A stretch of DNA of 64,000 nucleotides from a virus. Where the stretch lies: the IMG/VR virus record IMGVR_UViG_3300046007_008377, positions 5,009 through 69,008 of that record. One strand, written 5' to 3'. Position numbers and translations under genes: made by a program. A model generated the notes under the pieces. It saw only the letters and a list, made by a program, of their open reading frames with translations. It was not told where the DNA came from and searched no databases. Within the stretch, counting starts at the first letter, position 1. Each line of letters begins with the position of its first letter. This document shows positions 1 through 64,000 of the stretch, piece after piece.

Positions 1-1
1 T

Positions 2-3000
2 AATGCTGGCGTATTGAAAAACGTTACCGGCAATATAAAAAAGACAAATTTTAATATTCCTGGAGCCAAAACAATAGGTAAAGGCACATTGCCTTCAAAA
101 AACAAAGTTTACAATTTTATTTCTGGAAATATTCATGATTATATTATTGAAACAGATGTAACTACTTGGCAATCTGTAATTGTTGTTCAATCTACAGTTG
201 GAAAATTACTAAATTTTAATCCTAATAAACGAGTAACTAATGTAGATATTATTATTGACCCAGAAGGCAATGGTGATTTGTTGTGTTTTAGCGGAGACAA
301 CAATCCGCCAAGATGTTTAAATATTCAAACTGCTAAAAATTGGGGAGTTGACGGATTTTCAGAACAAGAAATTTCACTCATTAAAGCTCCACCTTTATTT
401 CCAATTACGTTTACTCCTTTAATTTCAACGGAAAATCCTAAAGCAAATTTTTTAGAAGATAGATTTTTGTCATTTGCATATCGTTATAAATACACAGACG
501 GACAATATTCGGCTATTTCTACTTGGTCTGAATATTTTTTTATTCCTGGAGTTTTTAATTTAGATTTTGACACATTTGAAAATTTAGGGATGTTAAATAT
601 TTATAATGCCGTTAATTTAACTTTTAATACAGGAGCAACAGATGTAGTAGGATTGGATTTACTATTTAAATTGTCTAATGAATACACTCCTTATGTAATA
701 GATAAATTTATAAAAGCAGATGAAGATTGGGGTAATAATCAAGACATAACTTTAGAGTTTAATAATTCTAAAGTTTACGGAATATTACCTGAAAGCGAAT
801 TTTACAGAAGTTACGATAACGTTCCTCACGAATCAATTTCTCAAGCAATAATAGGTAATAGAATTGCTTACGCAAATTATTTAGAAGACCGCGATTTAAT
901 TGATTCTAACGGAAATAAAGTAATCATGGATTATTCTTTAGAATTAATTGCCAATAATGTTTCCGAAACAAATATAGCCGTACAAAGTTTACCGATAAAC
1001 TACAACTACGGAGGAATTCCAATAACTTTAGACGACGGATTAATTAGTTTTGATCTTAGTTCTGTTTCTTTTATTGCAGGATCTGGAATTTTTATTGATT
1101 TTGATTTAAAAAGCAATTCGGAAAACAATGTGTTTAAAAGCACTTTTATTTATACTTTAGTATCTAATTATGCTAATTTAAACGATTTTTTTGCAAACTC
1201 CGATTTTTTAATTGAATTACAAAATTACACGTTTTATTTTGAAAATAATGGAGGAATTGTATTGCCTTTTAATTATGTTCCTCCTTATGTTGTAGAACAA
1301 GGATTTGACGCTGTTGTGGTTGGAGATTCAATAAATATTACATTTCCAGTAATTAAATATGAAATATTAGGAACGCCAAGCAATACATTTATTTATGATT
1401 ATTTTTACGATGAAAACACATTTGTTGTTGTTAAAGACATAGTAGTTGCGACATCATTAAAATCATTAAGAAGTTACGAAATTTGCATGTTATATAGAGA
1501 TGCTCAAGGAAGAAAAACTACCGCATTAACAAGCGTTAAAAATACATTATTTATTCCTAACGAAAATTCTATTACTCAAAATCAAATAAAAGTTATAGTC
1601 CCAACAACTCAATTGCCTCCTACTTGGGCAGACACTTATAAATTTGGAATAAAATTTAACAAACAAAATTACGAAACAATACCAATCAACATTTTTTTTG
1701 TAGACGGTATTTTTCGTTGGATAAAAATTGATGGTGAAAACATAAACAAAATTAAAGAAGGTCAAATATTATTAGTAAAAAGAGACGCTAACGGACCAGT
1801 TTTAAATGTAGTCAGAGTAAAAGTTTTGGAGTTAAAACAACAACCTTCTAACTTTTTAACTACTAATGCAATAACAACTATTGAGCCTTCTGGATTGTAT
1901 GCTAAAATACAATCTAGTAACTATCAAATGGAATATGGTTTAAATGAATTTGTAAGATACCAACAAAACCAAGACACTTACAATGATAGACCTTTTGCTT
2001 ATCTTGGAGATTTTACTATTTTAGATAATAACGGAAATAAAATTGATAGAACAATTAATCAAGGCTCAACTATTAATTTTAATTTTTCAAGTAATTATAG
2101 CGCCGATCCTCCATTTGTAGAATTTGTTAAAACGTATATTGCCCAAAGAACTTATGATAATTTTGAAGATTTTTTTAATATTCAAGTAGTTCCTGATGGA
2201 TTTGCTTCTACAAATTACCCAGATAAAATTTACAATATAGTTTTACAAAGAGGGAATTACAATCCGCCATATTTTACACCTGACTCAAATGGTTTTTTAT
2301 GGTTAATAGTAGAGGGTACTGAAGCGGGTAACGGAACAACAAGAAGAGGTTTTATAGACGCTACGCTAGATATTAGATATGTTTCTGGGATATATGTTTT
2401 TGAAACAACTCCTATTGACGCAGACCAACAAATATTTTACGAAACTCCAGAAGTTTATAAAGTAATTTCTGGGCAGCACGAATTTGTTAATCATACTCTT
2501 ACTAAAACATACAATTGTTTCTGTCAAGGTAATGGAGTTGAAAGTTTTCAAATTAGAGATGCTTTTAACGAAAGATATTTAAATGTTGATTTTGTTCCAA
2601 CAGCAGTTAGCGAGGACGAATACAGGCAGGTGCGCAGATTTAAAGATATTACTTATAGCGGAATATACAATTCTACTACAAATGTAAATGAGTTAAATGC
2701 TTTTAATTTATCATTAGCAAATTTTAAAGATGATATGGAAAGTAATTACGGCCCTATTTACAAAATGCGTGGTAAAGACACAAACTTAGAAGTTTGTCAA
2801 GAAGATAGAGATTCTATTGTGTTTTACGGAAAAGATATGCTTTTTAATGCCGACGGAACCACTAACTTATCTCGTATTCAAGATGTTTTAGGACAGCAGA
2901 AAGTTTACGAGGGAGAATATGGTATTTCTACTCATACTGATAGCTATGATTACTATGAAAATACTTCCTATCATACTGATTTTAAGCGCGGAGTTGTTGT

Positions 3001-3874
3001 TAAAAAAGGCGGTAATGGATTGTTTGAGATTTCTGCTTTAGGAATGAGAACTTATTTTAAAAAGCTATTTAGAGATAATACTATAAATGAAATAATTGGC
3101 CGATACGATCAATTTTACGATTACTATTTGCTTAACATCAAATACACAGATAAAAACAATATTTCAAAATATGTAACTTGGGCATTTTCTGACAAAGTTA
3201 ATGGTTGGCTAACAAGGATTACTTTTAATCCAGAAGATATGACTAGAATAAACTCGCATTTTGTATCTTTTAAAAATGGAGAAATTTGGCTGCACAATCA
3301 AGATACTTTGTTTAATACTTTTTATGGAGTTCAAACAGATACATCTTTTCAATTTAATTTTAGCCAAGAACCAAGTGCTAGAAAAATATTTAAAGCATTA
3401 TCAATAGAAGGAACTACTAATTTGCAAATTGCCTGCGAAACAGATTTAGAAAAAGGATATGTAAACAATGTAGATTTCGAAAAGAAAGAAGGTGTTTATT
3501 ATGCGTATGTAAGAGGTAAAAACGGAGAATTGAATACTTCTCAGTTAAGTTTTCAAGGTATTGGAGAATGCGTTGTCAATGTATTGACTTTAGAATTTGC
3601 TTTTGAATTAGATTCTATTTTATCTGTTGGAGATGTAATTTTAAATTCAAATTTGCAAATTGTAGGAACGGTATTAAGTAAAACGTCTAATTCACTAACA
3701 TTAGACACAGTAAACAATATTGTTTCTGGAGATTATGTATTAGCCACAAAACCTGAAAGCGTTCAAAAACAAGGAATTTTAGGATATTTTATGAAAGTAG
3801 GCGCGTCTTTTTCAAGCAATACACAACAAGAAATTTACGCGATAAATTCAGAGGTAATAAAGTCGTACATGTAA
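2..3874 (+). CDS. Podovirus-type tail stabilisation/nozzle protein (5' truncated by window edge)
   Basis: Frame is open from base 2 (NAGVLKNVTGN...), so the TTG at 14 is not the true start. About 1290 aa, beta-rich; motifs DNNPPRCLN, FAYRYKYTDGQYSAIS, GNRIAYANY, YEGEYGIS, KKEGVYYAY recall crAss-like/P22 gp10-like stabilisation proteins. Precedes the ejected-protein genes. Confidence 0.7.
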   Translation, partial: NAGVLKNVTGNIKKTNFNIPGAKTIGKGTLPSKNKVYNFISGNIHDYIIETDVTTWQSVIVVQSTVGKLLNFNPNKRVTNVDIIIDPEGNGDLLCFSGDNNPPRCLNIQTAKNWGVDGFSEQEISLIKAPPLFPITFTPLISTENPKANFLEDRFLSFAYRYKYTDGQYSAISTWSEYFFIPGVFNLDFDTFENLGMLNIYNAVNLTFNTGATDVVGLDLLFKLSNEYTPYVIDKFIKADEDWGNNQDITLEFNNSKVYGILPESEFYRSYDNVPHESISQAIIGNRIAYANYLEDRDLIDSNGNKVIMDYSLELIANNVSETNIAVQSLPINYNYGGIPITLDDGLISFDLSSVSFIAGSGIFIDFDLKSNSENNVFKSTFIYTLVSNYANLNDFFANSDFLIELQNYTFYFENNGGIVLPFNYVPPYVVEQGFDAVVVGDSINITFPVIKYEILGTPSNTFIYDYFYDENTFVVVKDIVVATSLKSLRSYEICMLYRDAQGRKTTALTSVKNTLFIPNENSITQNQIKVIVPTTQLPPTWADTYKFGIKFNKQNYETIPINIFFVDGIFRWIKIDGENINKIKEGQILLVKRDANGPVLNVVRVKVLELKQQPSNFLTTNAITTIEPSGLYAKIQSSNYQMEYGLNEFVRYQQNQDTYNDRPFAYLGDFTILDNNGNKIDRTINQGSTINFNFSSNYSADPPFVEFVKTYIAQRTYDNFEDFFNIQVVPDGFASTNYPDKIYNIVLQRGNYNPPYFTPDSNGFLWLIVEGTEAGNGTTRRGFIDATLDIRYVSGIYVFETTPIDADQQIFYETPEVYKVISGQHEFVNHTLTKTYNCFCQGNGVESFQIRDAFNERYLNVDFVPTAVSEDEYRQVRRFKDITYSGIYNSTTNVNELNAFNLSLANFKDDMESNYGPIYKMRGKDTNLEVCQEDRDSIVFYGKDMLFNADGTTNLSRIQDVLGQQKVYEGEYGISTHTDSYDYYENTSYHTDFKRGVVVKKGGNGLFEISALGMRTYFKKLFRDNTINEIIGRYDQFYDYYLLNIKYTDKNNISKYVTWAFSDKVNGWLTRITFNPEDMTRINSHFVSFKNGEIWLHNQDTLFNTFYGVQTDTSFQFNFSQEPSARKIFKALSIEGTTNLQIACETDLEKGYVNNVDFEKKEGVYYAYVRGKNGELNTSQLSFQGIGECVVNVLTLEFAFELDSILSVGDVILNSNLQIVGTVLSKTSNSLTLDTVNNIVSGDYVLATKPESVQKQGILGYFMKVGASFSSNTQQEIYAINSEVIKSYM

Positions 3875-3880
3875 AATTAG

Positions 3881-3888
3881 TATATTTG
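3881..3888 (+). promoter_or_regulatory. Bacteroidota sigma70 -7 box (TATATTTG)
   Basis: Matches TAnnTTTG consensus, 18 nt before the 3907 start. Confidence 0.55.
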
Positions 3889-3906
3889 TAAAAGCAAATA
3901 ATCAAT

Positions 3907-4302
3907 ATGTCGTTTACAGTAAAAAAACACAGCAAAGAAGATTTTTATCAAACATTTAATAAATGGTTAGAAACTCAAAATTTTCCTTTAATAAATAAAG
4001 AAGTTCTTCCTAAAAATTGTTTTGTTTGTTATATTGAAGAAACTCCGTGTTATTGTATTTGGGTGTATTTTACAGATTCAAAATTAGCTTGGATTGCCTT
4101 TCCTGCAAGTAATAAAAACGTAAGTTTTAAAACAAAAAACGGAGGGCTTGATTTTTTAATTAATTATGTTTGTGATTATTTAAAAAGAAAAAAAATGATG
4201 ACAGCTTTTACTACTAGCGCAAGCGAAAGCGTTATTTTGGCTTTAAAAAAAGTAGGTTTTGACAAAGGAGATGAATGTGTTCATTTCATTAAAAAATTAT
4301 AA
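3907..4302 (+). CDS. GNAT-fold-like protein of the tail/ejection module
   Basis: 131 aa alpha/beta pattern ending LKKVGF; typical podovirus position between tail and ejected-protein genes. Confidence 0.5.
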   Translation: MSFTVKKHSKEDFYQTFNKWLETQNFPLINKEVLPKNCFVCYIEETPCYCIWVYFTDSKLAWIAFPASNKNVSFKTKNGGLDFLINYVCDYLKRKKMMTAFTTSASESVILALKKVGFDKGDECVHFIKKL

Positions 4303-4304
4303 TT

Positions 4305-5144
4305 ATGGGAGTAGCTAGTGCTATAACAGGAGGATTAGGTGTTGGTATGGGAATATACCAAACAATCGCTGGTGCAAAAGAAAAACGTGATGCTGAAAAC
4401 GCATTAGAAAATTATCAACGACAAGAGTTAGAAAATGTTCAAAAAGATCGTGCAGTTTCTACATTAGGGGCTGATTTACAACGTGAAGAAGCAGCGCGTT
4501 TAGCTTCTGGACAAATTTCTGCTTTACAAGGAGGCGGTACTCGTGCATTGGTAGGTGGACTTGGGCGTGTTGAAGTTGGTACTCAAAATGTAAATCAGCA
4601 AATTGGAGCAAATTTAGACATGCAGCAAAAAGAAATTGATGCTGCAATTGCTCAAGACGACGCAAACATTCGCTCTATGCAAGAAGCGCGTGAAAACGCA
4701 GATATAGAAGGATTATCTTCGCAATATATGTCAGGTAAACAAGATCAAAATACAGGGCTAGGAAATATAGTAATGGGCGCTGGAATGGCAGCTAATTCTA
4801 TTGGAGCAATGAATAGTTCTGGAGCAGGATCCGAGGGAGCAAGTGGAATTACTACAAGCGGTACTGCAACAGGTCCAAATACTCCAATGAGTTCTACAAA
4901 TATGAGATTTGCGCCTCAATCTGGGTATGCTAACGCGCCAATTTTGACAAATCCTGCATACAATCCTCAAAATTATGGACCGCAAAACGCTTACGGAATA
5001 TTTAATCAACAATATCCATACGGAAATTCGTATGGGCCTAAACAACAAGTGGTAGGCACATCTCCTACAACTCAATTTGGGCAATTTGGACGCGGAATGT
5101 TTGCTCAACCAGGAATACCACAATCAGGGTATTATAACCGATAA
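4305..5144 (+). CDS. Putative ejected (internal virion) protein
   Basis: Gly/Ala-rich hydrophobic N-terminus, Gln-rich helical middle, low-complexity C-terminus; position. Confidence 0.55.
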   Translation: MGVASAITGGLGVGMGIYQTIAGAKEKRDAENALENYQRQELENVQKDRAVSTLGADLQREEAARLASGQISALQGGGTRALVGGLGRVEVGTQNVNQQIGANLDMQQKEIDAAIAQDDANIRSMQEARENADIEGLSSQYMSGKQDQNTGLGNIVMGAGMAANSIGAMNSSGAGSEGASGITTSGTATGPNTPMSSTNMRFAPQSGYANAPILTNPAYNPQNYGPQNAYGIFNQQYPYGNSYGPKQQVVGTSPTTQFGQFGRGMFAQPGIPQSGYYNR

Positions 5145-5156
5145 ATTAAAAAAAAC

Positions 5157-6686
5157 ATGGCTATAGGAAGAGTTGGATCATTTGCCACAGACAGACCGAT
5201 ACAAGACACCGTTGGTGATGCTTTAAAGTACACCGAGCAAATGGCTTTTAAATATCGTGAAGAAGACGAAAAGAAAAAAGCTGCAATTGCTAAAGAAAAA
5301 GAAGAAAAAGAAAAATTATTAAAACCTTTAGATGATAAAGTAACATATACGCCTTATGATTCTGATAACGCAATGAGGTTTGATTTGGCAAATAAATTAA
5401 GAACAAGAATTGATCAAGCTTCAGACGATGTAAGAAAAGGAAAAATATCTCAACAAGATTGGAACTTAATAAATGCCAATGCAAAAGCAACTTTAGATTT
5501 TGTTAATCAAGGAGCCGCAAACATCAATACGCAAGCTGCTAATATGGCAAAATTAGCGGCTGAAGGGAAATTAGCTAAAGGATCTGTTGACGAGGCTTTG
5601 AGGCTAGGTGGCGCGGTAGACAATAGAAGAATTAATTTTGAAATAAATCCTGACGGAACTGCAAACACAATTTTATTTGATGAAAACAATGAAATTATTG
5701 AAAAAGGAGGTATAGACAAAGTAGGATCTACTATTTACAATCCTGTTTTAAATGTAGATTATGATGCAGAATTGCAACAATTTAAAACTGCAAACCCTAT
5801 TGATTTTACAGAAACTCTTACAGGAACTAGGAAGGTTGGCGTTAAAGAATTAACTCCTAGACTAAAAAGCACTATTGATAAATATGCAGAAGCAAAATTA
5901 GCAGATAAAGATGCTTTAATAAACGCTTACTACAATGAAACTGGTATATTTAAAAAAGACATCACAAGTCCTGAAGACATTGCTTTGGCTAAAAAATACA
6001 TTGTAGAGAAATTTGAAGGTTCTTACAATAAAGAATTGACTGTTGATGAAGCTACTCAAAGAGCAAATTTAGCGCGCCAAAAAGCCTTAGACGAAAAAGA
6101 CAAAGTAAAAATTAAAGATTTTAAATTTGACAATTATAGAAAAGACGACTTTGTAGGTAATGTAGTAGATCCAAAAACAGTTTATACAAATGGAGTCTCG
6201 TTTACTAAGCCTATTGGAATAGCTAATTTAGGAGGAGCAAATTCTGACTTAAATATGGTTCAAGTTTTAGGTTTTACGAAAGACAAAACGACTGGAGATC
6301 TTGTTTTTACAGGTAAAGCACTTAAAACTAAAAATGCTAAATTTACTGTTGGAGGAAAAACTTATGATTTTTCTACGGTATCTGATTTAGCCGCAGGAGG
6401 TAATCAAGAAGCTCAAGCAGCTTTAACATCTTATAATGTAGCAAATAATTACGGAAACTTTACTAGAAGATTACCTAGCGAAGACGAAGCAAATGCCGTT
6501 CTTGGCGCAATAGGATTAGATTATGCAGCGGCTATTAATATATTGGAAAAGAAAAATCCAACCGCAAAAAAATCTACAACAAAACCTAAAGCAAATACTC
6601 AAGACGATTTTAATGCTAAATGGGCTAAATTAAAGCCAGGAGAAACTTTAGTTGGTCCTGATGGTAAAACCTATAAGAAAAAATAA
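5157..6686 (+). CDS. Putative ejected/internal virion protein
   Basis: 509 aa helical ORF tightly coupled to neighbours; C-terminal LKPGETLVGPDGKTYKK motif. Confidence 0.5.
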   Translation: MAIGRVGSFATDRPIQDTVGDALKYTEQMAFKYREEDEKKKAAIAKEKEEKEKLLKPLDDKVTYTPYDSDNAMRFDLANKLRTRIDQASDDVRKGKISQQDWNLINANAKATLDFVNQGAANINTQAANMAKLAAEGKLAKGSVDEALRLGGAVDNRRINFEINPDGTANTILFDENNEIIEKGGIDKVGSTIYNPVLNVDYDAELQQFKTANPIDFTETLTGTRKVGVKELTPRLKSTIDKYAEAKLADKDALINAYYNETGIFKKDITSPEDIALAKKYIVEKFEGSYNKELTVDEATQRANLARQKALDEKDKVKIKDFKFDNYRKDDFVGNVVDPKTVYTNGVSFTKPIGIANLGGANSDLNMVQVLGFTKDKTTGDLVFTGKALKTKNAKFTVGGKTYDFSTVSDLAAGGNQEAQAALTSYNVANNYGNFTRRLPSEDEANAVLGAIGLDYAAAINILEKKNPTAKKSTTKPKANTQDDFNAKWAKLKPGETLVGPDGKTYKKK

Positions 6687-6688
6687 AT

Positions 6689-9600
6689 ATGTTACAGCCT
6701 AAACCAAAATTTACACCGCCAAGTGACGCTGTTGTTGTTGAGTCAGAAAGTTCTTTTGTTCCGCCTTCAGATGCCATTGAAATAAAAAAAAAAGAACCTG
6801 CGGAATCGACTTCTACTACTCCAGAGAAAAATTTGGAATCGGTACAGAAAGTTGGTTCTTCGGATATAATAGGTTCTGATGGCGTTTCTAGACTTAAACC
6901 TGATTTAAAAACTGCTGAGCAATCAGCAAATCCGCCAAAGTCAAAAGTTGATCAAACAAAATCTATTAAAAAATTTGAAGGATTAATTCCTGACAAAACA
7001 AAAGGATTTTACCAAAAAGGGGAAGAAAACGTAGGGAATAAAGCATATATTGATAGCGGCTTTAAAAACAAGACAGAATATGTTGTTGAAAATAATCAAT
7101 TAGCGCCAAAAACTAAAACTACTTATGTTAGTGAGGCAACTAAAAACTTAAAGGCAAATTACGCTAAAGAGGTTGGTAGAAAGTCAATTTCAGAATACGA
7201 TCCTAATTTAACCGAAGAAAATTTACAAAGGGAAAAAGAGCAGTCTGGCGTACTCAACACGTTAGGAAAAGTCGGTAAATACGTATTAAACGCTACAGGA
7301 GAAAGTCTATCAGCTTTAAACGAAGCTTTTGGTGGTGATGAGGGTTATTTTACTATTGACCAATACAAGCCGTTACAAGACCAAAAAACACAAGCTAAAT
7401 CTGAATTACAAAGAGAAGGACTTCCTATTACTGAAGAAGCTATTCAAAAAAGAGCAGAAGACATTTTTAGAAAAGAAGATAGAATCCAACAAATTCAAAA
7501 AAGAGTTGATGCAAATTTACCTGAAGATTACGATAGAGAAGGTATTTGGAAAGAATTAAAATTAGACAATCTTAAAAACAACGATAAATTAAGGTCGGCA
7601 GTTGCTACAATAGACATAAATAAAAAGCAAATAGACGATTTTAATAAATATGCGGCATACATAAATAGTTTACCAAAAGAAAAAGTTACTCAAGAAAAGG
7701 TTGATAAGTACAACAAACTATTGGCAGATGCGCAAGATTCTTCTGAATCCTTAGAATACTACAAAAAATCATTTCCTAAATTACTTAAAGAGGTAAAAAG
7801 TAGCGACGAGTTGTTAGATGTAATGAAATTTAATTACGACGACTACGAAAAGGCATATTCTAATATTACAGGCCTTGGAAAAACAATAGCAATGGGGTCT
7901 TTAAAACTTGCTGGAGAAACGGCAAATTATACTGACCAACTATTAGGTAGAGAAGGCGGCGACATCGGATATAGACAAGAAATAATAGACGTTGCCAACG
8001 AAGAGCTTGATAAAAACAGACAAGACAAAGAACAATTCATTCGGTATAAAGCAAAAGATATTAGCAGTTTTTCTGATGGAGGTTCGTTTATGGCGCAATT
8101 AGGTACAGAACAATTACCTGTTTACGCTACTTTGTTATTGGCTCCTGAAATTGGACTTCCCTTATTGGGAACAGGAACAGCTGGAGAGCAATTTAGAAAC
8201 ATGGAAGTAGAAGAAATGCAACCATTTGCAAAACAAACTACTTTTGGACAAAAATTAGCTACAGCTTATTTATACGGAAGTGCTGAAACTTTATTCGAAA
8301 GATTAGGAACGGTAGGTATTTTAAAAAATATTGAAAAATCAATAGCTAGAGCATCAAATGCTTCAAGAAGATTAATTTACGAAGGTGCGGCAAAGGAGTC
8401 TACAAAATTAGCAAAACGACTTGGACTTAATACGGCAATAGAAGGAGGTACAGAATATTTAACAGCAGAAGCGCAAATTGGAGCAGACAGATATGTTTCT
8501 GGAAAAAACATATCTAGCCAACAAGCCAATGAAAGACGTTTTGAAAGCACAGTTGCAGGAGGTTTGATGGGAGGCTCAATGACTTTAGTAGGTGGAGTTT
8601 GGGGTTCTATTGCGCAAAATGCAAAATTATATTCAGAAAATAAAGACATTAAAGAAACTAAAGCAATTCTTTCTCAAATTGATTTATTAAGCAATGAATT
8701 AAAAAACAATCCTAACTTAACTACTGAAGACAAAAAAATAATTTACGACAAAATGAATGACTTAACTAATAAGTCGTTTGATATTGTAATTAAAAACTCT
8801 GAAAAAGGAAAAAACTTTTCGGCTAAAGAAAATCAATTTTTAGTAGACATAAACGTTAAGCAAGACCAATTAAAACAAAAGTTTGAAGAATTAAAAAATT
8901 CAAACATTTCTAAAGAGCAAAAAGAATTATTAACTACAGACTTAAACAACCAGTACAAGCAGTTAGAAAAAGATCGTAATAGCACTTTAAAAGGAGAGTT
9001 CGAGACAATTCCAGACATTAGAAAAATCATAACTTTTCAAAAGAAAGAAGAAGATAATTTAAAAGATGATGAAGCTCCAATTAATAAAAATAAATTACAA
9101 CCCGAATTGGGATTGCAAGAGGAAACTATCGCTACTGCACAATTGCAAGAAGTAGCAATACCAGATTGGCTTAGACAAGAATATGATGATAGACTTAAAC
9201 AGTATAAAGAAAACATTTCTACTGCAAAAAAATATTTAGAAGAAGAAAAAGCAAAAGGATTCTTTTCAAGAAGTAAAAGCGAAATAAAATACTATGAAGA
9301 TGATGTAAAATTTAATGAAGATAAGGTTAAATTACTGACAGAAAACCCTGTTGAATTTTACAAACAACAATTAAAATCTGTAAAAGAAAGCCATGAGGAA
9401 AGACTTAATTACGATTCTACATACAAACAAGACTTAATAGATAGATTTGGCACTACTGATTTTAATATAACTTATTCTGATGCAATTGACAACATTAATG
9501 GAAAAATTAGAGATTACGAAAGTGTACAAAAAACAGCCAATGAAAATGCACAAATAAAGGCAGAAGAATTTAAGCAACCTACGCAAGAACAAACCAACGA

Positions 9601-10819
9601 ACAAAAAGTAGAACAACTAAGAGCCGACGAGCAAGCTGAATTAAAAGCTGCTTTTCCAAACGCGGAATTAAACGAAGAAGGAAAAATTGATAAAGAAAAA
9701 TTATCTACTGAAGACCAAGTAGAATTTAATAAAATTTACGATAAGTACGACAAGCCAATTACTCGTTTATTAGAAGCTGAAAGTAAAAAACCTTCTCAAG
9801 AACAAGAAACAAGCTCGGAGCAAAAAATAGCCGAAATAGAGAAAAAAAGGGTTGAAACAGAAGCTAAAATTAAAAGAAAAGATTTATTTACAGGAGTAGG
9901 TGAATTTTCTACTGAATTAGGAGACAGCGATAAAGCAGCGGTTCCGGTTTCTCGCAATGAAACAAAAGGAATTGAATTTGTTGAATATGCACACCCCGAC
10001 ACAGGAAGTATAGATGTAATTGTTTCAGGAAAATCAGATAATGATTTTGTTGGATTTTATAGACTTTATGAAAATGGAAAACCTACAAACAAATGGAGTT
10101 CTAAGTTTGAAAACAAATCAAGAAACAAAGAAGATTTTAAAACAATGATTTCTGGCGTTCAGGAATTATTACCTGAAGGACATCAATACACGGAAAAAAC
10201 AAGCATATCTACTGACGGTTTAAGAGTTTGGAATCAGCAATTAAATAAAGGATATGAGTTACAATATGACGCAAATGGAAATATTGTAACAAATACTGTA
10301 GCTATAAATGGAGATGCTATAGTTAATGAATTAGGAGTTGACGTTAATAAAGGCAATTTTGAAAACATAAAAATAACAAAAGAGCAATTTGAAACAGTTA
10401 AGAAAGCTCTACTTCCGTATTTAGAAAAGTTAGGTTTAAATGAAAGTAACATAAGGTATTCAGGAGAAAAAGTAACTGCACCAGGAGCTAAGGCTAGCGT
10501 ACAAATAGACTTGCCTATATTGGTAAAATCTGCAAAAGGTAAAACTCAAGCCGAAGCAACTTCGTCAAAAAGTGGCGATGTTGGCGTTGCAAAAGCAACT
10601 GAGACTACAGAAGATTCAACATCTAACAAGTTCGAAAAATCATTAACTTTGCTAAAAGAAATTAACGCCAAGCAAGGAGTAGATGCTCGAAATGCAAAAA
10701 GAGAGCGTAATGAATTTTTAAAAGAGAATCCAACTATAAAATACATTGATGATAATTACAAAAACATCATAAAACAACTTGAAAAACAAGGTTTATTTAA
10801 ACAACTAAAAGATTGCTAA
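6689..10819 (+). CDS. Large putative ejected polyvalent protein
   Basis: 1376 aa; Gly/Ala-rich hydrophobic stretches (AIEGGTE...AGGLMGG), coiled coils, possible GNAT-like C-terminal insert. Confidence 0.55.
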   Translation: MLQPKPKFTPPSDAVVVESESSFVPPSDAIEIKKKEPAESTSTTPEKNLESVQKVGSSDIIGSDGVSRLKPDLKTAEQSANPPKSKVDQTKSIKKFEGLIPDKTKGFYQKGEENVGNKAYIDSGFKNKTEYVVENNQLAPKTKTTYVSEATKNLKANYAKEVGRKSISEYDPNLTEENLQREKEQSGVLNTLGKVGKYVLNATGESLSALNEAFGGDEGYFTIDQYKPLQDQKTQAKSELQREGLPITEEAIQKRAEDIFRKEDRIQQIQKRVDANLPEDYDREGIWKELKLDNLKNNDKLRSAVATIDINKKQIDDFNKYAAYINSLPKEKVTQEKVDKYNKLLADAQDSSESLEYYKKSFPKLLKEVKSSDELLDVMKFNYDDYEKAYSNITGLGKTIAMGSLKLAGETANYTDQLLGREGGDIGYRQEIIDVANEELDKNRQDKEQFIRYKAKDISSFSDGGSFMAQLGTEQLPVYATLLLAPEIGLPLLGTGTAGEQFRNMEVEEMQPFAKQTTFGQKLATAYLYGSAETLFERLGTVGILKNIEKSIARASNASRRLIYEGAAKESTKLAKRLGLNTAIEGGTEYLTAEAQIGADRYVSGKNISSQQANERRFESTVAGGLMGGSMTLVGGVWGSIAQNAKLYSENKDIKETKAILSQIDLLSNELKNNPNLTTEDKKIIYDKMNDLTNKSFDIVIKNSEKGKNFSAKENQFLVDINVKQDQLKQKFEELKNSNISKEQKELLTTDLNNQYKQLEKDRNSTLKGEFETIPDIRKIITFQKKEEDNLKDDEAPINKNKLQPELGLQEETIATAQLQEVAIPDWLRQEYDDRLKQYKENISTAKKYLEEEKAKGFFSRSKSEIKYYEDDVKFNEDKVKLLTENPVEFYKQQLKSVKESHEERLNYDSTYKQDLIDRFGTTDFNITYSDAIDNINGKIRDYESVQKTANENAQIKAEEFKQPTQEQTNEQKVEQLRADEQAELKAAFPNAELNEEGKIDKEKLSTEDQVEFNKIYDKYDKPITRLLEAESKKPSQEQETSSEQKIAEIEKKRVETEAKIKRKDLFTGVGEFSTELGDSDKAAVPVSRNETKGIEFVEYAHPDTGSIDVIVSGKSDNDFVGFYRLYENGKPTNKWSSKFENKSRNKEDFKTMISGVQELLPEGHQYTEKTSISTDGLRVWNQQLNKGYELQYDANGNIVTNTVAINGDAIVNELGVDVNKGNFENIKITKEQFETVKKALLPYLEKLGLNESNIRYSGEKVTAPGAKASVQIDLPILVKSAKGKTQAEATSSKSGDVGVAKATETTEDSTSNKFEKSLTLLKEINAKQGVDARNAKRERNEFLKENPTIKYIDDNYKNIIKQLEKQGLFKQLKDC

Positions 10820-10820
10820 A

Positions 10821-11315
10821 ATGAAATTAGAAACGTTAAGTCCAGAAATAGTAAAATTGCTTACTAACAGATTGTCAAATGAGTATTCTGCTCAGTATTT
10901 GTATCAACACTTAGCAAATTGGTGTGAAAATGAAGGCTATTTAGTTGCTTCTGAGTTTTTCAAAAACGAAAGCAATGATGAACTATCTCATGCTAAAAAA
11001 ATTCAAAAGTTTATGACTGACTGGAATGTTCTTCCAGTTTTGCCAATTATACAATCTCCAAAAGCAGAAATTTCAGTATTGGCTGATTGTATAAATTCAG
11101 CCTATGCTGCTGAATTGGAATTATACGAACTTTACGAGGAAACTTCTAACAAAATTTTGAAAATTGGAGATACTTGTGTTTTTGATTTTCTTATGTTTTT
11201 CAGAGATGTTCAGCAAAAAAGCGTTGCTGAATATGCTACAAAATTAAATATGCTAAACGGTATTGACGTTAACAATAAATTCCAAATGCTTTCTATTGAA
11301 AAGAAACTTTTTTAA
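10821..11315 (+). CDS. Ferritin-like protein (non-haem ferritin family)
   Basis: 164 aa; NEYSAQYLY, FFKNESNDELSHAKK, AYAAELELY, FLMFFRDVQ align with four-helix ferritin ferroxidase motifs. Confidence 0.85.
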   Translation: MKLETLSPEIVKLLTNRLSNEYSAQYLYQHLANWCENEGYLVASEFFKNESNDELSHAKKIQKFMTDWNVLPVLPIIQSPKAEISVLADCINSAYAAELELYELYEETSNKILKIGDTCVFDFLMFFRDVQQKSVAEYATKLNMLNGIDVNNKFQMLSIEKKLF

Positions 11316-11324
11316 AAAATTATT

Positions 11325-14300
11325 ATGGCAGTACCTTGTATAGAGTATAAAGGAAAAAAATATAGTTACGCTGAATTTGCTACTTTGCTACATGATGGAG
11401 AATTGGCAAATTTAGTAAATGATGGCGTTTTAAAAGGTTTCGAAGATATTCCTAGCGAATTAAAAATTGTCAGAGATGAAGCAGTACCGGCAAGAAATAC
11501 TCCTGCTAATGAAAACGTTCAACCTAGAGTTGAGCCATTGGGAAAAGTACGAAATGTCGAGCAACAAAACGCTCCAAAAGAAAACGTACAACCCGCCAAT
11601 GACGTTAGAGCAAGTGAAGTTACTAATGAAGTAACATTAGATGATATTCAAAATTTTATTAATGAAACATATTTAAACGATGAAAAAGGCAGCCCAACAG
11701 CCAAAGCCGACCAAGGAGCAATTGAAGATAGTAATGAAAAAAATCGCGCAATCCCTATTGTTGAAAAAGGCAAAAAACAAGTAAAAGTTACTAAAGAAGG
11801 CAAAGTTTCTATGCAAGGAAGAAAATCCTTAGCTAAAAGACAATTTAAAGGTGATAGAAAAACGGCTTCTGAAATTGATCCTACAGACGCTACATCTTTG
11901 GCTTTACAATATTTTGTAAACGGAGGTAAAGTAGCAAGTGATTATTTTGCTAAAAAATCAGAGCGTCAAGCTAGAACTAATGGACTTAATGGAATTGCTT
12001 CTAAAGAAGCGAAAACAGCCAAAGGACGGAAAGCAACAATTGACGAAATTGCTCACGATATTTGGGAGTCGGCAGAAAACGAGAAATTAAATATTGACAG
12101 CCGAGATATTAAAAACGCAGTTGAAGATGTAGTAAATGGAAATCTAACGGTTCAAAACGTAGTTGACAGTTTACTTAAAAGTTACAACGTAGAAAAAGAA
12201 GATTTAGCAGATTACGAAAGAAAATACGCAGAAGCGTTCCAAGAATATCAAGAGGAAGAACAAGACTATTCGGAAGAAAGTATTAAAAACATAGAGTCGT
12301 CATTAGATTATTTGTCTGACGCAGAAATTGTAGAACTTGCTAATTCTCAAGAAAAAAGTTTTGATGATTATATAAAAGACCTTGAAAGCCGACAAGTAAC
12401 GTATGATTTAGGACCGTTTATTTCTGAACAAGGAACTATACAACCTGATGGGTATATTTTATCTGAAGACGGAGAATTATTATCTCCAGAATCGGTTAGA
12501 AATGTCAAGCAAGTTAATCCTGGTGTCAAAGCGGTTGAAAAACTTAAAACTCCTGTAAGCAAAAAATCTCCTGAACTTATTGAGGTCAATAAACAATTAA
12601 AAGAAGCTCAAGAAAAAGAAAAAACAGCTAAAGATGCCTTGCTTAGAAAAATGGCTAAGTTGGACAACGAAGCAATAAAAGACAATCAAGATTTATTTGG
12701 TAAAAGAAAAAGCGAAGATGCTAATTTACTTTTTGACGAAAGAGTTGATTCTAATGCAAGAAATAAAGTTTTAGAAAAAGAGAAGGCAAGGCTAAATGAA
12801 ATTAGAGAAGAAATAAAAGCGCTAAAAGAGACCAAAGCTAAAATTGAAAGTGGCGAAACGGTTTCTACAAGCGAAATGGATTTTGAATCGCAAAAAAAAG
12901 TTAATACAGGAAACGTTGAAATTAACAAACAAATAGAAAATGGAAATATCACGCCAAAACAAGTCGATGAATTTGTCAATGATGACAGAAAAGCAGCAGA
13001 AATTGAACCAATTGTCAAGGCTGTTGAAAGCAAAGCAAAAAGCGACTCAAAAGTTGAACTCAAACAAGTCGTTGTTGATGTCGAAAATGAAATTAAACGA
13101 GAACCAGCCGATAGAAGAGATGATGGAAGAGTTCAAAAGTATTCAGGAAAATCTTTAGTTCAGCAAGAAAATAAAAGACCAGGAATTGTAGTCCAAGCAG
13201 AATCTAAAATGCCTCCTACAAAGAATTTTGTTTCTAGAAATTATGAAATTGACGAGGTTCAAAAACAAGGAGTTAATTCTGCATTGTCTTTATTTGAAAA
13301 CGGTGGAAAATCTTTCTTATTAGCAGATGGAACAGGAGTTGGAAAAACAAGACAAATACTTGTTACCGCAAAAGAATATCTTGACAAATTTGGAGGCAAA
13401 GTTTTAATTATAAGCGAAAACACAACTATTCTTACTAAGAACTTTGCTAATGACGCAAAGGCATTGGGTATAAATATGAATGAATTTGAGTTTGGTACTT
13501 ATAATGATTTACGAACAGGTAAAAAAGGTAAAGATAATTATGGTCTAGTTATTTACGACGAAGCTCACAATCTAAAAAATCAAGAGTCTGGAAAAGCTAT
13601 TGCAGCAGGAAATATAAAATCAAAAAACAACATGTATGTTACGGCTACTCCTATGGACACGATAGGTAGCGCTGTGTATTTTATATCAGAAGTTTCAGGA
13701 GTTACAGAAGAAGAGGCATATAGCATGCTTGGATTAAACGTAAAAAAGGAAAAAGATACGTTAACAGGGCAAGAAGTAAAAATAGTAACGCTTCAAGAAG
13801 GCGTTGCTCCTGCTGACATAAAAAGAAATATTGTTAAAATTCGCGAAGAAATAATATCTAAAGGAGCAATGCTTCGTAGAGAATATCCTTTTTATGGTGA
13901 ATTTGTAGAAGATAAAATTTCTCTTACAGAAGAACAAGCAGAAGAACAAGATGAAATTGAAAGTAATTGGGACGATAGAATAGAGGCTGAGAGCGTTAAT
14001 GATGATGGAAGGGTTAATTTTAGAAAAAAAATGAACCTTTCAGGACAAAAGTCTGGAGAGTTAAGCCGATGGAGCGAATCAACTAAAATTAAATATACTT
14101 TCAAAGAAGTTGTAAAGGCAATAAAAGAAGGCAAAAAAGTTGTTGTAATAGCTGAAGGAGTTAATGAAACTACAATTACTGCAATTGACAAAGTTGTTCC
14201 TGGATTCCTTTCTGAATTGTCAAAAATGCTTAAAGCAGAAGGATATAAAGTAGCTGAAATTTTTGGAAAATCAGATAAAGGTGAGGCTAATGATAAATTT

Positions 14301-17300
14301 CAATCTAATGAAGTTGATGTAGTTTTAGGAACTGCAAAATCCGCATCTACAGGAATTGACTTAGACGATCAAAACGGAAATGCTCCAAGAGTGTTATTTA
14401 TGGTTACACCTAACTACTCAGGAAATGTATTTCAACAAATATTAGGACGTGTATCACGAAGAAACACAAAATCACCTGCTCAAATAAGATTGTTGTTTAA
14501 CGAAAGCAATATTGACGCAAGAAGAAAGCAAATTGTAAACGGTAAATTACAAACATTAAAGGCTATTCAAGAAGGTGTTATTGACGATGAAATAGAAATT
14601 GACATTCAAGAAGCTCCTGCGCCTTCTGCTGAAGTAACTGTTAATTTAGAAGGCATAACTCTTGAAGACATTTCTGAAAAAGCATTTGCGGTAAAAGGAG
14701 ATAATACAAAATTTATAAAAGACGATATTAAAGCTCTTGGAGGCAGATATAATCCTAAATACGGTTGGATTTTTCCCAAGTCTAGAAAAGCAGAAGTTCA
14801 AGAAATGCTTAATAAACTTTCTGATAAAAACCAACCAAGCGAAGAGGCTAAAAAACTTTCAGATAAAGTTAGAAATCTTAAAATTGATTTAGGGAAAATG
14901 GGAGAAGGTGGCTTACAAAGCAATCCATTAGGTCTTCCAGTTGGTATTTGGAACGTTTCCATGGATATTATTGCTACTTCTATTGACGCAGGAATGGAAA
15001 TTGGCGAAGCGATAAAAAAAGCCATTGCTTATATTGAAAAAAACAACAAAGGAGTTTTTGATAAAATAAAATTTGCAAACGTCATTAATAATTCTTTAGC
15101 AAATAATAACATTATTTTAAACGAAACTACAAGTCTTGATTTAAAACAAAAAAAAATACGAGGACGTTTTTTAAATGAAGCACAAGCAAATAAATTACAA
15201 AAAGAAATAGAAAGTAAATACGTTACAGACAAGCCTATTGAACTTTTTTCAAAAGAAAAAGATGATATTAGAATGGCTCTGTTTAATTATGAAAATCCTA
15301 TAGCTGAAAAAAATTCTAATGGAGTTAACCTAAGAATTGCTACAGGATTAATAAGAACAAACGAAGAAGGTGTTAGAGAAAAAACATATTTACTTTATGC
15401 CGACGGAAAAATTGTCGGAGAGTTTTATTCTGTAGATGATGTAAAAAAAGTTATAAAGTTAATAGAAGATAATTTAGTTAAAGAAATTCCTGAGTTTAAC
15501 AGTCAACAAATCAAAGATAATGTAAACGCCGAAGTTGACAGAATTGCTCAAAAAGTAAAAGACCTTCTTCCTGGAATAAAAGACCCTGATTTAAAACTTC
15601 AAGGACTTTCTCAAGACGATTTAATTGATTTAGTGGCTAATGCTGTAAAAGCGTTGATTAGCAAAGGAATTGATATAAATGACGCAATTCAACAAGTAGT
15701 AGCATCTATAAAAGAAAGATTTAATGTAGATGTTGACCAAGACCTTGTAAAAGCAAAATTAAATATTACTAATATTCCTCAAGATTTTGAACGCGAACAA
15801 GGTAGAAAATCTGTTGCGGGCAGAATGGCTTCTGGGAATAGCGCCATAATTAAAAGAGCAATCGCCAACAATTCTCTTGATTACGAAATTGAAAATCAAA
15901 AAGAAGCTAAGGAAAAGGCAGATGCGTTTGTAGATGAAGTAGGTTTTAATAATGCTTTAATTGCTGTTAGAGACGGATTAGTTGACGGAGGACAAGGTGC
16001 TTTTATTTACGCAAGAGCAATTGAAATATTAGAGCAAGAAATAAACACTTTAAAAGGCGAAGACAAGCTTGATGCGGTTGCCGATTATATGAAATTACTC
16101 GATGAAATAGCTGTTGAATTAGACCTTCGTTCAAGAAAATACGGTCAATTTATTTCTGCATTAGCTAATATTTATTATTCATCTAAAGGTCGTTATAATC
16201 TTACCAAAATGGTTAAAGATTACAAGGCAGAAAATAAAGGCGTGATTAGCAAAGAAGTCCTAGAAAAACTTAAAAACGTAGAGGAAAAACTTAAAGAAAG
16301 CGAAGCTAAATTAGCCGAATTAGAAACTAAAAAACGTATTGAAGAAGAAAACGAAGCGTTTAATAATATTCTTGAATCAGTTGCTCGCAGAAAAGCAATT
16401 AACACAAACGCTAAGATAACCGACAAACAAAAATTAAAAGCGTTTGCTGACAAACTTCGTTCTTTTAAAATTTCAAATTTAGGCGGAACTAATGTAGCAA
16501 CTCCATATAGCGTTGTTTACGATTTAGCAATTGAAGCGGCAGCACAAGCACTTGAATTAACAGGAGCCGTTTCTGACGCCATAAAAGCAGGTGTTGAATC
16601 TATTCGAAAGGCTAATTTGTCAAAAGACGAACAGCAACAAGCCCTATCTGATTTGTTTGATTTATTTGATGATTCTGACGTTACTGAAAACACAAGTCAA
16701 AAAGGAATGATGTCGGTTAACGATGAAGGTATGTTACGTATTCCTCATTCGTTAATTAGAGAAAAAGTAGAAAACGGAATTGACAATATTGAAGATTTGG
16801 TTTCTGAATTAATGGCAGACGTAAAAGAATTGTTTCCTGATTCAGACTTTACAGAAAGACAAGTTCGAGATGCTGTTACTGGTTATGGTAAAATTTCAAA
16901 CCCTACTTCTGATGAAATAGAAAATCAAATTTCCATAATAAAATCAATTGGAAAAATTGCTTCTGGAATAGAAGATGCCAATAAAGGACAAAGACCATTG
17001 CGCTCAGGACAACAACGTAGAGAACCTACTATGAAAGAGCGTACTGAAATGAAGAAATTAAAGGCGCTGTTAAGAGATTTACCTTTAGCTGATGCTGATA
17101 TTACAAAAGCATATAAAACTGCCTTAGACGCTATTAAAAAACGTTTGTCAAATGAAATTGAAGAATTAGACGAGCAAATTGCTAAAGGAGAAAAAAGAAA
17201 AGGAGAAAAAAGCGTAATTGAGTACGATCAGGAAGCAAAAGACTTAAAAGCAATTCGTGATTCTAAAAAAGCAGAACTTGACGAACTTGTTGGTAAGCCA

Positions 17301-19481
17301 GAATTGACCGACCAACAAAAAATTGATCGCGCAGAAAAACTTCTTCAAAAAAGGTTAGATGATTTACAGCAAAAAATAGATAGTAACGAAATTGATTATG
17401 CTAAAAAGCCTGAGCCTGTAACTTCTGCCAATTTAGAAGATATGCGTAAATTGAAAAAAGAGTTAGATGCTCAAATTCAAAAAATGCGAGAGGACGCAGG
17501 AATGGCCGAGGCAAGGTTAATTGAATCTGCAAAACGTAACGCTTCTAAAAGACTGGCTACTTTAAAAGAGCGAATTGCTAACAAAGATTTTAGTCCAAAG
17601 AAAAGAAAACCTACACCAACCGATGTAGAACTTAATAAAATAAGAGCTGAAATTGCAGAACAAAAAGAAATTTTTGATAAAGAAGTTTACAAATTAGAAC
17701 TAAAAAACAGAAGGATAGAGCAAAAAGCATTTGATGTTTTAAAAGATATTTTATCTGTTCCTAAAATTCTAAGTTTTACCGTTGACTTAAGTTTTGTTGG
17801 TATTCAGAACGTTACTCAAATTTACAAAATGAGTGCAAATTCGTTAATTAATTTAGCGAAAACAGGTAGGCTAAAAGGAACGTTTAGAGAGGCAATGGCA
17901 AAAACATTTAAAGCAATGGCTAGTCCTAGCTTTGAACAAAAATACATGCAGGCGGTAAAAGCAAATCCAAACTATCAATTATGGAAAGATTCTAAATTAG
18001 GAATTGTAGAATCTCACTATAAAGAATCTGCTAAGGCCGAAGTTTTTCAAAACAATTTAGTAACTACATTGTTTGATATTTTAGGAAACTATGTAGCTTC
18101 AAAAGGATTTGATAAAACAGGAGACATTATCAAAAACTACATAAACGTTATTAGTATTTTTGAAAGAGGTCAAACGGTTTTTGAAAATCAAATGAGAATT
18201 AATCGTTTTCAAGAAGGTGCTGATTTACTAAAAGCGCAAGGATTTAATCCTATTGACGATATTAAAGAGTATAAAAAAGTTGCTGCTGCGGTAAACACAT
18301 TGACAGGTAGAGCTAATACAGGAAGTAAGTTTGCTGCCGCGGCAAGAGAAGCAAACGGAACATTATTTTCGTCATTTTCAAACTGGGCGGCAGGGGTAAA
18401 TCAATTGAATCCATATTGGTATTACACACTTACTCCAACTGCAAGAAAAATGGCATTAACCGATGTTGCGCATCATATTGTAGGGGCAGGTTCATTACTT
18501 AGTATGGCTGCGATATACGCTTTAGGACAAGACGATGATGATGAAAATAAAGTTACTGTAGAAACAGATCCTACAAGTTCTGATTTTGCGTTAATTAAAG
18601 TAGGTAATTTACGAATTGACCCATGGGCAGGTAAGAAAACTACAGTAGTTGCTTTTGCTAGATTAAGATATGCTGAAAAAAAAGACAAATACGGCAATTT
18701 CAAAAAATACGGATTTGAATATGAAGATGAAGATTGGATTGATTTACCATTAGAATATGTCGGAAACAAAATTGCTCCAGGTCCAAGATTTGCTATTGAC
18801 CGTTTCTTTAAAACTAAAAAAGTAGAGTATCAAGGAAAATCATTTAGAGAAGATAAATATGGTGTGGACTTCAAAGAATCTAAATACCTAGTTCCACTTA
18901 TTTTTGAAAACTTTAGAGAAGTAAACGAAGAGCAGCCTAGTTTATTTGGAAAAGCAACAATGGCTTTATCTTGGACAGGGATAATCAACACAAATGTATA
19001 TGGCGGAATGAAAGAAGGCTTTAAAGATATGCCTGATGATTTGATTGAAAAAGAATACAAGGTAAAAATTCAAAAAATAAAAGACGATGAAAAAAAATTA
19101 GAATTTAACGTCGATAAAATGACTAAGGAGTACGTTGAGAAGAAAATCAACAAATTTCAAATTATGCAAAAAGTAGATTCTTTAGCAGAAGGAGATCCTG
19201 AGTTATTTAATAAAACAATGAAATCTATAATACAAAAAGTAAATAAAGAAGAATTAAAAACTTTGGTTACTGATCCGTTTTACTTAGGACTAAAAAAAGA
19301 AAAAAATCCAAAAATTCAAGCAATTCTTTTCTATAGTAAATTTAAAGATGATAAAGGAATGTCTGACAAAGACAAAAAGGAAAGAGATAAAAATTTACGA
19401 TACGTAGAATTTGATTTAAGTCCTGAATTTATTAGGGCATATCAAGAATTAAAAAACACTAAAAAGAAACCCATCAATTAA
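11325..19481 (+). CDS. Giant putative ejected polyvalent protein with SF2 (Strawberry-notch/DarB-like) helicase domain
   Basis: 2718 aa; LADGTGVGKT (Walker A), IYDEAHN (motif II), VTATP (III), STGIDL (V), QILGRVSR (VI); long coiled coils. Confidence 0.75.
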   Translation: MAVPCIEYKGKKYSYAEFATLLHDGELANLVNDGVLKGFEDIPSELKIVRDEAVPARNTPANENVQPRVEPLGKVRNVEQQNAPKENVQPANDVRASEVTNEVTLDDIQNFINETYLNDEKGSPTAKADQGAIEDSNEKNRAIPIVEKGKKQVKVTKEGKVSMQGRKSLAKRQFKGDRKTASEIDPTDATSLALQYFVNGGKVASDYFAKKSERQARTNGLNGIASKEAKTAKGRKATIDEIAHDIWESAENEKLNIDSRDIKNAVEDVVNGNLTVQNVVDSLLKSYNVEKEDLADYERKYAEAFQEYQEEEQDYSEESIKNIESSLDYLSDAEIVELANSQEKSFDDYIKDLESRQVTYDLGPFISEQGTIQPDGYILSEDGELLSPESVRNVKQVNPGVKAVEKLKTPVSKKSPELIEVNKQLKEAQEKEKTAKDALLRKMAKLDNEAIKDNQDLFGKRKSEDANLLFDERVDSNARNKVLEKEKARLNEIREEIKALKETKAKIESGETVSTSEMDFESQKKVNTGNVEINKQIENGNITPKQVDEFVNDDRKAAEIEPIVKAVESKAKSDSKVELKQVVVDVENEIKREPADRRDDGRVQKYSGKSLVQQENKRPGIVVQAESKMPPTKNFVSRNYEIDEVQKQGVNSALSLFENGGKSFLLADGTGVGKTRQILVTAKEYLDKFGGKVLIISENTTILTKNFANDAKALGINMNEFEFGTYNDLRTGKKGKDNYGLVIYDEAHNLKNQESGKAIAAGNIKSKNNMYVTATPMDTIGSAVYFISEVSGVTEEEAYSMLGLNVKKEKDTLTGQEVKIVTLQEGVAPADIKRNIVKIREEIISKGAMLRREYPFYGEFVEDKISLTEEQAEEQDEIESNWDDRIEAESVNDDGRVNFRKKMNLSGQKSGELSRWSESTKIKYTFKEVVKAIKEGKKVVVIAEGVNETTITAIDKVVPGFLSELSKMLKAEGYKVAEIFGKSDKGEANDKFQSNEVDVVLGTAKSASTGIDLDDQNGNAPRVLFMVTPNYSGNVFQQILGRVSRRNTKSPAQIRLLFNESNIDARRKQIVNGKLQTLKAIQEGVIDDEIEIDIQEAPAPSAEVTVNLEGITLEDISEKAFAVKGDNTKFIKDDIKALGGRYNPKYGWIFPKSRKAEVQEMLNKLSDKNQPSEEAKKLSDKVRNLKIDLGKMGEGGLQSNPLGLPVGIWNVSMDIIATSIDAGMEIGEAIKKAIAYIEKNNKGVFDKIKFANVINNSLANNNIILNETTSLDLKQKKIRGRFLNEAQANKLQKEIESKYVTDKPIELFSKEKDDIRMALFNYENPIAEKNSNGVNLRIATGLIRTNEEGVREKTYLLYADGKIVGEFYSVDDVKKVIKLIEDNLVKEIPEFNSQQIKDNVNAEVDRIAQKVKDLLPGIKDPDLKLQGLSQDDLIDLVANAVKALISKGIDINDAIQQVVASIKERFNVDVDQDLVKAKLNITNIPQDFEREQGRKSVAGRMASGNSAIIKRAIANNSLDYEIENQKEAKEKADAFVDEVGFNNALIAVRDGLVDGGQGAFIYARAIEILEQEINTLKGEDKLDAVADYMKLLDEIAVELDLRSRKYGQFISALANIYYSSKGRYNLTKMVKDYKAENKGVISKEVLEKLKNVEEKLKESEAKLAELETKKRIEEENEAFNNILESVARRKAINTNAKITDKQKLKAFADKLRSFKISNLGGTNVATPYSVVYDLAIEAAAQALELTGAVSDAIKAGVESIRKANLSKDEQQQALSDLFDLFDDSDVTENTSQKGMMSVNDEGMLRIPHSLIREKVENGIDNIEDLVSELMADVKELFPDSDFTERQVRDAVTGYGKISNPTSDEIENQISIIKSIGKIASGIEDANKGQRPLRSGQQRREPTMKERTEMKKLKALLRDLPLADADITKAYKTALDAIKKRLSNEIEELDEQIAKGEKRKGEKSVIEYDQEAKDLKAIRDSKKAELDELVGKPELTDQQKIDRAEKLLQKRLDDLQQKIDSNEIDYAKKPEPVTSANLEDMRKLKKELDAQIQKMREDAGMAEARLIESAKRNASKRLATLKERIANKDFSPKKRKPTPTDVELNKIRAEIAEQKEIFDKEVYKLELKNRRIEQKAFDVLKDILSVPKILSFTVDLSFVGIQNVTQIYKMSANSLINLAKTGRLKGTFREAMAKTFKAMASPSFEQKYMQAVKANPNYQLWKDSKLGIVESHYKESAKAEVFQNNLVTTLFDILGNYVASKGFDKTGDIIKNYINVISIFERGQTVFENQMRINRFQEGADLLKAQGFNPIDDIKEYKKVAAAVNTLTGRANTGSKFAAAAREANGTLFSSFSNWAAGVNQLNPYWYYTLTPTARKMALTDVAHHIVGAGSLLSMAAIYALGQDDDDENKVTVETDPTSSDFALIKVGNLRIDPWAGKKTTVVAFARLRYAEKKDKYGNFKKYGFEYEDEDWIDLPLEYVGNKIAPGPRFAIDRFFKTKKVEYQGKSFREDKYGVDFKESKYLVPLIFENFREVNEEQPSLFGKATMALSWTGIINTNVYGGMKEGFKDMPDDLIEKEYKVKIQKIKDDEKKLEFNVDKMTKEYVEKKINKFQIMQKVDSLAEGDPELFNKTMKSIIQKVNKEELKTLVTDPFYLGLKKEKNPKIQAILFYSKFKDDKGMSDKDKKERDKNLRYVEFDLSPEFIRAYQELKNTKKKPIN

Positions 19482-19493
19482 GATGGGTTTTTT
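19467..19493. terminator. Bidirectional intrinsic terminator
   Basis: AAACCCATC-aattaa-GATGGGTTT hairpin with A/T tracts between convergent genes. Confidence 0.75.
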
Positions 19494-19792
19494 GTTTTAT
19501 AGTTTTTATTTAATTTCTTGTAAAGTAAAATAGCTTTATCTTTTTCTTCAGCAGGAAGTTTATGCACGGCGTAAGAATATGAATTGGCAAATTTATTAGT
19601 TTTTTTATCTAAAACTCTATTTAATTTCAATCCATGCTCGTTGTTTAATTCGCTAATTCTAGTTCGAAAAGACGCTAAATAAGCAAAATCAAATAGCGAC
19701 ACATACCCTTGAAGTATTAAAGTCAATAAAATTTCTTCTGTGTTTGTTGTAGGGTATTCATAACCCTCAAATAATTCAATTTGTGTTCCCAT
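19478..19792 (-). CDS. Small winged-HTH protein
   Basis: 104 aa; EILLTLILQGYVS...FRTRISEL pattern. Confidence 0.5.
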   Translation of the reverse strand: MGTQIELFEGYEYPTTNTEEILLTLILQGYVSLFDFAYLASFRTRISELNNEHGLKLNRVLDKKTNKFANSYSYAVHKLPAEEKDKAILLYKKLNKNYKTKNPS

Positions 19793-19809
19793 TTTTATTT
19801 AGATTTAGA

Positions 19810-20469
19810 TTAATATTCAAATACACAATATTCTTCTTCGTAAATAGCTAATTCTAAATTGATTTGATTACGAAGTTCGATGCGTTGTTTTAGATTATAT
19901 GTTTTGTCTACTGATTTTAACTTAGAAACAATTTTACGCGCTTTTAGCGTTAGTTCGTGGTAATCCTCATTAGTATATGGTAATTTAGGAGTTCGTCGCA
20001 ATTCGCTAATAAAATCCATGTAATTCTGACCATATTCTTTTACTAATCCTTCGCGAAGTAAACCGTCTTCGTTTTGAAAGTGATTTGATTGTGCCGACTG
20101 CCGGTGTATATTATGGCAATTGTACCGGATTGTTTGATTACTTCCTCTAGAAAATATATGTCCTGCATGTACTTGGTTTGAATAAATTCCTTTTGCTAGA
20201 CATGGCAGGTCTTGGTCAATTAGCCGAACTATAAAATTTACTTCATTCTGGAGTTCGTTTTTCCAATTCGTAATAGCATCTCGAAGTTTCTTTTTTTCTT
20301 CAATAGACTTTTTACGATCTTCTTTCTTCTTAACAATCTTGTTTTTTTCTACAATTTTCATAGCGTAAGAAACCTTACAATCATACTTGTCGCAAGTTGG
20401 CTCCAAAGAACTTCTTTTAGGAGTAAACCTTTCTTGACAAATTTTACACTTTTTAGTTATCGATTTCAT
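19810..20469 (-). CDS. ninG: NinG/Rap-like recombination endonuclease
   Basis: N-terminal CxxC...CxxxxC, then DLPCLA, HAGH, SRG, RYNCHNIHRQ motifs characteristic of NinG. Confidence 0.75.
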   Translation of the reverse strand: MKSITKKCKICQERFTPKRSSLEPTCDKYDCKVSYAMKIVEKNKIVKKKEDRKKSIEEKKKLRDAITNWKNELQNEVNFIVRLIDQDLPCLAKGIYSNQVHAGHIFSRGSNQTIRYNCHNIHRQSAQSNHFQNEDGLLREGLVKEYGQNYMDFISELRRTPKLPYTNEDYHELTLKARKIVSKLKSVDKTYNLKQRIELRNQINLELAIYEEEYCVFEY

Positions 20470-20623
20470 CTCTACTAATTATTTCAACTTTAAAAACAAA
20501 ACTTCTACGTTTCTTCGCTAATTCTATTGCTTGTTCATCATTTTCTGCATAGACTTCAATATTCTCAAAGTCTTTTTCATCTTTACCATAACGAAAGTGT
20601 ATTGTAATTTTGTGATTTTTCAT
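20453..20623 (-). CDS. Hypothetical protein (56 aa, below track cutoff)
   Basis: MKNHKITIHFRYGKDEKDFENIEVYAENDEQAIELAKKRR..., read by hand; fills operon gap. Confidence 0.55.
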   Translation of the reverse strand: MKNHKITIHFRYGKDEKDFENIEVYAENDEQAIELAKKRRSFVFKVEIISRDEIDN

Positions 20624-20707
20624 AATTTTTTTTCATCAAAATAAAACTTCATAATCAATATTGCAATTACTACAAATATTCCAAATATTATTGGCTGCGT
20701 TCCCATG

Positions 20708-20902
20708 TTACTTTTTTAAACAAATTATTTTTCCGTTAATTCCTTGTCTTACGACTATTTTTTTTTCTTTGTGAAGCTCGTTGAGAAGTATTTTCAATTC
20801 GCGAATTGGAAAATGCAAAATATTCACTAAATCAGCAACAGAAATTCCCTGAGAAGTGCTATCGTCTTTTTCTTGTAAAAGTTTTAGTATCTCTAGCTTC
20901 AT
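20708..20902 (-). CDS. Small winged-HTH protein
   Basis: GISVADLVNILHFPIRELKILLNELHKEKKI; ATGA-coupled to upstream gene. Confidence 0.55.
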   Translation of the reverse strand: MKLEILKLLQEKDDSTSQGISVADLVNILHFPIRELKILLNELHKEKKIVVRQGINGKIICLKK

Positions 20903-21594
20903 TTTATAATTAATCTTTTACGCTTTAAATAATCCAAATAAGGCTTCATTTTTTCTTTTTGAGACCATTCTAAAATAGTTTGTTCAAGCATCGCTCTATC
21001 CATTGATTTTGCCATTTCATCAATATAATTTTCAGCTTTTATTTTTCTCTCCTGGTCCTCTTTTTGTTTTCTAATTTTGGCGTAATAAATTTCAACTGCA
21101 TTATTTTCGTCTTTCAAAGATTCATTTGTTTTTTTATTCTGGCGCTCTACTTCAATGTATTTTTTGTCAAGATATTCTGGAAACCATTTTGCTAATACAT
21201 TTTGGCCGTCTAACTTATAATCTTTTCCGTCACCGATAATTCCTTGCCTAACTTGTTTTAACATCAACACGACGTCCTCAATCGTTTCGTATGGATATTT
21301 TTCTACAATATCTGAAGCTAATAAAGCTGCTTGCTGATCCGTCAATGATTTTCCAACATTAAAATTAGAATTAAATCTTTTTATCAAGTAACAAATTGCT
21401 GTAATTGTATTTATTTCGCCAACTTCTTTTTCAAGTTTTCTTAAATTGGTTCCGTTAATTGCATTTAACAAACTTAGGTTTTTTTCAAAAACAATTAAAC
21501 CTACCTCATCTTGTGATCCCAAACATCGCATTAACTGCGTTGACTGCTGATTGCTTATGGTCGGCATCTGACTTATCTCTATCTTGTTTTCCAT
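20899..21594 (-). CDS. Replication-associated protein (possible helicase loader)
   Basis: 231 aa immediately downstream of and overlapping the initiator gene; function inferred from position only. Confidence 0.4.
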   Translation of the reverse strand: MENKIEISQMPTISNQQSTQLMRCLGSQDEVGLIVFEKNLSLLNAINGTNLRKLEKEVGEINTITAICYLIKRFNSNFNVGKSLTDQQAALLASDIVEKYPYETIEDVVLMLKQVRQGIIGDGKDYKLDGQNVLAKWFPEYLDKKYIEVERQNKKTNESLKDENNAVEIYYAKIRKQKEDQERKIKAENYIDEMAKSMDRAMLEQTILEWSQKEKMKPYLDYLKRKRLIIK

Positions 21595-22249
21595 TTGTGC
21601 TGTTTTTTAAATTATCTACCCAGTTATGCTTAAAGCTACTCCAACTATTTGAAACCGCTATTTGGAGCATTTCGTTAATATTACAATTTCTGCTTTCCAT
21701 TTCGTTTATAAAAGTTTTAAATGCGGTTTCTGTGTTAGATGCTTTTTTATTTTTTCGAACTAAAAGCCAATCGTCAACTAAATTTTCAAAAAAACCATAT
21801 TCAATTAATTCTAAACGAAAATTAAATTTTTTTTGTGAAGCAACTATAATATCTTTTTTTGTTTCTTTTTTTAAAAGAATATCATTATCATTTACATTAT
21901 CATTTACATTAACACTATCATTAACATTTACATTTACATTTACATTATCAGTAGACGAAATTGAACGCTCGTTAACGCTCGTTGCATTTCGTTTACGAAC
22001 TTCAGCGCTCCTTAAACCTGCTTGTTTACGTTGTTCTAATTGAGATTCCCATTTTGATAAATCTCTTTTTAATTGCATTTTAATAGGCTCAAAAGCAATA
22101 TTTAAAAGAAGTTCTTCGCTAATTGGATTTTGTTCATTCACAAAAGCGTATATATGCTTAAATAAACGTCCAGCTACATCATCAGGTAGTTGGTTTACTA
22201 AACCTTGACTATCGGAATAAAGTACAAATGATTTTTTATTTTCAAACAT
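21506..22249 (-). CDS. Replication initiator (DUF6291-like N-terminus)
   Basis: Likely start MFENKKSFVLY at 22249; KKSFVLYxD...AGRLFKHIY pattern, (NV)n linker, C-terminal WLLVRKNKK...AFK domain. Confidence 0.65.
   Translation of the reverse strand: MFENKKSFVLYSDSQGLVNQLPDDVAGRLFKHIYAFVNEQNPISEELLLNIAFEPIKMQLKRDLSKWESQLEQRKQAGLRSAEVRKRNATSVNERSISSTDNVNVNVNVNDSVNVNDNVNDNDILLKKETKKDIIVASQKKFNFRLELIEYGFFENLVDDWLLVRKNKKASNTETAFKTFINEMESRNCNINEMLQIAVSNSWSSFKHNWVDNLKNSTNGKQDRDKSDADHKQSAVNAVNAMFGITR
21882..21950. repeat. Hexamer-based tandem repeat (CATTTA/CATTAT) within initiator gene
   Basis: TCATTATCATTTACATTATCATTTACATTAAC...CATTTACATTTACATTTACATTATCA, encoding DNVNVNVNVNDSVNVNDNVNDND. Confidence 0.8.
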
Positions 22250-22463
22250 TATTAACCTCGCTTTCTGTAATTTTATTAATTTCAGTTCGAAGTGTTTTAG
22301 CAAATTTAATTGCAGTTGATTTATCTAAATGTACACAAACTCCAGATGTATTTGTTTGCTTTTCGTCTCTACAATAAATAGATATAACTCCATTTAATTT
22401 ATGAACATCAATAAACGTAGAATCGTCGTTACAATCAACAAAAGATAAAAGATATTTTGCCAT
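22242..22463 (-). CDS. Hypothetical protein
   Basis: 73 aa, LDKSTAIKFAKTLRTEI; first gene behind structured leader. Confidence 0.6.
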   Translation of the reverse strand: MAKYLLSFVDCNDDSTFIDVHKLNGVISIYCRDEKQTNTSGVCVHLDKSTAIKFAKTLRTEINKITESEVNNV

Positions 22464-22505
22464 AATAATAAAGGTTTTTAAGATACCAGTAAACTATTAA
22501 AATTG

Positions 22506-22608
22506 AAAATCCGACACAGTCAGCGTATTGTGAGATTTCGCTTTCCGTATCGGATTTTTATAATATTTTAAGGCGTAATAAATCTCACTAAATTACAGAG
22601 CAAATATA
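22506..22608 (-). promoter_or_regulatory. -7 box (22601-22608) plus structured leader RNA
   Basis: TATATTTG on minus strand; 12-bp stem 22506-22517/22547-22558; loop complementary to 22580-22588. Confidence 0.6.
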
Positions 22609-22663
22609 TAAAGAACTTTTAATCTACCAAACAATCATGTAAAAAATTCAATTAATTCTAAAA

Positions 22664-22870
22664 CTATTTTACTTTTAAAATATCAAAAGTAAAGTTAGAA
22701 TACATTTTTATTTGATCTACACGAACGGTAATTATATCTCCGCCATCACATAAAGCAACGGTCCATAAATCATTTTCAAACGTTCCGCCAGAAGTTACAT
22801 AAATTGCCATACCTTCTTTTCCGTTTTCTTTTACAACTACTGGAATTGGGTTTTGAAATTCTAACATCAT
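22664..22870 (-). CDS. Hypothetical protein
   Basis: 68 aa ORF in operon. Confidence 0.6.
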   Translation of the reverse strand: MMLEFQNPIPVVVKENGKEGMAIYVTSGGTFENDLWTVALCDGGDIITVRVDQIKMYSNFTFDILKVK

Positions 22871-22880
22871 AATTTGCTAA

Positions 22881-23261
22881 TTAAAAGGGTGGGTCTGACA
22901 TGTCGTGATCTATATTATCTACAAAACTATTTGTTTGATTAGCTTGCGGATATTCCATAGGTGAAGTTTGCGTTGTAGCTGTATTGTTATGTTGAGCGCT
23001 TTCTCTTTGTATGCGCCAGGCGGTAAGTCCAATATAGTATTTACCATTGTATTCAGAACCTCGAAGATTCGCGCTTACCACAACAATATCTCCAACACTA
23101 AAATTTTGCAAATAATCTGTTTTATCTTTTAAGAAGTCTATTGGAATGTCGGTCGGGTATTGCCCGTCTTCAGTTACTACAACTTGAATTTTTGTAAATC
23201 CACTATCAAATGTTTGTAATTCGCCAATTAATTTTATCTCTCCTTTAATTTCTACTGTCAT
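22881..23261 (-). CDS. DUF3127-like single-stranded DNA-binding protein
   Basis: QYPTDIPIDF, NLRGSEYNGKYY, LTAWRI, acidic DPPF C-terminus. Confidence 0.8.
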   Translation of the reverse strand: MTVEIKGEIKLIGELQTFDSGFTKIQVVVTEDGQYPTDIPIDFLKDKTDYLQNFSVGDIVVVSANLRGSEYNGKYYIGLTAWRIQRESAQHNNTATTQTSPMEYPQANQTNSFVDNIDHDMSDPPF

Positions 23262-23271
23262 TATTTTATTT

Positions 23272-23814
23272 TTAAATATTAATATATGTTTTTCTTCTTA
23301 AAATATTACTCATTGCGGTTTGACTTATATCGTAATCTTTTGCAAGCTCTGAATTTTTAAAACCAATTCTATGTAATTCTCTTACCTTTAAAACATCTTC
23401 ATTTTTTAATTTTGACATATGATGTTTTTCGCAAGTATTTGGGTTGCACAAACCATTTTTTACAGCATGTATTTGGTTATATTGATTTGTACACCATTCT
23501 AAATTTTCAACTTTATTATCTGCTTTAATGCCGTTAATATGGTTTACTTGAGGTAAATTTAATGGATTAGGAATAAAAGCTATTGCAACTAATCTGTGCG
23601 CGCCAGTTGTAAATGATTTTTTATTTAAATATAATCTAACTCTCGAATATCCTTTATAACAAATATGCTGTTTTAAAGTTCTTCCCGTTTGTTTACCACT
23701 ACCTACTCTTCCTTTACAATAATGGTCTATTGATTTAACATTTCCTAAATTACTGACTTGATAAATTTCTTCATAGCCAGGAACGTCTTTCCAAATTTCT
23801 TTTTGATTTTCCAT
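23272..23814 (-). CDS. NUMOD4-HNH homing endonuclease
   Basis: EIWKDVPGYEEIYQVSNLGNVKS (NUMOD4), HRLVA, VNHINGIKADNKVENLEW (HNH), C-terminal HTH. Confidence 0.9.
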   Translation of the reverse strand: MENQKEIWKDVPGYEEIYQVSNLGNVKSIDHYCKGRVGSGKQTGRTLKQHICYKGYSRVRLYLNKKSFTTGAHRLVAIAFIPNPLNLPQVNHINGIKADNKVENLEWCTNQYNQIHAVKNGLCNPNTCEKHHMSKLKNEDVLKVRELHRIGFKNSELAKDYDISQTAMSNILRRKTYINI

Positions 23815-23817
23815 AAG

Positions 23818-23938
23818 AATAAATACCCGTAAAGCAACAAAAGGCTATCCGATTGGCTAATTATTAGCGAAGTGGCAGTTGAGGTTTACGGGATTTATTT
23901 GATGTTGTCATTTTTAATCAGATAGCAGTACAAATGTA
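23818..23938 (-). promoter_or_regulatory. -7 box (23931-23938) plus structured leader RNA of HNH gene
   Basis: TACATTTG on minus strand; stem 23818-23833/23885-23899; 23916-23926 complementary to 23844-23854. Confidence 0.6.
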
Positions 23939-23946
23939 CGAAAAAA

Positions 23947-24780
23947 TTATATTTGGTTCAGCTTAATTGAATTATAATATTCCAAAGCCATAGGAATTTT
24001 TGCAAGCAACGCCTTTTCTTTATCTAAATCTCTTTGAATAACAAACGTTTTTACTCTTTCTTCTTTAGTGTAAGCAGGATTGTCGGAAAAAATTAAATTA
24101 CGCCTTAATTGGTCAAAAAGGGGTTTAACTGATTCTTCATCAATATCAATAATGCCGTATCTGTTTTTAACTTTCCAAATTTCATTTTCAAATAAATTTT
24201 CTGGACAATCAGTCAACACATAATGCAAGTGAAATTCTTCAGCATCGTAAAGGTGCATATAAGTTCTTCCCTGCCATTCGTAAATTGTATTTAATTCTCC
24301 AGACATAAATGTTTTTGGAGACCAAGAGCATTTTATATCCTTAATGACTTTTTTGCCATTAATAACGCAATTAATATCACATTCTCCTGTAATATTTCCA
24401 ACAGTAACTCTTTCTGTATTTTTCATTGTAAAAGACAAATTTTCAACATCAGAAACAAGGCCAATTCCACTATCTTCGTTTTGAAGACCTTTCATTACTT
24501 GCTTACTTTTAAGCTCTTCGTAGTAACCTTTTTTATTGAATAGCCACATAGATTCAATGTATCTTTTAGCGGTGTCTGAAAGTTGAGGTGGAGCATCACG
24601 TTTTAATTTTAACTCCATGTATAACTTTCTTTGAATTTCGGTTAAAGGCTTACCATTGTTTATTATTCTATCTTCAAAATCATTTAAAGTAGTTAATTGA
24701 TTATCTGTTATTACCGCACCCATTTTTTCAACCATAAGCGCTCCAATTCCAGAAGCGCGAAATAAAACTTGTTTACTCAT
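23947..24780 (-). CDS. YqaJ/lambda-exonuclease-like recombination nuclease
   Basis: FRASGIG, GECDI, DIKCSW, YEWQGRTYM (PD-(D/E)xK); adjacent to RecT. Confidence 0.75.
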   Translation of the reverse strand: MSKQVLFRASGIGALMVEKMGAVITDNQLTTLNDFEDRIINNGKPLTEIQRKLYMELKLKRDAPPQLSDTAKRYIESMWLFNKKGYYEELKSKQVMKGLQNEDSGIGLVSDVENLSFTMKNTERVTVGNITGECDINCVINGKKVIKDIKCSWSPKTFMSGELNTIYEWQGRTYMHLYDAEEFHLHYVLTDCPENLFENEIWKVKNRYGIIDIDEESVKPLFDQLRRNLIFSDNPAYTKEERVKTFVIQRDLDKEKALLAKIPMALEYYNSIKLNQI

Positions 24781-24781
24781 A

Positions 24782-25768
24782 TTATTTAGATTTAATAATT
24801 AATTCTTTCTTTTTGTCGTCATACATAACAATTAAGTCAAAATCGTCGTCTGATACCGCAGGCAAACATTCTTCAAGTTGTTCAATTGTTTTTGATTTTT
24901 TAATATGTGCAACAACTCGTTCTCTTTCACTAGCTTTGTTTACAGCGTCTATATCAATCACTACTTCTTCGTGATCTACATATTGTGTTTCTACATCTAC
25001 TGTTTCTTCAGTAGAATTGGCAAATTTGTCATTTTTAATCACCGCTTGGTCGGAAATAAGCGCTTTCTGAACAGAAGTTGACAACGGCGCGTCTTTAGAT
25101 AAGTGCAATTTAATAACCGTTTTAGAAGCCATTTTTTCAAACATATCTTTCCATAGCCCAGTTCCAAACTTTTTGTAAGTCTGCGAGAATTTTTTTGCGT
25201 GAAGTTCAACTTCTTCTTTGGTCATGTAGAAAGTACTTTCAAAACCATTTTGAAGTTTGAAGTAAGAAATAAATCCGACAACTGGCTTAGTTAATCTTTC
25301 TTTATCATCTTGAATCCATCTGAATTTTATTTCTCCAGTCATTCTGTCTACAGATTCAATTTCGCCTTCTCGAACATCAGAATCATTCATTTTTAAGAAT
25401 TGTCCTGATCGCATTGCGAGTTGCTTGAGTCCTTTGGCCGAGATTTGAAACTGAACCATTGTTTTATAAGTGCCGTCGGCTTGTTTTGTATTAAACGGAA
25501 CTAAGAAGCTGTGGCCAATACTCGGGTTAATTGGTAAATCTAGCGTGGCAGCCATTAAAGCAGCAGTATATAGCGAGTTTTGATCCGCATTTGCTAATTG
25601 GCCATTGGAATTTACTACAGAAAGAATTGACGTAACAAAAGCAACACCTTTGTCTTTGTCGCCTAAAACTTCTGCGAATTTATTTTTAATACCATCTGAG
25701 TTAAGAAAATTAGATAGCGCTTTTACCCCAACTACAGGAGCTTGATTTGTTGTTGTTAAGTTTGACAT
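24782..25768 (-). CDS. recT: RecT family recombinase
   Basis: AATLDLPINPSIGHSFLVPF, QFQISAKGLKQLAMRSGQF, FEKMASKTVIK. Confidence 0.9.
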   Translation of the reverse strand: MSNLTTTNQAPVVGVKALSNFLNSDGIKNKFAEVLGDKDKGVAFVTSILSVVNSNGQLANADQNSLYTAALMAATLDLPINPSIGHSFLVPFNTKQADGTYKTMVQFQISAKGLKQLAMRSGQFLKMNDSDVREGEIESVDRMTGEIKFRWIQDDKERLTKPVVGFISYFKLQNGFESTFYMTKEEVELHAKKFSQTYKKFGTGLWKDMFEKMASKTVIKLHLSKDAPLSTSVQKALISDQAVIKNDKFANSTEETVDVETQYVDHEEVVIDIDAVNKASERERVVAHIKKSKTIEQLEECLPAVSDDDFDLIVMYDDKKKELIIKSK

Positions 25769-25771
25769 GAT

Positions 25772-25990
25772 TTACTTTTTAAATTGGTTTAAATATTTAC
25801 TTTCAATTCTTGGCGATTTCCCAACCATGATTTTAGGAATGGCGCCGTTTTTAATTTTTAGATTTATAGTGCTGCGAGATACTCCAGACAATTTAGCAAA
25901 TTCACTAATTGAATAATTGCGATTATCTTCATTTTTCACATTGATAACAATTGTATCTCCTGGATTAACTTCTATTATTTTTTCTGACAT
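25772..25990 (-). CDS. Excisionase-like HTH protein
   Basis: YSISEFAKLSGVSRSTI...GAIP...VGKSPRI. Confidence 0.7.
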   Translation of the reverse strand: MSEKIIEVNPGDTIVINVKNEDNRNYSISEFAKLSGVSRSTINLKIKNGAIPKIMVGKSPRIESKYLNQFKK

Positions 25991-25992
25991 AG

Positions 25993-27237
25993 CTATTGTT
26001 TTTTAGTCGGAACATTGTAATTTTTTTCAAGCCAAGAAACAAAAACTATCGTATCGTCGTACTCGTCTTGAACATTATGTTTTTCAAATTCATCGTAAAT
26101 GCTATTCCAGGTTTCTTCAATATCTTCAACTAGAACGTCAAAAATAATAGGACTTGTAACAATTATCCCTTTAACGTCTACATCTTCTTCGTGGTAGTTT
26201 TGATTGTCTATTACGTTTAAATCAATAGCTTCTTCTTCTAATTTAGCTTCTTCTTTACGCTTAGCTTCTGCTTGTTTTTCCTCAAATTCTTTTTTCTCTT
26301 TTTCAAATTTCTCTTGGGCAATTTGATTATTTTTGGCAATTTCTGCTTGTTCTTTAGTGAATTTCTCATGAGCAATTCTTTGTTCCTCTGCCTTAGAAAC
26401 AAATTCTATTTGCGAATGCAGTCTTTTTTCGGCTGAATTGTAAATTTCTTCATAAGCCGAAACATAATGCCTTAAATTGACCAATTTTGATTTGGCAAAA
26501 ACAGATTTCACATCAGCAATATCAGAAACAGAAAGCAAATCAATGTTTGCGGACCAAGTGCGTTGCCATTCTTGAATAAAATATTGTTCGGCATTTTTTT
26601 CTTCAATTACTAAACCGTCAATACGGATTTTTTCCTGCTCTTGTAAAACAGAAATTTTTTCTTTAAGGTACAACGAAAGCTCCTCAACTTTTAACGGAAA
26701 CAAAGATTCAAATTCTTGAAAAAAGGTTGCGTCAAATTCAGTATATGATTCATGAAAATTCGAAGCCACTTCTTCTATTTTTGCAAAAGTCATTAAATTA
26801 AAAGCATCTTTCCAACTAGCAACGTAATCGTTAATTTCTCTTTTAATATTATCTATTCGCTCTTGTTCCAGGCGTAACTTTTCTTTACGCTCTTGCTCTT
26901 TCTTTTCTTCCCATACATCAACTTTTGCTTGACGTTGATTTTCGGCAGATTTTACATTTTCAATAAGAAAATCGTATTCTTTTTTTACAGAATCAATTAC
27001 AATTACCTTTAGCTTGGTAATTACTTCTTTAGATTCTCTTTCAAGTCCGGTTCGAAGTGTTTTTACAGCGGTTCTTGATTTTTTCATTTCCTCATAAGAA
27101 GCGATGTCTTCAACTTCTTTAATTGGATTTGCCTTGATCACCTCGGCGATAGCTTCTTTTTTACCTTGCAGCTCAGGTAAATATTCAGACCTGAATTTTG
27201 ACAAGTCCATAATTTCGGTTTCTTGCTTTTTTGCCAT
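25993..27237 (-). CDS. Coiled-coil protein of recombination module (Gam/DUF1351-like by position)
   Basis: 414 aa E/K-rich helical protein heading the recT operon. Confidence 0.45.
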   Translation of the reverse strand: MAKKQETEIMDLSKFRSEYLPELQGKKEAIAEVIKANPIKEVEDIASYEEMKKSRTAVKTLRTGLERESKEVITKLKVIVIDSVKKEYDFLIENVKSAENQRQAKVDVWEEKKEQERKEKLRLEQERIDNIKREINDYVASWKDAFNLMTFAKIEEVASNFHESYTEFDATFFQEFESLFPLKVEELSLYLKEKISVLQEQEKIRIDGLVIEEKNAEQYFIQEWQRTWSANIDLLSVSDIADVKSVFAKSKLVNLRHYVSAYEEIYNSAEKRLHSQIEFVSKAEEQRIAHEKFTKEQAEIAKNNQIAQEKFEKEKKEFEEKQAEAKRKEEAKLEEEAIDLNVIDNQNYHEEDVDVKGIIVTSPIIFDVLVEDIEETWNSIYDEFEKHNVQDEYDDTIVFVSWLEKNYNVPTKKQ

Positions 27238-27267
27238 TTTTAGTTTGATTTTAAATTTTTATTAGCG

Positions 27268-27275
27268 CAAAGATA
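27268..27275 (-). promoter_or_regulatory. -7 box (TATCTTTG) for recombination operon
   Basis: TAnnTTTG 30 nt upstream of the 27237 start. Confidence 0.6.
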
Positions 27276-27289
27276 AAAATACTTTCTGA

Positions 27290-27470
27290 TAATCGGACAA
27301 TAATTGTATTATTTTTTATTGAAAATTGTATTTTATAACTCGGAGTAGAATATTTCTTACATTTATAAAGTTACTTAAAACATTGAATTGTTAGTGTTTA
27401 CAATACAATCGGAATAGGATTATGCTTTTTAAAATAAAATTGTATCATAATTGTATTATTTAATCAAAAT
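27290..27470. other. Candidate attP (repeated AATTGTAT arm-like sites)
   Basis: Four AATTGTAT copies in two clusters flanking a non-coding core, between divergent promoters near the integrase. Confidence 0.35.
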
Positions 27471-27477
27471 TGTTTTT

Positions 27478-27485
27478 TACATTTG
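27478..27485 (+). promoter_or_regulatory. -7 box (TACATTTG)
   Basis: TAnnTTTG upstream of 27520. Confidence 0.6.
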
Positions 27486-27519
27486 CGCCAATCATTAATA
27501 ACAATTAAAATTTAAAAAC

Positions 27520-28035
27520 ATGAAAAAAATTATTATTGCGCTATTCGTAGCAACAAGTTCATTTGCTCAAACAACAACGCCTTTTGTAATTGAGCATTGC
27601 GTTGATAGAATGACTGACAGAGAGTATTATTTCACTAGGAAAAAATTGATTTGCGCCAACGAGACCAAGACAAAGGGATTCACTATAACTCCAGATTTTA
27701 GAGCTGACGGAAATTCGTTTATTAATAGCGGATTTACTTGTAAAAACGTAAACATAGGTAATTGTGATGAAAATGACGATCTTATCATATTGTTTGATGA
27801 TAATAGTAAAATCTCACTTACTTCTTGGAACAAATTTAATTGTGAAGGTAATGCGTATTTCAATTTTTCAGATGAAGATTTGGCTCAATTGTCAACTAAA
27901 AAGGTAAGCTCAATTAGGTTTACAAACGGCAGAACATACGAAAGTCTTACGGTTAAATTAAAGATTGAGCAAAAAGATTATTTTATTAAAGCATACACCA
28001 TGCAAAAAGTTGTAGAGATTGACTGCTCAAAATAA
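27520..28035 (+). CDS. Secreted/periplasmic hypothetical protein (moron-like)
   Basis: Signal peptide MKKIIIALFVATSSFAQ with Bacteroidota-typical A-Q cleavage. Confidence 0.65.
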   Translation: MKKIIIALFVATSSFAQTTTPFVIEHCVDRMTDREYYFTRKKLICANETKTKGFTITPDFRADGNSFINSGFTCKNVNIGNCDENDDLIILFDDNSKISLTSWNKFNCEGNAYFNFSDEDLAQLSTKKVSSIRFTNGRTYESLTVKLKIEQKDYFIKAYTMQKVVEIDCSK

Positions 28036-28040
28036 ATATA

Positions 28041-28811
28041 ATGCGAAACAAAAATATGATTGAGCCACAAAATATGCAATGCGCGCAAACGAATGTTATG
28101 CAGCGGTGTGGGTTGTTTGAAGGAAACGCTATGGATTTGCTTTTTGATTTAGAAGATCATAGCGTAGATTTGACAATATTAGATCCCGATTATCAAGATT
28201 GGGATAAACTTTGCGAAGAAGGATTAATTTGCGAAGCTGTAAGAGTTACTAAATTGACTGGAAATATTATTTGTTTTACAAAACAGCCATTTGATTTTAA
28301 TTTAAGAAACGAAGTAAACCATATTTTTAGACGCGAAATAATTTGGACTTTTTCAAACGGTGGAGCTTGGGTAAGTAAAAAAATGCCTTTAGTATCATTC
28401 CAAAAAATATTCTGGTTAACATTATCAAAAGAATTTTATATCGACGTTAGAACAGGATTAGATTACAACGAAAATACAAAAGATATGAAAAGATTAAGTA
28501 AGGTTTTTGGCGATTGGAAAGAAGAAGGAAAAGAATTTGAAAAATCAAAAGAAGGAACTTGGATAAGGGATCACTACCATTTTAATAAACCGCATACAGG
28601 TAAAATACCATCAAAACCGAAGGATTTAATCAAAATATTAATTAAATGCTTTTGCCCTGAAAATGGAGTTGTTTTAGATCCCTTTTTTGGCAGCGGAATA
28701 GTTGGCGATGTGTGCAATAAATTAAATAGAAATTTTATTGCGTTTGAAATTGACGAACAAAGGGTAAAAATGTTCAATGATAAGCAAAGTGCTAATACTT
28801 TCTGCTTATGA
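28041..28811 (+). CDS. N4/N6 DNA methyltransferase, beta class
   Basis: VDLTILDPDY (motif IV variant), PSKP, VLDPFFGSG (motif I), FIAFEID. True start may be a few codons downstream. Confidence 0.85.
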   Translation: MRNKNMIEPQNMQCAQTNVMQRCGLFEGNAMDLLFDLEDHSVDLTILDPDYQDWDKLCEEGLICEAVRVTKLTGNIICFTKQPFDFNLRNEVNHIFRREIIWTFSNGGAWVSKKMPLVSFQKIFWLTLSKEFYIDVRTGLDYNENTKDMKRLSKVFGDWKEEGKEFEKSKEGTWIRDHYHFNKPHTGKIPSKPKDLIKILIKCFCPENGVVLDPFFGSGIVGDVCNKLNRNFIAFEIDEQRVKMFNDKQSANTFCL

Positions 28812-30058
28812 ATATAGTTTTCAATTTGCAAACCGGAAAAAAAAGTAATCAACTGATGATTCGGCTTTATAAAAATAAATTTGACGTTAGTTGTGGTATT
28901 GGAATTGGCCTAGATTTTTGCGACTGGAACCAACAATTACAATCGTCAAATTCGCCAATTATCAACCAAAAGCTATCTGAACTAAAGTCAAACGTTTTAA
29001 AGGCCTACAACGAGAGTTTTATCCAAGGAACAATAATAGATAAGCAATTTGTAAAAAACATCATTTGCGAGTGCTTCAATCGTCCTACAAAGGAAATATC
29101 ACAAGTTAATTCAGATGTATTTATTTATTATTCTGATTTCGCTAATAATTGGCTCAACACGAAAGCGGATCAATGGAAAATTTCGGCCAAACAAACCATG
29201 CCTAAGTATTTGAAAAAGCAATACGAGGACTTTTTAGATTTGTTTTTGGATTACGAGAAAATGCTTGATTCTAAATTAGTATTGAAGGATTTGTGTATTG
29301 ACGATTTTTACAATTTTGCCAATTACCTGGAGGACGAAGGCTACAACCCAAGCACTATAAAAAGAATGCTGTCTAGAATGAAGTTTTTTTGCGCCAGGTG
29401 TAGCGAAGAAGGAATAAAAGTTTCTTCAGCATTTACGCAGCGAGTTTTTGTAGATGATGATAGCGGCGATATTGAAGGCGTTTACTTAAACGAGGAAGAA
29501 ATCGATAGAATTTTCAATTTAGATTTAGATCACGATTTTGTTCTTGATAATATTCGGGACAATTTTTTGATTAGCTGCTGGTCTGGATTAAGAATTTCTG
29601 ACTTCTTATACAATCTAAAAACCGACAATATAAAAGACGGATTCATTTCAATTAAGACACAAAAAACTAAGTCTTTTGTCAAGTTGCCTATTCATGCTCA
29701 CATAAAATTTGTTTTAGACAAACGCTTTGGCCAATTGCCAAAAAAAATGTCAGCTACCGAGTACAATAAGCAATTAAAGGTAGTTTGCCAATTAGCCGGA
29801 ATAGACAATTTAGTTTACGGAAAAGTCTGGAATCCAATAACCAAAAGAAAAGAACGTAAATACTTGCCAAAACATGCTTTTTGCACCTCACACATAGGCA
29901 GAAAGTCTCTGTGTACTAACCTAGCGGGTAAAGTTCCAAAAGAATTAATTCAAAACATATTTGGTTGGGCCGATTCTAAAATGATAGATTACTACAATCA
30001 AACTACAAAAACCGATTACGCAGAAAAGCTACAAGAATATTGGAACGCTAAAAAATAA
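28808..30058 (+). CDS. int: Tyrosine integrase
   Basis: GLRISD, KTQKT, SHIGRKS, FGW, DYY catalytic set; N-terminal arm-binding and SAM-like regions of Bacteroidota integrases. Confidence 0.9.
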   Translation: MNIVFNLQTGKKSNQLMIRLYKNKFDVSCGIGIGLDFCDWNQQLQSSNSPIINQKLSELKSNVLKAYNESFIQGTIIDKQFVKNIICECFNRPTKEISQVNSDVFIYYSDFANNWLNTKADQWKISAKQTMPKYLKKQYEDFLDLFLDYEKMLDSKLVLKDLCIDDFYNFANYLEDEGYNPSTIKRMLSRMKFFCARCSEEGIKVSSAFTQRVFVDDDSGDIEGVYLNEEEIDRIFNLDLDHDFVLDNIRDNFLISCWSGLRISDFLYNLKTDNIKDGFISIKTQKTKSFVKLPIHAHIKFVLDKRFGQLPKKMSATEYNKQLKVVCQLAGIDNLVYGKVWNPITKRKERKYLPKHAFCTSHIGRKSLCTNLAGKVPKELIQNIFGWADSKMIDYYNQTTKTDYAEKLQEYWNAKK

Positions 30059-30065
30059 AAACAAA

Positions 30066-30096
30066 AAAAAACCTTGACTGACAATCAAGGTTTTTT
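30066..30096. terminator. Bidirectional intrinsic terminator
   Basis: AAAAAACCTTGA-ctgacaa-TCAAGGTTTTTT between convergent genes. Confidence 0.75.
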
Positions 30097-30112
30097 ATTA
30101 GGTTCTGTTTTG

Positions 30113-30472
30113 CTAATTATGGTTGTACTGAATCGAATCTATAAGCGCTGTTGCAGTAATATTCTTTTTACTATCTAAGTTGTACTGAAACATACTTTGG
30201 TGCGTTGTGTACGTAGGAAATCCTAATACGTCTACTCCGGTTTGAAAAGTGCAACTTGTTGTTTCAAATCTTTCTGTCAAGTTTTTTGTTTGAATTACTT
30301 TAAGTTCTAAGTCTTTTACTAATTTGTAAAGTTGTTCTTCTTTGCCGATCCATTGACTTTTAAGGAATAGTTTGCCGCCAGGGGTTATCTTTGGCTTGTC
30401 AGAATTTTGAAACTCAATACATTTAATATACCTATTAAGTAATTCTTCTAATTTTGGAATTGATTTTTTCAT
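30113..30472 (-). CDS. Hypothetical protein (early cluster)
   Basis: 119 aa ORF in tightly packed minus-strand run. Confidence 0.6.
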   Translation of the reverse strand: MKKSIPKLEELLNRYIKCIEFQNSDKPKITPGGKLFLKSQWIGKEEQLYKLVKDLELKVIQTKNLTERFETTSCTFQTGVDVLGFPTYTTHQSMFQYNLDSKKNITATALIDSIQYNHN

Positions 30473-30477
30473 AAAAT

Positions 30478-30729
30478 TTAAAGTGTAGATTCGCTAATTA
30501 ACTCCTTAAGAACTTCAAGCTGATAGCCGCCAATATTTGAAGGAATTACCTTTGTGTTATTGTAAACGTTCAAAGCATTCGTGATCAATTCCCTGGACTG
30601 TCTTTTAATCAAAAGAGGTTGATGTATCTTATTATTCAAATGCGGTTTGTTAGGATTGATTTTTCCTAAATTTTGGTAAACTTTTGTCTGTTCAATTACA
30701 GATGATGCAATAAGGTCGTTTGAGCTCAT
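30478..30729 (-). CDS. Hypothetical protein
   Basis: 83 aa ORF, operon packing. Confidence 0.55.
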   Translation of the reverse strand: MSSNDLIASSVIEQTKVYQNLGKINPNKPHLNNKIHQPLLIKRQSRELITNALNVYNNTKVIPSNIGGYQLEVLKELISESTL

Positions 30730-30735
30730 TTTGTT

Positions 30736-31047
30736 TTAAGTTACTTGGGTTTTCAAATATTCAATTTGTTTGCTTAAAATTTCAAAAAACAAATTTCTTT
30801 TTCCTTTGTGTGTGTCAAGGTTTTTTGCAAAAACATCTTTTTCAATAAGCAGTATTACTTTTTTGTCTATTTCTATAGTCGCGTACTTCTCAAATCTGCC
30901 AATTACTCCGGCGTCAAGACATACAACGTCACCAAAAATACTATTTCTTTTAAGAATAGTAAAAACATTTCTCTCAAATCTTTTGGATCCGCGCTCGTTA
31001 TCAACATCGCAGATCCGGTTGGTTACAATTATTTTCATAAGATACAA
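30736..31047 (-). CDS. Hypothetical protein
   Basis: About 100 aa ORF, operon packing. Confidence 0.55.
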   Translation of the reverse strand: MYLMKIIVTNRICDVDNERGSKRFERNVFTILKRNSIFGDVVCLDAGVIGRFEKYATIEIDKKVILLIEKDVFAKNLDTHKGKRNLFFEILSKQIEYLKTQVT

Positions 31048-31114
31048 TATAAAATTATTACAGCAATAATAAACAAAAATCTAAATATTACTTCTTTTTT
31101 TTCACTTGATATTT

Positions 31115-31294
31115 TCATTCTTCGATTAATTTTTTAAGACTACTTTTTTGATTAGTTGAAATTTCTACAATTGGCAAATTAAAAGCCGGATCGTGTACAC
31201 AAGATAAGTTTGTATAATTTGGTAATTCACGAATTGAGGCAATCCATTTCATCTGAATTGCCTGGTTGTGTTTGTCTATTACTTTTTTCATCAT
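31115..31294 (-). CDS. Hypothetical protein (59 aa, below cutoff)
   Basis: MMKKVIDKHNQAIQMKW..., ATGA-coupled to the 31291 gene. Confidence 0.5.
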   Translation of the reverse strand: MMKKVIDKHNQAIQMKWIASIRELPNYTNLSCVHDPAFNLPIVEISTNQKSSLKKLIEE

Positions 31295-31569
31295 TGCATT
31301 CCTAAGATTTTTTTAATTGACTTAATTTCTTCAGGAAAGAACTGCGAACTTTTTGTATTAATTACGTAATTCATTCTAGAAGTGGTAATATAGCATTTTG
31401 AAGCTAGTTCGTGCAGCTCTAATCCCAAGTAAGACAATTCGTCTCGGATCCGTTCTCTAAATTCAACATGATCAAAGCCAATAATACTTTCGTGAATTTC
31501 AAATTGCTCTACTAAAACCTTATTGATTTTAGATTGATAGTATCTGTATTGTGTTTTGTTAGCGGCCAT
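31291..31569 (-). CDS. Putative Cro/XRE-like HTH regulator
   Basis: LGLELHELASKCYITTSRMNYVIN...EEIKSIKKILG. Confidence 0.5.
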   Translation of the reverse strand: MAANKTQYRYYQSKINKVLVEQFEIHESIIGFDHVEFRERIRDELSYLGLELHELASKCYITTSRMNYVINTKSSQFFPEEIKSIKKILGMQ

Positions 31570-31732
31570 TTTCGAAGTTCTTAAGAAATTTGAGTGTTCC
31601 TAAAATAAACATTGACAATCCGCCAATTGGAACCAGGAGAAACCAACGATCCCAATTCCAATACTCAGCAGCTAAAAAGCCGCAAAACAAAAATGTAAGT
31701 CCAGCGGACATTAAAATTAGACTATTTTTCAT
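31559..31732 (-). CDS. Small two-TM membrane protein (57 aa)
   Basis: MKNSLILMSAGLTFLFCGFLAAEYWNWDRWFLLVPIGGLSMFILGTLKF..., read by hand. Confidence 0.55.
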   Translation of the reverse strand: MKNSLILMSAGLTFLFCGFLAAEYWNWDRWFLLVPIGGLSMFILGTLKFLKNFENGR

Positions 31733-31734
31733 AA

Positions 31735-32103
31735 TTATTGATTTTGTTGATTATACCATTTAATAAACTCTACTACTGCTTTATATGTTGCTTGTAGTTT
31801 AGTATCCTCTAGTTCGGAATAATAATTTTTTGAGCTAGTTTCTATGTAGCATACGTTTTCTCGTATCTCTACTATAACTTTTAAACTCTCAATCTTCTCA
31901 ACCACTTCCATTAACCAATTCCAATCGGAATGAAATTTCATTTCTATTGGCGTTATCAATACGTTTTTCTCTTTATTAAAACACTCCCAATTTTGAATAT
32001 ACTCTTTATTGTCTATGTAAACTTTTGTAACTCCGTTATTTTTAAGATGGTTTTCAAACCCCATAAACTCGGCTATCAATTTGTTGTTTTCTGTTGTGTT
32101 CAT
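31735..32103 (-). CDS. Hypothetical phage protein
   Basis: NKLIAEFMG...FHSDWNWLMEVVEKIE...YKAVVEFIKWYN. Confidence 0.7.
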   Translation of the reverse strand: MNTTENNKLIAEFMGFENHLKNNGVTKVYIDNKEYIQNWECFNKEKNVLITPIEMKFHSDWNWLMEVVEKIESLKVIVEIRENVCYIETSSKNYYSELEDTKLQATYKAVVEFIKWYNQQNQ

Positions 32104-32109
32104 TTTTAT

Positions 32110-32394
32110 TTAGTTTTTAAGTTCAAAAATTAAGTTGTCTATTTTCGAGTGAGAATTTATATAATCCTGGATTGTTTTGTCGGTGTTTTTAAAACGATAA
32201 TTAAATGATTTTTTTACTTCATTACCCTTGTTTTTAAACGTTGACTTGCTTTTTTCGGTAATTGGACTTTTAATAAGACTTAGCTTAATATACTTATCGA
32301 AAAAGTCTTTTTTTGCGTGGCTGCATTCAGCTACTTTTTTATTGTTAATAGTCCAAAAACCGTCTACAATTTTAATCTCTATTTGATTCTTCAT
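32110..32394 (-). CDS. Hypothetical protein
   Basis: 94 aa ORF. Confidence 0.55.
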   Translation of the reverse strand: MKNQIEIKIVDGFWTINNKKVAECSHAKKDFFDKYIKLSLIKSPITEKSKSTFKNKGNEVKKSFNYRFKNTDKTIQDYINSHSKIDNLIFELKN

Positions 32395-32401
32395 GGTTAC
32401 T

Positions 32402-32605
32402 TTATTTTAAGTGAGTAATTTGTTCTGTTTTCCGTAAATTGTAAGGAATTGCGTCAAGCTCGTAATCGATTGTAAAACCTATTTTTTCTAGATCGTTTTT
32501 TAGATCCTCACAAGCAATATAATCAAATTCATCTAAGATATATAAGTCAAGCACTTTGCTTACTTCTTGCGGTATTTTTTCGGGTGTTTTGAATAGGTCT
32601 TTCAT
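32402..32605 (-). CDS. Hypothetical protein
   Basis: 67 aa, DLF...GFTIDYELDAIPYNL. Confidence 0.65.
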   Translation of the reverse strand: MKDLFKTPEKIPQEVSKVLDLYILDEFDYIACEDLKNDLEKIGFTIDYELDAIPYNLRKTEQITHLK

Positions 32606-33072
32606 GATGTTGGTTTTTTAAATTTTTTAATTGCTAATGACGAAAACAATCCGACAAAAATTTGCCCTTTTAAACGATCGGATATTTTATTGCCGTTGCA
32701 GTCTACTTCGTACCAAAAACCATATCCGTCTCCGTCTCCGTCGTATCTTAATAAAGCGCCTTTATTAGTTTTGTAAGTATGAGCTGTAAATTGGTTTTTT
32801 GTATGTGTGTTTTCCATAAACGACGGCGTAAATATGACTTTTTCGCCTTTTTCATTATATTGATAGTTGGTAACAACAAATATTCCATTACGGTCGCTAT
32901 AATCTAATTTACCTAGTTTTTTCAGGTGTTTTTTAGCATATTGCATTGCTTTTTTTTCGTCTTCTGTTCTGTAGAGAAATTGTGCTAAATTGTATTTAGA
33001 AACGCTATAACAACCTTTGTAAATTTCTTGTACTGAAAATTCGTGTTTGCCGTGCATAATTGTATTTTTCAT
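32602..33072 (-). CDS. Hypothetical protein
   Basis: 156 aa, ATGA-coupled. Confidence 0.6.
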   Translation of the reverse strand: MKNTIMHGKHEFSVQEIYKGCYSVSKYNLAQFLYRTEDEKKAMQYAKKHLKKLGKLDYSDRNGIFVVTNYQYNEKGEKVIFTPSFMENTHTKNQFTAHTYKTNKGALLRYDGDGDGYGFWYEVDCNGNKISDRLKGQIFVGLFSSLAIKKFKKPTS

Positions 33073-33084
33073 TTTTTTATATTT

Positions 33085-33252
33085 TTAAATTAAACTATTT
33101 GAAGCAATAATCCTGACTTCATACAATCCGTTACAATAAACCTGGACGTTATTGTATTTTTCGTAAAGTCTGTGTCTTTTTTCTTGCGCCTTTCTAATTT
33201 CCGTTTCGGTCTCGTATGGCATTGTGTAAACGATTTCTTTTTTGGTTTTCAT
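33085..33252 (-). CDS. Hypothetical protein (55 aa)
   Basis: Likely start MKTKKEIVY at 33252 rather than the track's 33357. Confidence 0.55.
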   Translation of the reverse strand: MKTKKEIVYTMPYETETEIRKAQEKRHRLYEKYNNVQVYCNGLYEVRIIASNSLI

Positions 33253-33274
33253 GATGTTAATTTTTAAAATTGAT

Positions 33275-33430
33275 TTAAATTTTGTTTTTGTAAGGCGCGT
33301 CATTATAAGATTGATAATTGCAATTTTTGCAAAGGTCCTGATCGTTGTCCACGTCAAAATCCATTTCTTTTTTTGGGAAATGTTCGTGACAACAATTACA
33401 CATAAACTTAGGTTCGTTATTTTTTTTCAT
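33275..33430 (-). CDS. Small zinc-finger-like protein (51 aa)
   Basis: MKKNNEPKFMCNCCHEHF...DLCKNCNY: two CxxC pairs; read by hand. Confidence 0.6.
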   Translation of the reverse strand: MKKNNEPKFMCNCCHEHFPKKEMDFDVDNDQDLCKNCNYQSYNDAPYKNKI

Positions 33431-33433
33431 TTC

Positions 33434-33544
33434 TTAAGAATTATAGATTAAATAATTAGCTACGATATAAATTAAGAACGTGTATAAATACAACATTCCA
33501 ATACTTGCGTTTCTTTTACTGTTGTTAAATTCAGAATTTTTCAT
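33434..33544 (-). CDS. Small membrane peptide (36 aa)
   Basis: MKNSEFNNSKRNASIGMLYLYTFLIYIVANYLIYNS; fills operon gap. Confidence 0.4.
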   Translation of the reverse strand: MKNSEFNNSKRNASIGMLYLYTFLIYIVANYLIYNS

Positions 33545-33548
33545 TTTT

Positions 33549-33773
33549 CTATTCATTAAATAGGATCGCGTCCCGGTTAGCATTTAATTTAATAGTTTCA
33601 AAATCTGACTTCTCACAAGCAATAAAAAATAAATTGACCTTTGTATTGTCTAAACAATAACTTTGCTTAATTGCAGCCAAAAAATCGTTTTTAGTTTGCG
33701 TTTCATTAGTAACCAGGTGCGCAAAGTTGCGCACTTGGTCTTGGAATAGAAAATTTAGGTTTGTCTGTTTCAT
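33549..33773 (-). CDS. Hypothetical protein
   Basis: 74 aa ORF. Confidence 0.6.
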   Translation of the reverse strand: MKQTNLNFLFQDQVRNFAHLVTNETQTKNDFLAAIKQSYCLDNTKVNLFFIACEKSDFETIKLNANRDAILFNE

Positions 33774-33789
33774 TTTTTTAGTTTTAAAA

Positions 33790-34446
33790 TTAAAATTTAT
33801 TTCCTTCTTCTGTAAATTCGTATTCGTTGGATTCTATTTCATCTGAGATATATTCATCGGAGTACATATAATCTTCTTCCTTTTGTAAAGTCGATCGCAT
33901 TGCGTCAAAACACTCGTTTAATAGGTCCTCAAAATTTGTGCTACCAAAAGTTCTTAATTCTAAAAAATCGTAAATTGGCCCCATAATATCATCATCATAG
34001 CACATTCCGGTTAAATTGCAATTCTTTGCAACCTTGCAAATATTTGAGTAATAAGCAGAATAAAATAAACCTTTGTTTGGTCCGTTTTTTATTTCCGTTT
34101 GTTTTCGCATTCGGTGAAAAGGTTTTAAGTCTTTTGAGTTAACGCCTGATTTTAAGTATTTTCTTTTGTACAAAGTATCTCCGAAATTGTTTAAAATATA
34201 CTTTCTTAATCTCAAACCGGTTAATTGTAAAATATCATCATCGATATTTGAAGTATTACAATCTAACCAGGACCTGAACCCGCTTTTTACGTCAAATGCA
34301 GCACAAAACGCCTTAACAGTACTTTCCGCGTCGCTGTAAATAAAATCGAAAGTTAAATTATTGTTTCTGTAGTTTTCGATTGCAATTTCTTGAGCTTTTT
34401 TACTAAGTTCCTCAAATTTGTAGATTTTTGTTCTTATTGTTCTCAT
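33790..34446 (-). CDS. Hypothetical early phage protein
   Basis: 218 aa; YKFEELSKKAQEIAIE...NEYEFTEEG. Confidence 0.7.
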   Translation of the reverse strand: MRTIRTKIYKFEELSKKAQEIAIENYRNNNLTFDFIYSDAESTVKAFCAAFDVKSGFRSWLDCNTSNIDDDILQLTGLRLRKYILNNFGDTLYKRKYLKSGVNSKDLKPFHRMRKQTEIKNGPNKGLFYSAYYSNICKVAKNCNLTGMCYDDDIMGPIYDFLELRTFGSTNFEDLLNECFDAMRSTLQKEEDYMYSDEYISDEIESNEYEFTEEGNKF

Positions 34447-34509
34447 GGTTTTTCCGTCTTTTTAATCTGAAGCGGCTAACAGCTTTTAAATAGATTTTAT
34501 TTTTAGTAA

Positions 34510-34743
34510 TTAATTAAATGGTTTTATATCGTCTCTATTTCCTTCTTCCGGAAAACATTTGTAGACTATTTTTGGTAAATTGTAGTTTTTATTTTGTTCG
34601 TTTATTACCGGAATAAATTCGCATTGATAAACAAATGAATTAAAACCTTGGTTTTTTAATTTTGATCCGTTAAAAATTAACGGTACTTTTTTATCTGAAA
34701 TATCGATATATTTTTGGCCTTGAATTAGTTGTGAATGCTGCAT
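34510..34743 (-). CDS. Hypothetical protein
   Basis: 77 aa ORF. Confidence 0.55.
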   Translation of the reverse strand: MQHSQLIQGQKYIDISDKKVPLIFNGSKLKNQGFNSFVYQCEFIPVINEQNKNYNLPKIVYKCFPEEGNRDDIKPFN

Positions 34744-34768
34744 AATTAAATTTGAATTAAAATAGATT

Positions 34769-35119
34769 TTATTTATTAAAAAATTGTTTTGTTAGTCCGT
34801 TTGTTGATCCTTGAAAAGTTGCAATTACTTTTGTTGGATTGCTTACCTCTAAAAAAATATCGTTGCTATTGTTAATTATTACTTCATAATAACCGCGTTT
34901 AACCAGGTGCAAACTTTTTTGAGTTGATCCGCTACATTGATAAATAGTATCTCCGGCGCTTTTGCTTTTGTCAATTAAAATTAAATTTCCAGGACCTTGA
35001 AAAATTAAGGTACATTTTTCGGTCGGGTAAAGTTCGGGCGCCTGAATAGTTTCTTTAATTTCGGGCGCCGTGCAGCTTGTTAAAATTGCTAAAGTCGGGA
35101 GTAAAAAATATTTTTTCAT
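34769..35119 (-). CDS. Lipoprotein
   Basis: MKKYFLLPTLAILTSC lipobox. Confidence 0.7.
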   Translation of the reverse strand: MKKYFLLPTLAILTSCTAPEIKETIQAPELYPTEKCTLIFQGPGNLILIDKSKSAGDTIYQCSGSTQKSLHLVKRGYYEVIINNSNDIFLEVSNPTKVIATFQGSTNGLTKQFFNK

Positions 35120-35203
35120 GATTGTATTAAGATTGAAATAATTAAGATTAAAAAAGTTGATAGGGTAAATTTTATTTTTGCGTTGGTTCCTGGATCCGTT
35201 TTT

Positions 35204-35734
35204 TTACTTTTCATTTTCCCAAATTTGAAGAACGTTTTTAACGTATTGATTTTTTAGCTCTAATGCCTTCTTAAAATCAATTTTAAGTAGCTTTTTACCG
35301 TCGAAATAATGAATTTTATATAAGTGATCGTTTCCGTAATTTTTCGCGTAGTATTCTACTTCTAAAACGCTATCTTTTAAGATTCTTTCACGTGCGGCCG
35401 TTCCGAATAAATAAGGCACCGTTTCGCCTTTTTTTGGAAAGTGTGTTAGGTCCGTTCTGAAAAGTGATAAACTTGTACCGGTTGACCTTGCAATGTGTAT
35501 AAATTTTGCGCCTGGATTTTCCTCGATGCTTTTTTTATCGTGTTGAAAATCGGTTGCGTAATGCTTCACGAAATTTTTTGTTTTGTCGTGTAGCTGCTCG
35601 AAAATACTTTTTTCGGCCGGTATTAATTTTGCCGTTGTAATTCCGTCAATAGTTACAAAAATTTGTTTTTTAGGTTCAACAAATTTCGAGTAATCGATTT
35701 TTTTTGCTGCTGGAAATTGGATTGCGTTTTTCAT
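35204..35734 (-). CDS. Hypothetical early protein
   Basis: 176 aa ORF. Confidence 0.65.
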   Translation of the reverse strand: MKNAIQFPAAKKIDYSKFVEPKKQIFVTIDGITTAKLIPAEKSIFEQLHDKTKNFVKHYATDFQHDKKSIEENPGAKFIHIARSTGTSLSLFRTDLTHFPKKGETVPYLFGTAARERILKDSVLEVEYYAKNYGNDHLYKIHYFDGKKLLKIDFKKALELKNQYVKNVLQIWENEK

Positions 35735-35835
35735 GATTTTTATAAGATTTAGATTTAAAATAATTGAAATTTGTTAATTGAAAAAATGACCTACTAACGT
35801 CAAGCGCGTTCGGTCGTTTTAAAGATGTTTTTGAA

Positions 35836-36237
35836 TTAACCTACTATATTAACTTTGCCGTTTGAATAGTAATATTGAAAGGCGTTATTGTCTCCGCAGC
35901 AATTGTATAAAGGCACATAAAAAGAATTATGATAATTTCCTGCATCATAAACGCCTGCAAGCTCAAAACCAGTAAAATTTTGCAAAATATTTTCCTCTCT
36001 ATAGCCAAAAGGATTATTTTTTCTTTCGGATCCTGAAGGAGTTTTCCAAAGATTTTTCAAAAAATCAATTCCCTTTTTATTTTGTTCCGGCGTTAAGGTT
36101 GCCGGATTGTCCCAAATTTCGGATAAATCAATTTTTTCTTTAGCGTTTAACCTTCTGCAAATAAGGTTAATTTGCTGCTCTGTAGCAATACCGGAAAGAA
36201 CTATTTCCGAAATTATTTTTTCACTTGAATTTTTCAT
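35836..36237 (-). CDS. Hypothetical early protein
   Basis: 133 aa ORF. Confidence 0.65.
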   Translation of the reverse strand: MKNSSEKIISEIVLSGIATEQQINLICRRLNAKEKIDLSEIWDNPATLTPEQNKKGIDFLKNLWKTPSGSERKNNPFGYREENILQNFTGFELAGVYDAGNYHNSFYVPLYNCCGDNNAFQYYYSNGKVNIVG

Positions 36238-36241
36238 GATG

Positions 36242-36514
36242 TTAAGAATTTAAAAGGTTTAAAATATCGTTTTCTGTTTCTTGAATGTTGTAAGACTGAA
36301 AGACAATCCCGCCGCCGTATTGTTTGTTATGAAATTTGCGGCCGCCAATTTTACGCGCTCTATTTAACGCGGTGTTATAACGATCTGAAATTTTAGCGCT
36401 AGTATTGAAATAATTTTCTGAATCTTTCAATAAGTTTGAAAAGTGGCAAACATAACGCGGGTTTCCGTTTACGTCGTTGTTTACTCTAGTAAATGAAATT
36501 TTTGTAGTTTCCAT
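36242..36514 (-). CDS. Hypothetical early protein
   Basis: 90 aa; NDVNGNPRYVCHF...YGGGIVFQSYN. Confidence 0.7.
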   Translation of the reverse strand: METTKISFTRVNNDVNGNPRYVCHFSNLLKDSENYFNTSAKISDRYNTALNRARKIGGRKFHNKQYGGGIVFQSYNIQETENDILNLLNS

Positions 36515-36519
36515 GATGA

Positions 36520-36648
36520 TTAAATAATAAAGTTGATAATATTTGTAAATTCGCTAATAATAATAAGAAGGCCACAAGCGGAAAACGCCGTAATAAATAA
36601 CAATATTTTGCCCTGTGTTTGTTCCGGTAATAAATTAAATTTTTTCAT
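36520..36648 (-). CDS. Small single-TM protein (42 aa)
   Basis: MKKFNLLPEQTQGKILLFITAFSACGLLIIISEFTNIINFII. Confidence 0.5.
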   Translation of the reverse strand: MKKFNLLPEQTQGKILLFITAFSACGLLIIISEFTNIINFII

Positions 36649-36652
36649 GGTT

Positions 36653-36814
36653 CTAATTTTTAAAGGTTGTAATAAAAACACTAACAAAGGCCGCCAGGAG
36701 TAACGATAAAAGAACGTAATTAAATAGCGTTTTAGTTGTCATGCAAAACATAAGCGCCACGACTATAAAACTACAAACGGCCAAAAGGAAATAAAGAATA
36801 AATTTTGATTTCAT
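36653..36814 (-). CDS. Small two-TM protein (53 aa), first gene of early operon
   Basis: MKSKFILYFLLAVCSFIVVALMFCMTTKTLFNYVLLSLLLAAFVSVFITTFKN. Confidence 0.55.
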   Translation of the reverse strand: MKSKFILYFLLAVCSFIVVALMFCMTTKTLFNYVLLSLLLAAFVSVFITTFKN

Positions 36815-36846
36815 AATTTTAAATTTTTATTGTTTTAATTCTGAAA

Positions 36847-36854
36847 CAAACGTA
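36847..36854 (-). promoter_or_regulatory. -7 box (TACGTTTG) driving early operon
   Basis: TAnnTTTG 32 nt upstream of 36814. Confidence 0.6.
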
Positions 36855-37829
36855 CAACAGCACCACAAACGAAACTAATAAAATCGTTAATCTACATAAA
36901 AAGTCGATGAAATACATCATTGACAAAGTAAAATCCTACAAAAATATAGTGTTGAATAGTGTAAAAGTATCGATAAATAAAGGACTTTTGAAGGTTGCCG
37001 CCTGGAATAGTGTAAATTTGCCAATTAAAGGAAAGCAGCAGACACAAAACAAAGGACCAAAACACAATCCAACAACACCGGGGAACCTGAAGACACAAAA
37101 ACCACGTTTTAAACGATCGTAAACATTAACAGACCGAAATATATATTTTAATGCGTTATTGTTGTTTAATTGTTTTTATATGCAACCTGGAAATATAGAA
37201 ATATATTAATTTATTATAGGATCCGTTTAAATATCTGAAATTTGCCAATAGTCAGAGCGCACCAAGGAACACCCCAAAACAAACACACAACACCATACAA
37301 CAACAATAAAAAAAAATAGCGCGTTTCCTTCACGGTTTTAAATTTCGTGATTGTCGAGTATTTTATGAAAGGTTAATTTAATTTTGTGGAGTTTTGTGCA
37401 ACCTGGAAAGGCGCAACGCTTTAAAAATCAATAATTTGCGCGAGTTTTAAACGGGATCAATAAATTTAGTTATCGGAGTAAACAACAAAGATAATTTATA
37501 ATTGATTGAAAGCTAGTAAGTTAGTGTTTTAATATACAATCGTATTAAGATTATAAATGTGAGATGAAGCAGCAGCAACCGAACATAAAAACGGCGTAAG
37601 TTTATACATAAAGGCCTGGATATCAAGTATAAAAAGGCAAAACATTTACAAAATATAATCCAAAAGAAAGGCCCCCGCCATCAAAAAAACCGTTTCCCTT
37701 TTGCCGATTGCCGCCCAGGTCCGTGGGTATAATCCCTACCTACCACATACTCTCACCACATTTAAAAAACGAACCTACAATTTCTAAAACCTCTGTAAAA
37801 CAAAGGGCTAATGCGGTATTCTATATAAA

Positions 37830-37951
37830 AGTGAACGATTTGGCTTAAAAAGGGCAAAAGTGAACGATTAGTGAACGATTTGGATATAAAAGTGAACGAT
37901 TCAATAAAAAAAAGTGAACGATTAGGTATTGTTATTTGAACGTCGTTCACT
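37830..37951. repeat. Array of AGTGAACGATT repeats (5 direct plus 1 inverted 9-mer)
   Basis: Copies start at 37830, 37859, 37870, 37891, 37913; inverted TCGTTCACT at 37943-37951. Confidence 0.9.
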
Positions 37952-37958
37952 ATATTTG
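37951..37958 (+). promoter_or_regulatory. -7 box (TATATTTG)
   Basis: Abuts repeat array, upstream of HTH gene 37987. Confidence 0.65.
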
Positions 37959-37986
37959 CATATTAGTAATTATAAATGTTTAAATA

Positions 37987-38364
37987 ATGATTGATCAGGA
38001 AAAGGATTTCAGGCATAAAAAGATTTTGGATTTACATAACCAGGGTAAGAGCATTGCGGCTATTGCTAAGGAAATGGTAATGAGTAAGGGTGGAGTTCAC
38101 AAAATACTTTCTAGTTTGATTATAAAAGGAGATTCTCCTAAAAAGGAGCCTATAGCTAAGGTTAAGTTATCTGGTCAAGAAGAAAGGTTTAGTTCGTTTG
38201 TAGGATATGAGAGAACTGATGTAAATCAATATGTACATAAGGAGACTGGTGAGATTGTAAATATAGCTTTTGTAAAGGCTAAGAAAGCTGGCGAATTTGG
38301 ATATTTTGTGAAGGTATCTAGTGTTGAAAAAAAATCGACCGCAAGCGGTAATGAAGTAATCTAG
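37987..38364 (+). CDS. HTH DNA-binding protein
   Basis: ILDLHNQGKSIAAIAKEMVMSKGGVHKIL. Confidence 0.7.
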   Translation: MIDQEKDFRHKKILDLHNQGKSIAAIAKEMVMSKGGVHKILSSLIIKGDSPKKEPIAKVKLSGQEERFSSFVGYERTDVNQYVHKETGEIVNIAFVKAKKAGEFGYFVKVSSVEKKSTASGNEVI

Positions 38365-38369
38365 AAATC

Positions 38370-38627
38370 ATGACAGAGATAAGAGATCATAAGTACGAAT
38401 TTAAAACGTACAATGGCAGAGTGAAAATTTACGTTGATGGGTATGTGATGTTTTGTTTTAATCAGATTGATTTTGCGGGATATTACGCCTATAAGGACGA
38501 TCGTAATCTCTACGGACTCGATATTTATATGAATCGAGAAAAAGCGGGACAATGCCAGATGGAGATTTATTTTAAGACTAAGGAGAATTGGATTGGAGTT
38601 CTTAAATTGCTAGACGAAAACATGTAA
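38370..38627 (+). CDS. Hypothetical protein
   Basis: 85 aa ORF. Confidence 0.6.
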   Translation: MTEIRDHKYEFKTYNGRVKIYVDGYVMFCFNQIDFAGYYAYKDDRNLYGLDIYMNREKAGQCQMEIYFKTKENWIGVLKLLDENM

Positions 38628-38636
38628 TTAATAAAT

Positions 38637-38846
38637 ATGGAAGATTCAAAACGTTGCGCGATTGAGCTTGTTGAGAAAATGCGTTTATCTAGTTTAAAGA
38701 TTACTAAAAAAGACGCTAAGGTTTGTGCTTCAATTGCGGCTCAATACATTATTAATGCAAATCCGCACAGCAATCCTCTAAATACGGAAGTACATTCTAC
38801 TATTGGATTTTGGCAAGAAGTTAAACAAGAAATAGAGAAATTATAA
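38637..38846 (+). CDS. Hypothetical phage protein
   Basis: 69 aa; AKVCASIA...FWQEVKQEIEKL. Confidence 0.65.
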   Translation: MEDSKRCAIELVEKMRLSSLKITKKDAKVCASIAAQYIINANPHSNPLNTEVHSTIGFWQEVKQEIEKL

Positions 38847-38850
38847 AATT

Positions 38851-38911
38851 GGAAAGATGGCTGAATGGTTAAAGCTGAAAGAGTGTGCAGGTTCGAGTCC
38901 TGCTCTTTCCC
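38851..38911 (+). ncRNA. tRNA-like RNA lacking an anticodon arm (pseudo-tRNA or mimic)
   Basis: Acceptor GGAAAGA/TCTTTCC, D arm GCTG-AATGGTTA-AAGC, T arm GCAGG-TTCGAGT-CCTGC; only 11 nt between D and T arms. Confidence 0.75.
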
Positions 38912-39006
38912 CTACAAGTTGATCATTGGTCAGCAACACAACTTTGATAAGTGCTTGCACACGCGAGATTTTAATTACTAGGAATTGTTAAAATAATAAA
39001 GAAATT

Positions 39007-39333
39007 ATGCCAGATATATCAATGTGTTCTAATGCACTATGCCATTCTAAAGATTATTGCTATAGATTTACAGCTACTCCTAATCCCCATAGACAAAGTT
39101 ATATGGGTTTTGGTCCTAAAGAAGGAGAAGATAAATGCGATGATTTTTGGCCAAATAATAAAGACTCTGAAAAATGTAAACTAAATGGAGTTAAACGTGA
39201 AGGTGAGATATGCAATTTAGAACAATGCAACTATCCTAAATGCACCCAAGAAAATTATTGTAAGTATTGTCATCAAACAGATGGTGTACATAAAATGGGT
39301 TGTGAAACTAGAAAAATACAAATAAACTTATGA
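39007..39333 (+). CDS. Cys-rich hypothetical protein
   Basis: MPDISMC...C...CYRF; multiple CxxC. Confidence 0.65.
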   Translation: MPDISMCSNALCHSKDYCYRFTATPNPHRQSYMGFGPKEGEDKCDDFWPNNKDSEKCKLNGVKREGEICNLEQCNYPKCTQENYCKYCHQTDGVHKMGCETRKIQINL

Positions 39334-39569
39334 AACAAACAGCAGTAGAATGGTTAATTTCTAAAATAGAGGTTAATTCAAATCCTTCACTTACACAAAA
39401 AGAAATGATTGTATACATTGAACAAGCCAAAGAAATGGAAAAGCAACAGATAATTGATGCTCAATCCTATGCAATATCAAAAGCTGATATGACAAATAAT
39501 AGAGGTTTTTTTGATTGCGAACAATACTACAACGAAACATTTAACCTTTCACAACAAGATAAACCCTAA
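39330..39569 (+). CDS. Hypothetical phage protein
   Basis: MKQTAVEWL...QAKEMEKQQIIDA...EQYYNETF. Confidence 0.7.
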   Translation: MKQTAVEWLISKIEVNSNPSLTQKEMIVYIEQAKEMEKQQIIDAQSYAISKADMTNNRGFFDCEQYYNETFNLSQQDKP

Positions 39570-39586
39570 ATTTTGGGGTTTATGTA

Positions 39587-39817
39587 ATGACAAAAAGTAA
39601 GATGACACTAAAAGAAAAGTTTGAACAATATGCAAAGGATGAAATTTGGCGAACCAGAAACTATAATGCAGAAGAATGTGAACTTATAGCAGATGAATTT
39701 GCTATTGGATTTGCAGAGTGGTATTTGAATTTATCTAAATCAGATGATTGGGAAAAATTTGATTACAACACAAATGAAAAACTACTAGAAATCTATAAAA
39801 AAGAAAAAGGATTGTGA
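39587..39817 (+). CDS. Hypothetical phage protein
   Basis: ADEFAIGFAEW...LLEIYKKEKGL. Confidence 0.65.
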   Translation: MTKSKMTLKEKFEQYAKDEIWRTRNYNAEECELIADEFAIGFAEWYLNLSKSDDWEKFDYNTNEKLLEIYKKEKGL

Positions 39818-40173
39818 TTTACTTTAAATATTCAACAAGGCTTGTAATATTATTTGATAATATAGTTATCAAAATACCTATAAGCAGAAGAGGTTATCTA
39901 CAAGGAATCAATGAGAAATACGTTTGGGATAAGTATAAAGATATTGATTTATTAGCGGAACTAAAATGGGTATTTATAGGTGTAGTATGTCAAAAGAGAT
40001 ATGATGCTGTTAAATCAATACCAAATGTAGTTGTAAGACGTATTAAATCAAAAGTTCCTGAATTTGATTTTGATAACTGCGATTTACATAACAGTAAAAA
40101 CTGGGGAATAGAAAATAAAGAATACATCTTACTTGACTATGGTATCAACAAACACATTGCAAGTTTATATTAA
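39814..40173 (+). CDS. Miniature protein-kinase-like protein
   Basis: VIKIP, E of a helix-C-like segment, DLHNSKNWG, LLDYG in 119 aa; GTG start. Confidence 0.5.
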   Translation: MIYFKYSTRLVILFDNIVIKIPISRRGYLQGINEKYVWDKYKDIDLLAELKWVFIGVVCQKRYDAVKSIPNVVVRRIKSKVPEFDFDNCDLHNSKNWGIENKEYILLDYGINKHIASLY

Positions 40174-40232
40174 AACAAATAAACCTATAAAACGGCAGTA
40201 AATGTAAAAAAGTGCCAATAATCAGATAAAAA

Positions 40233-40586
40233 ATGAAATTTGAAACTTGGTTAGACGACAATTATCCGTACAGAAATAGAAATTACAGGAATGAAAAATT
40301 GTACGGCAAAAGCAAATATGACGAAACTTATTTATACAACGAACTATTAGAAATTTTTAAAAAAGAAATTATGATTCCATTACATTACCCGCAGCAATAC
40401 GATGTTATAGATTTTGTAAGCGACAACGGCTTAAATTTTAACGAGGGAAACGTTATTAAGTACATTACGCGCGCTAGAAAAAAAGGAACGCATTTAATTG
40501 ATTTAGAGAAGGCCTTGGATTATATCCAGCGAGAAATTAAGATTGTGAGAGAGAAAGAATTAAAATTAATAGAAAACGATCGATGA
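40233..40586 (+). CDS. DUF3310-like protein (with N-terminal extension)
   Basis: PLHY, LNFNEGNVIKYITRARKKG, DLEKALDY. Confidence 0.8.
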   Translation: MKFETWLDDNYPYRNRNYRNEKLYGKSKYDETYLYNELLEIFKKEIMIPLHYPQQYDVIDFVSDNGLNFNEGNVIKYITRARKKGTHLIDLEKALDYIQREIKIVREKELKLIENDR

Positions 40587-40870
40587 TTTCCAAAGAACAA
40601 TTTGCAAACGCAATAGAGGCTATAAGATTGCAGCAATACGAAGATAAAAAGAATAGTCAATTGCTTCAAGAAGCGTTTTCAATTAACGAATTTCCGATAT
40701 TTCAGAATGATAAATTGGTTAATACAATAATAGACTTGCTTTCTTTTTGGTTTGACAAAGAAGAATTGCAACACTATTGTTTTGATTGTGATTTTGGTAA
40801 AACTGGACCTGAATCTGAATGGGAAACACCTGAAGAATTATATAACAAACTGCTTAAAAATAAAAAATGA
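40583..40870 (+). CDS. Hypothetical protein
   Basis: 95 aa, coupled. Confidence 0.65.
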   Translation: MISKEQFANAIEAIRLQQYEDKKNSQLLQEAFSINEFPIFQNDKLVNTIIDLLSFWFDKEELQHYCFDCDFGKTGPESEWETPEELYNKLLKNKK

Positions 40871-40998
40871 CTGACCAAGAAAAATTAAATGAGCTATTGG
40901 CTAAAAGAACAAAACTTATGCTTAAAGGATCAAACGACGAAAAGTTAAACGACAAAATTCGTGAATTGCAAAAAATAATTCGAGATGCAAGAAGATAA
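40867..40998 (+). CDS. Small hypothetical protein (43 aa)
   Basis: MTDQEKLNELLAKRTKL..., ATGA-coupled. Confidence 0.5.
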   Translation: MTDQEKLNELLAKRTKLMLKGSNDEKLNDKIRELQKIIRDARR

Positions 40999-41788
40999 AA
41001 GAAAGTACAACGGCCGACGCGCAGGAACTACTAAAAACAAAATTCAAGGCGCATTTGCTGAGAAAAAAGATACTTTCGGAAGCGCTAAAGAAAAGAGAAA
41101 TAGGTTCCAAACCGAATCGATGGAAGAATTTCTTAAAATTAAACCAGGAGAAACTTTTGAGCAATGGGAAAAACGCACTTCTAAAAAAAGAATCCATGGC
41201 GTTACAAAAAAGAACAATTTGTCAATTGCCAAAAACGGAAAAATAGTCGTCGATAGAGAACGATTAACCGGAATGGCCAAAGAGAAGCAAGTTATAATTC
41301 GCCACAAATTTATAGAGCGTCCGTATGACTTTTTGGAAAATTATGCTTTTATTATGCGCTGGGCTAGTATTAGGTACAACATCTCAAAAGACGACATTGA
41401 AATTGCTTTTTTCTTTTATGGAAAAGGAATGTTTACCAAGGAAGAATTTACGCGCGTATGCGTTCAATTAGGAACCGTAAAAGGTGTTTGGACTAGATTT
41501 GTAAATAAGCCTTACATTACCGCAGCAGTTTTAGTAACCAAAGATAATGTAGTCAAAGAAATGGAATATTATCAATTAACGGCTGAATTTTCAAGATTGC
41601 TATTGGCGGTTTATGGCGGTTTGTCCAAAGTAAACAAACTAACTTTGACAATTAGATCATCTGCTCAGTACAAAAGAAACGTAGTGCATAAAGAACTAAA
41701 TGATTTTTTAGAACAACTTAATCGAGAAGTTGACCAAACAATAAAAGGAGAATTAATTCCTTATTTTGACAAGAAAAATATTGAATAA
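40985..41788 (+). CDS. Hypothetical protein
   Basis: 267 aa; basic N-terminus, possible winged-helix C-terminal half. Confidence 0.6.
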   Translation: MQEDKRKYNGRRAGTTKNKIQGAFAEKKDTFGSAKEKRNRFQTESMEEFLKIKPGETFEQWEKRTSKKRIHGVTKKNNLSIAKNGKIVVDRERLTGMAKEKQVIIRHKFIERPYDFLENYAFIMRWASIRYNISKDDIEIAFFFYGKGMFTKEEFTRVCVQLGTVKGVWTRFVNKPYITAAVLVTKDNVVKEMEYYQLTAEFSRLLLAVYGGLSKVNKLTLTIRSSAQYKRNVVHKELNDFLEQLNREVDQTIKGELIPYFDKKNIE

Positions 41789-41909
41789 CTTTTAATAATT
41801 GTAGCAGTAGCAAACTGCATAAAACGCATATTGCAATATGCAATATTGATTACAAAAAAACTGAAATTTAATTTAAATCCCGATTGCAAGGATAAGTGCT
41901 AGAATTACA

Positions 41910-42164
41910 ATGAACAAATCAGAATTAATTAAAGTTGTTGCTTATAAAGCGTCAGTAACTCAAGAAACGGCAAAAAAAGTTATCAATGCGACTTTTGAAA
42001 TTATTGAAAAAGCAACCATGGAAGAAGGTAGAGTTGCAATTGCCGAATTTGGCGTTTTCAAAAAGCATGAAGCGGCTCCAAGAGAAGGAAGGAATCCAGC
42101 AACAGGACAAAAATTACAAATTCCGGCAAAAACGCTAATTAAGTTTAAACCTTCACAAGCATAA
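41910..42164 (+). CDS. hup: HU/IHF-family DNA-binding protein
   Basis: MNKSELI...FGVF...REGRNPATG...IPAK...FKP. Confidence 0.95.
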   Translation: MNKSELIKVVAYKASVTQETAKKVINATFEIIEKATMEEGRVAIAEFGVFKKHEAAPREGRNPATGQKLQIPAKTLIKFKPSQA

Positions 42165-42166
42165 AC

Positions 42167-42198
42167 AAAAAACCCGATACATTAGCATCGGGTTTTTT
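42167..42198. terminator. Bidirectional intrinsic terminator
   Basis: AAAAAACCCGAT...ATCGGGTTTTTT between convergent genes. Confidence 0.8.
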
Positions 42199-42199
42199 A

Positions 42200-42934
42200 T
42201 TATTGTTTTTCTTGAAAGTCTTTCGCTTCTTCCGAATTGACAAATTGGGCTATTTCTGGTTCGCGAATTGATAGTCCCGCGTAATTCAATACCTTGGTTA
42301 AAAAAGGAATAAGCAAACTCTCATGTAAATCTACATCTTGCAAATCACTTGCGCTTGGATTGTAAATAGGGTTGCCGCCAACAGTTATAAAAGTCCATTT
42401 TGGAGCAAGCGGCGTTCGCAAATAGAAAAGCTCTAAATAATAACCGCTTGGAACCAAAGGAGCAGGTTTAAACTTAGTTCCAATTTTCTCATAAACAGGA
42501 AACATTAAACTTGGAGCAGTCATATCTGAATTTACAAGTACGTTTAATTGGCGCTTTGATACCAATTCTATATCGACTTTCTTTTTTGTTGTATTTTCTA
42601 CCAAAGACAAATTTTCTACGCGGTAAAGATTGTTATTTGTAAACGACCAAGTTTCATCTGCTGAATTAAAAACAAATTCGCTTGGAATAGAGTACGTTGC
42701 GTAATAATCAATCTGCTCTCCTACATTAGCTTTTAGATTTGCGTACTCTGAACCTGTTAATCGTCTGTTCTCACGATTAAGCATTTGGTTGTACTGAAAA
42801 AATAGGTTTTCAAAAATATCTCTTTGGGCTAAATTGCAGAAAATATCCAATTCTTGCGGCGCAATGTACCCCAAGTTTGATTTATTCATTATAAACAAAA
42901 CCGAATTTCTAATAAAGTTAACGCTAATTGCCAT
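42200..42934 (-). CDS. Tail tubular/ring (adaptor) protein
   Basis: NKSNLGYIAPQE...AQRDIFE, YLRTPLAPKW, LNYAGLSIRE recall crAss-like ring proteins. Confidence 0.6.
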   Translation of the reverse strand: MAISVNFIRNSVLFIMNKSNLGYIAPQELDIFCNLAQRDIFENLFFQYNQMLNRENRRLTGSEYANLKANVGEQIDYYATYSIPSEFVFNSADETWSFTNNNLYRVENLSLVENTTKKKVDIELVSKRQLNVLVNSDMTAPSLMFPVYEKIGTKFKPAPLVPSGYYLELFYLRTPLAPKWTFITVGGNPIYNPSASDLQDVDLHESLLIPFLTKVLNYAGLSIREPEIAQFVNSEEAKDFQEKQ

Positions 42935-42973
42935 GGTCTTAAATTTTTATGTAAAGGTAAATAAAATATTTCA

Positions 42974-43069
42974 TACATTTGCAGAGCAATCCACTACTTG
43001 CGCTGAAGATATTTAGTCGAAAGGCTAACCGGAAATCCTCAAAGATGCGTAGTGGCTCTTTGGGGATTT
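42974..43069 (+). promoter_or_regulatory. -7 box (42974-42981) plus structured leader RNA of HNH gene
   Basis: TACATTTG; stem 43033-43045/43057-43069; loop GTAGTGG complementary to CCACTAC 42991-42997. Confidence 0.6.
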
Positions 43070-43087
43070 TTCACTTATAAGAATATT

Positions 43088-43855
43088 ATGATTGAGTATT
43101 ACAAAAATTTGAGTTTAGAATCGCTATTTTACGTGAATGAAAACGGCTTAGTTTGTCAAGAGGAATGGCGTGACGTTCCTGAGTGGGAAGGTTATTACCA
43201 AGTATCTGATTTAGGCAGAATTAAATCTTTTTCTTTCAATAAAACAAAAATATTAAAAGGTGGATTCAATAGAGGAGGATATTTAATATTTGTATTTTGT
43301 GTGCAACAAAAAAGAAAAACGGTAAAAGCGCATCAATTGGTCGCTATGGTTTTTATGAATCATATTCCTTGTGGTAACAAAATAGTTGTAGACCATATTA
43401 ATAACATAAAAACAGATAACCGTTTAGAAAACCTTCAACTCACAGACAATAGACACAATAGCTCAAAAGACCGTAAATCAAAAACAAATGTCGTTGGGGT
43501 GCATTTTATTCAAAAAAGAAATACATTTGTTTCTTGTATTGAGATAAAGAAGAAGCAAATACATTTAGGCACTTTTGATAATTTAGAAGACGCAAAATCA
43601 GCTTATCTAACAGCATTAAATAACTATAAAGAAAATAACATTATCCCTGAAAAAATAAAATTTCAAAGACATAGGAAACCAAAAGGCAAGTATAGTTCAG
43701 ATTACAAAGGTGTTAGTTTTATAAAATCTCAAAAAAAATGGAAATGTACAATAAATATAAACGGCAAAAATATTTTTATAGGAAACTACAACACTGAAAT
43801 AGATGCTCATTTAGCATATCAAAAAGAGTACAAAAAAACCCTATTTAAAAGATAG
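43088..43855 (+). CDS. NUMOD4-HNH homing endonuclease with two AP2-like domains
   Basis: EEWRDVPEWEGYYQVSDLGRIKS; VDHINNIKTDNRLENL; VGVHF...HLGTF and YKGVSF...FIGNY. Likely start ATG 43088. Confidence 0.9.
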   Translation: MIEYYKNLSLESLFYVNENGLVCQEEWRDVPEWEGYYQVSDLGRIKSFSFNKTKILKGGFNRGGYLIFVFCVQQKRKTVKAHQLVAMVFMNHIPCGNKIVVDHINNIKTDNRLENLQLTDNRHNSSKDRKSKTNVVGVHFIQKRNTFVSCIEIKKKQIHLGTFDNLEDAKSAYLTALNNYKENNIIPEKIKFQRHRKPKGKYSSDYKGVSFIKSQKKWKCTININGKNIFIGNYNTEIDAHLAYQKEYKKTLFKR

Positions 43856-43863
43856 GGTTTTTT
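43833..43863. terminator. Bidirectional intrinsic terminator
   Basis: AAAAAACCCTAT...ATAGGGTTTTTT. Confidence 0.7.
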
Positions 43864-43885
43864 AAAATATATAGTTTTACATTTT

Positions 43886-44188
43886 TTAAATTGATAGAAT
43901 TAAGTCCGCGTAATAGATAGTTACGTACTCAATTGCGTTTCTAGTAAGCGGATTTGCTTTGAATTTGTCGTAAATTACTGTATCGCCGAGTTTTACATCG
44001 TCTTTTGGGCATTCCGTACCCAACGAAACAACAATTCCTTTACGATATTTCTCGTTTTTGTCAACGCTTGACGAAATATTAAGGCCGCTTTGCGTTTCGT
44101 TTACGTTTTCAATTTCTTTTAGCACTACTACATAATTTAGCGCGCGACCATTAAACTTTTCTACAATTTCTTTAGTTTTTGCGTCCAT
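43886..44188 (-). CDS. groES: Co-chaperonin GroES-like
   Basis: ETQSGL, GIVVSLG, VKLGDTVIYDK, DLI; 100 aa next to GroEL. Confidence 0.8.
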   Translation of the reverse strand: MDAKTKEIVEKFNGRALNYVVVLKEIENVNETQSGLNISSSVDKNEKYRKGIVVSLGTECPKDDVKLGDTVIYDKFKANPLTRNAIEYVTIYYADLILSI

Positions 44189-45748
44189 TTAATTAGCGTT
44201 TTGAATTAATCTAGCATTTGTGAGAACGTTGTCAGTCATTAGCATTGTATTACTTGCAGAAACAGCGTTAATTAAGGCGTGTTTGATTGCTTTTGTACTA
44301 TCCACAATTCCCGCGTCAAACATATTGGTTTTTTTGTAATTTTTTACGTCATATCCGATTGGATAATCTCCAATTGCTTGTCTAACTTCTCTTAAACTTG
44401 CGTTTTCCATTAATTTATTAATTGGAGATACACAAACTGTTTTGCAAATATCTCCTAATTCTAATTTTGAAGCGTCAAATAAAGCAATTCCTCCGCCAGC
44501 AACAACTCCTTCTTCTTTTGCAGAACGAACAGCAGAAACAGCATCGTCTACACGATCGATTTTTTCCTGCAATTCACTTTCGATAATTGATCCGATTTTA
44601 ATAATAGAAACACCGCCTACTAATTTAGCAATTCTTTCGCGCAAATACTTTTCTTCTACTTGGCTTTTGGTAGTTTTGATTGTTTCTTTTATTTCAGCAA
44701 TTTTACCATCTACAATTTTTTGAACATAATCGTTTTTTACCGAAGTGATAATTGTATCGGCTTTACCAATGATAATTTTTTCACATTCGCCAATAAATTC
44801 ACCTTCTCTACCTTCAAAATTATCTCCAGACAAAGTAGTAATTGGCTGCGTTCCTAAAATACAAGCAAGGTCATTGATAAAATCAAGACGTTTTTTACCA
44901 ACTCCAGGCGCGTGAACAACACAAAACGGTACGCCTTTCTGAATTACATTTTGAAGCACTACATCTCTAACTGCATGTGCCATATCGGAAATAAATACCA
45001 GCGGTCTTTTGTTGTCGTGTGCATATTGCATAAATGGAAGCACTTGTTTTACCGTTTTAAATTCAATAGTAGAACAAACTACAAGCGGATTTTCGTCAAA
45101 AACACAAGTTCTATCAGAAAACACGTTTACAAATCGCTCGTCAGAATATCCTGATTCTACGAGTGTTCCGTCTATAAATTCTAGGTAAGATTCATCTGTA
45201 TTACTACGCGAATGAGCAACAGAACCGTCAACCCCTGCTTTAATATATGCTTCACTTACAATTTTTGCAATTTCTACATCGCCATTGGCAGAAGTCAAGG
45301 CTACATCATAAATTAATTTGTCGGTAATTGGAGTTGATATACTATCTAAATGCGCTAATATTAAATCTCTTGATTCTTCAACTTCTCGCTTTACATCAAT
45401 TGGCGATTTTCCATTTTTTACAGCCTCAACCGAATTTTTGAAAAACGCATAAAGTAAAATAATTGTATTTGTAGTGCTATCTCCTGCAAATTTTACAGTT
45501 TTTTCACTTGCTTCTTTAGCAATTTCTAAAGCAATATTTTCTACTGGATTTTCTAAAAAAATTGATTGGAGTGTTTTGTAACCATCTTTAGTAGGCTCGG
45601 CTCTACCATAATCAGATTCGATAAGTACCGTTCTTCCTCGATAACCGTAAGTAGAAGAAACCACATCAGAAGCTTTTTTAAGACCTGACAATAACAAGTC
45701 TTTTGCATCATCACCAGAGATAATGTCTTTTAAAATTCTTTCGCTCAT
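44189..45748 (-). CDS. groEL: Chaperonin GroEL-like
   Basis: TKDG, AGDSTT, SANGD, ERIAKL, DRVDDAVSAVRSAKEEGVVAGGG, AGIVD. Confidence 0.95.
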   Translation of the reverse strand: MSERILKDIISGDDAKDLLLSGLKKASDVVSSTYGYRGRTVLIESDYGRAEPTKDGYKTLQSIFLENPVENIALEIAKEASEKTVKFAGDSTTNTIILLYAFFKNSVEAVKNGKSPIDVKREVEESRDLILAHLDSISTPITDKLIYDVALTSANGDVEIAKIVSEAYIKAGVDGSVAHSRSNTDESYLEFIDGTLVESGYSDERFVNVFSDRTCVFDENPLVVCSTIEFKTVKQVLPFMQYAHDNKRPLVFISDMAHAVRDVVLQNVIQKGVPFCVVHAPGVGKKRLDFINDLACILGTQPITTLSGDNFEGREGEFIGECEKIIIGKADTIITSVKNDYVQKIVDGKIAEIKETIKTTKSQVEEKYLRERIAKLVGGVSIIKIGSIIESELQEKIDRVDDAVSAVRSAKEEGVVAGGGIALFDASKLELGDICKTVCVSPINKLMENASLREVRQAIGDYPIGYDVKNYKKTNMFDAGIVDSTKAIKHALINAVSASNTMLMTDNVLTNARLIQNAN

Positions 45749-45776
45749 AATTTAGATTTTAATTAAAAATAAAGTA

Positions 45777-45784
45777 CAAATTTA
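45777..45784 (-). promoter_or_regulatory. -7 box (TAAATTTG) for groEL-groES
   Basis: TAnnTTTG 28 nt upstream of the groEL start. Confidence 0.5.
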
Positions 45785-45890
45785 TCATTTTGAAATTTGA
45801 TAACCAAATGTTTATACACTATCAATTTTAATTATTACTTTTGTTGTTATAATAGATAAAAAAATGTTTAAATAATAAAAAAAACATACA

Positions 45891-46679
45891 ATGGCAAAAT
45901 GGGATTTTAAAATAGTCGGGGCTTCTTTTGTAAAAGAATTGATTCCAATTGACGGAGATGTTGAGTTTCGTTCTCAGTCGTTTATGCAGCCTAGCTTTGA
46001 TTTAGAGGGAGATAAAATTGTAATGAAAGAAAGCGGTAATTACAAATCAGCAATTCTTTTCCCTCAAATTGGTGAAATTGACGGAGTAGTTCCTACAGAT
46101 CTTGAAGACGCTTATGCTAAACTTTTAATTTTAGTTGAAAATTTTAATCAGGGCGGGGGGTCGCCCGGAACAACCCCAAAAATATTTACAGCTTTGTTAT
46201 CACAAACAGGAGAATCTGATAAACAAACTTTATCTAGTGGCGCCGTAACTAAAGGTGTTTCATATAAAATAGATGGCGCTAGTGATGGCGATTTTTCAAA
46301 TGTAGGAGCGCCAAATAATGACGATTTAACTTCTTTTATTGCAACAATAAATGGAGTTCCTAATAGTTACGGAACTGCTGAGTTAACATACGACCTAGGA
46401 GCGCCAGTAGCAATAGTGTTAGAAAACACTATTGGAAATATTTGGTTTGAATATAGACTTGTTGGAATATATAGAGCTTGGTCAGATAATTTATTTATAG
46501 AAGATAAAACTGCAATAAATATAGATGCTTTTAGCTATATAAATATAGCAAACTATCCTGCTATTGCAAATGAAACTTTATTTTCAGAAAATAATTTTGA
46601 TATATCTACAACTTTATCAGGATCGCCTAATGATGATTTATTAGTAAAAAATAGATTAGAAATAAAAGTTTATAATTAA
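45891..46679 (+). CDS. Structural (fibre/decoration-like) protein with candidate -1 frameshift
   Basis: N-domain paralogous to 46703; C-domain paralogous to 61918. Confidence 0.55.
   Translation: MAKWDFKIVGASFVKELIPIDGDVEFRSQSFMQPSFDLEGDKIVMKESGNYKSAILFPQIGEIDGVVPTDLEDAYAKLLILVENFNQGGGSPGTTPKIFTALLSQTGESDKQTLSSGAVTKGVSYKIDGASDGDFSNVGAPNNDDLTSFIATINGVPNSYGTAELTYDLGAPVAIVLENTIGNIWFEYRLVGIYRAWSDNLFIEDKTAINIDAFSYINIANYPAIANETLFSENNFDISTTLSGSPNDDLLVKNRLEIKVYN
46139..46177 (+). promoter_or_regulatory. Candidate programmed -1 ribosomal frameshift (A_AAU_UUU plus H-type pseudoknot)
   Basis: Heptamer 46139-46145, 5-nt spacer, GGGCG/CGCCC and GGGGT/ACCCC stems; -1 frame stop TAA 46145-46147. Confidence 0.6.
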
Positions 46680-46702
46680 TATTATAATAAAAAACACGCA
46701 AA

Positions 46703-48751
46703 ATGGCAAAATGGAATTTTTTTGCAACTAATAGTTCTTTAATAAGAGAGTTAGACACTTCTGGAGACGATGTAAATCCGCAATCACAATCTTTTTTAAC
46801 CCCGACTTTAGATTTACAAGGCGCTAAAATTGTATTTAAAGAGGGTGGTTTATATAAAACCGCAATTTTATTTACGGAAATAGGCACAATTGACGGAGTT
46901 AACCCTACAGATTTGCAAGACGCTTATGATAAAATAATCGCTTTAATTCCTAATTCAAGTGGCCCATCAAGTTTTCCAAATTTAACTGAAGTATTAACAC
47001 AAGGAGATAGGGTATGGTATCAAACGGCAGATAATTATGTTTTTCAAGGTGTTGATATAGCTACGTTTATATTGAATAATAACAATGCAGGAACTCCTAT
47101 TTTTACTATTGATGGAGATTTAGATAATGATTTTCCTATTGACTGCGTTTTAAAATTTCAAGCTTGGTTACAACCTAGTCAATTAGAAGCTATTAACGGA
47201 GCTTTAATTTATGTTCAAGGTAATGGTGGTTCTTTAACTACTTACAATTTTAATGTTGGAGATTATTGCGAACTAAAAAAAGTAAATGTAAACAGTTGGT
47301 TTTTAAACGTTTCAAATGCAATAAGCACTCCAATACCAACAAAAACATCAGACTTAATAAATGATGGAGATAATGGTACAAGTCATTTTATATCTTTAGA
47401 AGATTTACCAAGTACACTTACACTTTATCCTACAACAGCAGCGTCTGGTATTGGTGGTTATAATAAATTAGTTTCTTCTATTACAGACCCAGATTACAAT
47501 ACTACAGCAGTAGATGTATCAACAGGTGCTATTACAGGAACAGACCAATTGATTGCTGGGTTGATAACAGATGCAAACCAAATTGTTGGTAATCCTGGTG
47601 TGTTTAATATGACAACTATTGGAAACATTAGAAAAACAAGTGGTTCTGGACAAGCTGAATTTTTCTTTAGAGTATATAAGAGAGATGCTGGTGGAACAGA
47701 AACACTAATCTTACAATCAGACAACACGCAACAAATTACATCTGCTATTTATGCTGAGTTCAATGCAAGTGGTTTATGGAATGATGGTGTATTTATATCA
47801 ACAGATAGAATAGTAATAAAGTTTTATGGAACAAAAGTAGGTAGCGGTTCAGCCCCAACTTATGATTTTCAATTTGGTGGAACAAACCCTGTAAGAAGTA
47901 TAGTTCCAGTACCTTTAACAGTTATTCCAGTTTTATCTTTAGATGAACTTAGTGATGTTACTATTACAAGTGTAGCTAACAATCAATTATTAGCTTACAC
48001 TTCTGCAACTGATCTTTGGCAAAATAAAAACCTAATTGATGTACTTGAAAATTTTAATACAACTCAAGGAATTTATTTCTTTGAAGATTTTATGGGTAAT
48101 TTAGCAGCCAATATAACTAACACTACTACTGGTATTATTACAAATGTTGGTAATGGGCAAGGAACTACAAGAAGTACATCAACTATAAACAACAAAACAA
48201 ATCAACAAGGTGTTGTAGAAGCATTAACATCTGCTAATGCAACAGGTACTGCGGGTTATTACTATGCAAGTGGCGTTTATAAAGGTTCTGGTTCAATTAC
48301 CATAGAAACATATATAAATTATACAAATCTATCAGTTTTAGGAGAAAGATTTTTTAGTTTATTTGGATTTTATACTGGCGTAAATTTTACTAATCCGCCT
48401 AACGCTATTATGATTGTTTATGATGAAGGAGGGGTAGTTACACCTAATGCAGCATCACCTTTTTTTAGATGTGTTACAAGAATAGGTGGTGTAACACTTA
48501 CAAATACTGTTACATCAATTCCAGTAGTTGCGTTACAATGGTATAGGTTGAAAATAAATATAAGTGCAGATGGAGGTACAGTTACATTTTTTATTGATAA
48601 TACTTTAGTTGCAACACATACAACAAACATTCCTTTAAACGCAACTTTTTTACCAGTTGGATGTATGTTGCAAAAAACATCAGGAACTGCTGCAAGAGCA
48701 ATGCAAACAGATTATTTTATGTACAAAGAAACATTTACAACAGCAAGATAA
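46703..48751 (+). CDS. Tail fibre/receptor-binding protein
   Basis: 682 aa Thr/Gly-rich, modular; KTSDLIND, LDELSDV...LWQN fibre motifs; C-terminal lectin/ConA-like domain (FFIDNTLVATHTTNIP). Confidence 0.7.
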   Translation: MAKWNFFATNSSLIRELDTSGDDVNPQSQSFLTPTLDLQGAKIVFKEGGLYKTAILFTEIGTIDGVNPTDLQDAYDKIIALIPNSSGPSSFPNLTEVLTQGDRVWYQTADNYVFQGVDIATFILNNNNAGTPIFTIDGDLDNDFPIDCVLKFQAWLQPSQLEAINGALIYVQGNGGSLTTYNFNVGDYCELKKVNVNSWFLNVSNAISTPIPTKTSDLINDGDNGTSHFISLEDLPSTLTLYPTTAASGIGGYNKLVSSITDPDYNTTAVDVSTGAITGTDQLIAGLITDANQIVGNPGVFNMTTIGNIRKTSGSGQAEFFFRVYKRDAGGTETLILQSDNTQQITSAIYAEFNASGLWNDGVFISTDRIVIKFYGTKVGSGSAPTYDFQFGGTNPVRSIVPVPLTVIPVLSLDELSDVTITSVANNQLLAYTSATDLWQNKNLIDVLENFNTTQGIYFFEDFMGNLAANITNTTTGIITNVGNGQGTTRSTSTINNKTNQQGVVEALTSANATGTAGYYYASGVYKGSGSITIETYINYTNLSVLGERFFSLFGFYTGVNFTNPPNAIMIVYDEGGVVTPNAASPFFRCVTRIGGVTLTNTVTSIPVVALQWYRLKINISADGGTVTFFIDNTLVATHTTNIPLNATFLPVGCMLQKTSGTAARAMQTDYFMYKETFTTAR

Positions 48752-49086
48752 TGACAATATACATTTACACACAAGGAAATACTACAATAGAAACTATAAA
48801 CATAAATGAAATACCAGAGGGTGTTTCTTATGAAACTATTGAAAGAGAAGAAGAGACTGTTGATATGGAATCTTTAATAATTCAAGCTTTACAGATTGAT
48901 TTATATTACACAGGCATTATTTCAGACCTTTTAAGAAAACACATTGAAAAATTATCTATAGATGGTATTCCTATTCCTCAAGATGTAATTGATGAAAGAG
49001 ATAGGCTGAGAGCAGAATGTAATCAGAAAATATTAGATTTAGGAATAACCAACTTTGCTTATAGACAATCAAATCTAAAATTATAA
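48751..49086 (+). CDS. Putative tail fibre chaperone/assembly protein
   Basis: Start ATG 48751 overlaps fibre stop; GIPIPQDVIDERDRLR motif. Confidence 0.5.
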   Translation: MTIYIYTQGNTTIETININEIPEGVSYETIEREEETVDMESLIIQALQIDLYYTGIISDLLRKHIEKLSIDGIPIPQDVIDERDRLRAECNQKILDLGITNFAYRQSNLKL

Positions 49087-49135
49087 CAAAAACCAAACGC
49101 AAATTTTGTATAGTGCGTTGATTAAATTTTAAACC

Positions 49136-49468
49136 ATGAAATTATTAAAATCAATATTAAAAGATTGTCAAAGCTGGGAAAAAATAGTTTACAATAGATG
49201 GCACTTACACGCTCCTATTGCTTTTGTTGCGGGTTGCATATTGTATTGGGCAATAAACGGAACAATTAGCGATACATACGTTGCAACGGAAATAGCTTTT
49301 AAAATTTTTGTTCCTAGTTTTATAGGTTTTATTGGATTAGCTTTGTTTGAAGGTTATCAGCAAAAAGACAGGTTTATAGATGTTGCAGAAAGGTTTGAAA
49401 GCAATAAAGATTTGTGGGTGAGCGAATTTTTTCTAATTTTAGGTGTAATATTAAATGTAGTGTTATGA
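49136..49468 (+). CDS. Membrane protein
   Basis: 110 aa with about three hydrophobic segments. Confidence 0.6.
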   Translation: MKLLKSILKDCQSWEKIVYNRWHLHAPIAFVAGCILYWAINGTISDTYVATEIAFKIFVPSFIGFIGLALFEGYQQKDRFIDVAERFESNKDLWVSEFFLILGVILNVVL

Positions 49469-49619
49469 GAATCGAAGTATCAAAAAGTTGCGATATAGAA
49501 TTAAAATTTAAAAAGTCTTTACTTAATTTTAGTGATGAGCAAAAGCAAGCAATTAAAGATATAAATCTAATTTTAGAATGTTCTGGATTAAAAATCTACG
49601 GAGAAATAGCAAAATAACA

Positions 49620-49979
49620 ATGGCAGTTCAAAGAAAAATCACAGACCCTACAATAAAGGACTACGCTAGCGACATATTCAAAATAAAAGGAGATGTCGAA
49701 ACTATTAAGCGCCACATGGACGAAGGAAAGGCTGAAAGAATTGAAGATAGAAAAACTCTTTCAGATATTAAAACTACTTTAATAGGTAGTAATATGAATG
49801 GCAATAAAGGTATTGTTTATTTGTTAAACGATATTGACAATAGAGTAAAGCATTTAGAAAATACAAATTTAGAGCGTAGGCAAACAGAAGTAAACGCTAA
49901 ATGGATTGGCGGTTTTATAATTACTTTCTTTTTTGCTTTAATTGTTTACATCATTCAGCACTTGCCGAAATCACAATAA
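49620..49979 (+). CDS. Coiled-coil protein with C-terminal TM (lysis-associated)
   Basis: Likely start MAVQRK 49620; WIGGFIITFFFALIVYII. Confidence 0.55.
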   Translation: MAVQRKITDPTIKDYASDIFKIKGDVETIKRHMDEGKAERIEDRKTLSDIKTTLIGSNMNGNKGIVYLLNDIDNRVKHLENTNLERRQTEVNAKWIGGFIITFFFALIVYIIQHLPKSQ

Positions 49980-49980
49980 T

Positions 49981-50307
49981 ATGTACCCAATATTTGAACA
50001 TACGTTAAAAAAACCAAGCGGAAGATGGGATAAGCAATCTCTTACATTTTTTTTGTTTATGAATTTAACGGTAATAATGGGTATAGGAAACACAATAGCG
50101 TCTTATGCTTTTGGAATTACAGATAATAAAATGGCGTATGAAGTGTTTACTACTTTTGCTTTTATTACAATGGGCATGTCTGGAACGACAATTATAAACA
50201 AATTTGTTGATTATACTAAAGCAAAAAATCCTCAGCAAGATCCTTATGCAAATAATGGATTTATAGAAACTCAAATTAATAACAATATTGATAAAAATAA
50301 TCCATGA
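49981..50307 (+). CDS. Putative holin
   Basis: Two TM segments, directly upstream of and coupled to endolysin; start MYPIF 49981. Confidence 0.55.
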   Translation: MYPIFEHTLKKPSGRWDKQSLTFFLFMNLTVIMGIGNTIASYAFGITDNKMAYEVFTTFAFITMGMSGTTIINKFVDYTKAKNPQQDPYANNGFIETQINNNIDKNNP

Positions 50308-50750
50308 GTAGAGTAGTTGCAATAGCTCAAAATGAAGTAGGACAAGGCGAAGTACCTTTAAATAGTAATAAAACAAAATACGGTAAATGGTTTGGCTGGC
50401 AGGGTGTTCCTTGGTGCGGTATATTTGTAAGTTGGTGTTATGCTCAAGTTGGCGCGCCTCTTGGTAACATCGGATTTAAAAAAGGATTTGCTGGCTGTCA
50501 AACGGCAGTTGCGTACTTTAGAAAAAACAATCGAGTAACGACTAATCCAGCCCCAGGCAACATTGTTTTCTTTGATTGGAATGGAGATGGTAGGTTTGAC
50601 CATACAGGAATATTTGTAAAATGGCTAGACATAGGTAAAACTTTTGAAAGCGTAGAAGGAAATACATCTTTGACAAATCAGTCAAACGGCGGGCAAGTAA
50701 TGTTAAGAGTAAGAAAAAACATTAATGTCTTGTTTGTTGATCCGTTTTAA
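50304..50750 (+). CDS. CHAP-domain endolysin
   Basis: PWCGIFVSW, DHTGI, VEGNT. Confidence 0.9.
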   Translation: MSRVVAIAQNEVGQGEVPLNSNKTKYGKWFGWQGVPWCGIFVSWCYAQVGAPLGNIGFKKGFAGCQTAVAYFRKNNRVTTNPAPGNIVFFDWNGDGRFDHTGIFVKWLDIGKTFESVEGNTSLTNQSNGGQVMLRVRKNINVLFVDPF

Positions 50751-50942
50751 TTAAAAATTATGGTAGTTGAAAATGTATGTCCAGCAGGTAATTTTTATAA
50801 TACAAATTCATTTATAGATACCAAGCCTCTTTTTGTCCCAACAATGAAAGAACCTGAATTGATTTACAAAATAGATTTAACTATTAGAGAAACTGAATAA
50901 TAAAACTACCAATATTTACTTTGTAAATTAAAATAACAAATT

Positions 50943-52094
50943 ATGTTATCAAAATGGAGTGTTTACGATGAAAAGATTTTAGAAATTGTCAATAATTCAG
51001 AATTTCAACTTGAAAAGATTGATATTATAAAGCGAATAAACGACAATCTAAGCAAAAAAGAAAAAAATCATTTTAGTAAATATCTACAACGGCATCTTAA
51101 AAGAATTTGCGACAATCATGAAGGTATCTACAACGCTACAAACAACCTAGATGTAGCAAACGCAAATGTCAAACATTTATGGTTAAAAAATAAAGAATCT
51201 TCTTTATTTATAAAAAACCCAAATTATGTTGAAGAAGTTGCCCAAGACTTGCAGGAACTTCGAACAAAGCTAATTGATGATTTAAAAAATTACATTCCGA
51301 AATACCCAAAAATTGAGCGCCCTAAAGATGTAAAGAAAAAATTATTAGTTATTTCTCCAGCAGATATTCATATTGGAAAACTAAGTAGTGCATTTGAAAC
51401 TGGAGAAGATTATAACAATCAAATAGCGGTAAAACGCGTTTTACAAGGCTGTAACGGTTTATTGTCAGAATTACCAAAAAATAGTATAGAAAAGATTTTG
51501 TTTGTAATTGGAAACGATATTTTACATATTGATAACGCAAAAAGAACAACTACTGCTGGAACACCGCAAGATACTGACGGCATGTGGTTTGATAATTTCT
51601 TAATTGCTAAGCAACTTTATGTAGATATTATTGAGTTAATGGTGGTTGTTGCAGATGTTCATGTTGTATTTAATCCAAGTAATCACGATTATACAAACGG
51701 TTTCTTTTTAGCACAAATAATTGAAGCTCATTTTAAAAATTGCAAAAACGTTACTTTTGATTGTAGCATTTCGCATCGTAAATATTATCGATATGGTAAT
51801 AACATTGTGGGTACTACTCACGGTGACGGCGCAAAAGAAAATGATTTACCGTTACTTATGGCTCACGAAAGTAAGGACTGGCAAGAATGCAAACATCGTT
51901 ATTTTTATATTCATCATTTTCATCATAAAATAAGTAAAGACTACATGAGCGTTTGCGTTGAAGCCTTGCGTTCTCCTAGCGGAACAGATAGTTGGCATCA
52001 CCGCAAAGGTTACCAACATTCTCCTAAAGCTATAGAAGGATTTATACATGATTTTGAGCATGGACAATTACAACGAATAACACATTTATTTTAA
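50943..52094 (+). CDS. Calcineurin-like metallophosphoesterase
   Basis: ADIHIG, GNDILH, SNHD, THGD, HHFHH. Confidence 0.8.
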   Translation: MLSKWSVYDEKILEIVNNSEFQLEKIDIIKRINDNLSKKEKNHFSKYLQRHLKRICDNHEGIYNATNNLDVANANVKHLWLKNKESSLFIKNPNYVEEVAQDLQELRTKLIDDLKNYIPKYPKIERPKDVKKKLLVISPADIHIGKLSSAFETGEDYNNQIAVKRVLQGCNGLLSELPKNSIEKILFVIGNDILHIDNAKRTTTAGTPQDTDGMWFDNFLIAKQLYVDIIELMVVVADVHVVFNPSNHDYTNGFFLAQIIEAHFKNCKNVTFDCSISHRKYYRYGNNIVGTTHGDGAKENDLPLLMAHESKDWQECKHRYFYIHHFHHKISKDYMSVCVEALRSPSGTDSWHHRKGYQHSPKAIEGFIHDFEHGQLQRITHLF

Positions 52095-52110
52095 TATAAA
52101 AAACAAAACT

Positions 52111-52497
52111 ATGACAATACCTCAAATTATAAATAAAGCAAAATTAGCCCCGATAAAAACAAAAGCTATAATTGGCACGGCAATATTAATAGTTTTGCTT
52201 GTAGTAGCTTTAATTTTAGCTATTCGCAATAATCAAGATATTAAAAACGAAATAAAAATTGAGAAAATTACTAAAGAAAAAGAGGCAACTGAAAAAGAAG
52301 TTAAAAACAAAGTGGTCGAACTTAAAAACGACGTTGTAAAACACGGTGAATTTGTAAATGAAACTTCTAAATCAATTATTAATATTATAGATAAAAAACC
52401 AAAAATTAAAAAAATGAATTATGAAAGCACTAAAATTAAAGATGTTAGTTATGATTTTATGCGCATGCACCTCGATACTGTACAGCCAAACGAATAA
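52111..52497 (+). CDS. Putative inner-membrane spanin-like protein
   Basis: N-terminal TM then coiled coil; overlaps next gene by 77 nt. Confidence 0.5.
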   Translation: MTIPQIINKAKLAPIKTKAIIGTAILIVLLVVALILAIRNNQDIKNEIKIEKITKEKEATEKEVKNKVVELKNDVVKHGEFVNETSKSIINIIDKKPKIKKMNYESTKIKDVSYDFMRMHLDTVQPNE

Positions 52498-52876
52498 AGA
52501 TTTAAACTCACCAGAAAGAGTTACTGCATTATACAAAATATCTATGCAACATAAAGAACTTACAAAACAAGTTAAAGAATGTCAGAGCAGATATAATACA
52601 GAAATGCAAGCATACGAAAAATCTTTTGAGCAAATCAAATCTTTAGCAATTGCGCTTGGTGAAGAATCATCTGCTTTTGTGTCGCACAATTTAGATTTAC
52701 AAGAAGGGTTATTAGGATCTCTAAAAAAGCAAGAACAACAAGAAATTGAATTAGCAAAATTAAAAGCTAAAAGAACTCGACGTTTTGGAATTGGCGCATA
52801 CGGAGGCTACGATTTATTAAATTCAGTTCCCAGCGCGGGAATAAGTTTAAATTATAATTTGTTTTATTTGTTTTAA
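52421..52876 (+). CDS. Putative outer-membrane spanin-like protein
   Basis: Signal/lipobox-like ILCAC, coiled coil, C-terminal amphipathic beta hairpin FGIGAYGGY...GISLNYNLF. Confidence 0.5.
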   Translation: MKALKLKMLVMILCACTSILYSQTNKDLNSPERVTALYKISMQHKELTKQVKECQSRYNTEMQAYEKSFEQIKSLAIALGEESSAFVSHNLDLQEGLLGSLKKQEQQEIELAKLKAKRTRRFGIGAYGGYDLLNSVPSAGISLNYNLFYLF

Positions 52877-52965
52877 ATAGTGCGCTTAACACAATTTGAT
52901 GATTTTTAATTGATTAATCTAAAATACTAAAATTAGCGTAGGGGATTTTTTATTAAAAAAACTAT

Positions 52966-52973
52966 TACCTTTG
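52966..52973 (+). promoter_or_regulatory. -7 box (TACCTTTG)
   Basis: TAnnTTTG upstream of 53005. Confidence 0.6.
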
Positions 52974-53004
52974 CATATAAACATAACAACCTAATAAAGA
53001 AGCA

Positions 53005-55155
53005 ATGACAAAAATAAAAAACACCGTTGCATACACTATCAAAAGACCGTTGGCTCTTACTGATTATGCTATCGGTACTAATTCAGAAAATTTAGGCGTA
53101 GGAATGGCAAAAGACCTAACTATTTCTATGCAATTAATAGATATTAGAGACGCTGTTCTTGCGGGACTTTCTCCAGATATTGGTGGCGAATTAAAAATTA
53201 ACGAAATAGAATATAATGGAATATTAACATCGCCTTCTGCCGTAGCAAACGCTTTAGATCCAGTTTATATAGTTTCTAATTATGAGGTTTTAATATTTAA
53301 CGTAAACGGTAAAAGATACCTTTTAAAACTTCAAGGCGTAACTATTGGAGACGGAGAATCAAGCATTTCCGATTCTGATTTTATTACTATTGTAGCAATA
53401 CAATCTACAGGACTTGACGTTACCGCTAGTGGAGATAATACTGTAATTGAAAGCAAAGCAGGCGTTAATGTTGGAAGTGATGGAGTAAATATTTACAAAG
53501 GGCTTAATGCAACTTCTAAATTGCATGAATTTAGAAAAGCAAAATCGGTAGGATTTGACGTAACTATTGACGCTGATGGAGTAAAATTTGAAAAAAAGGC
53601 AGGAGTTAATTTAGGAAATGGAATACCGGTTTATAAAGGATTAAACGCAAGTACAAAATTAGACGAATTTTACAATTTAAAATCTTCTACTTTAAATATT
53701 GTAAAAGAAATGTCTGGAGGAAGCGAAACAGGTAATATTACTATAAACACTCCTACAACTGCAACTATTCCTGGGCTATACGTAAACAATCTTTACGGAC
53801 CAACTTATGAAGATTGGGTAAGTGGCGGTGGAAATTTAATTTCAAACCCATCATTTTTATACAAAGGAGAAGGAAGTCTTACAAGACCTTTTACCGACAG
53901 CAGAAATTATACTTCAGCAACAACATTTGTTGACACAGCAAATACCGCTATTCAAAACGCTTTAGAAAATTATGTAGGGGCAACTCCTTTAACGCCTGCT
54001 AAATTAGGTCAACAAATTATCGTACAAAACAATACAACAGGATATACTTTTCCAGGAGATTTTAATTACTCAGGACTGAACATTAAATTAGAAGCAAATG
54101 TTTTATCTACAAATTCAGGTTATATTGTAGACATGGACAATGCTTTAAGATTTAATAATGCGTCAGATTCATGCACTTTTACAATTGACCAAAACGTAAT
54201 TTTAGTAATTCAAGGCGATGGTTTTAAAAACAACGGAAATACAGTATCTACAAGTAATCAATCATCTTTTAGACAAGTTAGATTATTTGGAGCAGGTTCA
54301 GTAACTTCAACAGGAAATACTATTTCAAAATACATTTTATCGTCTGATGTTAGCAGCACAGGAAACGGAACTACAGGCTTTAATAATGACGGAGCTTGGC
54401 AATTTGAAGTAAGATGTTCTATAAATTCAGATTTTCAAGGTATTTACAAAATTGGCGGAAAAGGTCGTATTTATTCATTTGGCGGAAGTTTCCGAAGCGG
54501 AAATGTATTTACAAACGTAAACACTTCTTTAGAGGCTTTTTATCAAGGCGGTGGCGTTGTTGCGTTTTTTGAAGATACTTTTTTACAAATATATGGCGGC
54601 GCGTCAACATTAAGAGATATTGCGTTTCAATTTGTACCGACTAATGGATTTACTCCTGAATTTAATTCTAATTCTGCTAATCTTATAGGAAACGCGGTTG
54701 TTATTTTCAATAAAAACAATTCTAATAATGTTACTTTTTCGCTTGTAGGAAGTCAAAGCCCTAACATGTTTTGTACATCTATTTTTGATTCTACTAACTT
54801 ATGGCAAGTTAGTTTTAAAAATAATATTTTTGGATCAGGATTAATAGATACGACTGTTGCGGATTTAACGCTTGGAAATAACGTTTCTAGCACAAATACA
54901 ATCGGAAATTTCTTAGTAGAAACATTAGTGTTTTTTGATAGTAGACAAACGGCCAAAAATTTCAACTTTCCTGTAAATTCAGCTTTTTTAATAAAAAGAG
55001 ATGTAAGTGCAGCTAATTTGTTAGAAGGAGTAGAATATAAAATAAAAACGGCAGGTAGTCCATCTTTAGGGACTGTTGGAAATTTTATAATTGCAACTGG
55101 TTCGGAAACAGGAACAGGAGTTGGCGTTTTCAGCGAAAGATGCGTAATGATATAA
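53005..55155 (+). CDS. Tail fibre/spike-like structural protein
   Basis: 716 aa; tandem repeat KAGVNxG...YKGLNA...L.EF; Gly/Asn/Thr-rich beta-helix-like C-half. Confidence 0.6.
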   Translation: MTKIKNTVAYTIKRPLALTDYAIGTNSENLGVGMAKDLTISMQLIDIRDAVLAGLSPDIGGELKINEIEYNGILTSPSAVANALDPVYIVSNYEVLIFNVNGKRYLLKLQGVTIGDGESSISDSDFITIVAIQSTGLDVTASGDNTVIESKAGVNVGSDGVNIYKGLNATSKLHEFRKAKSVGFDVTIDADGVKFEKKAGVNLGNGIPVYKGLNASTKLDEFYNLKSSTLNIVKEMSGGSETGNITINTPTTATIPGLYVNNLYGPTYEDWVSGGGNLISNPSFLYKGEGSLTRPFTDSRNYTSATTFVDTANTAIQNALENYVGATPLTPAKLGQQIIVQNNTTGYTFPGDFNYSGLNIKLEANVLSTNSGYIVDMDNALRFNNASDSCTFTIDQNVILVIQGDGFKNNGNTVSTSNQSSFRQVRLFGAGSVTSTGNTISKYILSSDVSSTGNGTTGFNNDGAWQFEVRCSINSDFQGIYKIGGKGRIYSFGGSFRSGNVFTNVNTSLEAFYQGGGVVAFFEDTFLQIYGGASTLRDIAFQFVPTNGFTPEFNSNSANLIGNAVVIFNKNNSNNVTFSLVGSQSPNMFCTSIFDSTNLWQVSFKNNIFGSGLIDTTVADLTLGNNVSSTNTIGNFLVETLVFFDSRQTAKNFNFPVNSAFLIKRDVSAANLLEGVEYKIKTAGSPSLGTVGNFIIATGSETGTGVGVFSERCVMI

Positions 55156-55166
55156 TCTAAAATAAA

Positions 55167-55412
55167 ATGGGTCAAAGAATAAGAAAATTGTCAATTGGTG
55201 CGGAGGTAAAAGACCGATTTCATTATGTCGTAAATGATGAAAGAGCAGTTTATACCGCTACAATAAACAACGTGTCGGAAAGATTTAATTTAGCTCAAAT
55301 TATCGAATGTGAAACTCATTATCAGCTTTGGCTAAAAAAAGCAGATGAAATTTTTCATTGGAAAGACGAGCCTAAAAACAATATCGTGACCCCAGAATAT
55401 TTTCTTGATTAA
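55167..55412 (+). CDS. Hypothetical phage protein
   Basis: IRKLSIG...HY...WK. Confidence 0.65.
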   Translation: MGQRIRKLSIGAEVKDRFHYVVNDERAVYTATINNVSERFNLAQIIECETHYQLWLKKADEIFHWKDEPKNNIVTPEYFLD

Positions 55413-55960
55413 TGAAGGCGCCTTTTAAGTTTATTATTTCACCAATTAATAACGAGCAATACGTCAATCAAATTGGCAATTTAATCGTTAACACAAGCGT
55501 AGAAGAGGCTGAAGATGTTCAAAGAGTTGGAGTTGTAGAATCTTTACCTTTTGGCTATTGTGGATTTATTCAAAAAGGAGATTTAGTAGTAGTTCAACAC
55601 AACGTTTTTAGAATTACTTTTGACGATTGGGGATTTCCAAGACAATCTGATAACTTTATTAAAGACAATTTGTTTGGCGTTACTCCTGATATTATTTACG
55701 CGGTTGTTCGTAATGGTAAAATAATGTCAAGCGACGATTACATTTTTGTAGAACCTATTGTAGAAGAAGATTTTTGGTTAGGAAAACAGACTTTAAAAAA
55801 TCAAGGATTTGCTAAGTATGTAAACCCAACAATGGAAAAACAAGGGGTAATCAAAGGCGCGCGAATAGCTTTTGGCAGTTTTTCAGAATATTTATTTGAA
55901 ATTTTTGGAGAGAAACTTTATTTAATGAGGAATAAAAAAGTAATGGCTATTTTGAATTAA
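55412..55960 (+). CDS. GroES-like (tandem co-chaperonin fold) protein
   Basis: GVVESLP...IQKGDLVVVQHNVF and IFVEPI...GARIAF...EYLFEIFGEKLYLM. Confidence 0.55.
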   Translation: MKAPFKFIISPINNEQYVNQIGNLIVNTSVEEAEDVQRVGVVESLPFGYCGFIQKGDLVVVQHNVFRITFDDWGFPRQSDNFIKDNLFGVTPDIIYAVVRNGKIMSSDDYIFVEPIVEEDFWLGKQTLKNQGFAKYVNPTMEKQGVIKGARIAFGSFSEYLFEIFGEKLYLMRNKKVMAILN

Positions 55961-56013
55961 AAAATTATATATCTTTACATCAGCAATAAAGCTAACACTA
56001 AAAAATAAAAATT

Positions 56014-56616
56014 ATGTCAAGAATTAGAACAGTAGTACAGCTGACATCTAAGACGACTGCGGTAACTTGCAACGCTTACGATTCAGTAATTCAAACGGTC
56101 GATCTTTCAGATGCGGCTGACACAGAATTTCAATTTGTAGTAAACAACTATGTTATCCAAGACACTTCTGCAATTTTGATTAGCACAGAATATCCTTTGT
56201 CAACAGAAAATTCTTCAAGAACAGCAACTTTAGTTGGAACAAGCGGAACTTCAAACATCACGGTAGGTGGAGTAAATTATTTAGTAACGTTCACTACAAA
56301 CTTAAACACTTCGGCGACTAACTTTGTAACTTCTCATGCTGCTGCATTATTAGCTTTAGGAATTACTGTAACAGCAAATACAGGAGTATTAACTTTTGTG
56401 GCTGAAACTGCAACTTTTCCTACAATTACTCAAAGTACCGTTTCAGGAGATTTACGTTCAACACTTGGTGCGTTAACAGCAGTAGCAACAACAGGATCAC
56501 CACTTGTAGATTTAGTATCTTATGTAAGAGGCGCAATGACAGTTCGAGTAAGAAATTACGGAACGGCAGCATTGAACAATTTTGTAAGATTCCATTTTAA
56601 GATTACTCACAACTAA
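56014..56616 (+). CDS. Thr-rich structural (capsid decoration-like) protein
   Basis: VVQLTSKTTAVT...; own strong terminator. Confidence 0.5.
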   Translation: MSRIRTVVQLTSKTTAVTCNAYDSVIQTVDLSDAADTEFQFVVNNYVIQDTSAILISTEYPLSTENSSRTATLVGTSGTSNITVGGVNYLVTFTTNLNTSATNFVTSHAAALLALGITVTANTGVLTFVAETATFPTITQSTVSGDLRSTLGALTAVATTGSPLVDLVSYVRGAMTVRVRNYGTAALNNFVRFHFKITHN

Positions 56617-56646
56617 AATTTTTGGTTAATAGATTTGTTTGGTTTG

Positions 56647-56675
56647 AAAACCACTTCTTCGGAGGTGGTTTTTTT
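56647..56675 (+). terminator. Intrinsic terminator (UUCG loop)
   Basis: AAAACCACTTC-TTCG-GAGGTGGTTTTTTT. Confidence 0.85.
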
Positions 56676-56720
56676 GTATAAAATAATTCGTAATTTTGGA
56701 TATTCTAAATTAAAATCTAA

Positions 56721-59372
56721 ATGAAAAATTTATCTCAAGACCTTGAAGTAGCTATTTCAAATGCTATTGAAACTCTTGGTTTTTCCGTTGACATTGACAA
56801 AGTTAATTCTGAAAAGCTAGAGGCTTTAATGAAATCGAAAGCAGATTCGTTTTTATACACAAAAGAATTAATTTTAAGTTGGGAAAATTCCTTAAATGCC
56901 CCAAGCGATAAAAAATTATACAAATACATTACAGACCTCGTAAAAGCAGGGGAAAGTTCAATTATAGATTTACGTCTTGCTTTAAGAAAAAAAATTGATA
57001 CCGATTTAGTTGATGTAGAAAAAATCGGAGTAAGTATCAAAGCAAAGCAAATTATTTACAAAGCTATTACAGAGCTTGATTCGGGATTGATTCAATTAAA
57101 AATGCAATTGCAATCTAATTCTATAGACTTAAAACAACGCGAATTTAAAATAGGTTACCCAGAGCGATTTGCTAATCAAGAATTTTATCCTAAAAAAGAT
57201 TATTACAAAGAATGGTACGATGAAAAAAACGATTGTATTATTCTTGACCCAAAAGGAACTGTAGGAGAAATTATAGTTTTAGACAACTTACGATTAGCAT
57301 TACCTATTGTTCCAAAAAATAAAAAAGACATTTTATTTAGTGATTTACCAAAGGAAGAACAATATTGGCGAAGAATTGACCCGCCTAAGGGATTAATGCC
57401 AGAAACCGAAGACGCTTGGTCTACATATATATTAGAAGAATTTCGCAGACGTAGAGAAGGCGTATGGTTTATGAATAATGGCAAAGCAGAATGGCTTACT
57501 CCAACGCATTACATGGGGCTACAATGGAACCGCATGCTTGATACTGGAGGATTTAAAGAATTTCGTTTAGCACAAAGAGACATATATTATTTTTGCCTTG
57601 CAGTAATTATTGACCCAAGAGCAGTTGGTATATTATTCTTGAAAGGACGTAGAACAGGATTTACCGAGGTAATTCTTGACCATTTTGAAGATTTTTCTAC
57701 TTCTACTAAAAATGCTTTATTTGGAATTACTTCAAAAACAGGTTCAGATGCTTCTGAAGCGTTTTTAAAATATTCTTACGGATTGCAAAACCAACCTTTC
57801 TTTTTTATTCCGGTAGTAAAAGGAAAAATTGACGATAGAAATAAAATGGAGTTTGGCAAAGTTTCAGATTCCTCAAAAGTTGCTAAAAAGAAAAAAGATA
57901 CCTCAACCGATGATTATTTAAACACAAAAGTAGATTGGCTAAACACTACTACGCTATCGTATGACTCTAAAAAATTATTCATGTATCTTGGCGACGAAGC
58001 AGGAAAATGGGAAAGACCAAATAATTATGAAGACCATTGGGCAAATATAAAACCTACGATGATTACAGGAGGTAGAGTTGTAGGAACGGCATTTATCGGA
58101 TCAACAGTTGGCGCTGTAGAAAAAGGCGGAAAAGAATTTAAGAATTTATATTACGGATCTAATGTTTCAAAAAGAAATTCCAATGGCAGAACTACTACCG
58201 GATTGTATTCTTTTTTTCTTCCTGCTCATAAAAATTACGAAGATTATACAGATAAATACGGCGTTTGCCATATTACTGTAAATCCAGGAGAACATTTTTA
58301 TAATGCTCAAGGAATAAAAATGACAATTGGTTCATTGCAATATCTTGAAAACGAATTTAAGTCTGCAAAACAAATGGGCGGTAAGCACCATAATAACGTA
58401 AGAAGATTAGACCCTGTTACAGTTGATGATGCGTTTAGAGATGAAAGCAAAGGTAGTTTGTTTGATTTAGATAAACTTAATGACCAAATTGCCCATAACA
58501 ACAATATAGAAATTGAAAACACATTAGTACGAGGTAATTTTGAATGGGAAGGTGGCGTCAAAGATACATCTGTTGTTTGGAGACCAAATAATAAAGGAAG
58601 GTTTTTGATTGCTTGGTTACCGCCAAAAGAACTTCAAAACCGTTTAATTGAAAAAAACAATATGTTTGGCGGCAGAAGTAAACACCCATTAAACGAAGAT
58701 TTAGGTTGTTTTGGAGCAGATACTTATGATATTGACGCTACGGCAGGTGCTAAATTAGAAAACACAGAAAACGGCTCCGAATTTGATTCTGGATCTAAAG
58801 GCGCAATTAGCGGCGTTACCAGTTTTTCAATGAAAAATGTTCCAAGTAATTTCTTTTTTTTAGAGTATATTGCTAGGCCACAATCTGCTGAAATATTTTT
58901 TGAAGACGCGCTTATGGCTTGTGTTTTTTACGGCATGCCAATTCTTATAGAAAGCAACAAGGCAAGAATGTTATATCACTTTAAGAATCGCGGTTATAGA
59001 GGTTTTTCTCTTAGCAGATTTGACAAAGAGACAAACAGACTTTCACCAACTGAAAAACTACTTGGTGGCATTCCTTCAAATAGCGCTGACGTAATAAATA
59101 TACATTGGACCGCAATTGAAGCATACGTAAATAAATATGTTGGGTATTACGAGCAAGGCGATGATTTAGTTCCGATAAGAGAAGAAAATGAAGTAGGATC
59201 AATGCCTTTTAATAGAACATTACGAGATTGGTCAAAATTTAATGTAGGAAAACGTACAGATTACGATATTTCAATTGCTTCTGGTTACGCATTAGTCGGA
59301 GTTAATCGTAAAAGTTACAAACCTCAGCAATCAGAAAGAAAAACTTTAGATTTTAAAATCCGTACATTTTAA
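56721..59372 (+). CDS. terL: Terminase large subunit with about 150-aa N-terminal extension
   Basis: LKGRRTGFT (Walker A region), YLGDEAGKW (Walker B), GST, GADTYD nuclease Asp, LIESNK, DISIASG. Confidence 0.85.
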   Translation: MKNLSQDLEVAISNAIETLGFSVDIDKVNSEKLEALMKSKADSFLYTKELILSWENSLNAPSDKKLYKYITDLVKAGESSIIDLRLALRKKIDTDLVDVEKIGVSIKAKQIIYKAITELDSGLIQLKMQLQSNSIDLKQREFKIGYPERFANQEFYPKKDYYKEWYDEKNDCIILDPKGTVGEIIVLDNLRLALPIVPKNKKDILFSDLPKEEQYWRRIDPPKGLMPETEDAWSTYILEEFRRRREGVWFMNNGKAEWLTPTHYMGLQWNRMLDTGGFKEFRLAQRDIYYFCLAVIIDPRAVGILFLKGRRTGFTEVILDHFEDFSTSTKNALFGITSKTGSDASEAFLKYSYGLQNQPFFFIPVVKGKIDDRNKMEFGKVSDSSKVAKKKKDTSTDDYLNTKVDWLNTTTLSYDSKKLFMYLGDEAGKWERPNNYEDHWANIKPTMITGGRVVGTAFIGSTVGAVEKGGKEFKNLYYGSNVSKRNSNGRTTTGLYSFFLPAHKNYEDYTDKYGVCHITVNPGEHFYNAQGIKMTIGSLQYLENEFKSAKQMGGKHHNNVRRLDPVTVDDAFRDESKGSLFDLDKLNDQIAHNNNIEIENTLVRGNFEWEGGVKDTSVVWRPNNKGRFLIAWLPPKELQNRLIEKNNMFGGRSKHPLNEDLGCFGADTYDIDATAGAKLENTENGSEFDSGSKGAISGVTSFSMKNVPSNFFFLEYIARPQSAEIFFEDALMACVFYGMPILIESNKARMLYHFKNRGYRGFSLSRFDKETNRLSPTEKLLGGIPSNSADVINIHWTAIEAYVNKYVGYYEQGDDLVPIREENEVGSMPFNRTLRDWSKFNVGKRTDYDISIASGYALVGVNRKSYKPQQSERKTLDFKIRTF

Positions 59373-59433
59373 TATAAAAATTAATACAAAATAGAAAATT
59401 ATTATTGAAATGCAAATTGCTATATAAAATTAT

Positions 59434-59441
59434 TATCTTTG
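59434..59441 (+). promoter_or_regulatory. -7 box (TATCTTTG)
   Basis: TAnnTTTG upstream of portal. Confidence 0.6.
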
Positions 59442-59464
59442 TTCATAAAATACATTGATATATA

Positions 59465-61906
59465 ATGGATAACGATAAAAAAGGCTTGACCTTATCTTCA
59501 ACAATAGCTTTTCCAAGTCAATTGGACTCGTTTGAAAACAAAAAGAAACAGTCTTGGGGCTATCAATTAGCACTCGCTATTCAAAACGAATGGTTTTTTG
59601 GCTACAATATTGCAAATCAGCAAATCAGTAAATTTTATACACAACGAAACCAATTAATAGAAAGAAGAATGTATGCTAAAGGTCTTCAAGACATGAAGCA
59701 ATACATGAAGCAATTTGAATCTGAAGGAGATAAGTCATTTTTAAATTTATCTTCAAAGCCAATTTCTATAATTCCTAAATTAGTCGATGTTGTTGTAAAT
59801 GGAATGTGTGACAGAGGATATTCTGTTAGAGCAACTGCTATCGACCCTGCTTCCACAAGTAATAGAATTGCTTACAGAAAAAAAATAGAAGATGACCAAT
59901 ACGCAAAAGATTTTATTGTTGCTGCTCAAGAAAAGTTAGGGGTAGATGTTGGTAATTTGCCAATTGACCAAATTCCAGAGTCTAAATTAGAATTAGACTT
60001 ACACATGCAGCTAGAGTACAAACAGTCAATAGAAATTTCAGAAGAATTGGCTATAGATCAAATATTTAAAGAAAACAGATTTGAAGATACAATTGACAGG
60101 CAGATAAAAAACGATTTGACTGTATGTGGAGTTGCATGGGTTAAAAATAAGTTTTGTCCAGATAGAGGTATTCTTTTAGAATACGTTAATCCAGAAAACA
60201 AAATACAATCATACACAGACGATCCTTTTTTTAGAGATTGTTTTTACCATGGTGAATTTAAAGTTGTGCCAATTAGCGAAATTTTAATAGAATTTCAATG
60301 GTTAAACGACCCAAAGAACGAAGAAAAGAAAGAGCAATTAGCAAGTTCGGCAGTTCAATGGTGGGATTACCATAGAATATCACAAGATCAAAGAATAAAA
60401 GGTACAACTAACGTACTTTATTTTACCTACAAAACTACAAGAGACAGAGTAAAAAAAATAATTGATTTAGATTCTGGCGCTAAAGAAATTAGCGAATTTA
60501 CAGAAGGTAAAAACAAGAAAAAAGATTTTAGAAAATATAAAACTACAACTGTTGCTGAAGAAATTCTTTTTGAAGGAGCTTTGGTTTTAGGTACTGATAT
60601 TTTGCTTAAATGGGAAGTTTCTGAAAATATGTCTCGCCCAAAATCAAACAAGCAAAAAGTAATTGACCAATACATTGGAAAAGCGCCAAATAAAGAAAGA
60701 GGATATATTGATTCTCTTGTTGCTAGAATGATTCCAGTTGAAGACAAATTAAATGTTTTAGAATTAAAGGCCGAGCAAATTATTCAAAAGATACAACCTG
60801 ATGGATTTATTATTGATCCAGATGCACTTTCCGAATTGGATTTTGGCGGCGGAAACGTGCTGACTGTTCAGAACATGGTCGATATGTTTTGGCAAACAGG
60901 TAGTATTTTTGCAAGAAGTTTTGGTGCAAATGGCGATCCAATGTACAGCAAACCAATACAGGAATTAAGAACTGGGGATTCGTTAAATAAACTTCAATCA
61001 TTAAGAGTAGAAAGAGCAGGTTATTTAGAATTAATGCGAGATGTTATTGGTTTAAACAGAGCTTCTGACGCATCAAATCCTGATAAAGATTCTTTGGTAG
61101 GTATTCAAAAATTGGCTGCATTAAACAGCAACGTAGCGACTAGACATATTTTAGATAGCGCAAAATACATTACCAAATTAACCGCAGAAGCAGTAAGTTA
61201 TAGAATAGGCGATTTGCTAAAATATTCGGACTTAAAAGAAGATTTTGCAAGAAAAATTGGCGCAACTGCCGTAATGGATTTAGAAGAAATAAAGCAATTG
61301 CATTTGTTTGAGTTTGGAATATTTATTGATTTGTATTTAGACGCAGAAGAAAAAGCTAAATTAGAAGCAGATTTGTCTAATGAAATTGCTAGCGGAACTT
61401 TAAGTTTTGCAGATAAATACAAAATATTATCTATTCCTAATTTTAAGTACGCTGTAAACTACGCTTCTATTTTAAGAGAAAAGAGAATGAAAGAGATGCA
61501 GAAAAGAAAAATGGAAGAAATTCAAGCGCAAGCTCAAGCAAATACTCAATCAGCGCAAGCGGCAGAAGGTGCTCGTTTGCAAACAGCGCAAGCTATTGGA
61601 CAAATTGAAATGCAAAAACAAGAAATGGTTAATCAAGGATTAATTGCCAAAGAACAAGCCAAAGGAAACGAAGCTAGACAGACAATTGAGGCTAAATTTC
61701 TTGGGGACTTTCAAATTGCTCAATTAGAAGCAGGTATTCAAGGCGATAAAGTTAAATTTATCGAAGATAAAAAAGACGAAAGAATTACAAAACAAGCTTC
61801 TCAACAAAGCAAAATGATTGAGCAAAGAGCAAAAGAAAAAGAACCTATTGATTTTGAAAACGAAGAAATTAACGATGATATTTTTCAATTAAACGACGAA
61901 CTATAA
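59465..61906 (+). CDS. Portal protein
   Basis: 813 aa after TerL; IIPKLVDVVVNGM, RDVIGLN, LVGIQKLAALNSNVATRHI, Gln-rich C-terminal barrel helix. Confidence 0.85.
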   Translation: MDNDKKGLTLSSTIAFPSQLDSFENKKKQSWGYQLALAIQNEWFFGYNIANQQISKFYTQRNQLIERRMYAKGLQDMKQYMKQFESEGDKSFLNLSSKPISIIPKLVDVVVNGMCDRGYSVRATAIDPASTSNRIAYRKKIEDDQYAKDFIVAAQEKLGVDVGNLPIDQIPESKLELDLHMQLEYKQSIEISEELAIDQIFKENRFEDTIDRQIKNDLTVCGVAWVKNKFCPDRGILLEYVNPENKIQSYTDDPFFRDCFYHGEFKVVPISEILIEFQWLNDPKNEEKKEQLASSAVQWWDYHRISQDQRIKGTTNVLYFTYKTTRDRVKKIIDLDSGAKEISEFTEGKNKKKDFRKYKTTTVAEEILFEGALVLGTDILLKWEVSENMSRPKSNKQKVIDQYIGKAPNKERGYIDSLVARMIPVEDKLNVLELKAEQIIQKIQPDGFIIDPDALSELDFGGGNVLTVQNMVDMFWQTGSIFARSFGANGDPMYSKPIQELRTGDSLNKLQSLRVERAGYLELMRDVIGLNRASDASNPDKDSLVGIQKLAALNSNVATRHILDSAKYITKLTAEAVSYRIGDLLKYSDLKEDFARKIGATAVMDLEEIKQLHLFEFGIFIDLYLDAEEKAKLEADLSNEIASGTLSFADKYKILSIPNFKYAVNYASILREKRMKEMQKRKMEEIQAQAQANTQSAQAAEGARLQTAQAIGQIEMQKQEMVNQGLIAKEQAKGNEARQTIEAKFLGDFQIAQLEAGIQGDKVKFIEDKKDERITKQASQQSKMIEQRAKEKEPIDFENEEINDDIFQLNDEL

Positions 61907-61917
61907 AAATAAATAAA

Positions 61918-62535
61918 ATGGCAACAATCAAATTAAAAGATGAAAGTGAAAAATCCTTTTCAATAGACGGGATTTCTTACACAAAAGGAGATTACAGATT
62001 GCAGTACAATGCAAAAAAACAAATTTTAATAATTCCTAAAGCAGTAGCTAATTTATCAAATTTATCAGGGCTACCATTTAAAACCCCTATGGCTTGGACT
62101 TATTTTGTAGACTTAAATGACGAACCATACGCTTCTTTTGAGGAATTTTCATTAGCAATTTCTGATGCTATAAATTTTAATTCGGGTGAAGCGACACCCC
62201 AATATAAAGTATACTCAGCTTTAATTAGTCAGTCAGGTACTAATGCTCCTACATTAGTTGTATTACAAAATACTTTAGAGCAAACCGTTACTCCTAACGC
62301 ATATAGTTCGCCAGGAAGATATTCATTATCTGTGTCTGGTAATATTTTATTAAATAATAAAACTTGGTATACTATTACAAATGATAATAATAACAGAACA
62401 ATTGCGTATATAGATAAGTCAAATTCTTTAGGAAACACATCTATTGTTACAATTGATACTTTTAGTTTTATATCGTCGGCGTATGGGGACGGCATTTTGC
62501 AATCTACCCCTTTAGAAATAAGAGTGTATAATTAA
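61918..62535 (+). CDS. Structural protein with candidate -1 frameshift
   Basis: C-domain YKVYSALISQSGTNAP...LEIRVYN paralogous to 45891. Confidence 0.55.
   Translation: MATIKLKDESEKSFSIDGISYTKGDYRLQYNAKKQILIIPKAVANLSNLSGLPFKTPMAWTYFVDLNDEPYASFEEFSLAISDAINFNSGEATPQYKVYSALISQSGTNAPTLVVLQNTLEQTVTPNAYSSPGRYSLSVSGNILLNNKTWYTITNDNNNRTIAYIDKSNSLGNTSIVTIDTFSFISSAYGDGILQSTPLEIRVYN
62172..62199 (+). promoter_or_regulatory. Candidate programmed -1 ribosomal frameshift (A_AAU_UUU plus hairpin)
   Basis: Heptamer 62172-62178, 5-nt spacer, GGGTG-aagcga-CACCC; -1 frame stop TAA 62178-62180. Confidence 0.55.
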
Positions 62536-62553
62536 ATTATAAAAACAAAAATT

Positions 62554-62781
62554 ATGTCAAAAGCAAAGAAAAAAGTAAAAGATGCAATAAAAGTAATTCC
62601 AACAAGAATAGAGTTGGTTCAAGCAAAAATTCCTTTTAAAGTAGAAGGAGCAAATGTTTATTTTTCTATAAAAGAGCTAAAAAAAGAATATCCATTTTTG
62701 ACAAATCACGATTTTGACAAAAAGAAATTTGAAGATGATTTTGTTGGAATTATGATTAGCGACCTTATAATAGAAAAATAA
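62554..62781 (+). CDS. Hypothetical protein
   Basis: 75 aa ORF. Confidence 0.6.
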   Translation: MSKAKKKVKDAIKVIPTRIELVQAKIPFKVEGANVYFSIKELKKEYPFLTNHDFDKKKFEDDFVGIMISDLIIEK

Positions 62782-62857
62782 TATCAAAATTCATTCTATA
62801 ATAGATTTTTTATATATTTGCTTAATAAATTAACAGCAGTCATTAGTTAAAAAAAAT

Positions 62858-63238
62858 ATGCCAGACCTAGTTAAAAAAATTTTTGTGAAAGCGCCAAATG
62901 CTATTGAGGTAAATAATACAGAACAAGATTCCGTTAAGAAGAAGGTAATGGTAAAAATTTCAAGGGCAGAGCTTGAAAAAGCAGCAAAAATAAGAAGAGA
63001 TGAAATTATAAGAAAAAAAGATTCTATTATAAATAGAAGTTTCAATGCGACTAATTTTAATAAGGAGAATCCTTTAACTAAAGAAGAATATAATAAGGTT
63101 GCTAGTCAAGCTGCTAAAGTAAAGACAATAGAAGTTGATTGTAAAAATATTGGTTCTTCTTATAAAAGAGGCAAAACAACAGGATCTTGTGTTTCAGGCG
63201 AAACTTATAAAGGACAATCATTAAAAGACACAGATTAA
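62858..63238 (+). CDS. Hypothetical protein
   Basis: 126 aa, preceded by TATATTTG at 62813-62820. Confidence 0.55.
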   Translation: MPDLVKKIFVKAPNAIEVNNTEQDSVKKKVMVKISRAELEKAAKIRRDEIIRKKDSIINRSFNATNFNKENPLTKEEYNKVASQAAKVKTIEVDCKNIGSSYKRGKTTGSCVSGETYKGQSLKDTD

Positions 63239-63284
63239 AATAAAATTAAAATAAAATTAAATTCAAATCTAAATTCAAATTAAA

Positions 63285-64000
63285 ATGTCAGAAGAAATAG
63301 AAAAACAAGAATCTACCCAAGTTGTAGAAACAATTGCAGAGCAACCAGTAATAGAATCTACAAAGCAATGGACTGTAGTAGACGATTCTCCTGAATTTCA
63401 CCCTTCTTTTTTACAACAATCAAAAGAAAATCAAATTACAGAAGATGTTGTTGCTAAAAAACAAATTGAACAAGAAGCTTCTTCTGAATATATAGAGCTT
63501 GACGAGAACTACGCTCTTAAATATTTAGCAGAAAAAAAAGGAATGACTGTTGAGGAATTTGAAGATTCTTTAAAACCTAAAGATTCTGCTAAATTAGATC
63601 CTGAAACTGAAAAGTATTTAGAGTACAAAAAAGAAACAGGCAGAAGCTATAATGACTTTTTGGAAACTCAAAAAGACTGGTCGGCCGAGCCAAAAGAAAA
63701 CATTCTGTTGCAAAATCTAAGATTGGATAATCCAACTCTTAATGATAGGCAAATTGAAAGATTGTATAATAAAGAATATGTTATTTCCGAATTTGCTGAC
63801 GATGATGAAATCACAGACAAGGAAATCAATATAGAAAGAGATTATCAAAAAGGCCTTGCGCTTTTAGAAAGTCAAAAAGAAAAGTATAAATCCGTTAAGG
63901 GTCTTAACGAATCGATACCAGAAGATTTTGTAAAAGCAAAAGAATTTGCTGATAATTTCATAAAACAACAAGAAGAAAATAAAGTTGCTTTTGAACAGAC
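63285..64000 (+). CDS. Acidic scaffold-like protein (3' truncated)
   Basis: MSEEIEKQESTQ... open to window end; E-rich N-terminus, YKKETGRSYNDF motif; position after portal. Confidence 0.55.
   Translation, partial: MSEEIEKQESTQVVETIAEQPVIESTKQWTVVDDSPEFHPSFLQQSKENQITEDVVAKKQIEQEASSEYIELDENYALKYLAEKKGMTVEEFEDSLKPKDSAKLDPETEKYLEYKKETGRSYNDFLETQKDWSAEPKENILLQNLRLDNPTLNDRQIERLYNKEYVISEFADDDEITDKEINIERDYQKGLALLESQKEKYKSVKGLNESIPEDFVKAKEFADNFIKQQEENKVAFEQ

Follow-up and report, generated by a model that had tools for sequence, protein, structure and literature searches.

The avoidance of restriction sites, reportedly treated before by Sharp and by Rocha et al, is usually analysed per genome. In T5 and T7, the first-step-transfer DNA and the leading end, respectively, are poor in restriction sites. 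In temperate phages such as lambda, accessory modules of the early-left or b-region type adjoin int; we know of no report of such a module concentrating restriction-type palindromes, and a narrow literature search found none. The Dcm/Vsr system of E. coli leaves a very-short-patch footprint in which CCWGG is raised and CTWGG/CCWAG is lowered. The available text of Rusinov et al (2015; PMC4687349) relates the avoidance of palindromic restriction sites in phage genomes to the time of exposure to the restriction system. In cyanobacteria HIP1 (GCGATCGC), as presented in the available portions of Elhai (2015; PMC4390886) and Xu et al (2018; PMC5861425), is one octamer raised 15-300x genome-wide and conserved between genomes, with methylation-linked repair and selection debated as its cause.

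The DNA analysed here (the window) is a stretch of 64,000 nucleotides from the virus record IMGVR_UViG_3300046007_008377, positions 5,009 to 69,008. The phage is a freshwater one of Flavobacteriia type, and the subject of this work is a module of ~10 kb that consists of an integrase and small genes and is rich in restriction-type palindromes (Table 1). Its short GC-rich palindromes are several-fold more frequent than those of the remaining genome, where they are avoided.

Site excess in one segment of the window

An initial annotation had reported CCWGG, CCGG and GATC to be enriched between 30113 and 37740. Its counts (18, 17 and 24 there; 3, 3 and 9 in 37741-45000) proved exact on recount and, set against the rest-of-genome rate, give Poisson p values of 9e-8, 1.3e-10 and 3.4e-5 for 30113-37740. 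Overall GC is not raised (0.310 in this interval versus 0.318). The excess is present in coding and non-coding DNA, as had been claimed, and the gap noted at the 122-aa ORF is real. So is the fusion of sites: coding sequence has 8 copies of CGGATC/GATCCG versus 1.0 in shuffles, and GGATCC has 5 copies in the region versus 1 in the other 61 kb.

The left edge placed at 30113 did not hold, since maximum-likelihood segments begin at 28155-28833. With the three motifs combined, the best segment (28155-38499) holds 73 of the 180 sites in the genome; with GC-rich palindromes combined, it runs from 28690 to 38056 and holds 95 of 248. Motif by motif, the limits range over 27778-28833 on the left and 37078-38921 on the right. 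The best-fit segment thus takes in the integrase gene and part of the methylase gene. Indeed, the integrase gene has extra sites of its own (GGCC 5, CCWGG 2, CCGG 2), and its GGCC count compares with 2.1 in shuffles and 0 in the ortholog of a sister phage (70% amino acid identity). The sharp right edge proposed at ~37720 lies near the maximum-likelihood edge at about 38.0-38.5 kb, and the excess ends at the gene for the 125-aa protein. Sites are irregularly spaced within the segment (coefficient of variation 0.71-1.30). GATC clusters of the type seen at Dam/SeqA-controlled origins or pac sites hold many GATC inside a few hundred bp; here GATC sites extend across the entire segment with a mean spacing of 309 bp (coefficient of variation 0.83).

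The chance estimate of the annotation, derived from ~30% GC, relied on a poor mononucleotide null. Codon control shrinks the excess to 1.6-2.7x and does not abolish it. The enrichment is confirmed, with qualifications as to null model, word classes and left edge. In within-gene synonymous-codon shuffles, the module has 12 CCWGG versus 4.5 expected (2.65x, z 5.1), 16 CCGG versus 8.5 (1.9x), 20 GATC versus 12.3 (1.6x), GGCC at 2.0x and 3 GGATCC versus 0.5. In the backbone, the same shuffles place GATC at 0.51x expectation (z -6.9) and CCGG at 0.49x (z -3.1). Backbone depletion makes up about half of the contrast between module and backbone; the remaining half is a genuine excess within the module.

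The excess is also broader than the three motifs, taking in G/C clustering, CpG and SSNSS palindromes. Against an order-2 Markov model, all SSNSS palindromes together number 70 versus 31.8 in the region (2.2x, z 6.0), whereas 4-mer and 6-mer palindromes show no significance (z 0.4-1.5). In codon shuffles, palindromic SSNSS words (54 versus 31.8, z 5.8) exceed non-palindromic ones (z 3.2), and the residual excess peaks in SSNSS palindromes, CCWGG among them. Non-palindromic GC words are up as well (CGCC/GGCG, 29 versus 13).

The module has a composition of its own. CpG rho is about 1.49 versus 1.02 elsewhere (peak 1.77) and AG/CT 0.79 versus 0.99; NCT codons are down, NCC/NCG and C/G-ending codons are up, runs of at least 5 G/C reach 2-5x expectation, and GC3 of genes shared with the sister phage is 0.305 versus 0.223 in the backbone. 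Such a G/C-clustered, CpG-rich composition by itself lifts GC-rich words. We compared it with 20 Bacteroidia chromosome samples, among them five low-GC pieces (GC 0.32-0.40) in which CCGG stands at 2.5-3.5x mononucleotide expectation and S-runs at 1.5-2.2x. CCGG and G/C clustering in the module are at chromosome-like levels, and its CpG rho (1.48) and SSNSS palindrome ratio (2.19) top all 20 samples.

Genes, junctions and relatives of the module

Table 1. Features of the module and its surroundings in the window.
Feature	Position	Strand	Remarks
Palindrome-enriched maximum-likelihood segment	28155..38056	none	restriction-type palindromes
171-aa ORF	27520..28035	+	first gene of rightward ORF-methylase-integrase operon; no Pfam match
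DNA methyltransferase, N6/N4 class	28041..28811	+	PF01555, E 9e-25
Tyrosine-type integrase	28808..30058	+	phrog_1 integrase
Terminator-like hairpin	30066..30096	none	14-bp stem, T-runs on both sides
Small-gene block, 20 tightly packed ORFs (53-218 aa)	30113..36814	-	core of the site excess
122-aa ORF	31735..32103	-	0 of four site types; no ortholog in sister phage
Candidate leader, ~0.95 kb	36815..37760	none	probably non-coding
Repeats GTGAACGA (core of AGTGAACGATT)	37822..37957	none	five direct copies, one inverted
125-aa protein, weak helix-turn-helix matches	37987..38364	+	first gene of rightward unit

The methylase has distant matches to MboIIA, RsrI, DpnA and N4-cytosine methylases; its specificity is not readable from sequence. 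It is the one PF01555 gene of the window; the sister phage has two, both at other places, and the copy adjoining the integrase is private to the window phage. A C5-methylase gene was found in neither phage. The terminator-like hairpin sits between the convergent integrase gene and small-gene block. None of the ten largest ORFs of the block has a Pfam match, and 3 of the 20 match PHROGs, all families of unknown function. Within the leader, the part 37099-37761 has 4 CCWGG, 3 GATC and 2 GGCC; two copies of TGCAACCTGGAAA lie 216 bp apart, an ORF at 36892-37098 looks spurious, and an Rfam search returned no family at E 0.1. A stretch at about 37395-37560 is common to the sister phage. Beyond the leader, the GTGAACGA repeats upstream of the helix-turn-helix gene are candidate operators or iterons, and GGTGACCAA repeats occupy their place in the sister phage. 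The helix-turn-helix matches all fall under Pfam cut-offs; relatives of this protein are 58-61% identical.

Population contigs of other lake samples have joints or loose ends at 27514-27538, 32099/32133, 33059/33066, 35728 and 38278-38844, many of the joints having only 21 letters on the shorter side. Two loose ends (32099 and 32133) fall at the start of the 122-aa ORF. On the left, a joint from 25811 to 27514 recurs in 4 of 4 runs, with 21 letters on its shorter side, and another sample's contig covers 25001-30390 with 0 differences, so that this junction is no assembly artefact. On the right, no listed contig piece crosses 37836-38327. The edges of the enriched segment seem to fall near cassette junctions of other lake metagenomes, on weak to moderate evidence. 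As in a genomic island, the module has a dinucleotide and codon signature distinct from that of its replicon and a mobility gene, the integrase, inside the enriched segment; its borders at recombination junctions carry the same weak to moderate grade.

The module is in synteny in the sister phage, the one close relative, where 9 of the 20 block genes have orthologs (56-86% amino acid identity) and 11 have none. Identity outside the module is 37-88%, with no step at the borders that would indicate a recent import. Only 1 of 24 sites across the nine shared genes is kept in the sister phage and none in the leader, so that the annotation's dense sequence code, taken as one at fixed positions, is not supported. 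The sister module has palindromic SSNSS words at 1.27 of expectation versus 0.67 in its own backbone, and a CpG rho of 1.32 versus 1.11. The CpG signature is thus shared and the site excess is not, the SSNSS trend being weaker than in the window. The same SSNSS/CpG trend is seen in L005 (integrase and downstream versus upstream), and an Elemovirus relative has no such block. Enrichment was therefore weak or absent among the relatives examined, an outcome that the annotation itself had named as contrary to its reading.

Orthologs shared with the sister phage are as site-rich as genes unique to the window. The changes that built their sites are clustered and in part non-synonymous, for example AAT AAT ATT TGT to AAC CGG ATC TGC, or AGA ATA AAT to CGG ATC CGA, which makes CGGATCCG. 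These changes resemble a directional process more than drift. At third codon positions, the window is AT-shifted relative to the sister phage outside the block (952 versus 1380), whereas the two directions balance in the block (101 versus 97) and in the integrase (54 versus 56); they also balance in some backbone genes (43052-44188, 53005-55155). Gene 33549 has five consecutive synonymous AT>GC differences from both the sister phage and L015; L016 already has the GC state at 2 of these 5, and the patch lies outside L017.

Possible origins of the excess

Tentatively, we read the stretch as a mosaic lysogeny or accessory module that has a history of its own and does not avoid sites, in preference to a code carried by first-injected DNA. 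The module would comprise the 171-aa ORF, the methylase, the integrase, ~20 small leftward genes and the leader, from 27.5/28.2 to 38.0/38.5 kb, and would be a cassette-swapping mosaic with a sequence history that the structural and replication backbone does not share. Restriction-site avoidance of the usual kind would have purged GATC and CCGG from the backbone but not from the module. Together with its private methylase, the module may have come from, or may still exchange with, related phages or prophages in which its sites are methylation-protected and thus without cost; the sites would then have no position-specific function. Distinct composition, chromosome-like CCGG and G/C clustering, backbone depletion, cassette turnover and a left junction spanned in another sample all point to such a history, as do the balanced third positions against an AT-shifted backbone, the weaker trend of the same kind in the sister module, and a best segment that includes the integrase and part of the private methylase. 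However, relaxed avoidance can only restore expectation, and this leaves the codon-controlled residue unaccounted for. Also counting against this view are the lack of a divergence step at the borders, shared orthologs as site-rich as unique genes and with directional-looking changes, a CpG rho and SSNSS palindrome ratio above those of all 20 chromosome samples, balanced third positions in some backbone genes, and a right junction that no listed contig piece crosses.

Positive selection at the DNA level for dense, short, methylatable GC-rich palindromes is a less probable explanation, and on balance an unlikely one. Density might act as a signal, for instance in methylation-dependent control of lysogeny or early-left functions by adjacent or host methylases, or the palindromes might promote recombination, as proposed for HIP1. 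Consistent with this, the codon-controlled excess is strongest in palindromes, with the four palindromic SSWSS classes taking ranks 1-4 of 10, ahead of the six non-palindromic ones, and sites are in excess in coding and non-coding DNA alike. In addition, the rare Leu codon CTG (3% of Leu codons) is used, in the context C-CTG-G, at 4 of the 13 CCWGG sites in coding DNA; multi-nucleotide site-building changes include amino acid replacements (as at CGGATCCG); each of the five GGATCC sites is flanked by CG on one side or both; and a private methylase gene, though of unreadable specificity, adjoins. On the other hand, so many different palindromes are raised that one binding protein is unlikely, and the non-conserved positions, irregular spacing, raised non-palindromic GC words, non-significant 4-mers and 6-mers and the Elemovirus relative all count against selection. 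In a more specific form, to which we assign a low probability, the module would be a 'methylation island' in which palindromes (CCWGG, CCGG, GGCC, GCNGC, GGATCC/CGGATCCG) are actively accumulated, even at the cost of amino acid changes. Their density would control the module, being read via the adjacent private methylase or via host methylases and restriction enzymes. In this way lysogeny might be set epigenetically, cassette exchange might be promoted via break-induced recombination, or the sites might serve restriction enzymes as a sacrificial sink.

The annotation had also suggested different repair or mutational pressure, and this part of its interpretation gains partial support from the signature that sets the module apart in dinucleotides, codons and substitution bias. 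Where cassette exchange forms heteroduplexes, short-patch repair that is GC-biased or linked to methylation, resembling very-short-patch repair or Elhai's HIP model, could leave AT>GC patches and site-bearing alleles in a recombination-hot module. Clustered AT>GC patches of 10-15 nt (as in gene 33549), balanced third positions, recombination junctions within the module in population contigs, and depletion of GGCT/AGCC (13 versus 21.9, z -2.6) while GGCC is raised would all fit. However, codon control puts CTWGG/CCWAG at 10 versus 10.7, without the classical very-short-patch footprint. Many patches require transversions and changes at all three bases of a codon, the GC content as a whole is no higher, and a C5-methylase gene is missing from both phages. 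Polarity is also insecure, the window being an outlier in an unrooted five-sequence alignment. We consider biased repair improbable.

Genome ends were judged from contigs rather than raw virion reads, and contig ends are arbitrary. Those of the window contig overlap by ~1 kb (97.5% identity), and an exact 126-bp overlap closes the sister contig on itself at another genome position. The region is 26-34 kb away from the contig ends, and its distance to the large terminase gene is 19-26 kb. That the region is the DNA to enter first and carries marks, decoys or sites on which injected or host proteins load is very improbable, even with a sharp right edge and a neighbouring regulatory region (helix-turn-helix gene, operator-like repeats) that makes early expression plausible: overlapping ends broken at different positions in two phages place no terminus, the enriched segment extends into the oppositely transcribed integrase and methylase genes, first-entering DNA in T5 and T7 is poor in sites, and site positions are not conserved.

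Comparison with known systems

The T5 and T7 cases and the first-entry reading share the idea that the tolerance of restriction sites follows the order in which DNA enters; the first-entering DNA of those phages is site-poor, and the window region is site-rich and known from contigs with no placed terminus. Two features resemble the Dcm/Vsr footprint: CCWGG is the most over-represented site, and the raw count of CTWGG plus CCWAG is low (7). In codon shuffles, CCWGG stands at 14 versus 4.8 while CTWGG/CCWAG is at expectation, and the effect is limited to one module of a phage without a C5-methylase gene. As in lambda, the module lies between the integrase and a regulatory region, with small genes that are transcribed towards int, look non-essential and have a high turnover between relatives.

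With regard to avoidance, the backbone behaves classically, at about half of codon-shuffle expectation for GATC and CCGG, and the module behaves like DNA with another exposure history. It differs from the pattern in the avoidance literature in going beyond the un-depleted state. One genome thus combines a strongly avoiding backbone with a 10-kb module in which sites of this kind are in excess even under codon control. If only history is involved, this would be a clean example of how modules exchanged among uncultured phages can be dated and delimited from their avoidance profiles, and of how statistics taken per genome conceal such structure.

HIP1, as far as the portions cited above describe it, resembles the module in being a GC-rich palindrome with a nested GATC-type methylation site that is over-represented in coding and non-coding DNA. 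The PF01555 methylase beside the integrase, whose specificity is not readable from sequence, would be at most a candidate for a cognate enzyme. The module differs in having many 4-6-mers raised 2-6x in one 10-kb segment, rather than a single hyper-abundant palindrome, and its sites are not kept between relatives. A methylation island, if real, would be a phage counterpart of the cyanobacterial HIP sequences limited to one module. More generally, should selection or biased repair be at work, the phage would be unusual in that it accumulates restriction or methylation sites, and would offer a tractable system in which to learn how palindromes such as HIP1 become over-represented.

The phage, its closest relative and the gene layout

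The source record is a 69,008-bp IMG/VR virus rated 100% complete, of which the window is bases 5009-69008, and several lake-water metagenomes contain the same sequence as the window. Close variants occur in lake metagenomes as well, three runs (X6, X7 and X9) containing 27-47% of the words sampled from window 29000-38900. The large terminase is 52% identical to that of Elemovirus, a genus of Flavobacterium podophages, with matches to Cellulophaga phages too, and the genome encodes giant virion proteins, GroEL, an HNH endonuclease, one N6/N4 DNA methylase (PF01555) and a tyrosine integrase. Near-identity searches of a phage collection found no relative, and scans of genome contigs found neither a prophage nor a host. 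IMG/VR scans yielded one close relative of 72.8 kb (G001, here the sister phage) and more distant contigs (L003, L005-L008).

Features of the window and their coordinates
Feature	Position	Strand
ORF of 509 aa, structural region	5157-6686	
ORF of 1376 aa, structural region	6689-10819	
ORF of 2718 aa, structural region	11325-19481	
Rightward operon: ORF171, methylase, integrase	27520-30058	+
Hairpin with T-runs on either side	30066-30096	
About 20 tightly packed small ORFs (the block)	30113-36814	-
Leader, ~0.95 kb, probably non-coding	between the block and the GTGAACGA repeats	
Six GTGAACGA copies (5 direct, 1 inverted; AGTGAACGATT), upstream of the HTH gene	37831-37950 (within 37822-37957)	
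Gene with weak HTH matches	37987	+
NUMOD4, HNH_3 and AP2 in one protein of 267 aa (homing-endonuclease type)	43052-43855	
GroEL (phrog_5725)	44189-45748	

The 10 largest small ORFs of the block had no Pfam match and 3 of the 20 had PHROG matches, all of unknown function; almost all cannot be assigned to a family. A tRNA search found none, and Rfam gave nothing at E 0.1 for 29500-38500. None of the three structural-region ORFs, the two longest of which are giant, matched a PHROG; at 2718 aa the largest is reminiscent in size of proteins that N4-like and crAss-like phages package into their virions. The homing-endonuclease-type protein and its sister-phage counterpart share only 39% identity. 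A gene on a 2.7-kb contig, assigned by binning to a Bacteroidales MAG, has 79% identity with the GroEL; the contig is probably a phage fragment inside that bin.

The ends of the full record contig repeat each other (1-1014, upstream of the window, and 67560-69008, the latter window 62552-64000) over ~1-1.4 kb at 97.5% identity with one indel, so that the unique length is ~67.6-68 kb. The sister contig is broken elsewhere in the genome, and its ends close it by overlapping exactly over 126 bp. Each contig therefore has the look of a circular or permuted assembly, and the longer repeat fits a genome of that kind assembled across strain variation.

Site enrichment under codon and composition control

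The site counts given for 30113-37740 by the initial annotation were reproduced exactly: 18 CCWGG, 17 CCGG and 24 GATC, compared with 3.7, 2.1 and 9.2 at the rest-of-genome rate (p 9e-8, 1e-10 and 3e-5). GGCC (11 vs 3.6), GCNGC (26 vs 9.7) and GGWCC (8 vs 1.7) are likewise raised, and GGATCC occurs five times in the region as against once in the other 61 kb. The claim that the enrichment skips the gene at 31735-32103 also held, as this gene contains zero sites. The proposed borders stood on one side only. Maximum-likelihood segments (28155-38499 for the three motifs combined, 28690-38056 for GC-rich palindromes) place the right edge at 38.0-38.5 kb, near that proposed, whereas on the left the enrichment continues into integrase and methylase genes, which makes the stretch more than just the leftward transcription unit.

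The region has a CpG rho of 1.49 (vs 1.02), an AG/CT value of 0.79 (vs 0.99) and GC runs of 5-8 bases at 2-5x expectation. Its codons include fewer NCT and more NCC/NCG, according to a table slightly contaminated by four plus-strand ORFs within the block; subsequent tests were run on 20-21 minus-strand ORFs listed by hand. In synonymous shuffles that kept the protein and the codon usage of each of 20 block genes (omitting ORF 36892-37098, probably spurious), the enrichment survived this control, reduced to 1.6-2.7-fold. Overall, the observation is real and holds, in weakened form, when codons and composition are controlled for.

Sites in block genes compared with synonymous shuffles within genes
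Site	Observed	Shuffle mean	z
CCWGG	12	4.5	5.1
CCGG	16	8.5	3.6
GATC	20	12.3	2.8
GGCC	10	5.0	2.8
GGATCC	3	0.5	4.1

The same shuffles gave 0.49x for CCGG (z -3.1), 0.51x for GATC (z -6.9) and 0.95x for CCWGG in backbone genes. The contrast originally noticed is therefore the product of a ~2-fold local excess and a ~2-fold backbone depletion. Non-palindromic words are raised as well (CGCC/GGCG 29 vs 13, with GCGCC and CGGATC also high), and 4-mer and 6-mer palindromes do not stand out when the region is described by an order-2 Markov model (z 0.4-1.5). Under the same kind of model, palindromes of the form SSNSS (S being G or C) number 70 against 31.8 expected (z 6.0), and among SSWSS words (W being A or T) the four palindromic classes all rank above the six non-palindromic ones. 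In sliding profiles palindromic SSNSS words run at 1.8-2.2x in 29-41 kb and 0.3-1.4x elsewhere, while non-palindromic ones are mostly at 0.7-1.4 genome-wide and at 0.8-1.2 in the enriched stretch. A palindrome-specific layer is thus present on top of an excess that extends to non-palindromic words.

Comparison with relatives and the history of the region

The sister phage shares the arrangement of integrase, small-gene block, leader and HTH gene. Its integrase is 70% identical, nucleotide identity across the genome is 66-87%, and 9 of the 20 block genes are common to both at 56-86% amino-acid identity. The CpG-rich, AG-poor signature is also present in its block (rho 1.4-1.5), where SSNSS palindromes are mildly high (21 vs 13.9 in shuffles; 1.27 of Markov expectation vs 0.67 in its backbone); the more distant L005, of the same architecture, shows the same weak trend. 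The site excess itself, which the initial annotation had proposed to seek in related phages, is absent from the sister phage, with CCWGG 3, CCGG 4, GATC 10 and GGCC 1 in 7.6 kb. In aligned shared genes these sites number 5, 6, 11 and 2 in the window and 1, 1, 3 and 0 in the sister phage, which keeps only 1 of the 24. A family-wide trait was also rejected, as the Elemovirus Flavobacterium phage vB_FspP_elemoA_7-9A has no enriched block, and 0 CCGG and 0 GGCC, in the first 50 of its 61.7 kb.

Relative to the sister phage, window sites come about through clusters of changes, often as GC-rich patches and partly non-synonymous (for example, AAT AAT ATT TGT > AAC CGG ATC TGC and AGA ATA AAT > CGG ATC CGA). 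Gene 33549 could be aligned, unrooted, with the sister phage and three metagenome relatives (L015, L016 and L017). A 15-nt patch is AT-rich in the sister phage and in L015, while L016 already shows GC at 2 of its 5 positions and L017 has no sequence there. In this unrooted set the outlier is the window, so a change toward the GC-rich, site-bearing state on the window side is likely, not proven. A further homologue of this gene (42% identity) lies on a 3046-bp metagenome contig with 13 CCWGG, 10 CCGG, 12 GGCC and 11 GATC and with TCGA, GCGC, CGCG and ACGT all 0; an intergenic repeat, ACCAGGCCACAAGGCCACAA, precedes two of its genes. We judged this signature to be a different one, given a CpG rho of 0.53 and the part of the sites carried by the repeat.

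Backbone avoidance also differs, TCGA being at 0.36 of expectation in the window and present in 175 copies in the sister genome. The sister phage has local clusters of its own, of GGCC and of GCGC/CGCG (relr 36-39, 48-51; 1-3, 34-37.5, 52.5-55.5 kb). An uneven distribution of palindromes therefore seems to be a general feature of these phages.

Substitution bias and lake contigs, besides these differences in avoidance and the methylase gene discussed below, speak for a module with a history of its own. Third codon positions outside the block are AT-shifted in the window (952 window-GC/sister-AT vs 1380 of the reverse), but are balanced in the block (101:97), the integrase (54:56) and a few other genes. 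One contig from other lake samples covers 25001-30390 with zero differences, confirming the left junction. Contigs from other samples join or diverge at gene borders at 27514-27538, 32099/32133, 33059/33066, 35728 and 38278-38844, many with short flanks only and counted where contigs give cover (37836-38327, for example, is left out); this is what cassette exchange would give. At 25811-27514, contigs of four of four lake runs have a form missing 1702 bases (the 414-aa gene 25993-27237); the joint is filled by 8 different letters, and its shorter flank is just 21 letters long.

In the leader, non-coding stretches at ~37395-37560 and 37660-37720 are common to both phages (sister, L004 ~20080-20400; GGCGCAACGC..TTAAAAATCAA.., ..AGCTAGTAAGTTAGT.. 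and CCCCCG..ATCAAAAAAA..), and these matched no Rfam family. An island at 37373-37443 has no difference from a diverged lake variant among the 40 of 587 differences listed, its flanks having many. In the place of the GTGAACGA repeats the sister phage has GGTGACCAA repeats (L004 ~20400-20650), next to an HTH protein 58% identical. Repeat sequence seems to co-vary with the HTH protein, as expected of an immunity operator set or of iterons.

Readings of the enrichment

Several simple explanations failed. One long repeat or a protein-level repeat does not underlie the sites, whose contexts differ and which use all three frames, and no convincing paralogy was found within the block (best all-against-all E-value 0.004). 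Selection for RNA structure was rejected: mean folding energy against synonymous shuffles is similar in the block (z -2.6) and in small backbone genes (z -2.3), so there is no difference. Host-like composition covers only part of the pattern. Five low-GC pieces among 20 samples of anonymous Bacteroidia chromosomes have CCGG at 2.5-3.5x mononucleotide expectation and similar G/C clustering, which disposes of much of what looked anomalous about CCGG. However, 0 of the 20 attain the CpG rho or the SSNSS palindrome ratio of the module, and its CCWGG level is approached by a single, very AT-rich sample.

We tentatively favour, somewhat short of calling it probable, a mosaic lysogeny or accessory module of G/C-clustered composition that escaped the backbone's restriction-site avoidance. 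Such a module might travel together with its own methylase: the gene adjoining the integrase belongs to this phage alone, the two PF01555 genes of its sister lying in other positions. A C5-methylase is encoded by neither phage. This history leaves unaccounted for the 1.6-2.7-fold codon-controlled excess, the SSNSS palindrome preference and the multi-nucleotide origin of sites, and these leave room for two further readings. One, that methylatable palindromes are under positive selection, we consider unlikely. The other, a biased repair of short patches where recombination is frequent, is slightly more doubtful still. Raw counts suggested very-short-patch repair, but CTWGG/CCWAG are at expectation once codon-controlled. 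The proposal of a sequence code in first-injected DNA is highly improbable, as it finds no support in a region 26-34 kb from the contig ends, which overlap in both phages.

The nearest precedent for this debate over the cause of a palindrome excess is the cyanobacterial highly iterated palindrome HIP1 (Elhai, 2015, PMC4390886; Xu et al, 2018, PMC5861425). The module differs from HIP1 in scale, in the number of motifs and in its missing conservation.

What the first reader, a model, noticed from the sequence alone, without database searches (positions are those of the whole stretch)
38851..38911. tRNA-like RNA with perfect acceptor, D and T arms but no anticodon arm
The 61-nt element has a perfect 7-bp acceptor stem, the D-loop GG, and a canonical TTCGAGT T-loop with a perfect 5-bp stem. 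The anticodon and variable arms are replaced by 11 unpaired nt (TGAAAGAGTGT). No encoded CCA. Clean retention of the elbow and acceptor with loss of the decoding arm suggests a tRNA mimic: an RNase P/Z processing signal, a decoy for tRNA-targeting toxins or anticodon nucleases, or a synthetase/EF-Tu ligand. A recent deletion pseudogene is the alternative. A possible hairpin (AAGTTG...CAACTT) follows at about 38916-38944.
Basis: partly seen in the sequence, partly recalled or inferred. Interest (0 to 1): 0.7.

Follow-up and report, generated by a model that had tools for sequence, protein, structure and literature searches.

The report
Phage tRNA-like RNA lacking anticodon arm
A 69-kb lake-water phage carries a 61-base gene that folds like a tRNA without its decoding arm, and the same arm-less design recurs with compensating stem changes in many other uncultured phages, so it looks like a selected non-decoding tRNA look-alike and not a broken tRNA.

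Summary
Observation confirmed. Window 38851-38911 (+) scores 45.9 bits on Rfam tRNA (cut-off 29), with the anticodon arm skipped. ARAGORN finds no tRNA. The element lies between two + strand ORFs of a 69,008-base IMG/VR phage record and is the record's only tRNA-like hit.

It is not an assembly error: a 2,036-base contig at depth 229 and a 178-base contig from another study match it exactly.

It is not a recent one-off deletion. An unrelated phage contig (L381) has a 61-base element of the same design. Compared with ours, 4 of its 7 acceptor pairs and 1 T-stem pair are changed on both sides, and none is broken.

At least 41 loci hold arm-less elements of 53-66 bases. In 16 distinct 61-63-base elements with six different acceptor stems, 240 of 240 cells pair, and 10 of 15 pairs changed on both sides.

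The elements have the same flanks as real tRNA genes of these phages: T at -1 and C74-A/T75-A76, never CCA.

Best reading (0.4): it is cut out by tRNA-maturation enzymes and punctuates the transcript, like a plant mitochondrial t-element. Main rival (0.3): the released RNA acts in trans as a tRNA mimic. The function was not tested, and no RNA data were available.

The parts
38850..38850 (+). T at position -1, just before the predicted RNase P cut
   Evidence: Read. -1 is T in 83 of 107 unique family elements and in 128 of 189 canonical tRNAs of the same phage loci.
38851..38857 (+). Acceptor stem, 5' strand (GGAAAGA)
   Evidence: All 7 acceptor pairs covary in the family.
38858..38875 (+). T8, G9 and the D arm: stem GCT/AGC, loop GAATGGTTAA with A14 and G18G19
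   Evidence: T8, G9, G10, C11, A14, A15 and both Gs are invariant in 16 arm-less elements.
38876..38886 (+). 11-nt single-stranded linker (TGAAAGAGTGT) in place of the anticodon and variable arms
   Evidence: 8 of 11 bases are identical to the linker of L381 (TTAAATAGTGT), at the same length.
38887..38903 (+). T arm: stem GCAGG/CCTGC, loop TTCGAGT (T54 T55 C56 R57 A58)
   Evidence: The first two T-stem pairs covary in the family.
38904..38911 (+). Acceptor stem, 3' strand (TCTTTCC), and discriminator C
38912..38914 (+). CTA at positions 74-76: C74 is encoded, CCA is not
   Evidence: Position 74 is C in 105 of 107 family elements and in 176 of 189 canonical tRNAs of these phage loci. None of the 189 encodes CCA.
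38916..38944 (+). Function unknown; not shown to belong to the element.
   Evidence: No T-run, and no excess stability of the region.
38954..38977 (+). Weak terminator-like hairpin CTTGCACACGCGAG followed by ATTTTAATTA
   Evidence: 3 terminator-like sites found in 4 kb against 1.9 expected, so this is not significant.
38637..38846 (+). Upstream ORF, 69 aa (phrog_21441, unknown function). It stops 4 nt before the element.
39007..39333 (+). Downstream ORF, 108 aa, Cys-rich (phrog_20586, unknown function). It starts 95 nt after the element.

Best explanation
The element is a real, selected RNA gene. It belongs to a family of phage-encoded tRNA-like RNAs that keep the acceptor stem, D arm, T arm and the elbow-forming bases. 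Where the anticodon and variable arms should be, they have only a short single strand (11 nt here).

Proposed mechanism:
1. It is transcribed on the + strand together with the small ORFs around it.
2. It folds into the tRNA top half plus core.
3. RNase P cuts it at its 5' end, after T(-1).
4. Its 3' end is finished by the same pathway as the real tRNAs of these phages (C74 encoded, CCA added later).

The cuts divide the polycistronic message, as t-elements do in plant mitochondria. They also release a ~61-nt non-decoding RNA.

Shown here: the sequence and its fold; the structure under selection; the arm-less design recurring across phages; and the same flanks as real tRNA genes.

Inferred: transcription, cleavage and CCA addition. 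Also inferred is that punctuation, and not the released RNA, is the selected function.
For: 1. tRNA-like features: RF00005 scores 45.9 bits across the whole model with the anticodon arm skipped. U8, A14, G18G19 and T54-T55-C56-R57-A58 are present.

2. Real in the DNA: an identical 2,036-nt contig at depth 229 (run X2, possibly the source). A 178-nt contig from another study (X8) is identical across 38872-39049.

3. Same design elsewhere:
- L381 is 61 nt. Compared with ours, 4 of 7 acceptor pairs and 1 T-stem pair are changed on both sides, and none is broken. The linker is 8/11 identical. tblastx at E <= 1e-5 returned no match between the L381 locus and the window.
- A third copy in X8 (a 691-nt contig) aligns to 38858-38902 with 5 mismatches and no gaps, between AGTCAGG and CCTGACT.

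4. Family covariation. In 16 distinct 61-63-nt elements with six acceptor stems, aligned by MAFFT (A4), 240 of 240 cells pair. 10 of 15 pairs are changed on both sides, and 0 of 500 shuffles reach any measure. RNAalifold predicts the same three helices.

5. Conservation in syntenic phages. L380 and L412 are 81-82% identical in 2.5-kb flanks. The element is 60/63 identical, and the one stem change is compensated.

6. Processing context:
- -1 is T in 83 of 107 elements and position 74 is C in 105 of 107.
- The 189 canonical tRNAs of the same loci look alike: T(-1) in 128, C74 in 176, none encoding CCA.
- Ours has T(-1), C74, T75 and A76.

7. Placement. Same-strand ORFs lie closer (median 109 nt upstream, 98 nt downstream) than opposite-strand ORFs (283 and 281 nt). 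In 31 of 100 cases a same-strand ORF stops within 20 nt upstream. In 27 of 92 cases one starts within 30 nt downstream.

8. Precedent. Plant mitochondrial t-elements carry the GGTTCRANYCC motif and direct RNase P/Z cuts at mRNA ends (PMC1920247, passages read). Ours reads GGTTCGAGTCC.
Against: - No RNA data: no listed holder run is RNA. Transcription and cleavage are therefore unproven.
- Punctuation needs little more than an acceptor/T-arm helix. It does not by itself explain why the full D arm and core are kept. Nor does it explain why, in the larger arm-less subgroup, the D arm, linker and T arm are almost invariant while the acceptor stem differs at up to 6 of 7 pairs. That pattern fits a trans-acting product with a core-binding partner at least as well.
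- Co-orientation and tight spacing with ORFs hold for ordinary phage tRNA genes too, so they do not separate cis from trans roles.
- In this window the downstream ORF starts 95 nt after the element, not directly after it.
- No ortholog of this very element sits at this locus in the relatives examined: 0 of 8 closest loci.
- The subgroup with this D arm and linker has only three known copies.
Confidence: 0.4

Rival explanations
1. Trans-acting tRNA mimic. The selected product is the released, CCA-tailed, anticodon-less RNA. It occupies a factor that reads the tRNA elbow or acceptor end, for example a host tRNA-directed defence nuclease or toxin, or a tRNA-processing or tRNA-modifying enzyme. 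It cannot be used in decoding.
For: - The complete tRNA core is kept, not only the acceptor/T helix.
- In the 62-63-nt subgroup, the D arm, linker and T arm are nearly invariant across five acceptor stems and unrelated flanks.
- The flanks match those of real tRNA genes, so maturation to a tRNA-like end is plausible.
- Some contigs carry many family elements: about 10 with the AGTCAGG-type shell in 3.5 kb of L253.
- tRNA-cleaving defences and phage tRNAs that counter them are documented (PMC11555353, PMC10802454, PMC13096335; only search listings and starts of abstracts seen).
Against: - No partner is identified, and no protein family is shared across family contexts. The largest neighbour cluster covers 10 of about 110 loci.
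- The documented counter-defence tRNAs are decoders that replace cleaved ones, which an arm-less RNA cannot do.
- There is a single copy in this phage.
- No expression data.
Confidence: 0.3
2. Anticodon-less amino-acid acceptor. The RNA is charged by a synthetase that ignores the anticodon (LeuRS for the A73, Leu-type members). It then delivers or sequesters the amino acid or the enzyme outside decoding.
For: - Most family members have A73: 93 of 107. Many carry the D arm GGCGGAAT(T)GGTAGACGC. That this is the canonical bacterial tRNA-Leu D arm is recalled, not taken from a call.
[quoted passage not shown] The anticodon arm is dispensable for aminoacylation, and deleting it lowers affinity only 2.5-fold (PMC2377443, abstract and passages read).
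- Acceptor stems vary freely while the core stays fixed.
Against: - This window's element has C73, not A73. Its D arm is closest to those of type II (serine-type) tRNAs.
- It lacks the long variable arm. That SerRS uses this arm, and that C73 marks tRNA-His together with a G at -1, are recalled rules. Here -1 is T.
- No charging data exist.
Confidence: 0.1
3. Neutral relic: a phage tRNA gene (serine-type) that lost about 26 nt, covering the anticodon arm and the 5' strand of the variable arm, and is decaying.
For: - The 5' and 3' parts resemble type II tRNAs with a GGAAAG acceptor. Up to 41 of 50 flank positions are identical, and the top-ranked matches have serine anticodons.
- Several such tRNAs have a variable arm with loop TGAAAG. 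The linker TGAAAG-AGTG-T could therefore be a variable-arm loop plus its 3' strand.
- There is no ortholog at this locus in relatives.
- The exact-pattern scans found no second copy with this acceptor stem.
Against: - Two other copies of the same arm-less design have a different but fully paired acceptor stem and a compensated T-stem pair. Any deletion is therefore old, and the stems have been kept since.
- All 15 stem pairs, the elbow bases, T(-1) and C74 are intact.
- The wider arm-less class shows 100% pairing with 10 covarying pairs.
- It is conserved above its flanks in syntenic phages.
Confidence: 0.07
4. DNA-level site: an attachment site of the phage's tyrosine integrase, or a recombination module boundary. 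It would act as double- or single-stranded DNA, not as RNA.
For: - The phage encodes an integrase at 28808-30058.
- The element sits at a mosaic junction. Contigs of related strains leave the window's sequence at 38833-38848 and rejoin at 39002 or 39333-39334.
- Presence or absence differs between relatives.
- One contig (L381's record) ends inside a second family element.
Against: - tRNA-gene attachment sites carry the 3' part of a tRNA, not both halves minus the middle (recalled rule).
- The element lies 8.8 kb from the integrase gene.
- Compensatory changes that keep three helices, plus tRNA D- and T-loop motifs, point to a folded RNA.
- The same elements occur in tRNA clusters and arrays.
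Confidence: 0.05

Closest known systems
t-elements of plant mitochondria (tRNA-like processing signals)
   Same: Both are non-canonical tRNA-like folds with the conserved T-arm motif GGTTCRANYCC, embedded in longer transcripts next to coding regions. In mitochondria they direct RNase P and RNase Z cuts that make mRNA ends, and the excised t-elements can receive non-encoded C/CA (PMC1920247, passages read).
   Different: t-elements are organellar and individually degenerate. This element is in a phage and keeps a complete D arm and elbow. It belongs to a family with strong covariation and near-invariant core sequence. No cleavage has been shown for it.
Canonical phage-encoded tRNAs
   Same: Acceptor stem, D arm, T arm and elbow bases. 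It also has the same gene flanks as the real tRNAs of these phage contigs: T(-1), C74, A/T75, A76 and no CCA. It passes the Rfam tRNA cut-off.
   Different: It has no anticodon arm or variable arm, so it cannot decode. ARAGORN rejects it and 41 of 41 short relatives.
tRNA-like domain of tmRNA
   Same: Both have a tRNA top half without an anticodon. tmRNA is processed by RNase P and used outside normal decoding (PMC3985003, start of abstract only).
   Different: tmRNA is several times longer, with a tag reading frame. Its pseudoknots and its G3-U70 alanine identity pair are recalled features. This element is 61 nt with A3-U70, and ARAGORN's tmRNA search finds nothing.
Bacterial Y RNA-like YrlA, mammalian mascRNA and gammaherpesvirus tRNA-like RNAs
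   Same: They are non-decoding RNAs that mimic tRNA and are recognised by tRNA-processing enzymes. For YrlA only the title and the start of the abstract were seen (PMC4201824). The mammalian and herpesvirus cases are recalled.
   Different: In YrlA the tRNA-like module is internal and joined to a Ro-binding stem (recalled). mascRNA keeps a small anticodon-like arm (recalled). None is a phage family with a bare linker in place of both lower arms.
Phage T4 stable RNAs 'species 1 and 2' in the tRNA cluster
   Same: They are small phage RNAs of unknown function that are made together with tRNAs (recalled; no call).
   Different: They are longer (about 120-140 nt, recalled). No sequence relation was tested here.

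Membership tests
Canonical tRNA (decoder) | 7-bp acceptor stem, D arm with G18G19, T arm with T54-T55-C56 | tested here: met
   RF00005 scores 45.9 bits against a cut-off of 29.
Canonical tRNA (decoder) | Anticodon stem with a 7-nt loop presenting an anticodon | tested here: not met
   18 model positions are replaced by 6 nt. The 11-nt linker is unpaired in the energy fold. ARAGORN finds 0 genes.
Canonical tRNA (decoder) | 3' CCA end and aminoacylation | not testable with these tools
   CCA is not encoded (CTA follows the discriminator). None of 189 real tRNAs in these phage loci encodes it either.
Arm-less phage tRNA-like RNAs (family defined here) | 53-66 nt. A 7-bp acceptor, T8, a D hairpin and a T arm GGTTCGARTCC, joined by a short unpaired linker with no anticodon arm. 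| tested here: met
   Model R1 scores 69 bits. The element aligns without stem gaps to 15 other distinct elements. All 15 of its pairs are standard pairs.
Arm-less phage tRNA-like RNAs (family defined here) | Flank signature: T at -1, C at 74, A or T at 75, A at 76 | tested here: met
   The window has T, C, T, A. The discriminator is C here, whereas 93 of 107 family members have A.
t-element-like processing signal | T-arm motif GGTTCRANYCC inside a non-canonical cloverleaf | tested here: met
   GGTTCGAGTCC at 38890-38900. The motif is as given in PMC1920247.
t-element-like processing signal | Transcript ends that coincide with the ends of the element (RNase P/Z cleavage) | not testable with these tools
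   No RNA run was listed.
tmRNA | Tag reading frame, with pseudoknots and a G3-U70 alanine identity pair (these two recalled) | tested here: not met
   ARAGORN finds no tmRNA. The element is 61 nt long, and pair 3-70 is A-T.
Leucine-accepting tRNA core (LeuRS identity set) | A73, plus U8-A14, G18-U55 and G19-C56 (PMC2377443) | tested here: not met
   The tertiary-pair bases are present, but the discriminator is C, not A. Most AGTCAGG-type relatives do have A73.
Phage attachment site in a tRNA gene | A copy of the 3' part of a host tRNA next to the integrase gene (recalled rule) | tested here: not met
   Both halves of the cloverleaf are present. The element lies 8.8 kb from the integrase gene at 28808-30058. 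Host junctions were not available.

The most novel reading that the evidence does not exclude
Uncultured phages widely encode a class of anticodon-less tRNA core mimics in which the released RNA, not the cut, is the functional product. It would be matured and CCA-tailed like a tRNA. It would then act in trans, either as a decoy or competitor for host factors and immune nucleases that read the tRNA elbow or 3' end, or, in the A73 Leu-type members, as a chargeable acceptor that never enters decoding. The window's element would be a divergent member with its own acceptor stem and C73.
Probability: 0.3. Interest if true: 0.85.

Novelty: new variant of a known kind. Interest (0 to 1): 0.7.

Why it matters
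tRNA look-alikes that do not decode are known from organelles, eukaryotic nuclei, animal and plant viruses, and tmRNA. I found no description of a phage family that keeps the whole tRNA core but drops both lower arms. The full-text searches were made; none turned it up. No Rfam family other than tRNA matches the element.

The comparative signal is clean: six acceptor stems, 100% pairing, and conservation above the flanks. This gives a concrete and cheap set of experiments on how phages use the host's tRNA-maturation machinery. Two uses are in question: cutting their own messages, or making non-decoding tRNA mimics at a time when tRNA-directed immunity is a very active topic.

It also shows that gene finders such as ARAGORN miss this class entirely (0 of 41), so phage annotations under-report it.

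Tried and rejected
1. Exact-pattern scans for a second copy of this element.
- Viral contigs: 0 hits.
- Metagenome contigs: 10 hits, all ordinary full-length tRNAs.
- An acceptor-agnostic scan for this D arm plus a short gap: only L381.

2. Source tRNA.
- Genome contigs with the exact 5' 18-mer: 0 hits.
80 were listed and read. All are 82-90-nt type II tRNAs, and the best matches 41 of 50 flank positions.
- From this I considered a single ~26-nt deletion of a serine tRNA. I kept it only as an old origin, not as a recent pseudogene.

3. Relatives found through the flanking proteins (103 loci).
- blastn of the 61-mer found no full-length homolog.
- RF00005 hit 7 of 40 related records, none at the syntenic place.
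- The region is a mosaic of small ORFs.

4. Cultured phages (INPHARED).
- Megablast of 36000-42000: no match.
- The 61-mer gave only partial T-arm matches.
- An AGTCAGG 63-mer: no match.
- An 85-nt family member gave partial matches only.
- The odd tRNAs of Tenacibaculum phage pT24 are not family members.
- The host remains unknown.

5. Antisense idea. The reverse complement of the linker has 3 other matches with 1 mismatch in the window, against 1.8 expected. This is not significant.

6. Promoter and terminator scans around the element were at chance level.

7. Conserved protein partner. None was found. The largest neighbour cluster is a 267-aa protein in 10 of about 110 loci. Arm-less elements share neighbours only within syntenic groups.

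8. RNA evidence. No RNA holder was listed, so nothing can be said on expression. Some parts of the stretch have no cover in runs X6-X8, and I draw nothing from that.

9. Supplementary files of papers were closed and not consulted. They could hold tRNA-like gene lists that bear on the novelty claim.

10. Not used: complex prediction, structure prediction, and the protein-homology and representative searches.

Full report
WHAT IS THERE

The window is bases 5009-69008 of a 69,008-base IMG/VR virus record that CheckV rates 100% complete. It has about 32% G+C.

It encodes a large terminase subunit, virion proteins, a GroEL-like chaperonin and a tyrosine integrase. It also encodes RecT, NinG, a DNA methylase, two HNH endonucleases and a 2,718-aa protein with a helicase domain.

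The finding lies in a 160-nt gap between two + strand ORFs: 38637-38846 (69 aa) and 39007-39333 (108 aa, Cys-rich). Both belong to PHROG families of unknown function.

The sequence reads, 5' to 3':
- GGAAAGA, acceptor 5' strand
- TG
- GCT-GAATGGTTAA-AGC, D arm
- TGAAAGAGTGT, linker
- GCAGG-TTCGAGT-CCTGC, T arm
- TCTTTCC, acceptor 3' strand
- C, discriminator
- CTA

Rfam's tRNA model matches 38851-38911 at 45.9 bits (cut-off 29) from model position 1 to 71. It jumps over the 18 positions of the anticodon arm. ARAGORN calls nothing in the window, and the element is the only RF00005 match in the whole record.

Thermodynamic stability alone is unremarkable (z = -1.66). The downstream hairpin at 38916-38944 is real but has no terminator features.

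IS IT REAL DNA?

Public lake-water runs hold the stretch. Contigs from four of them were laid on the window.
- Run X2, which may be the source sample, has a 2,036-nt contig at depth 229 that is identical across 38400-39357.
- Run X8, from another study, has a 178-nt contig identical across 38872-39049. That span covers the D-arm/linker/T-arm junction.

An assembly artefact is therefore excluded.

IS IT A ONE-OFF DELETION?

Exact-pattern scans found no second copy with the same acceptor stem. The 5' and 3' parts resemble type II tRNAs with a GGAAAG acceptor. Several of those have a variable arm with loop TGAAAG, so an old deletion of about 26 nt from a serine-type tRNA is a possible origin.

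Three results show that the arm-less state is maintained and not decaying.

First, run X8 holds a 691-nt contig that aligns to 38858-38902 with 5 mismatches and no gaps. It is flanked by AGTCAGG on one side and T-CCTGACT-A on the other. That makes a second 61-nt arm-less element with a different, fully complementary acceptor stem.

Second, IMG/VR contig L381 carries AGTCAGG-TG-GCTGAATGGTTATAGC-TTAAATAGTGT-ACAGGTTCGAATCCTGT-CCTGACT-A.
- Compared with ours, 4 of 7 acceptor pairs and the first T-stem pair differ on both sides, and none is broken.
- The linker is 8/11 identical and of the same length.
- tblastx at E <= 1e-5 returned no match between the L381 locus and the window.

Third, the design is common.
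- A scan for GTCAGG...CCTGAC shells with a short interior gave 31 stretches with elements of 53-66 nt.
- An acceptor-agnostic scan for the commonest arm-less core gave 19 stretches. Nine new loci among them carry four further acceptor stems: ACCAGAG/CTCTGGT, AGCGCAG/CTGCGCT, AGTAAGG/CCTTACT and TCTCATG/CATGAGA. All are perfectly paired.

COVARIATION

I aligned 16 distinct 61-63-nt arm-less elements with MAFFT, so the alignment is not fitted to any structure (A4).
- 240 of 240 cells form standard pairs.
- 10 of 15 pairs show changes on both sides (28 cells).
- None of 500 column shuffles reaches any measure.
- Sliding the partners by 1 to 3 columns drops pairing to 31-39%.
- RNAalifold predicts the same three helices on its own.

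A wider, model-fitted alignment of 46 hits gives 97.1% pairing and 13 of 15 covarying pairs. That alignment leans towards the structure and may include some true tRNAs.

In syntenic phages (L380 against L412, L413, L414, L416 and L418) the 2.5-kb flanks are 81-82% identical. The element is 60/63 identical, and its one stem change, at acceptor pair 4, is compensated. It is passed by the class, though not at this window's own locus.

THIS LOCUS IN RELATIVES

The region is a mosaic of small accessory ORFs.
- The closest IMG/VR relative (L003) ends inside the downstream gene, so it says nothing about this place.
- In the next eight loci (L004-L011) the Cys-rich gene is directly preceded by coding sequence, not by a tRNA or tRNA-like element.
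- A ~94%-alike lake strain (X6 and X7 contigs) has 205 other letters in place of 38834-39001. The visible start of that replacement reads like a short leader followed by ATG.
- Related records do carry family elements elsewhere, with yet other acceptor stems (GAAGGAG, AGCACAG, TCCCGGA, GTCAGGG). L004 has a compact 66-nt form.

The element therefore behaves as an accessory cassette at a recombination-prone junction.

HOW IS IT HANDLED?

Over 107 unique GTCAGG-shell elements:
- the base before position 1 is T in 83;
- the discriminator is A in 93;
- position 74 is C in 105;
- position 75 is A, T, G or C in 55, 32, 11 and 9;
- position 76 is A in 79.

As a control I took 189 unique canonical tRNAs that ARAGORN calls in the same loci, excluding shell members, intron calls and undetermined anticodons.
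- They show T(-1) in 128, A73 in 123, C74 in 176, A or T at 75 in 177, and A76 in 141.
- None encodes CCA.

The arm-less elements thus sit in the same gene context as the real tRNAs of these phages. This window's element has T(-1), C74, T75 and A76 as well.

The elements point the same way as neighbouring ORFs and often abut them. 14 of 35 arm-less elements lie within 1.5 kb of a canonical tRNA, and 21, like ours, do not.

MECHANISM

The data show a folded RNA under purifying selection that looks to the cell like a tRNA from the elbow upward and cannot decode.

The most economical account is co-transcription with the flanking genes, RNase P cleavage at 38850/38851, and tRNA-type 3' finishing. 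That divides the message and frees a ~61-nt RNA. This is what t-elements do in plant mitochondria (PMC1920247). I give 0.4 to punctuation as the selected role.

The main rival (0.3) is that the freed RNA is the point, as a trans-acting mimic. The evidence for it is that the full core is kept and is nearly invariant in sequence, linker included, while the acceptor stem changes freely. A cleavage signal alone does not need that. The constraint could instead reflect what it takes to fold an L-shape without an anticodon stem.

A charged, anticodon-less acceptor is attractive for the A73, Leu-type members. LeuRS identity rests on A73 and the tertiary core, and the anticodon arm is dispensable for charging (PMC2377443). 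This window's element has C73 and a Ser-like D arm, so I give that reading 0.1 here.

A neutral relic gets 0.07 and a DNA-level site 0.05.

COMPARISON AND NOVELTY

The element fails the defining test of a decoder tRNA, because it has no anticodon arm. It also fails the tests for tmRNA and for a LeuRS-type identity set. It meets the structural definition of a t-element-like signal and of the arm-less family defined here.

No Rfam family other than tRNA matches it. Seven full-text searches found no description of phage tRNA-like genes without an anticodon arm. Supplements were closed, and subscription journals are not covered.

I rate it a new variant of a known kind (non-decoding tRNA-like RNAs), with interest 0.7.

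LIMITS
- There are no expression data, the host is unknown, and no partner is known.
- The family was collected with exact patterns that fix the T loop and, in most scans, the acceptor stem. Counts are therefore lower bounds, and the dominance of AGTCAGG is partly a product of the search.
- The subgroup closest to this window's element has only three known copies.

Noticed in passing
L246-L325; L253:1-3500; G042:1-11000 = L408: There is a much larger set of phage tRNA-like 'shells': AGTCAGG + a Leu-type D arm ... ACAGGTTCGAATCCTGT + CCTGACT + A. The part between the D and T arms varies from about 3 to about 100 nt and is unrelated between copies. ARAGORN calls only 44 of 83, mostly with odd anticodons or 'introns'. 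Some contigs carry arrays, about 10 in 3.5 kb of L253. Model R1 found 217 hits in 100 loci. The role of the variable inserts is unexplained.
   Followed up: partly
Family loci L246-L418: Canonical tRNA genes in these uncultured phage contigs almost always end N73-C74-(A/T)75-A76, one base away from CCA. C74 is present in 176 of 189, C75 in 3 of 189, and 0 of 189 encode CCA. This looks like a lineage-wide rule for 3'-end maturation.
   Followed up: partly
Window 38808-38848 and 39318-39351: Summed contig depth jumps about 6- to 20-fold in these short stretches, and many contigs of other strains join or leave the sequence there. They are the end of the 69-aa ORF and the stop/start overlap after the Cys-rich ORF. 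They behave as conserved module boundaries for cassette exchange.
   Followed up: no
L004:2345-2410, L341:4949-5014, L385:2486-2551, L387:4828-4893: These are compact 66-nt tRNA-like genes with an AGTCAGG acceptor, a shortened D arm and a 4-bp stem that covaries (CCGC/GCGG against CCAC/GTGG). The stem closes a conserved loop that holds CTGATAA. They may be minimal tRNA-Ile(GAU)-like decoders or another non-decoding variant.
   Followed up: no
L381 (record G041), contig end: The contig that holds the closest homolog ends inside a second family element, 65 nt upstream of the first. This suggests tandem copies that break assemblies.
   Followed up: no
L380:5006-5240 against L412: A ~100-nt segment lies downstream of the arm-less element in L380 but upstream of it in L412, L416 and their group. 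The element or the segment has moved locally. In both, a canonical tRNA-Lys(UUU) follows within about 100-170 nt.
   Followed up: no
Window 28808-30058, 24782-25768 (-), 44189-45748 (-), 11325-19481: The phage has a tyrosine integrase, RecT, a GroEL-like chaperonin and a 2,718-aa ORF with a ResIII/DEAD helicase domain. Start regions of the ORFs near the element are A/T-rich, and I saw no Shine-Dalgarno motif by eye.
   Followed up: no
LC168164.1 191520-192477 (L419:5285-6242): Tenacibaculum phage pT24 is annotated with 'tRNA-Sup' and two 'tRNA-Undet' genes in one cluster. They score low on model R1 and are not members of the family described here.
   Followed up: partly

What the first reader, a model, noticed from the sequence alone, without database searches (positions are those of the whole stretch)
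46139..46177. Canonical -1 frameshift cassette (A_AAU_UUU plus pseudoknot) at a domain junction, leading to an immediate stop
The in-frame X_XXY_YYZ heptamer (46139-46145) is followed by a 5-nt spacer and a GC island. The island folds as an H-type pseudoknot: S1 GGGCG(46151-55)/CGCCC(46162-66), S2 GGGGT(46157-61)/ACCCC(46173-77). The -1 frame hits TAA at once. The site lies exactly where the ~85-aa N-domain shared with the 46703 fibre ends. Prediction: a short anchor-only form and a full anchor+C-domain form made in fixed ratio. This is dnaX-like truncation, the reverse of the extension-type frameshifts known in phage tail chaperones and capsid genes. A matching cassette occurs at 62172.
Basis: partly seen in the sequence, partly recalled or inferred. 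Interest (0 to 1): 0.8.

Follow-up and report, generated by a model that had tools for sequence, protein, structure and literature searches.

The report
Conserved truncating frameshift signal in phage fibres
Two tail-fibre-like genes of this lake-water phage carry, exactly at the end of their shared 85-residue N-terminal module, a slippery heptamer plus a small GC hairpin that is conserved across many phage lineages, so the phage probably makes an anchor-only protein alongside the full fibre by ribosomal frameshifting.

Summary
ORF 45891-46679 has A_AAT_TTT in X_XXY_YYZ register at 46139-45. A -1 slip reads TAA at 46145-47. A GC island follows after 5 nt. ORF 61918-62535 has the same layout at 62172.

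In the window alone the heptamer is ordinary: 256 in-frame slippery heptamers, 17 of them A_AAT_TTT. Comparison with relatives is what makes it significant.
- The module heads a family of fibre/spike-like proteins: 542 clusters at E<=0.001.
- 18 of 19 lineage states with DNA keep a slippery heptamer. The silent third base of the preceding codon follows the heptamer: GGA AAT TTT but GGG/ACG/CTG/TTG GGT TTT.
- Tenacibaculum phage JQ has G_GGA_AAG at the same junction.
- A 5-6 bp hairpin follows 3-6 nt later, with compensatory changes.
- Close relatives carry a stand-alone 82-aa N-only gene in the same position, under purifying selection.

The second stem of the proposed pseudoknot is not conserved (41% paired). 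No frameshift product has been observed. Best reading: a dnaX-like truncating -1 frameshift, confidence about 0.65.

The parts
45891..46679 (+). Fibre-like gene 1 (262 aa): N-terminal module (residues 1-~86), Gly-rich linker, C-terminal domain (from ~residue 97)
   Evidence: ORF. N-module relatives cover residues 1-86 and C-domain relatives cover 97-262, in different proteins. AF2 domain boundary.
45891..46147 (+). Predicted -1 frameshift product: 85 aa ending ...LVENF, then TAA in the -1 frame
   Evidence: Read directly from the sequence. Inferred product, not observed.
46139..46145 (+). Slippery heptamer A_AAT_TTT in X_XXY_YYZ register
   Evidence: The register and the slippery pattern are kept in 18 of 19 lineage states.
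46145..46147 (+). TAA stop in the -1 frame
   Evidence: Present at all junctions with TTT AAY.
46151..46166 (+). Hairpin S1: GGGCG / loop GGGGGT / CGCCC, 5 nt after the heptamer
   Evidence: It is the minimum-energy structure. Pair 4 covaries: UA 10, AU 4, CG 3, UG 1. A 93%-identical relative has 46154 C>T together with 46163 G>A.
46157..46177 (+). Proposed second stem S2 (GGGGT 46157-61 / ACCCC 46173-77). It can be drawn here but is not conserved.
   Evidence: 41% of cells paired. 46157 G>A and 46161 T>A in the close relative break two pairs.
46703..48751 (+). Paralogous fibre gene (682 aa) with the same N-module but no cassette (junction ...ALIPNSSGPSSF...)
   Evidence: The 40 nt after its junction fold at -0.2 kcal/mol.
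61918..62535 (+). Fibre-like gene 3 (205 aa): a second type of N-module plus a C-domain related to that of gene 1, directly after the portal gene
62172..62178 (+). Second slippery heptamer A_AAT_TTT in register. The -1 stop TAA is at 62178-80.
62184..62199 (+). Second hairpin: GGGTG / AAGCGA / CACCC, 5 nt after the heptamer
   Evidence: Minimum-energy structure, -7.9 kcal/mol, z = -2.07. The relative L048/L182 has GGGAG/CTCCC.

Best explanation
The element is a programmed -1 ribosomal frameshift cassette. It has three parts: a slippery heptamer (here A_AAU_UUU), a 3-6 nt spacer, and a short GC-rich hairpin. It sits at the exact end of an ~85-residue N-terminal module that heads a large family of phage tail-fibre or tailspike-like proteins.

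A fraction of ribosomes would pause at the hairpin, slip back one base on the heptamer, and stop at once on UAA. That releases the N-module alone (85 aa ending ...VENF for gene 45891; 87 aa ending ...AINF for gene 61918). The other ribosomes make the full protein. One gene would then supply both an anchor-only protein and an anchor-plus-receptor-binding protein, as dnaX supplies gamma and tau.

Shown: the anatomy, its conservation, covariation at silent sites, and the existence of a selected N-only gene in relatives. Inferred: that frameshifting happens, how often, that the N-module is the virion-attachment part, and what the N-only protein does.
For: 1. Heptamer conservation with covariation.
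- I grouped 30 junctions with DNA into 18 clusters (N-modules under 50% identical between clusters). One cluster holds two states, giving 19 lineage states. 18 of the 19 keep X_XXT_TTT.
- AAT TTT is preceded by GAA, ATA, GTA, GGA or GCA.
- GGT TTT is preceded by CTG, TTG, GGG, GGG, ACG, ACG. That is 6 of 6, against a background of 10.6% G at the third base before GGT.
- L110 and L159 have N-modules about 87% identical but read GGG GGT TTT and GGA AAT TTT.
- No search fixed that third base.
- Setting aside the two clusters that hold the window's own sites, 16 of 17 states conform.

2. Other heptamers at the same junction.
- L173 has T_TTT_TTT inside a run of ten T.
- The cultured Tenacibaculum phage JQ has ACG GGA AAG, i.e. 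G_GGA_AAG, with GTC TAG in the -1 frame. A 6-bp hairpin of -12 kcal/mol follows 4 nt later.

3. The hairpin.
- Pair 4 joins two silent third-codon bases and is UA 10, AU 4, CG 3, UG 1, never a mismatch.
- A 93%-identical relative changes both partners together, 46154 C>T with 46163 G>A.
- Other lineages have different stems at the same place: GGGGC/GCCCC in L251 and L264; GCUACG/CGUAGC in L174 against GCCACG/CGUGGC in L212.
- The stem uses rare codons. Elsewhere in these ORFs CCC is 5% of Pro codons and GGG and GGC are about 10% each of Gly codons.

4. An N-only protein exists in relatives.
- L050, L052 and L055 (its N-only ORF cut by the contig start) carry an N-only ORF (82 aa where whole) ending at the junction. 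P0002, P0003 and P0006 are further examples.
- In L050 and L052 it lies directly after the GroEL-like gene, the position gene 45891 holds here.
- Between L050 and L052, dS is about 1.0 and dN 0.11.
- P0159 is an 85-aa ORF ending exactly ...NTGNF, seen on a contig of up to 68 kb.

5. Motif efficiency. Passages of PMC4066793 place H_HH.U_UU.Y and V_VV.A_AA.R among the most efficient heptamers in E. coli when a pseudoknot stimulator is present. A_AAU_UUU and G_GGA_AAG fall in those classes.

6. Domain boundary. The AF2 helix 71-86 ends at the slip site.
Against: - No product, reads or ribosome data exist. No RNA run holds the stretch.
- The stem is small: 5-6 bp, -8 to -13 kcal/mol. Its z-scores against shuffles are weak, from -0.04 at the first site to -2.65.
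- GC-rich Gly/Pro linker coding folds anyway. Family members without a heptamer also give -9.9 (L055), -11.9 (L175) and -14.7 kcal/mol (Olleya phage Harreka_1) near the junction.
- 11 of the 20 rows in the stem alignment came from patterns that fixed four of the five pairs. Only pair 4 was free in those rows.
- The junction block may spread between fibre genes by recombination, so lineages are not fully independent.
- [NG]FN is also a strongly conserved protein motif. It occurs in 108 of the 150 best family representatives.
- A similar motif, FNxGExSP, occurs in an unrelated protein family without a heptamer.
- G_GGU_UUU is outside the high-efficiency class in E. coli.
- Many family members lack the cassette: ORF 46703, L051/53/54/55, L175, L218, L227, L253, Harreka_1. 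In the type-1 group, 54 of 119 proteins lack FN and one more carries only an off-register KFK.
Confidence: 0.65

Rival explanations
1. The junction is only a conserved protein motif plus a flexible Gly-rich hinge ([NG]FN-x-GG-x-[TS]P). The heptamer, the -1 TAA and the hairpin would be by-products of encoding Asn-Phe-Asn-Gly-Gly-Pro in an AT-rich genome.
For: - NFN or GFN occurs in 108 of the 150 best family representatives.
- TAA in the -1 frame follows automatically from TTT AAT.
- AAT and TTT are the preferred codons, at 74% and 89%.
- A similar motif, FNxGExSP, exists in an unrelated family.
- Gly-rich linker coding without a heptamer can also fold.
- In-frame heptamers are common: 256 in the window.
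Against: - It does not explain why the silent third base of the preceding codon always matches. G precedes GGT in 6 of 6 cases against about 10% expected; 18 of 19 states conform overall.
- It does not explain why phage JQ has a different peptide (NTGKSSP) but again a slippery heptamer, a near -1 stop and a hairpin.
- It does not explain why both silent partners of stem pair 4 change together.
- It does not explain why rare codons (CCC, GGG, GGC, NNG) are kept at the junction.
Confidence: 0.15
2. The conserved GC-rich junction block is a DNA-level recombination linker. It would be a short identical stretch at the module boundary that lets phages swap C-terminal receptor-binding domains. It looks conserved because it is repeatedly copied between genes.
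For: - Module shuffling happens exactly here. L001 and L002 share the C-domain after the linker but have different N-modules.
- C-domain relatives carry many other N-termini.
- win1 and L002 differ at about 55% of silent sites in the N-module (dS about 0.98), yet show no silent difference in the 12 junction codons that encode the same residue.
- The 93% relative differs at 5 positions within a 15-nt stretch of the junction but at only 4 in the 250 nt upstream. That looks like an allele swap.
Against: - A recombination linker needs identity, not an XXX-YYY pattern or base pairing.
- The stems differ in sequence between lineages while pairing is kept.
- The codon before the heptamer varies in its first two bases but not in the matching third base.
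- This reading is compatible with the frameshift reading rather than exclusive of it.
Confidence: 0.12
3. The G run (six G at 46155-46160, seven in L002-type alleles) is a slippage-prone tract. It would switch the C-domain on and off at the DNA level, as phase variation, rather than at the ribosome.
For: L056 is one G shorter than the L002-type allele, so its frame stops after about 100 aa. P0007 is the same truncated protein. Hypermutable poly-G tracts in Campylobacter phage fibre genes are known; this is recalled, not checked here.
Against: - Six or seven G is short for such a tract.
- Most lineages have no G run at all (e.g. GGGTGGAGCGACACCC).
- No length variant appeared in the four runs laid, although contigs hide rare variants.
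- L056 is a single 1.1-kb contig and could hold a sequencing error.
Confidence: 0.04

Closest known systems
E. coli dnaX -1 frameshift (tau/gamma)
   Same: A slippery heptamer is followed by a downstream stem-loop. The -1 frame stops almost at once. The short product is the N-terminal part of the long one, and both are used. In other bacteria the short product is made by other means (passages of PMC5009743). That parallels the separate N-only genes found here.
   Different: The heptamer differs (A_AAA_AAG in dnaX). dnaX also uses an upstream Shine-Dalgarno-like stimulator, and none is evident here. The stem here is much shorter. The gene is a phage structural gene, and the slip comes after only ~85 codons. 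Nothing is measured here.
Carboxysome cso2/CsoS2 -1 frameshift
   Same: A frameshift in a structural protein that is predicted in part of a gene family and absent in the rest. 79 of 162 species are predicted to use it (passage of PMC5009743). That the frameshift form is the shorter one is recalled, not in the passage.
   Different: It is a cellular gene with a more complex stem-loop. The protein is unrelated.
Phage tail assembly chaperone (lambda G/GT type) and T7 capsid 10A/10B frameshifts
   Same: A conserved -1 slip on U-rich heptamers in phage structural genes that sets a ratio of two forms (passages of PMC10885494 and PMC12846349).
   Different: Those slips extend the protein past its stop near the 3' end. 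Here the slip truncates the protein at the first domain boundary.
Modular receptor-binding proteins with a conserved N-terminal attachment domain (e.g. the P22-type tailspike head-binding domain); Tal of lactococcal phages Tuc2009/TP901-1, found in virions as full-length and truncated forms after self-cleavage at a Gly-rich site (both recalled, not checked here)
   Same: A short conserved N-module is followed by a linker and swappable C-terminal domains. For Tal, a Gly-rich junction yields a mix of long and N-terminal-only chains.
   Different: No sequence or fold match was found. Pfam and PHROGs give nothing for the N-module, and no PDB match has E<=0.001. Tal is truncated by proteolysis, not by recoding.

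Membership tests
-1 programmed ribosomal frameshift cassette | X_XXY_YYZ heptamer in the zero-frame register | tested here: met
   46139-45 and 62172-78.
-1 programmed ribosomal frameshift cassette | Slippery pattern kept in homologues, including at silent sites | tested here: met
   18 of 19 lineage states conform; L253 is the exception. G precedes GGT in 6 of 6 cases against 10.6% background. G_GGA_AAG in phage JQ. T-run in L173.
-1 programmed ribosomal frameshift cassette | Stimulatory RNA structure a few nucleotides downstream, supported by covariation | tested here: met
   A hairpin lies 3-6 nt downstream at most slippery junctions; L173 and L211 have it only ~13 nt away. Pair 4 has three Watson-Crick types. 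A compensatory pair change occurs in a close relative. Caveats: the stem is short and linker coding folds easily.
   S2 is 41% paired across 18 distinct junctions. It is absent at 62172. Two of its five pairs are broken in the 93% relative.
-1 programmed ribosomal frameshift cassette | A frameshift product is made, at a level above background | not testable with these tools
   No RNA run holds the stretch. No proteome or ribosome data are at hand.
dnaX-like truncating frameshift | The -1 frame stops within a codon or two, and the short product is a functional unit | tested here: met
   TAA comes at once at all TTT AAY junctions. GTC TAG in JQ. Stand-alone N-only genes under purifying selection, in the same genomic position. 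Function of the short form is inferred, not shown.
Phage tail fibre / tailspike (receptor-binding protein) | C-terminal parts belong to fibre, spike or depolymerase families, and the N-module is shared between several such genes | tested here: met
   Family members carry a beta-helix (P0010), a GDSL esterase (P0130), tail-fibre PHROG 5668 (P0052) or tail PHROG 4900 (P0009). The window's own proteins have no Pfam or PHROG match. There are three genes with N-modules in the window.
Phage tail fibre / tailspike (receptor-binding protein) | Presence in the virion, and attachment through the N-module | not testable with these tools
   Inferred from the architecture only.

The most novel reading that the evidence does not exclude
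A whole family of phage receptor-binding proteins, hundreds of sequence clusters mostly in phages of Flavobacteriia-like hosts, uses a truncating -1 frameshift at the first domain boundary. The frameshift would set a fixed ratio of anchor-only to full chains. Fibres or their docking sites would then be mixed assemblies, for example resolving a symmetry mismatch or leaving sites for other fibres.

The same need would be met in other lineages by a separate N-only gene. It might also be met by the reversed layout, with a zero-frame stop right after ...NF as in P0159, where the long form would need a +1 shift on UUU_UAA.
Probability: 0.25. Interest if true: 0.85.

Novelty: new variant of a known kind. 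Interest (0 to 1): 0.72.

Why it matters
Frameshifts that end at once in a stop are hard to find by computer, because no second reading frame betrays them (passage of PMC5009743). Here silent-site covariation and separate N-only genes in relatives expose one.

If real, it adds a recoding event to phage receptor-binding genes. It would mean that annotation misses an abundant ~9.5 kDa structural or assembly protein in many phages. It would also explain why a GC-rich block sits at the point where fibre modules are exchanged.

It is directly testable. A cultured phage, Tenacibaculum phage JQ, carries a version of the cassette.

Tried and rejected
- tblastn of gene 45891 against GenBank phages found nothing at E<=0.001.
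- Pfam and PHROGs gave nothing for the three window proteins, apart from one weak PHROG of unknown function for ORF 46703.
- Rfam gave no match at E<=1 in 45800-46800. ARAGORN found no tRNA in the window.
- Foldseek against PDB found no match at E<=0.001. The best rows were weak PH-domain-like matches (TMt about 0.4), not used as evidence. BFVD gave only weak matches (best E about 0.006) to uncharacterised phage proteins.
- The C-domain of the AF2 model was poor (pLDDT under 50), so I read nothing from it.
- Complex prediction on three copies of the N-module returned no verdict. It is not evidence either way.
- No RNA holder was listed among the sequencing runs. The runs laid were contigs, which cannot show rare indels or expression.
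- I first took heptamer and hairpin to co-occur. L253, L218 and L227 lack both. I weakened this after one search showed that some members without a heptamer still fold in the linker region.
- z-scores of the hairpins against shuffles are mostly unimpressive. I do not use them as support.
Most of its 114 loci were intergenic, terminator-like chance matches.
- Most rows (82 loci, 80 rows) were chance or unrelated.
- Mixing the three N-module types in one alignment (A4) aligned poorly, so I did not use it.
- One fold (the L251 coordinates) was my slip: I folded the wrong stretch.
- Literature searches found no report of a truncating frameshift in a tail-fibre gene. This holds only for the library searched.
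- The supplementary tables of PMC4066793 give per-heptamer efficiencies. They were closed and may bear on A_AAU_UUU and G_GGU_UUU.
- What I saw of each paper:
  - PMC4066793: search listing and passages.
  - PMC5009743: passages.
  - PMC10885494 and PMC12846349: passages.
  - PMC4615864: one passage, irrelevant.
- Recalled only, not checked: Tal self-cleavage in Tuc2009/TP901-1, the P22 tailspike head-binding domain, poly-G tracts in Campylobacter phages, and which CsoS2 form is the shorter.
Full report
**What the window is.** The window is 64 kb of a 69-kb phage record that CheckV rates complete. It is about 32% G+C. It carries a portal gene (59465-61906), a large terminase (56721-59372) and a GroEL/GroES-like pair on the minus strand (43886-45748; named from their translations, no family search was run). 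Near-identical DNA occurs in lake-water metagenomes. I infer a host among Flavobacteriia-like bacteria, for two reasons. The only cultured phage with the N-module infects Tenacibaculum. The C-domain recurs in Flavobacterium and Olleya phages.

**The observation.**
- ORF 45891-46679 reads GTT GAA AAT TTT AAT CAG GGC GGG GGG TCG CCC GGA ACA ACC CCA.
- A_AAT_TTT (46139-45) is in X_XXY_YYZ register.
- A -1 slip reads TAA at 46145-47.
- After 5 nt comes GGGCG (46151-55), which pairs with CGCCC (46162-66).
- The second stem can be drawn (46157-61 with 46173-77).
- ORF 61918-62535 has the same heptamer, register, -1 TAA and 5-nt spacer at 62172. Its hairpin is GGGTG/CACCC (62184-99), with no second stem.
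- The site is the end of the module shared with ORF 46703 (55% identity over residues 1-84).
- AlphaFold2 predicts residues 1-86 with confidence: seven strands and a helix at 71-86, pLDDT 88-95. Beyond residue 89 confidence is low.

**Chance.** Within the window the heptamer means little.
- A crude set of 59 ORFs holds 256 in-frame slippery heptamers. 17 are A_AAT_TTT, and 9 of those have an immediate -1 stop.
- The -1 TAA is automatic for Phe-Asn written TTT AAT.
- The GC island is rare: one of three stretches where a 20-nt window reaches 75% G+C.
- The fold after the heptamer ranks 2nd of 242 (-11.6 kcal/mol). The second site ranks 12th (-7.9). The median of 1,728 coding windows is -2.9.

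**The family.**
- Relatives of gene 45891 fall into two sets. Some share residues 1-86 and others share residues 97-262, each joined to different partners.
- L001 and L002 share the C-domain after the linker but have different N-modules. The junction is therefore a module boundary where domains are exchanged.
- A profile of 13 N-modules of the second and third types found 542 clusters (50% identity) at E<=0.001 among 1.84 billion representatives. In 147 of the 150 listed the match starts within the first five residues and spans about 75-100 residues (the exceptions are P0032, P0110 and P0152); these proteins are 81 to 1,609 aa long.
- The C-parts include a beta-helix, a GDSL esterase and tail-fibre PHROGs.
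- Junction residues among the 150 listed: NFN 87, GFN 21, FFN 2 (one of them, P0146, looks mis-assigned), NFK 2, TGKSSP 2, GFS 5, NFS 2, N-only (90 aa or less) 3, V/S/I-FN 3, other 23.
- In the type-1 group, 64 of 119 proteins have ...LVENFN. 54 lack FN and have a poly-Gly or other linker, and one has an off-register KFK.

**The heptamer is selected at the nucleotide level.** I collected DNA for family members by searches that never fixed the third base of the codon before the heptamer.
- Protein-seeded scans.
- A pattern for TTTAAT plus stem.
- Patterns for AAT or GGT, then TTTAAT plus stem. These scanned all of IMG/VR.
- A pattern for FY..NTG(x)FN with all third bases free.

The results:
- 30 junctions fall into 18 clusters of N-modules under 50% identical. 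One cluster holds two states. 18 of the 19 states are slippery.
- AAT TTT follows GAA, ATA, GTA, GGA or GCA.
- GGT TTT follows CTG, TTG, GGG, GGG, ACG, ACG.
- TTT TTT follows GGT (in L173).
- The exception is L253, with GGT AAT TTT.
- G before GGT occurs in 10.6% of codon pairs in these genomes. GGA before AAT accounts for 52% of Gly codons there.
- By my own arithmetic from those frequencies, six G in six has a chance near 1e-6, and nine or more A in ten has a chance near 0.01. These figures assume independent lineages, which is only partly true.
- L110 and L159 have N-modules about 87% identical but read GGG GGT TTT and GGA AAT TTT. The silent base changed along with the next codon.
- Coding matches to the same patterns in unrelated proteins were mostly not slippery. 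L066/L189, L160 and L186 were not; L135/L181 was.

**A different peptide, the same device.** Tenacibaculum phage JQ (MT002873.2, CDS QIG62346.1) has the N-module followed by ...NTGKSSPQAGG.
- The DNA is AAC ACG GGA AAG TCT AGC CCT.
- That is G_GGA_AAG in register, again after a rare G-ending Thr codon.
- The -1 frame reads GTC TAG.
- Four nt after the heptamer lies GCCCUC-AAGCGG-GAGGGC, at -12 kcal/mol.
- Two other representatives share the peptide NTGKSSP. I did not see their DNA.

**The stem.**
- Across 18 distinct junctions the first stem pairs in all cells. Pair 4 joins the silent third base of a Gly codon to that of the Ser/Ala/Thr codon before Pro. It is UA 10, AU 4, CG 3, UG 1.
- Eleven of the 20 rows came from patterns that fixed the other four pairs. 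Only pair 4 is a free test in those rows.
- A contig from another lake sample is 93% identical over the gene. It has 46154 C>T together with 46163 G>A, which turns C:G into U:A.
- Lineages found without any stem in the search pattern have other stems at the same place:
  - GGGGC-N6-GCCCC in L251 and L264.
  - GCUACG-N8-CGUAGC in L174 (z = -4.0) against GCCACG-N8-CGUGGC in L212. This is a compensatory change between N-modules under 50% identical.
  - 6-8 bp stems in L219 and L263.
- L173 and L211 have a stem only 13 nt away.
- The stem codons are rare ones elsewhere in these genes: CCC 5%, GGG 10%, GGC 9%, G at third positions 9%.

Points against the stem as a signal:
- It is short.
- z-scores against shuffles range from -0.04 to -2.65 for the main stem type.
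- Linker regions without a heptamer also fold: L055 -9.9, L175 -11.9, Harreka_1 -14.7 kcal/mol.

**The pseudoknot.** The second stem pairs in 41% of cells. It is confined to alleles that encode ...GTTP with GGA ACA ACC CCA. In L001 it shrinks to three pairs. In the 93% relative it loses two of five pairs (46157 G>A, 46161 T>A). It may add stability in this allele, but it is not the conserved element.

**The short product exists elsewhere as a gene.**
- In L050 and L052 the GroEL-like gene is followed by an 82-aa ORF. This ORF is the N-module alone and ends ...AYDKITAII or ...AYDKITTII. After 10 nt a full fibre gene of the 46703 type begins. This is the position that gene 45891 holds in the window, in L002-L005 and in L049.
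- The two N-only ORFs differ at near-saturated silent sites (dS about 1.0) with dN 0.11. They are maintained genes.
- More N-only ORFs are in the protein collection: P0002, P0003 (15 member sequences) and P0006 (seen on 10 contigs, the longest 8.9 kb).
- In the other N-module types there are P0117 (81 aa), P0133 (84 aa), P0137 (85 aa) and P0159. P0159 has 85 aa, ends exactly ...FYTENTGNF, and lies on a contig of up to 68 kb.
- The window's genome has no separate type-1 N-only gene (2 matches, both in the fibre genes).

**What is known about the motifs.** In E. coli with a pseudoknot stimulator, H_HH.U_UU.Y and V_VV.A_AA.R are among the most efficient heptamers. U_UU.U is the third most shift-prone tetramer (passages of PMC4066793). 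G_GGU_UUU lies outside the efficient bacterial class there. Truncating -1 shifts are established for dnaX (passages of PMC5009743). That review also notes that shifts ending at once in a stop are hard to detect by computer.

**Verdict.** The best reading is a conserved, truncating -1 frameshift cassette: heptamer plus hairpin, not a pseudoknot. It would make an anchor-only protein from a fibre gene. Confidence is about 0.65, because no product has been seen. The main rivals are a pure protein motif and a recombination linker. Each explains part of the conservation. Neither explains the matching silent base before the heptamer or the switch to G_GGA_AAG in phage JQ. The recombination reading can hold at the same time.

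Noticed in passing
L056:516-818 (metagenome contig, 1,098 nt): A relative of gene 45891 has a G run at the junction one base shorter than the L002-type allele. Its frame therefore ends after about 100 aa (...NFNGGGGRPEQPQHFSK*). This could be a real indel in a poly-G tract or a sequencing error.
   Followed up: partly
protein P0159 (85 aa; contig up to 68 kb; DNA not seen): A called ORF ends exactly ...FYTENTGNF, the predicted frameshift product. It suggests a zero-frame stop right after the heptamer, possibly five T instead of four. The long form might then need a +1 shift, or the gene may be broken.
   Followed up: no
L061, L067, L135/L181, L146, L157, L170, L186 (IMG/VR loci): An unrelated family of large proteins (600-1,240 aa in these loci) carries FN[AGR]GE[YLI][SA]P, usually within the first ~30 residues (at ~147 in L146). 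This resembles the junction motif FNxGGx[TS]P. The residue before FN varies (S, R, N, V) and most have no slippery heptamer.
   Followed up: no
window 46973-46979 (in ORF 46703-48751): The paralog without the cassette has CCA AAT TTA, i.e. A_AAT_TTA in register, in its PNL motif. The -1 frame reads AAC TGA. No stem follows (-0.2 kcal/mol a little upstream), so it is probably chance.
   Followed up: partly
window 53088-53094 (ORF 53005-55155): An in-frame A_AAT_TTA is followed by the most stable 40-nt fold of all 242 in-frame heptamers (-13.3 kcal/mol). It lies near codon 28 of a 716-aa ORF without family matches. Conservation was not examined.
   Followed up: no
window 43886-45748 (- strand): The phage carries a GroES-like (100 aa) and a GroEL-like (519 aa) gene pair. 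The GroEL-like gene is 82-89% identical in all the related contigs and lies directly next to the first fibre gene.
   Followed up: partly
window 37703-37729 and 62474-62493: These are the two other GC-rich islands of the window (20-nt windows at 75% G+C or more). No tRNA was found anywhere in the window, so they are not tRNA genes. The second lies near the 3' end of gene 61918.
   Followed up: no
window 61918-62535: The third fibre-like gene lies directly after the portal gene, far from the other two. Its C-domain is related to that of gene 45891. That C-domain also recurs at the C-terminus of DUF285 proteins of Flavobacterium phages and of a 670-aa protein of Olleya phage Harreka_1.
   Followed up: partly
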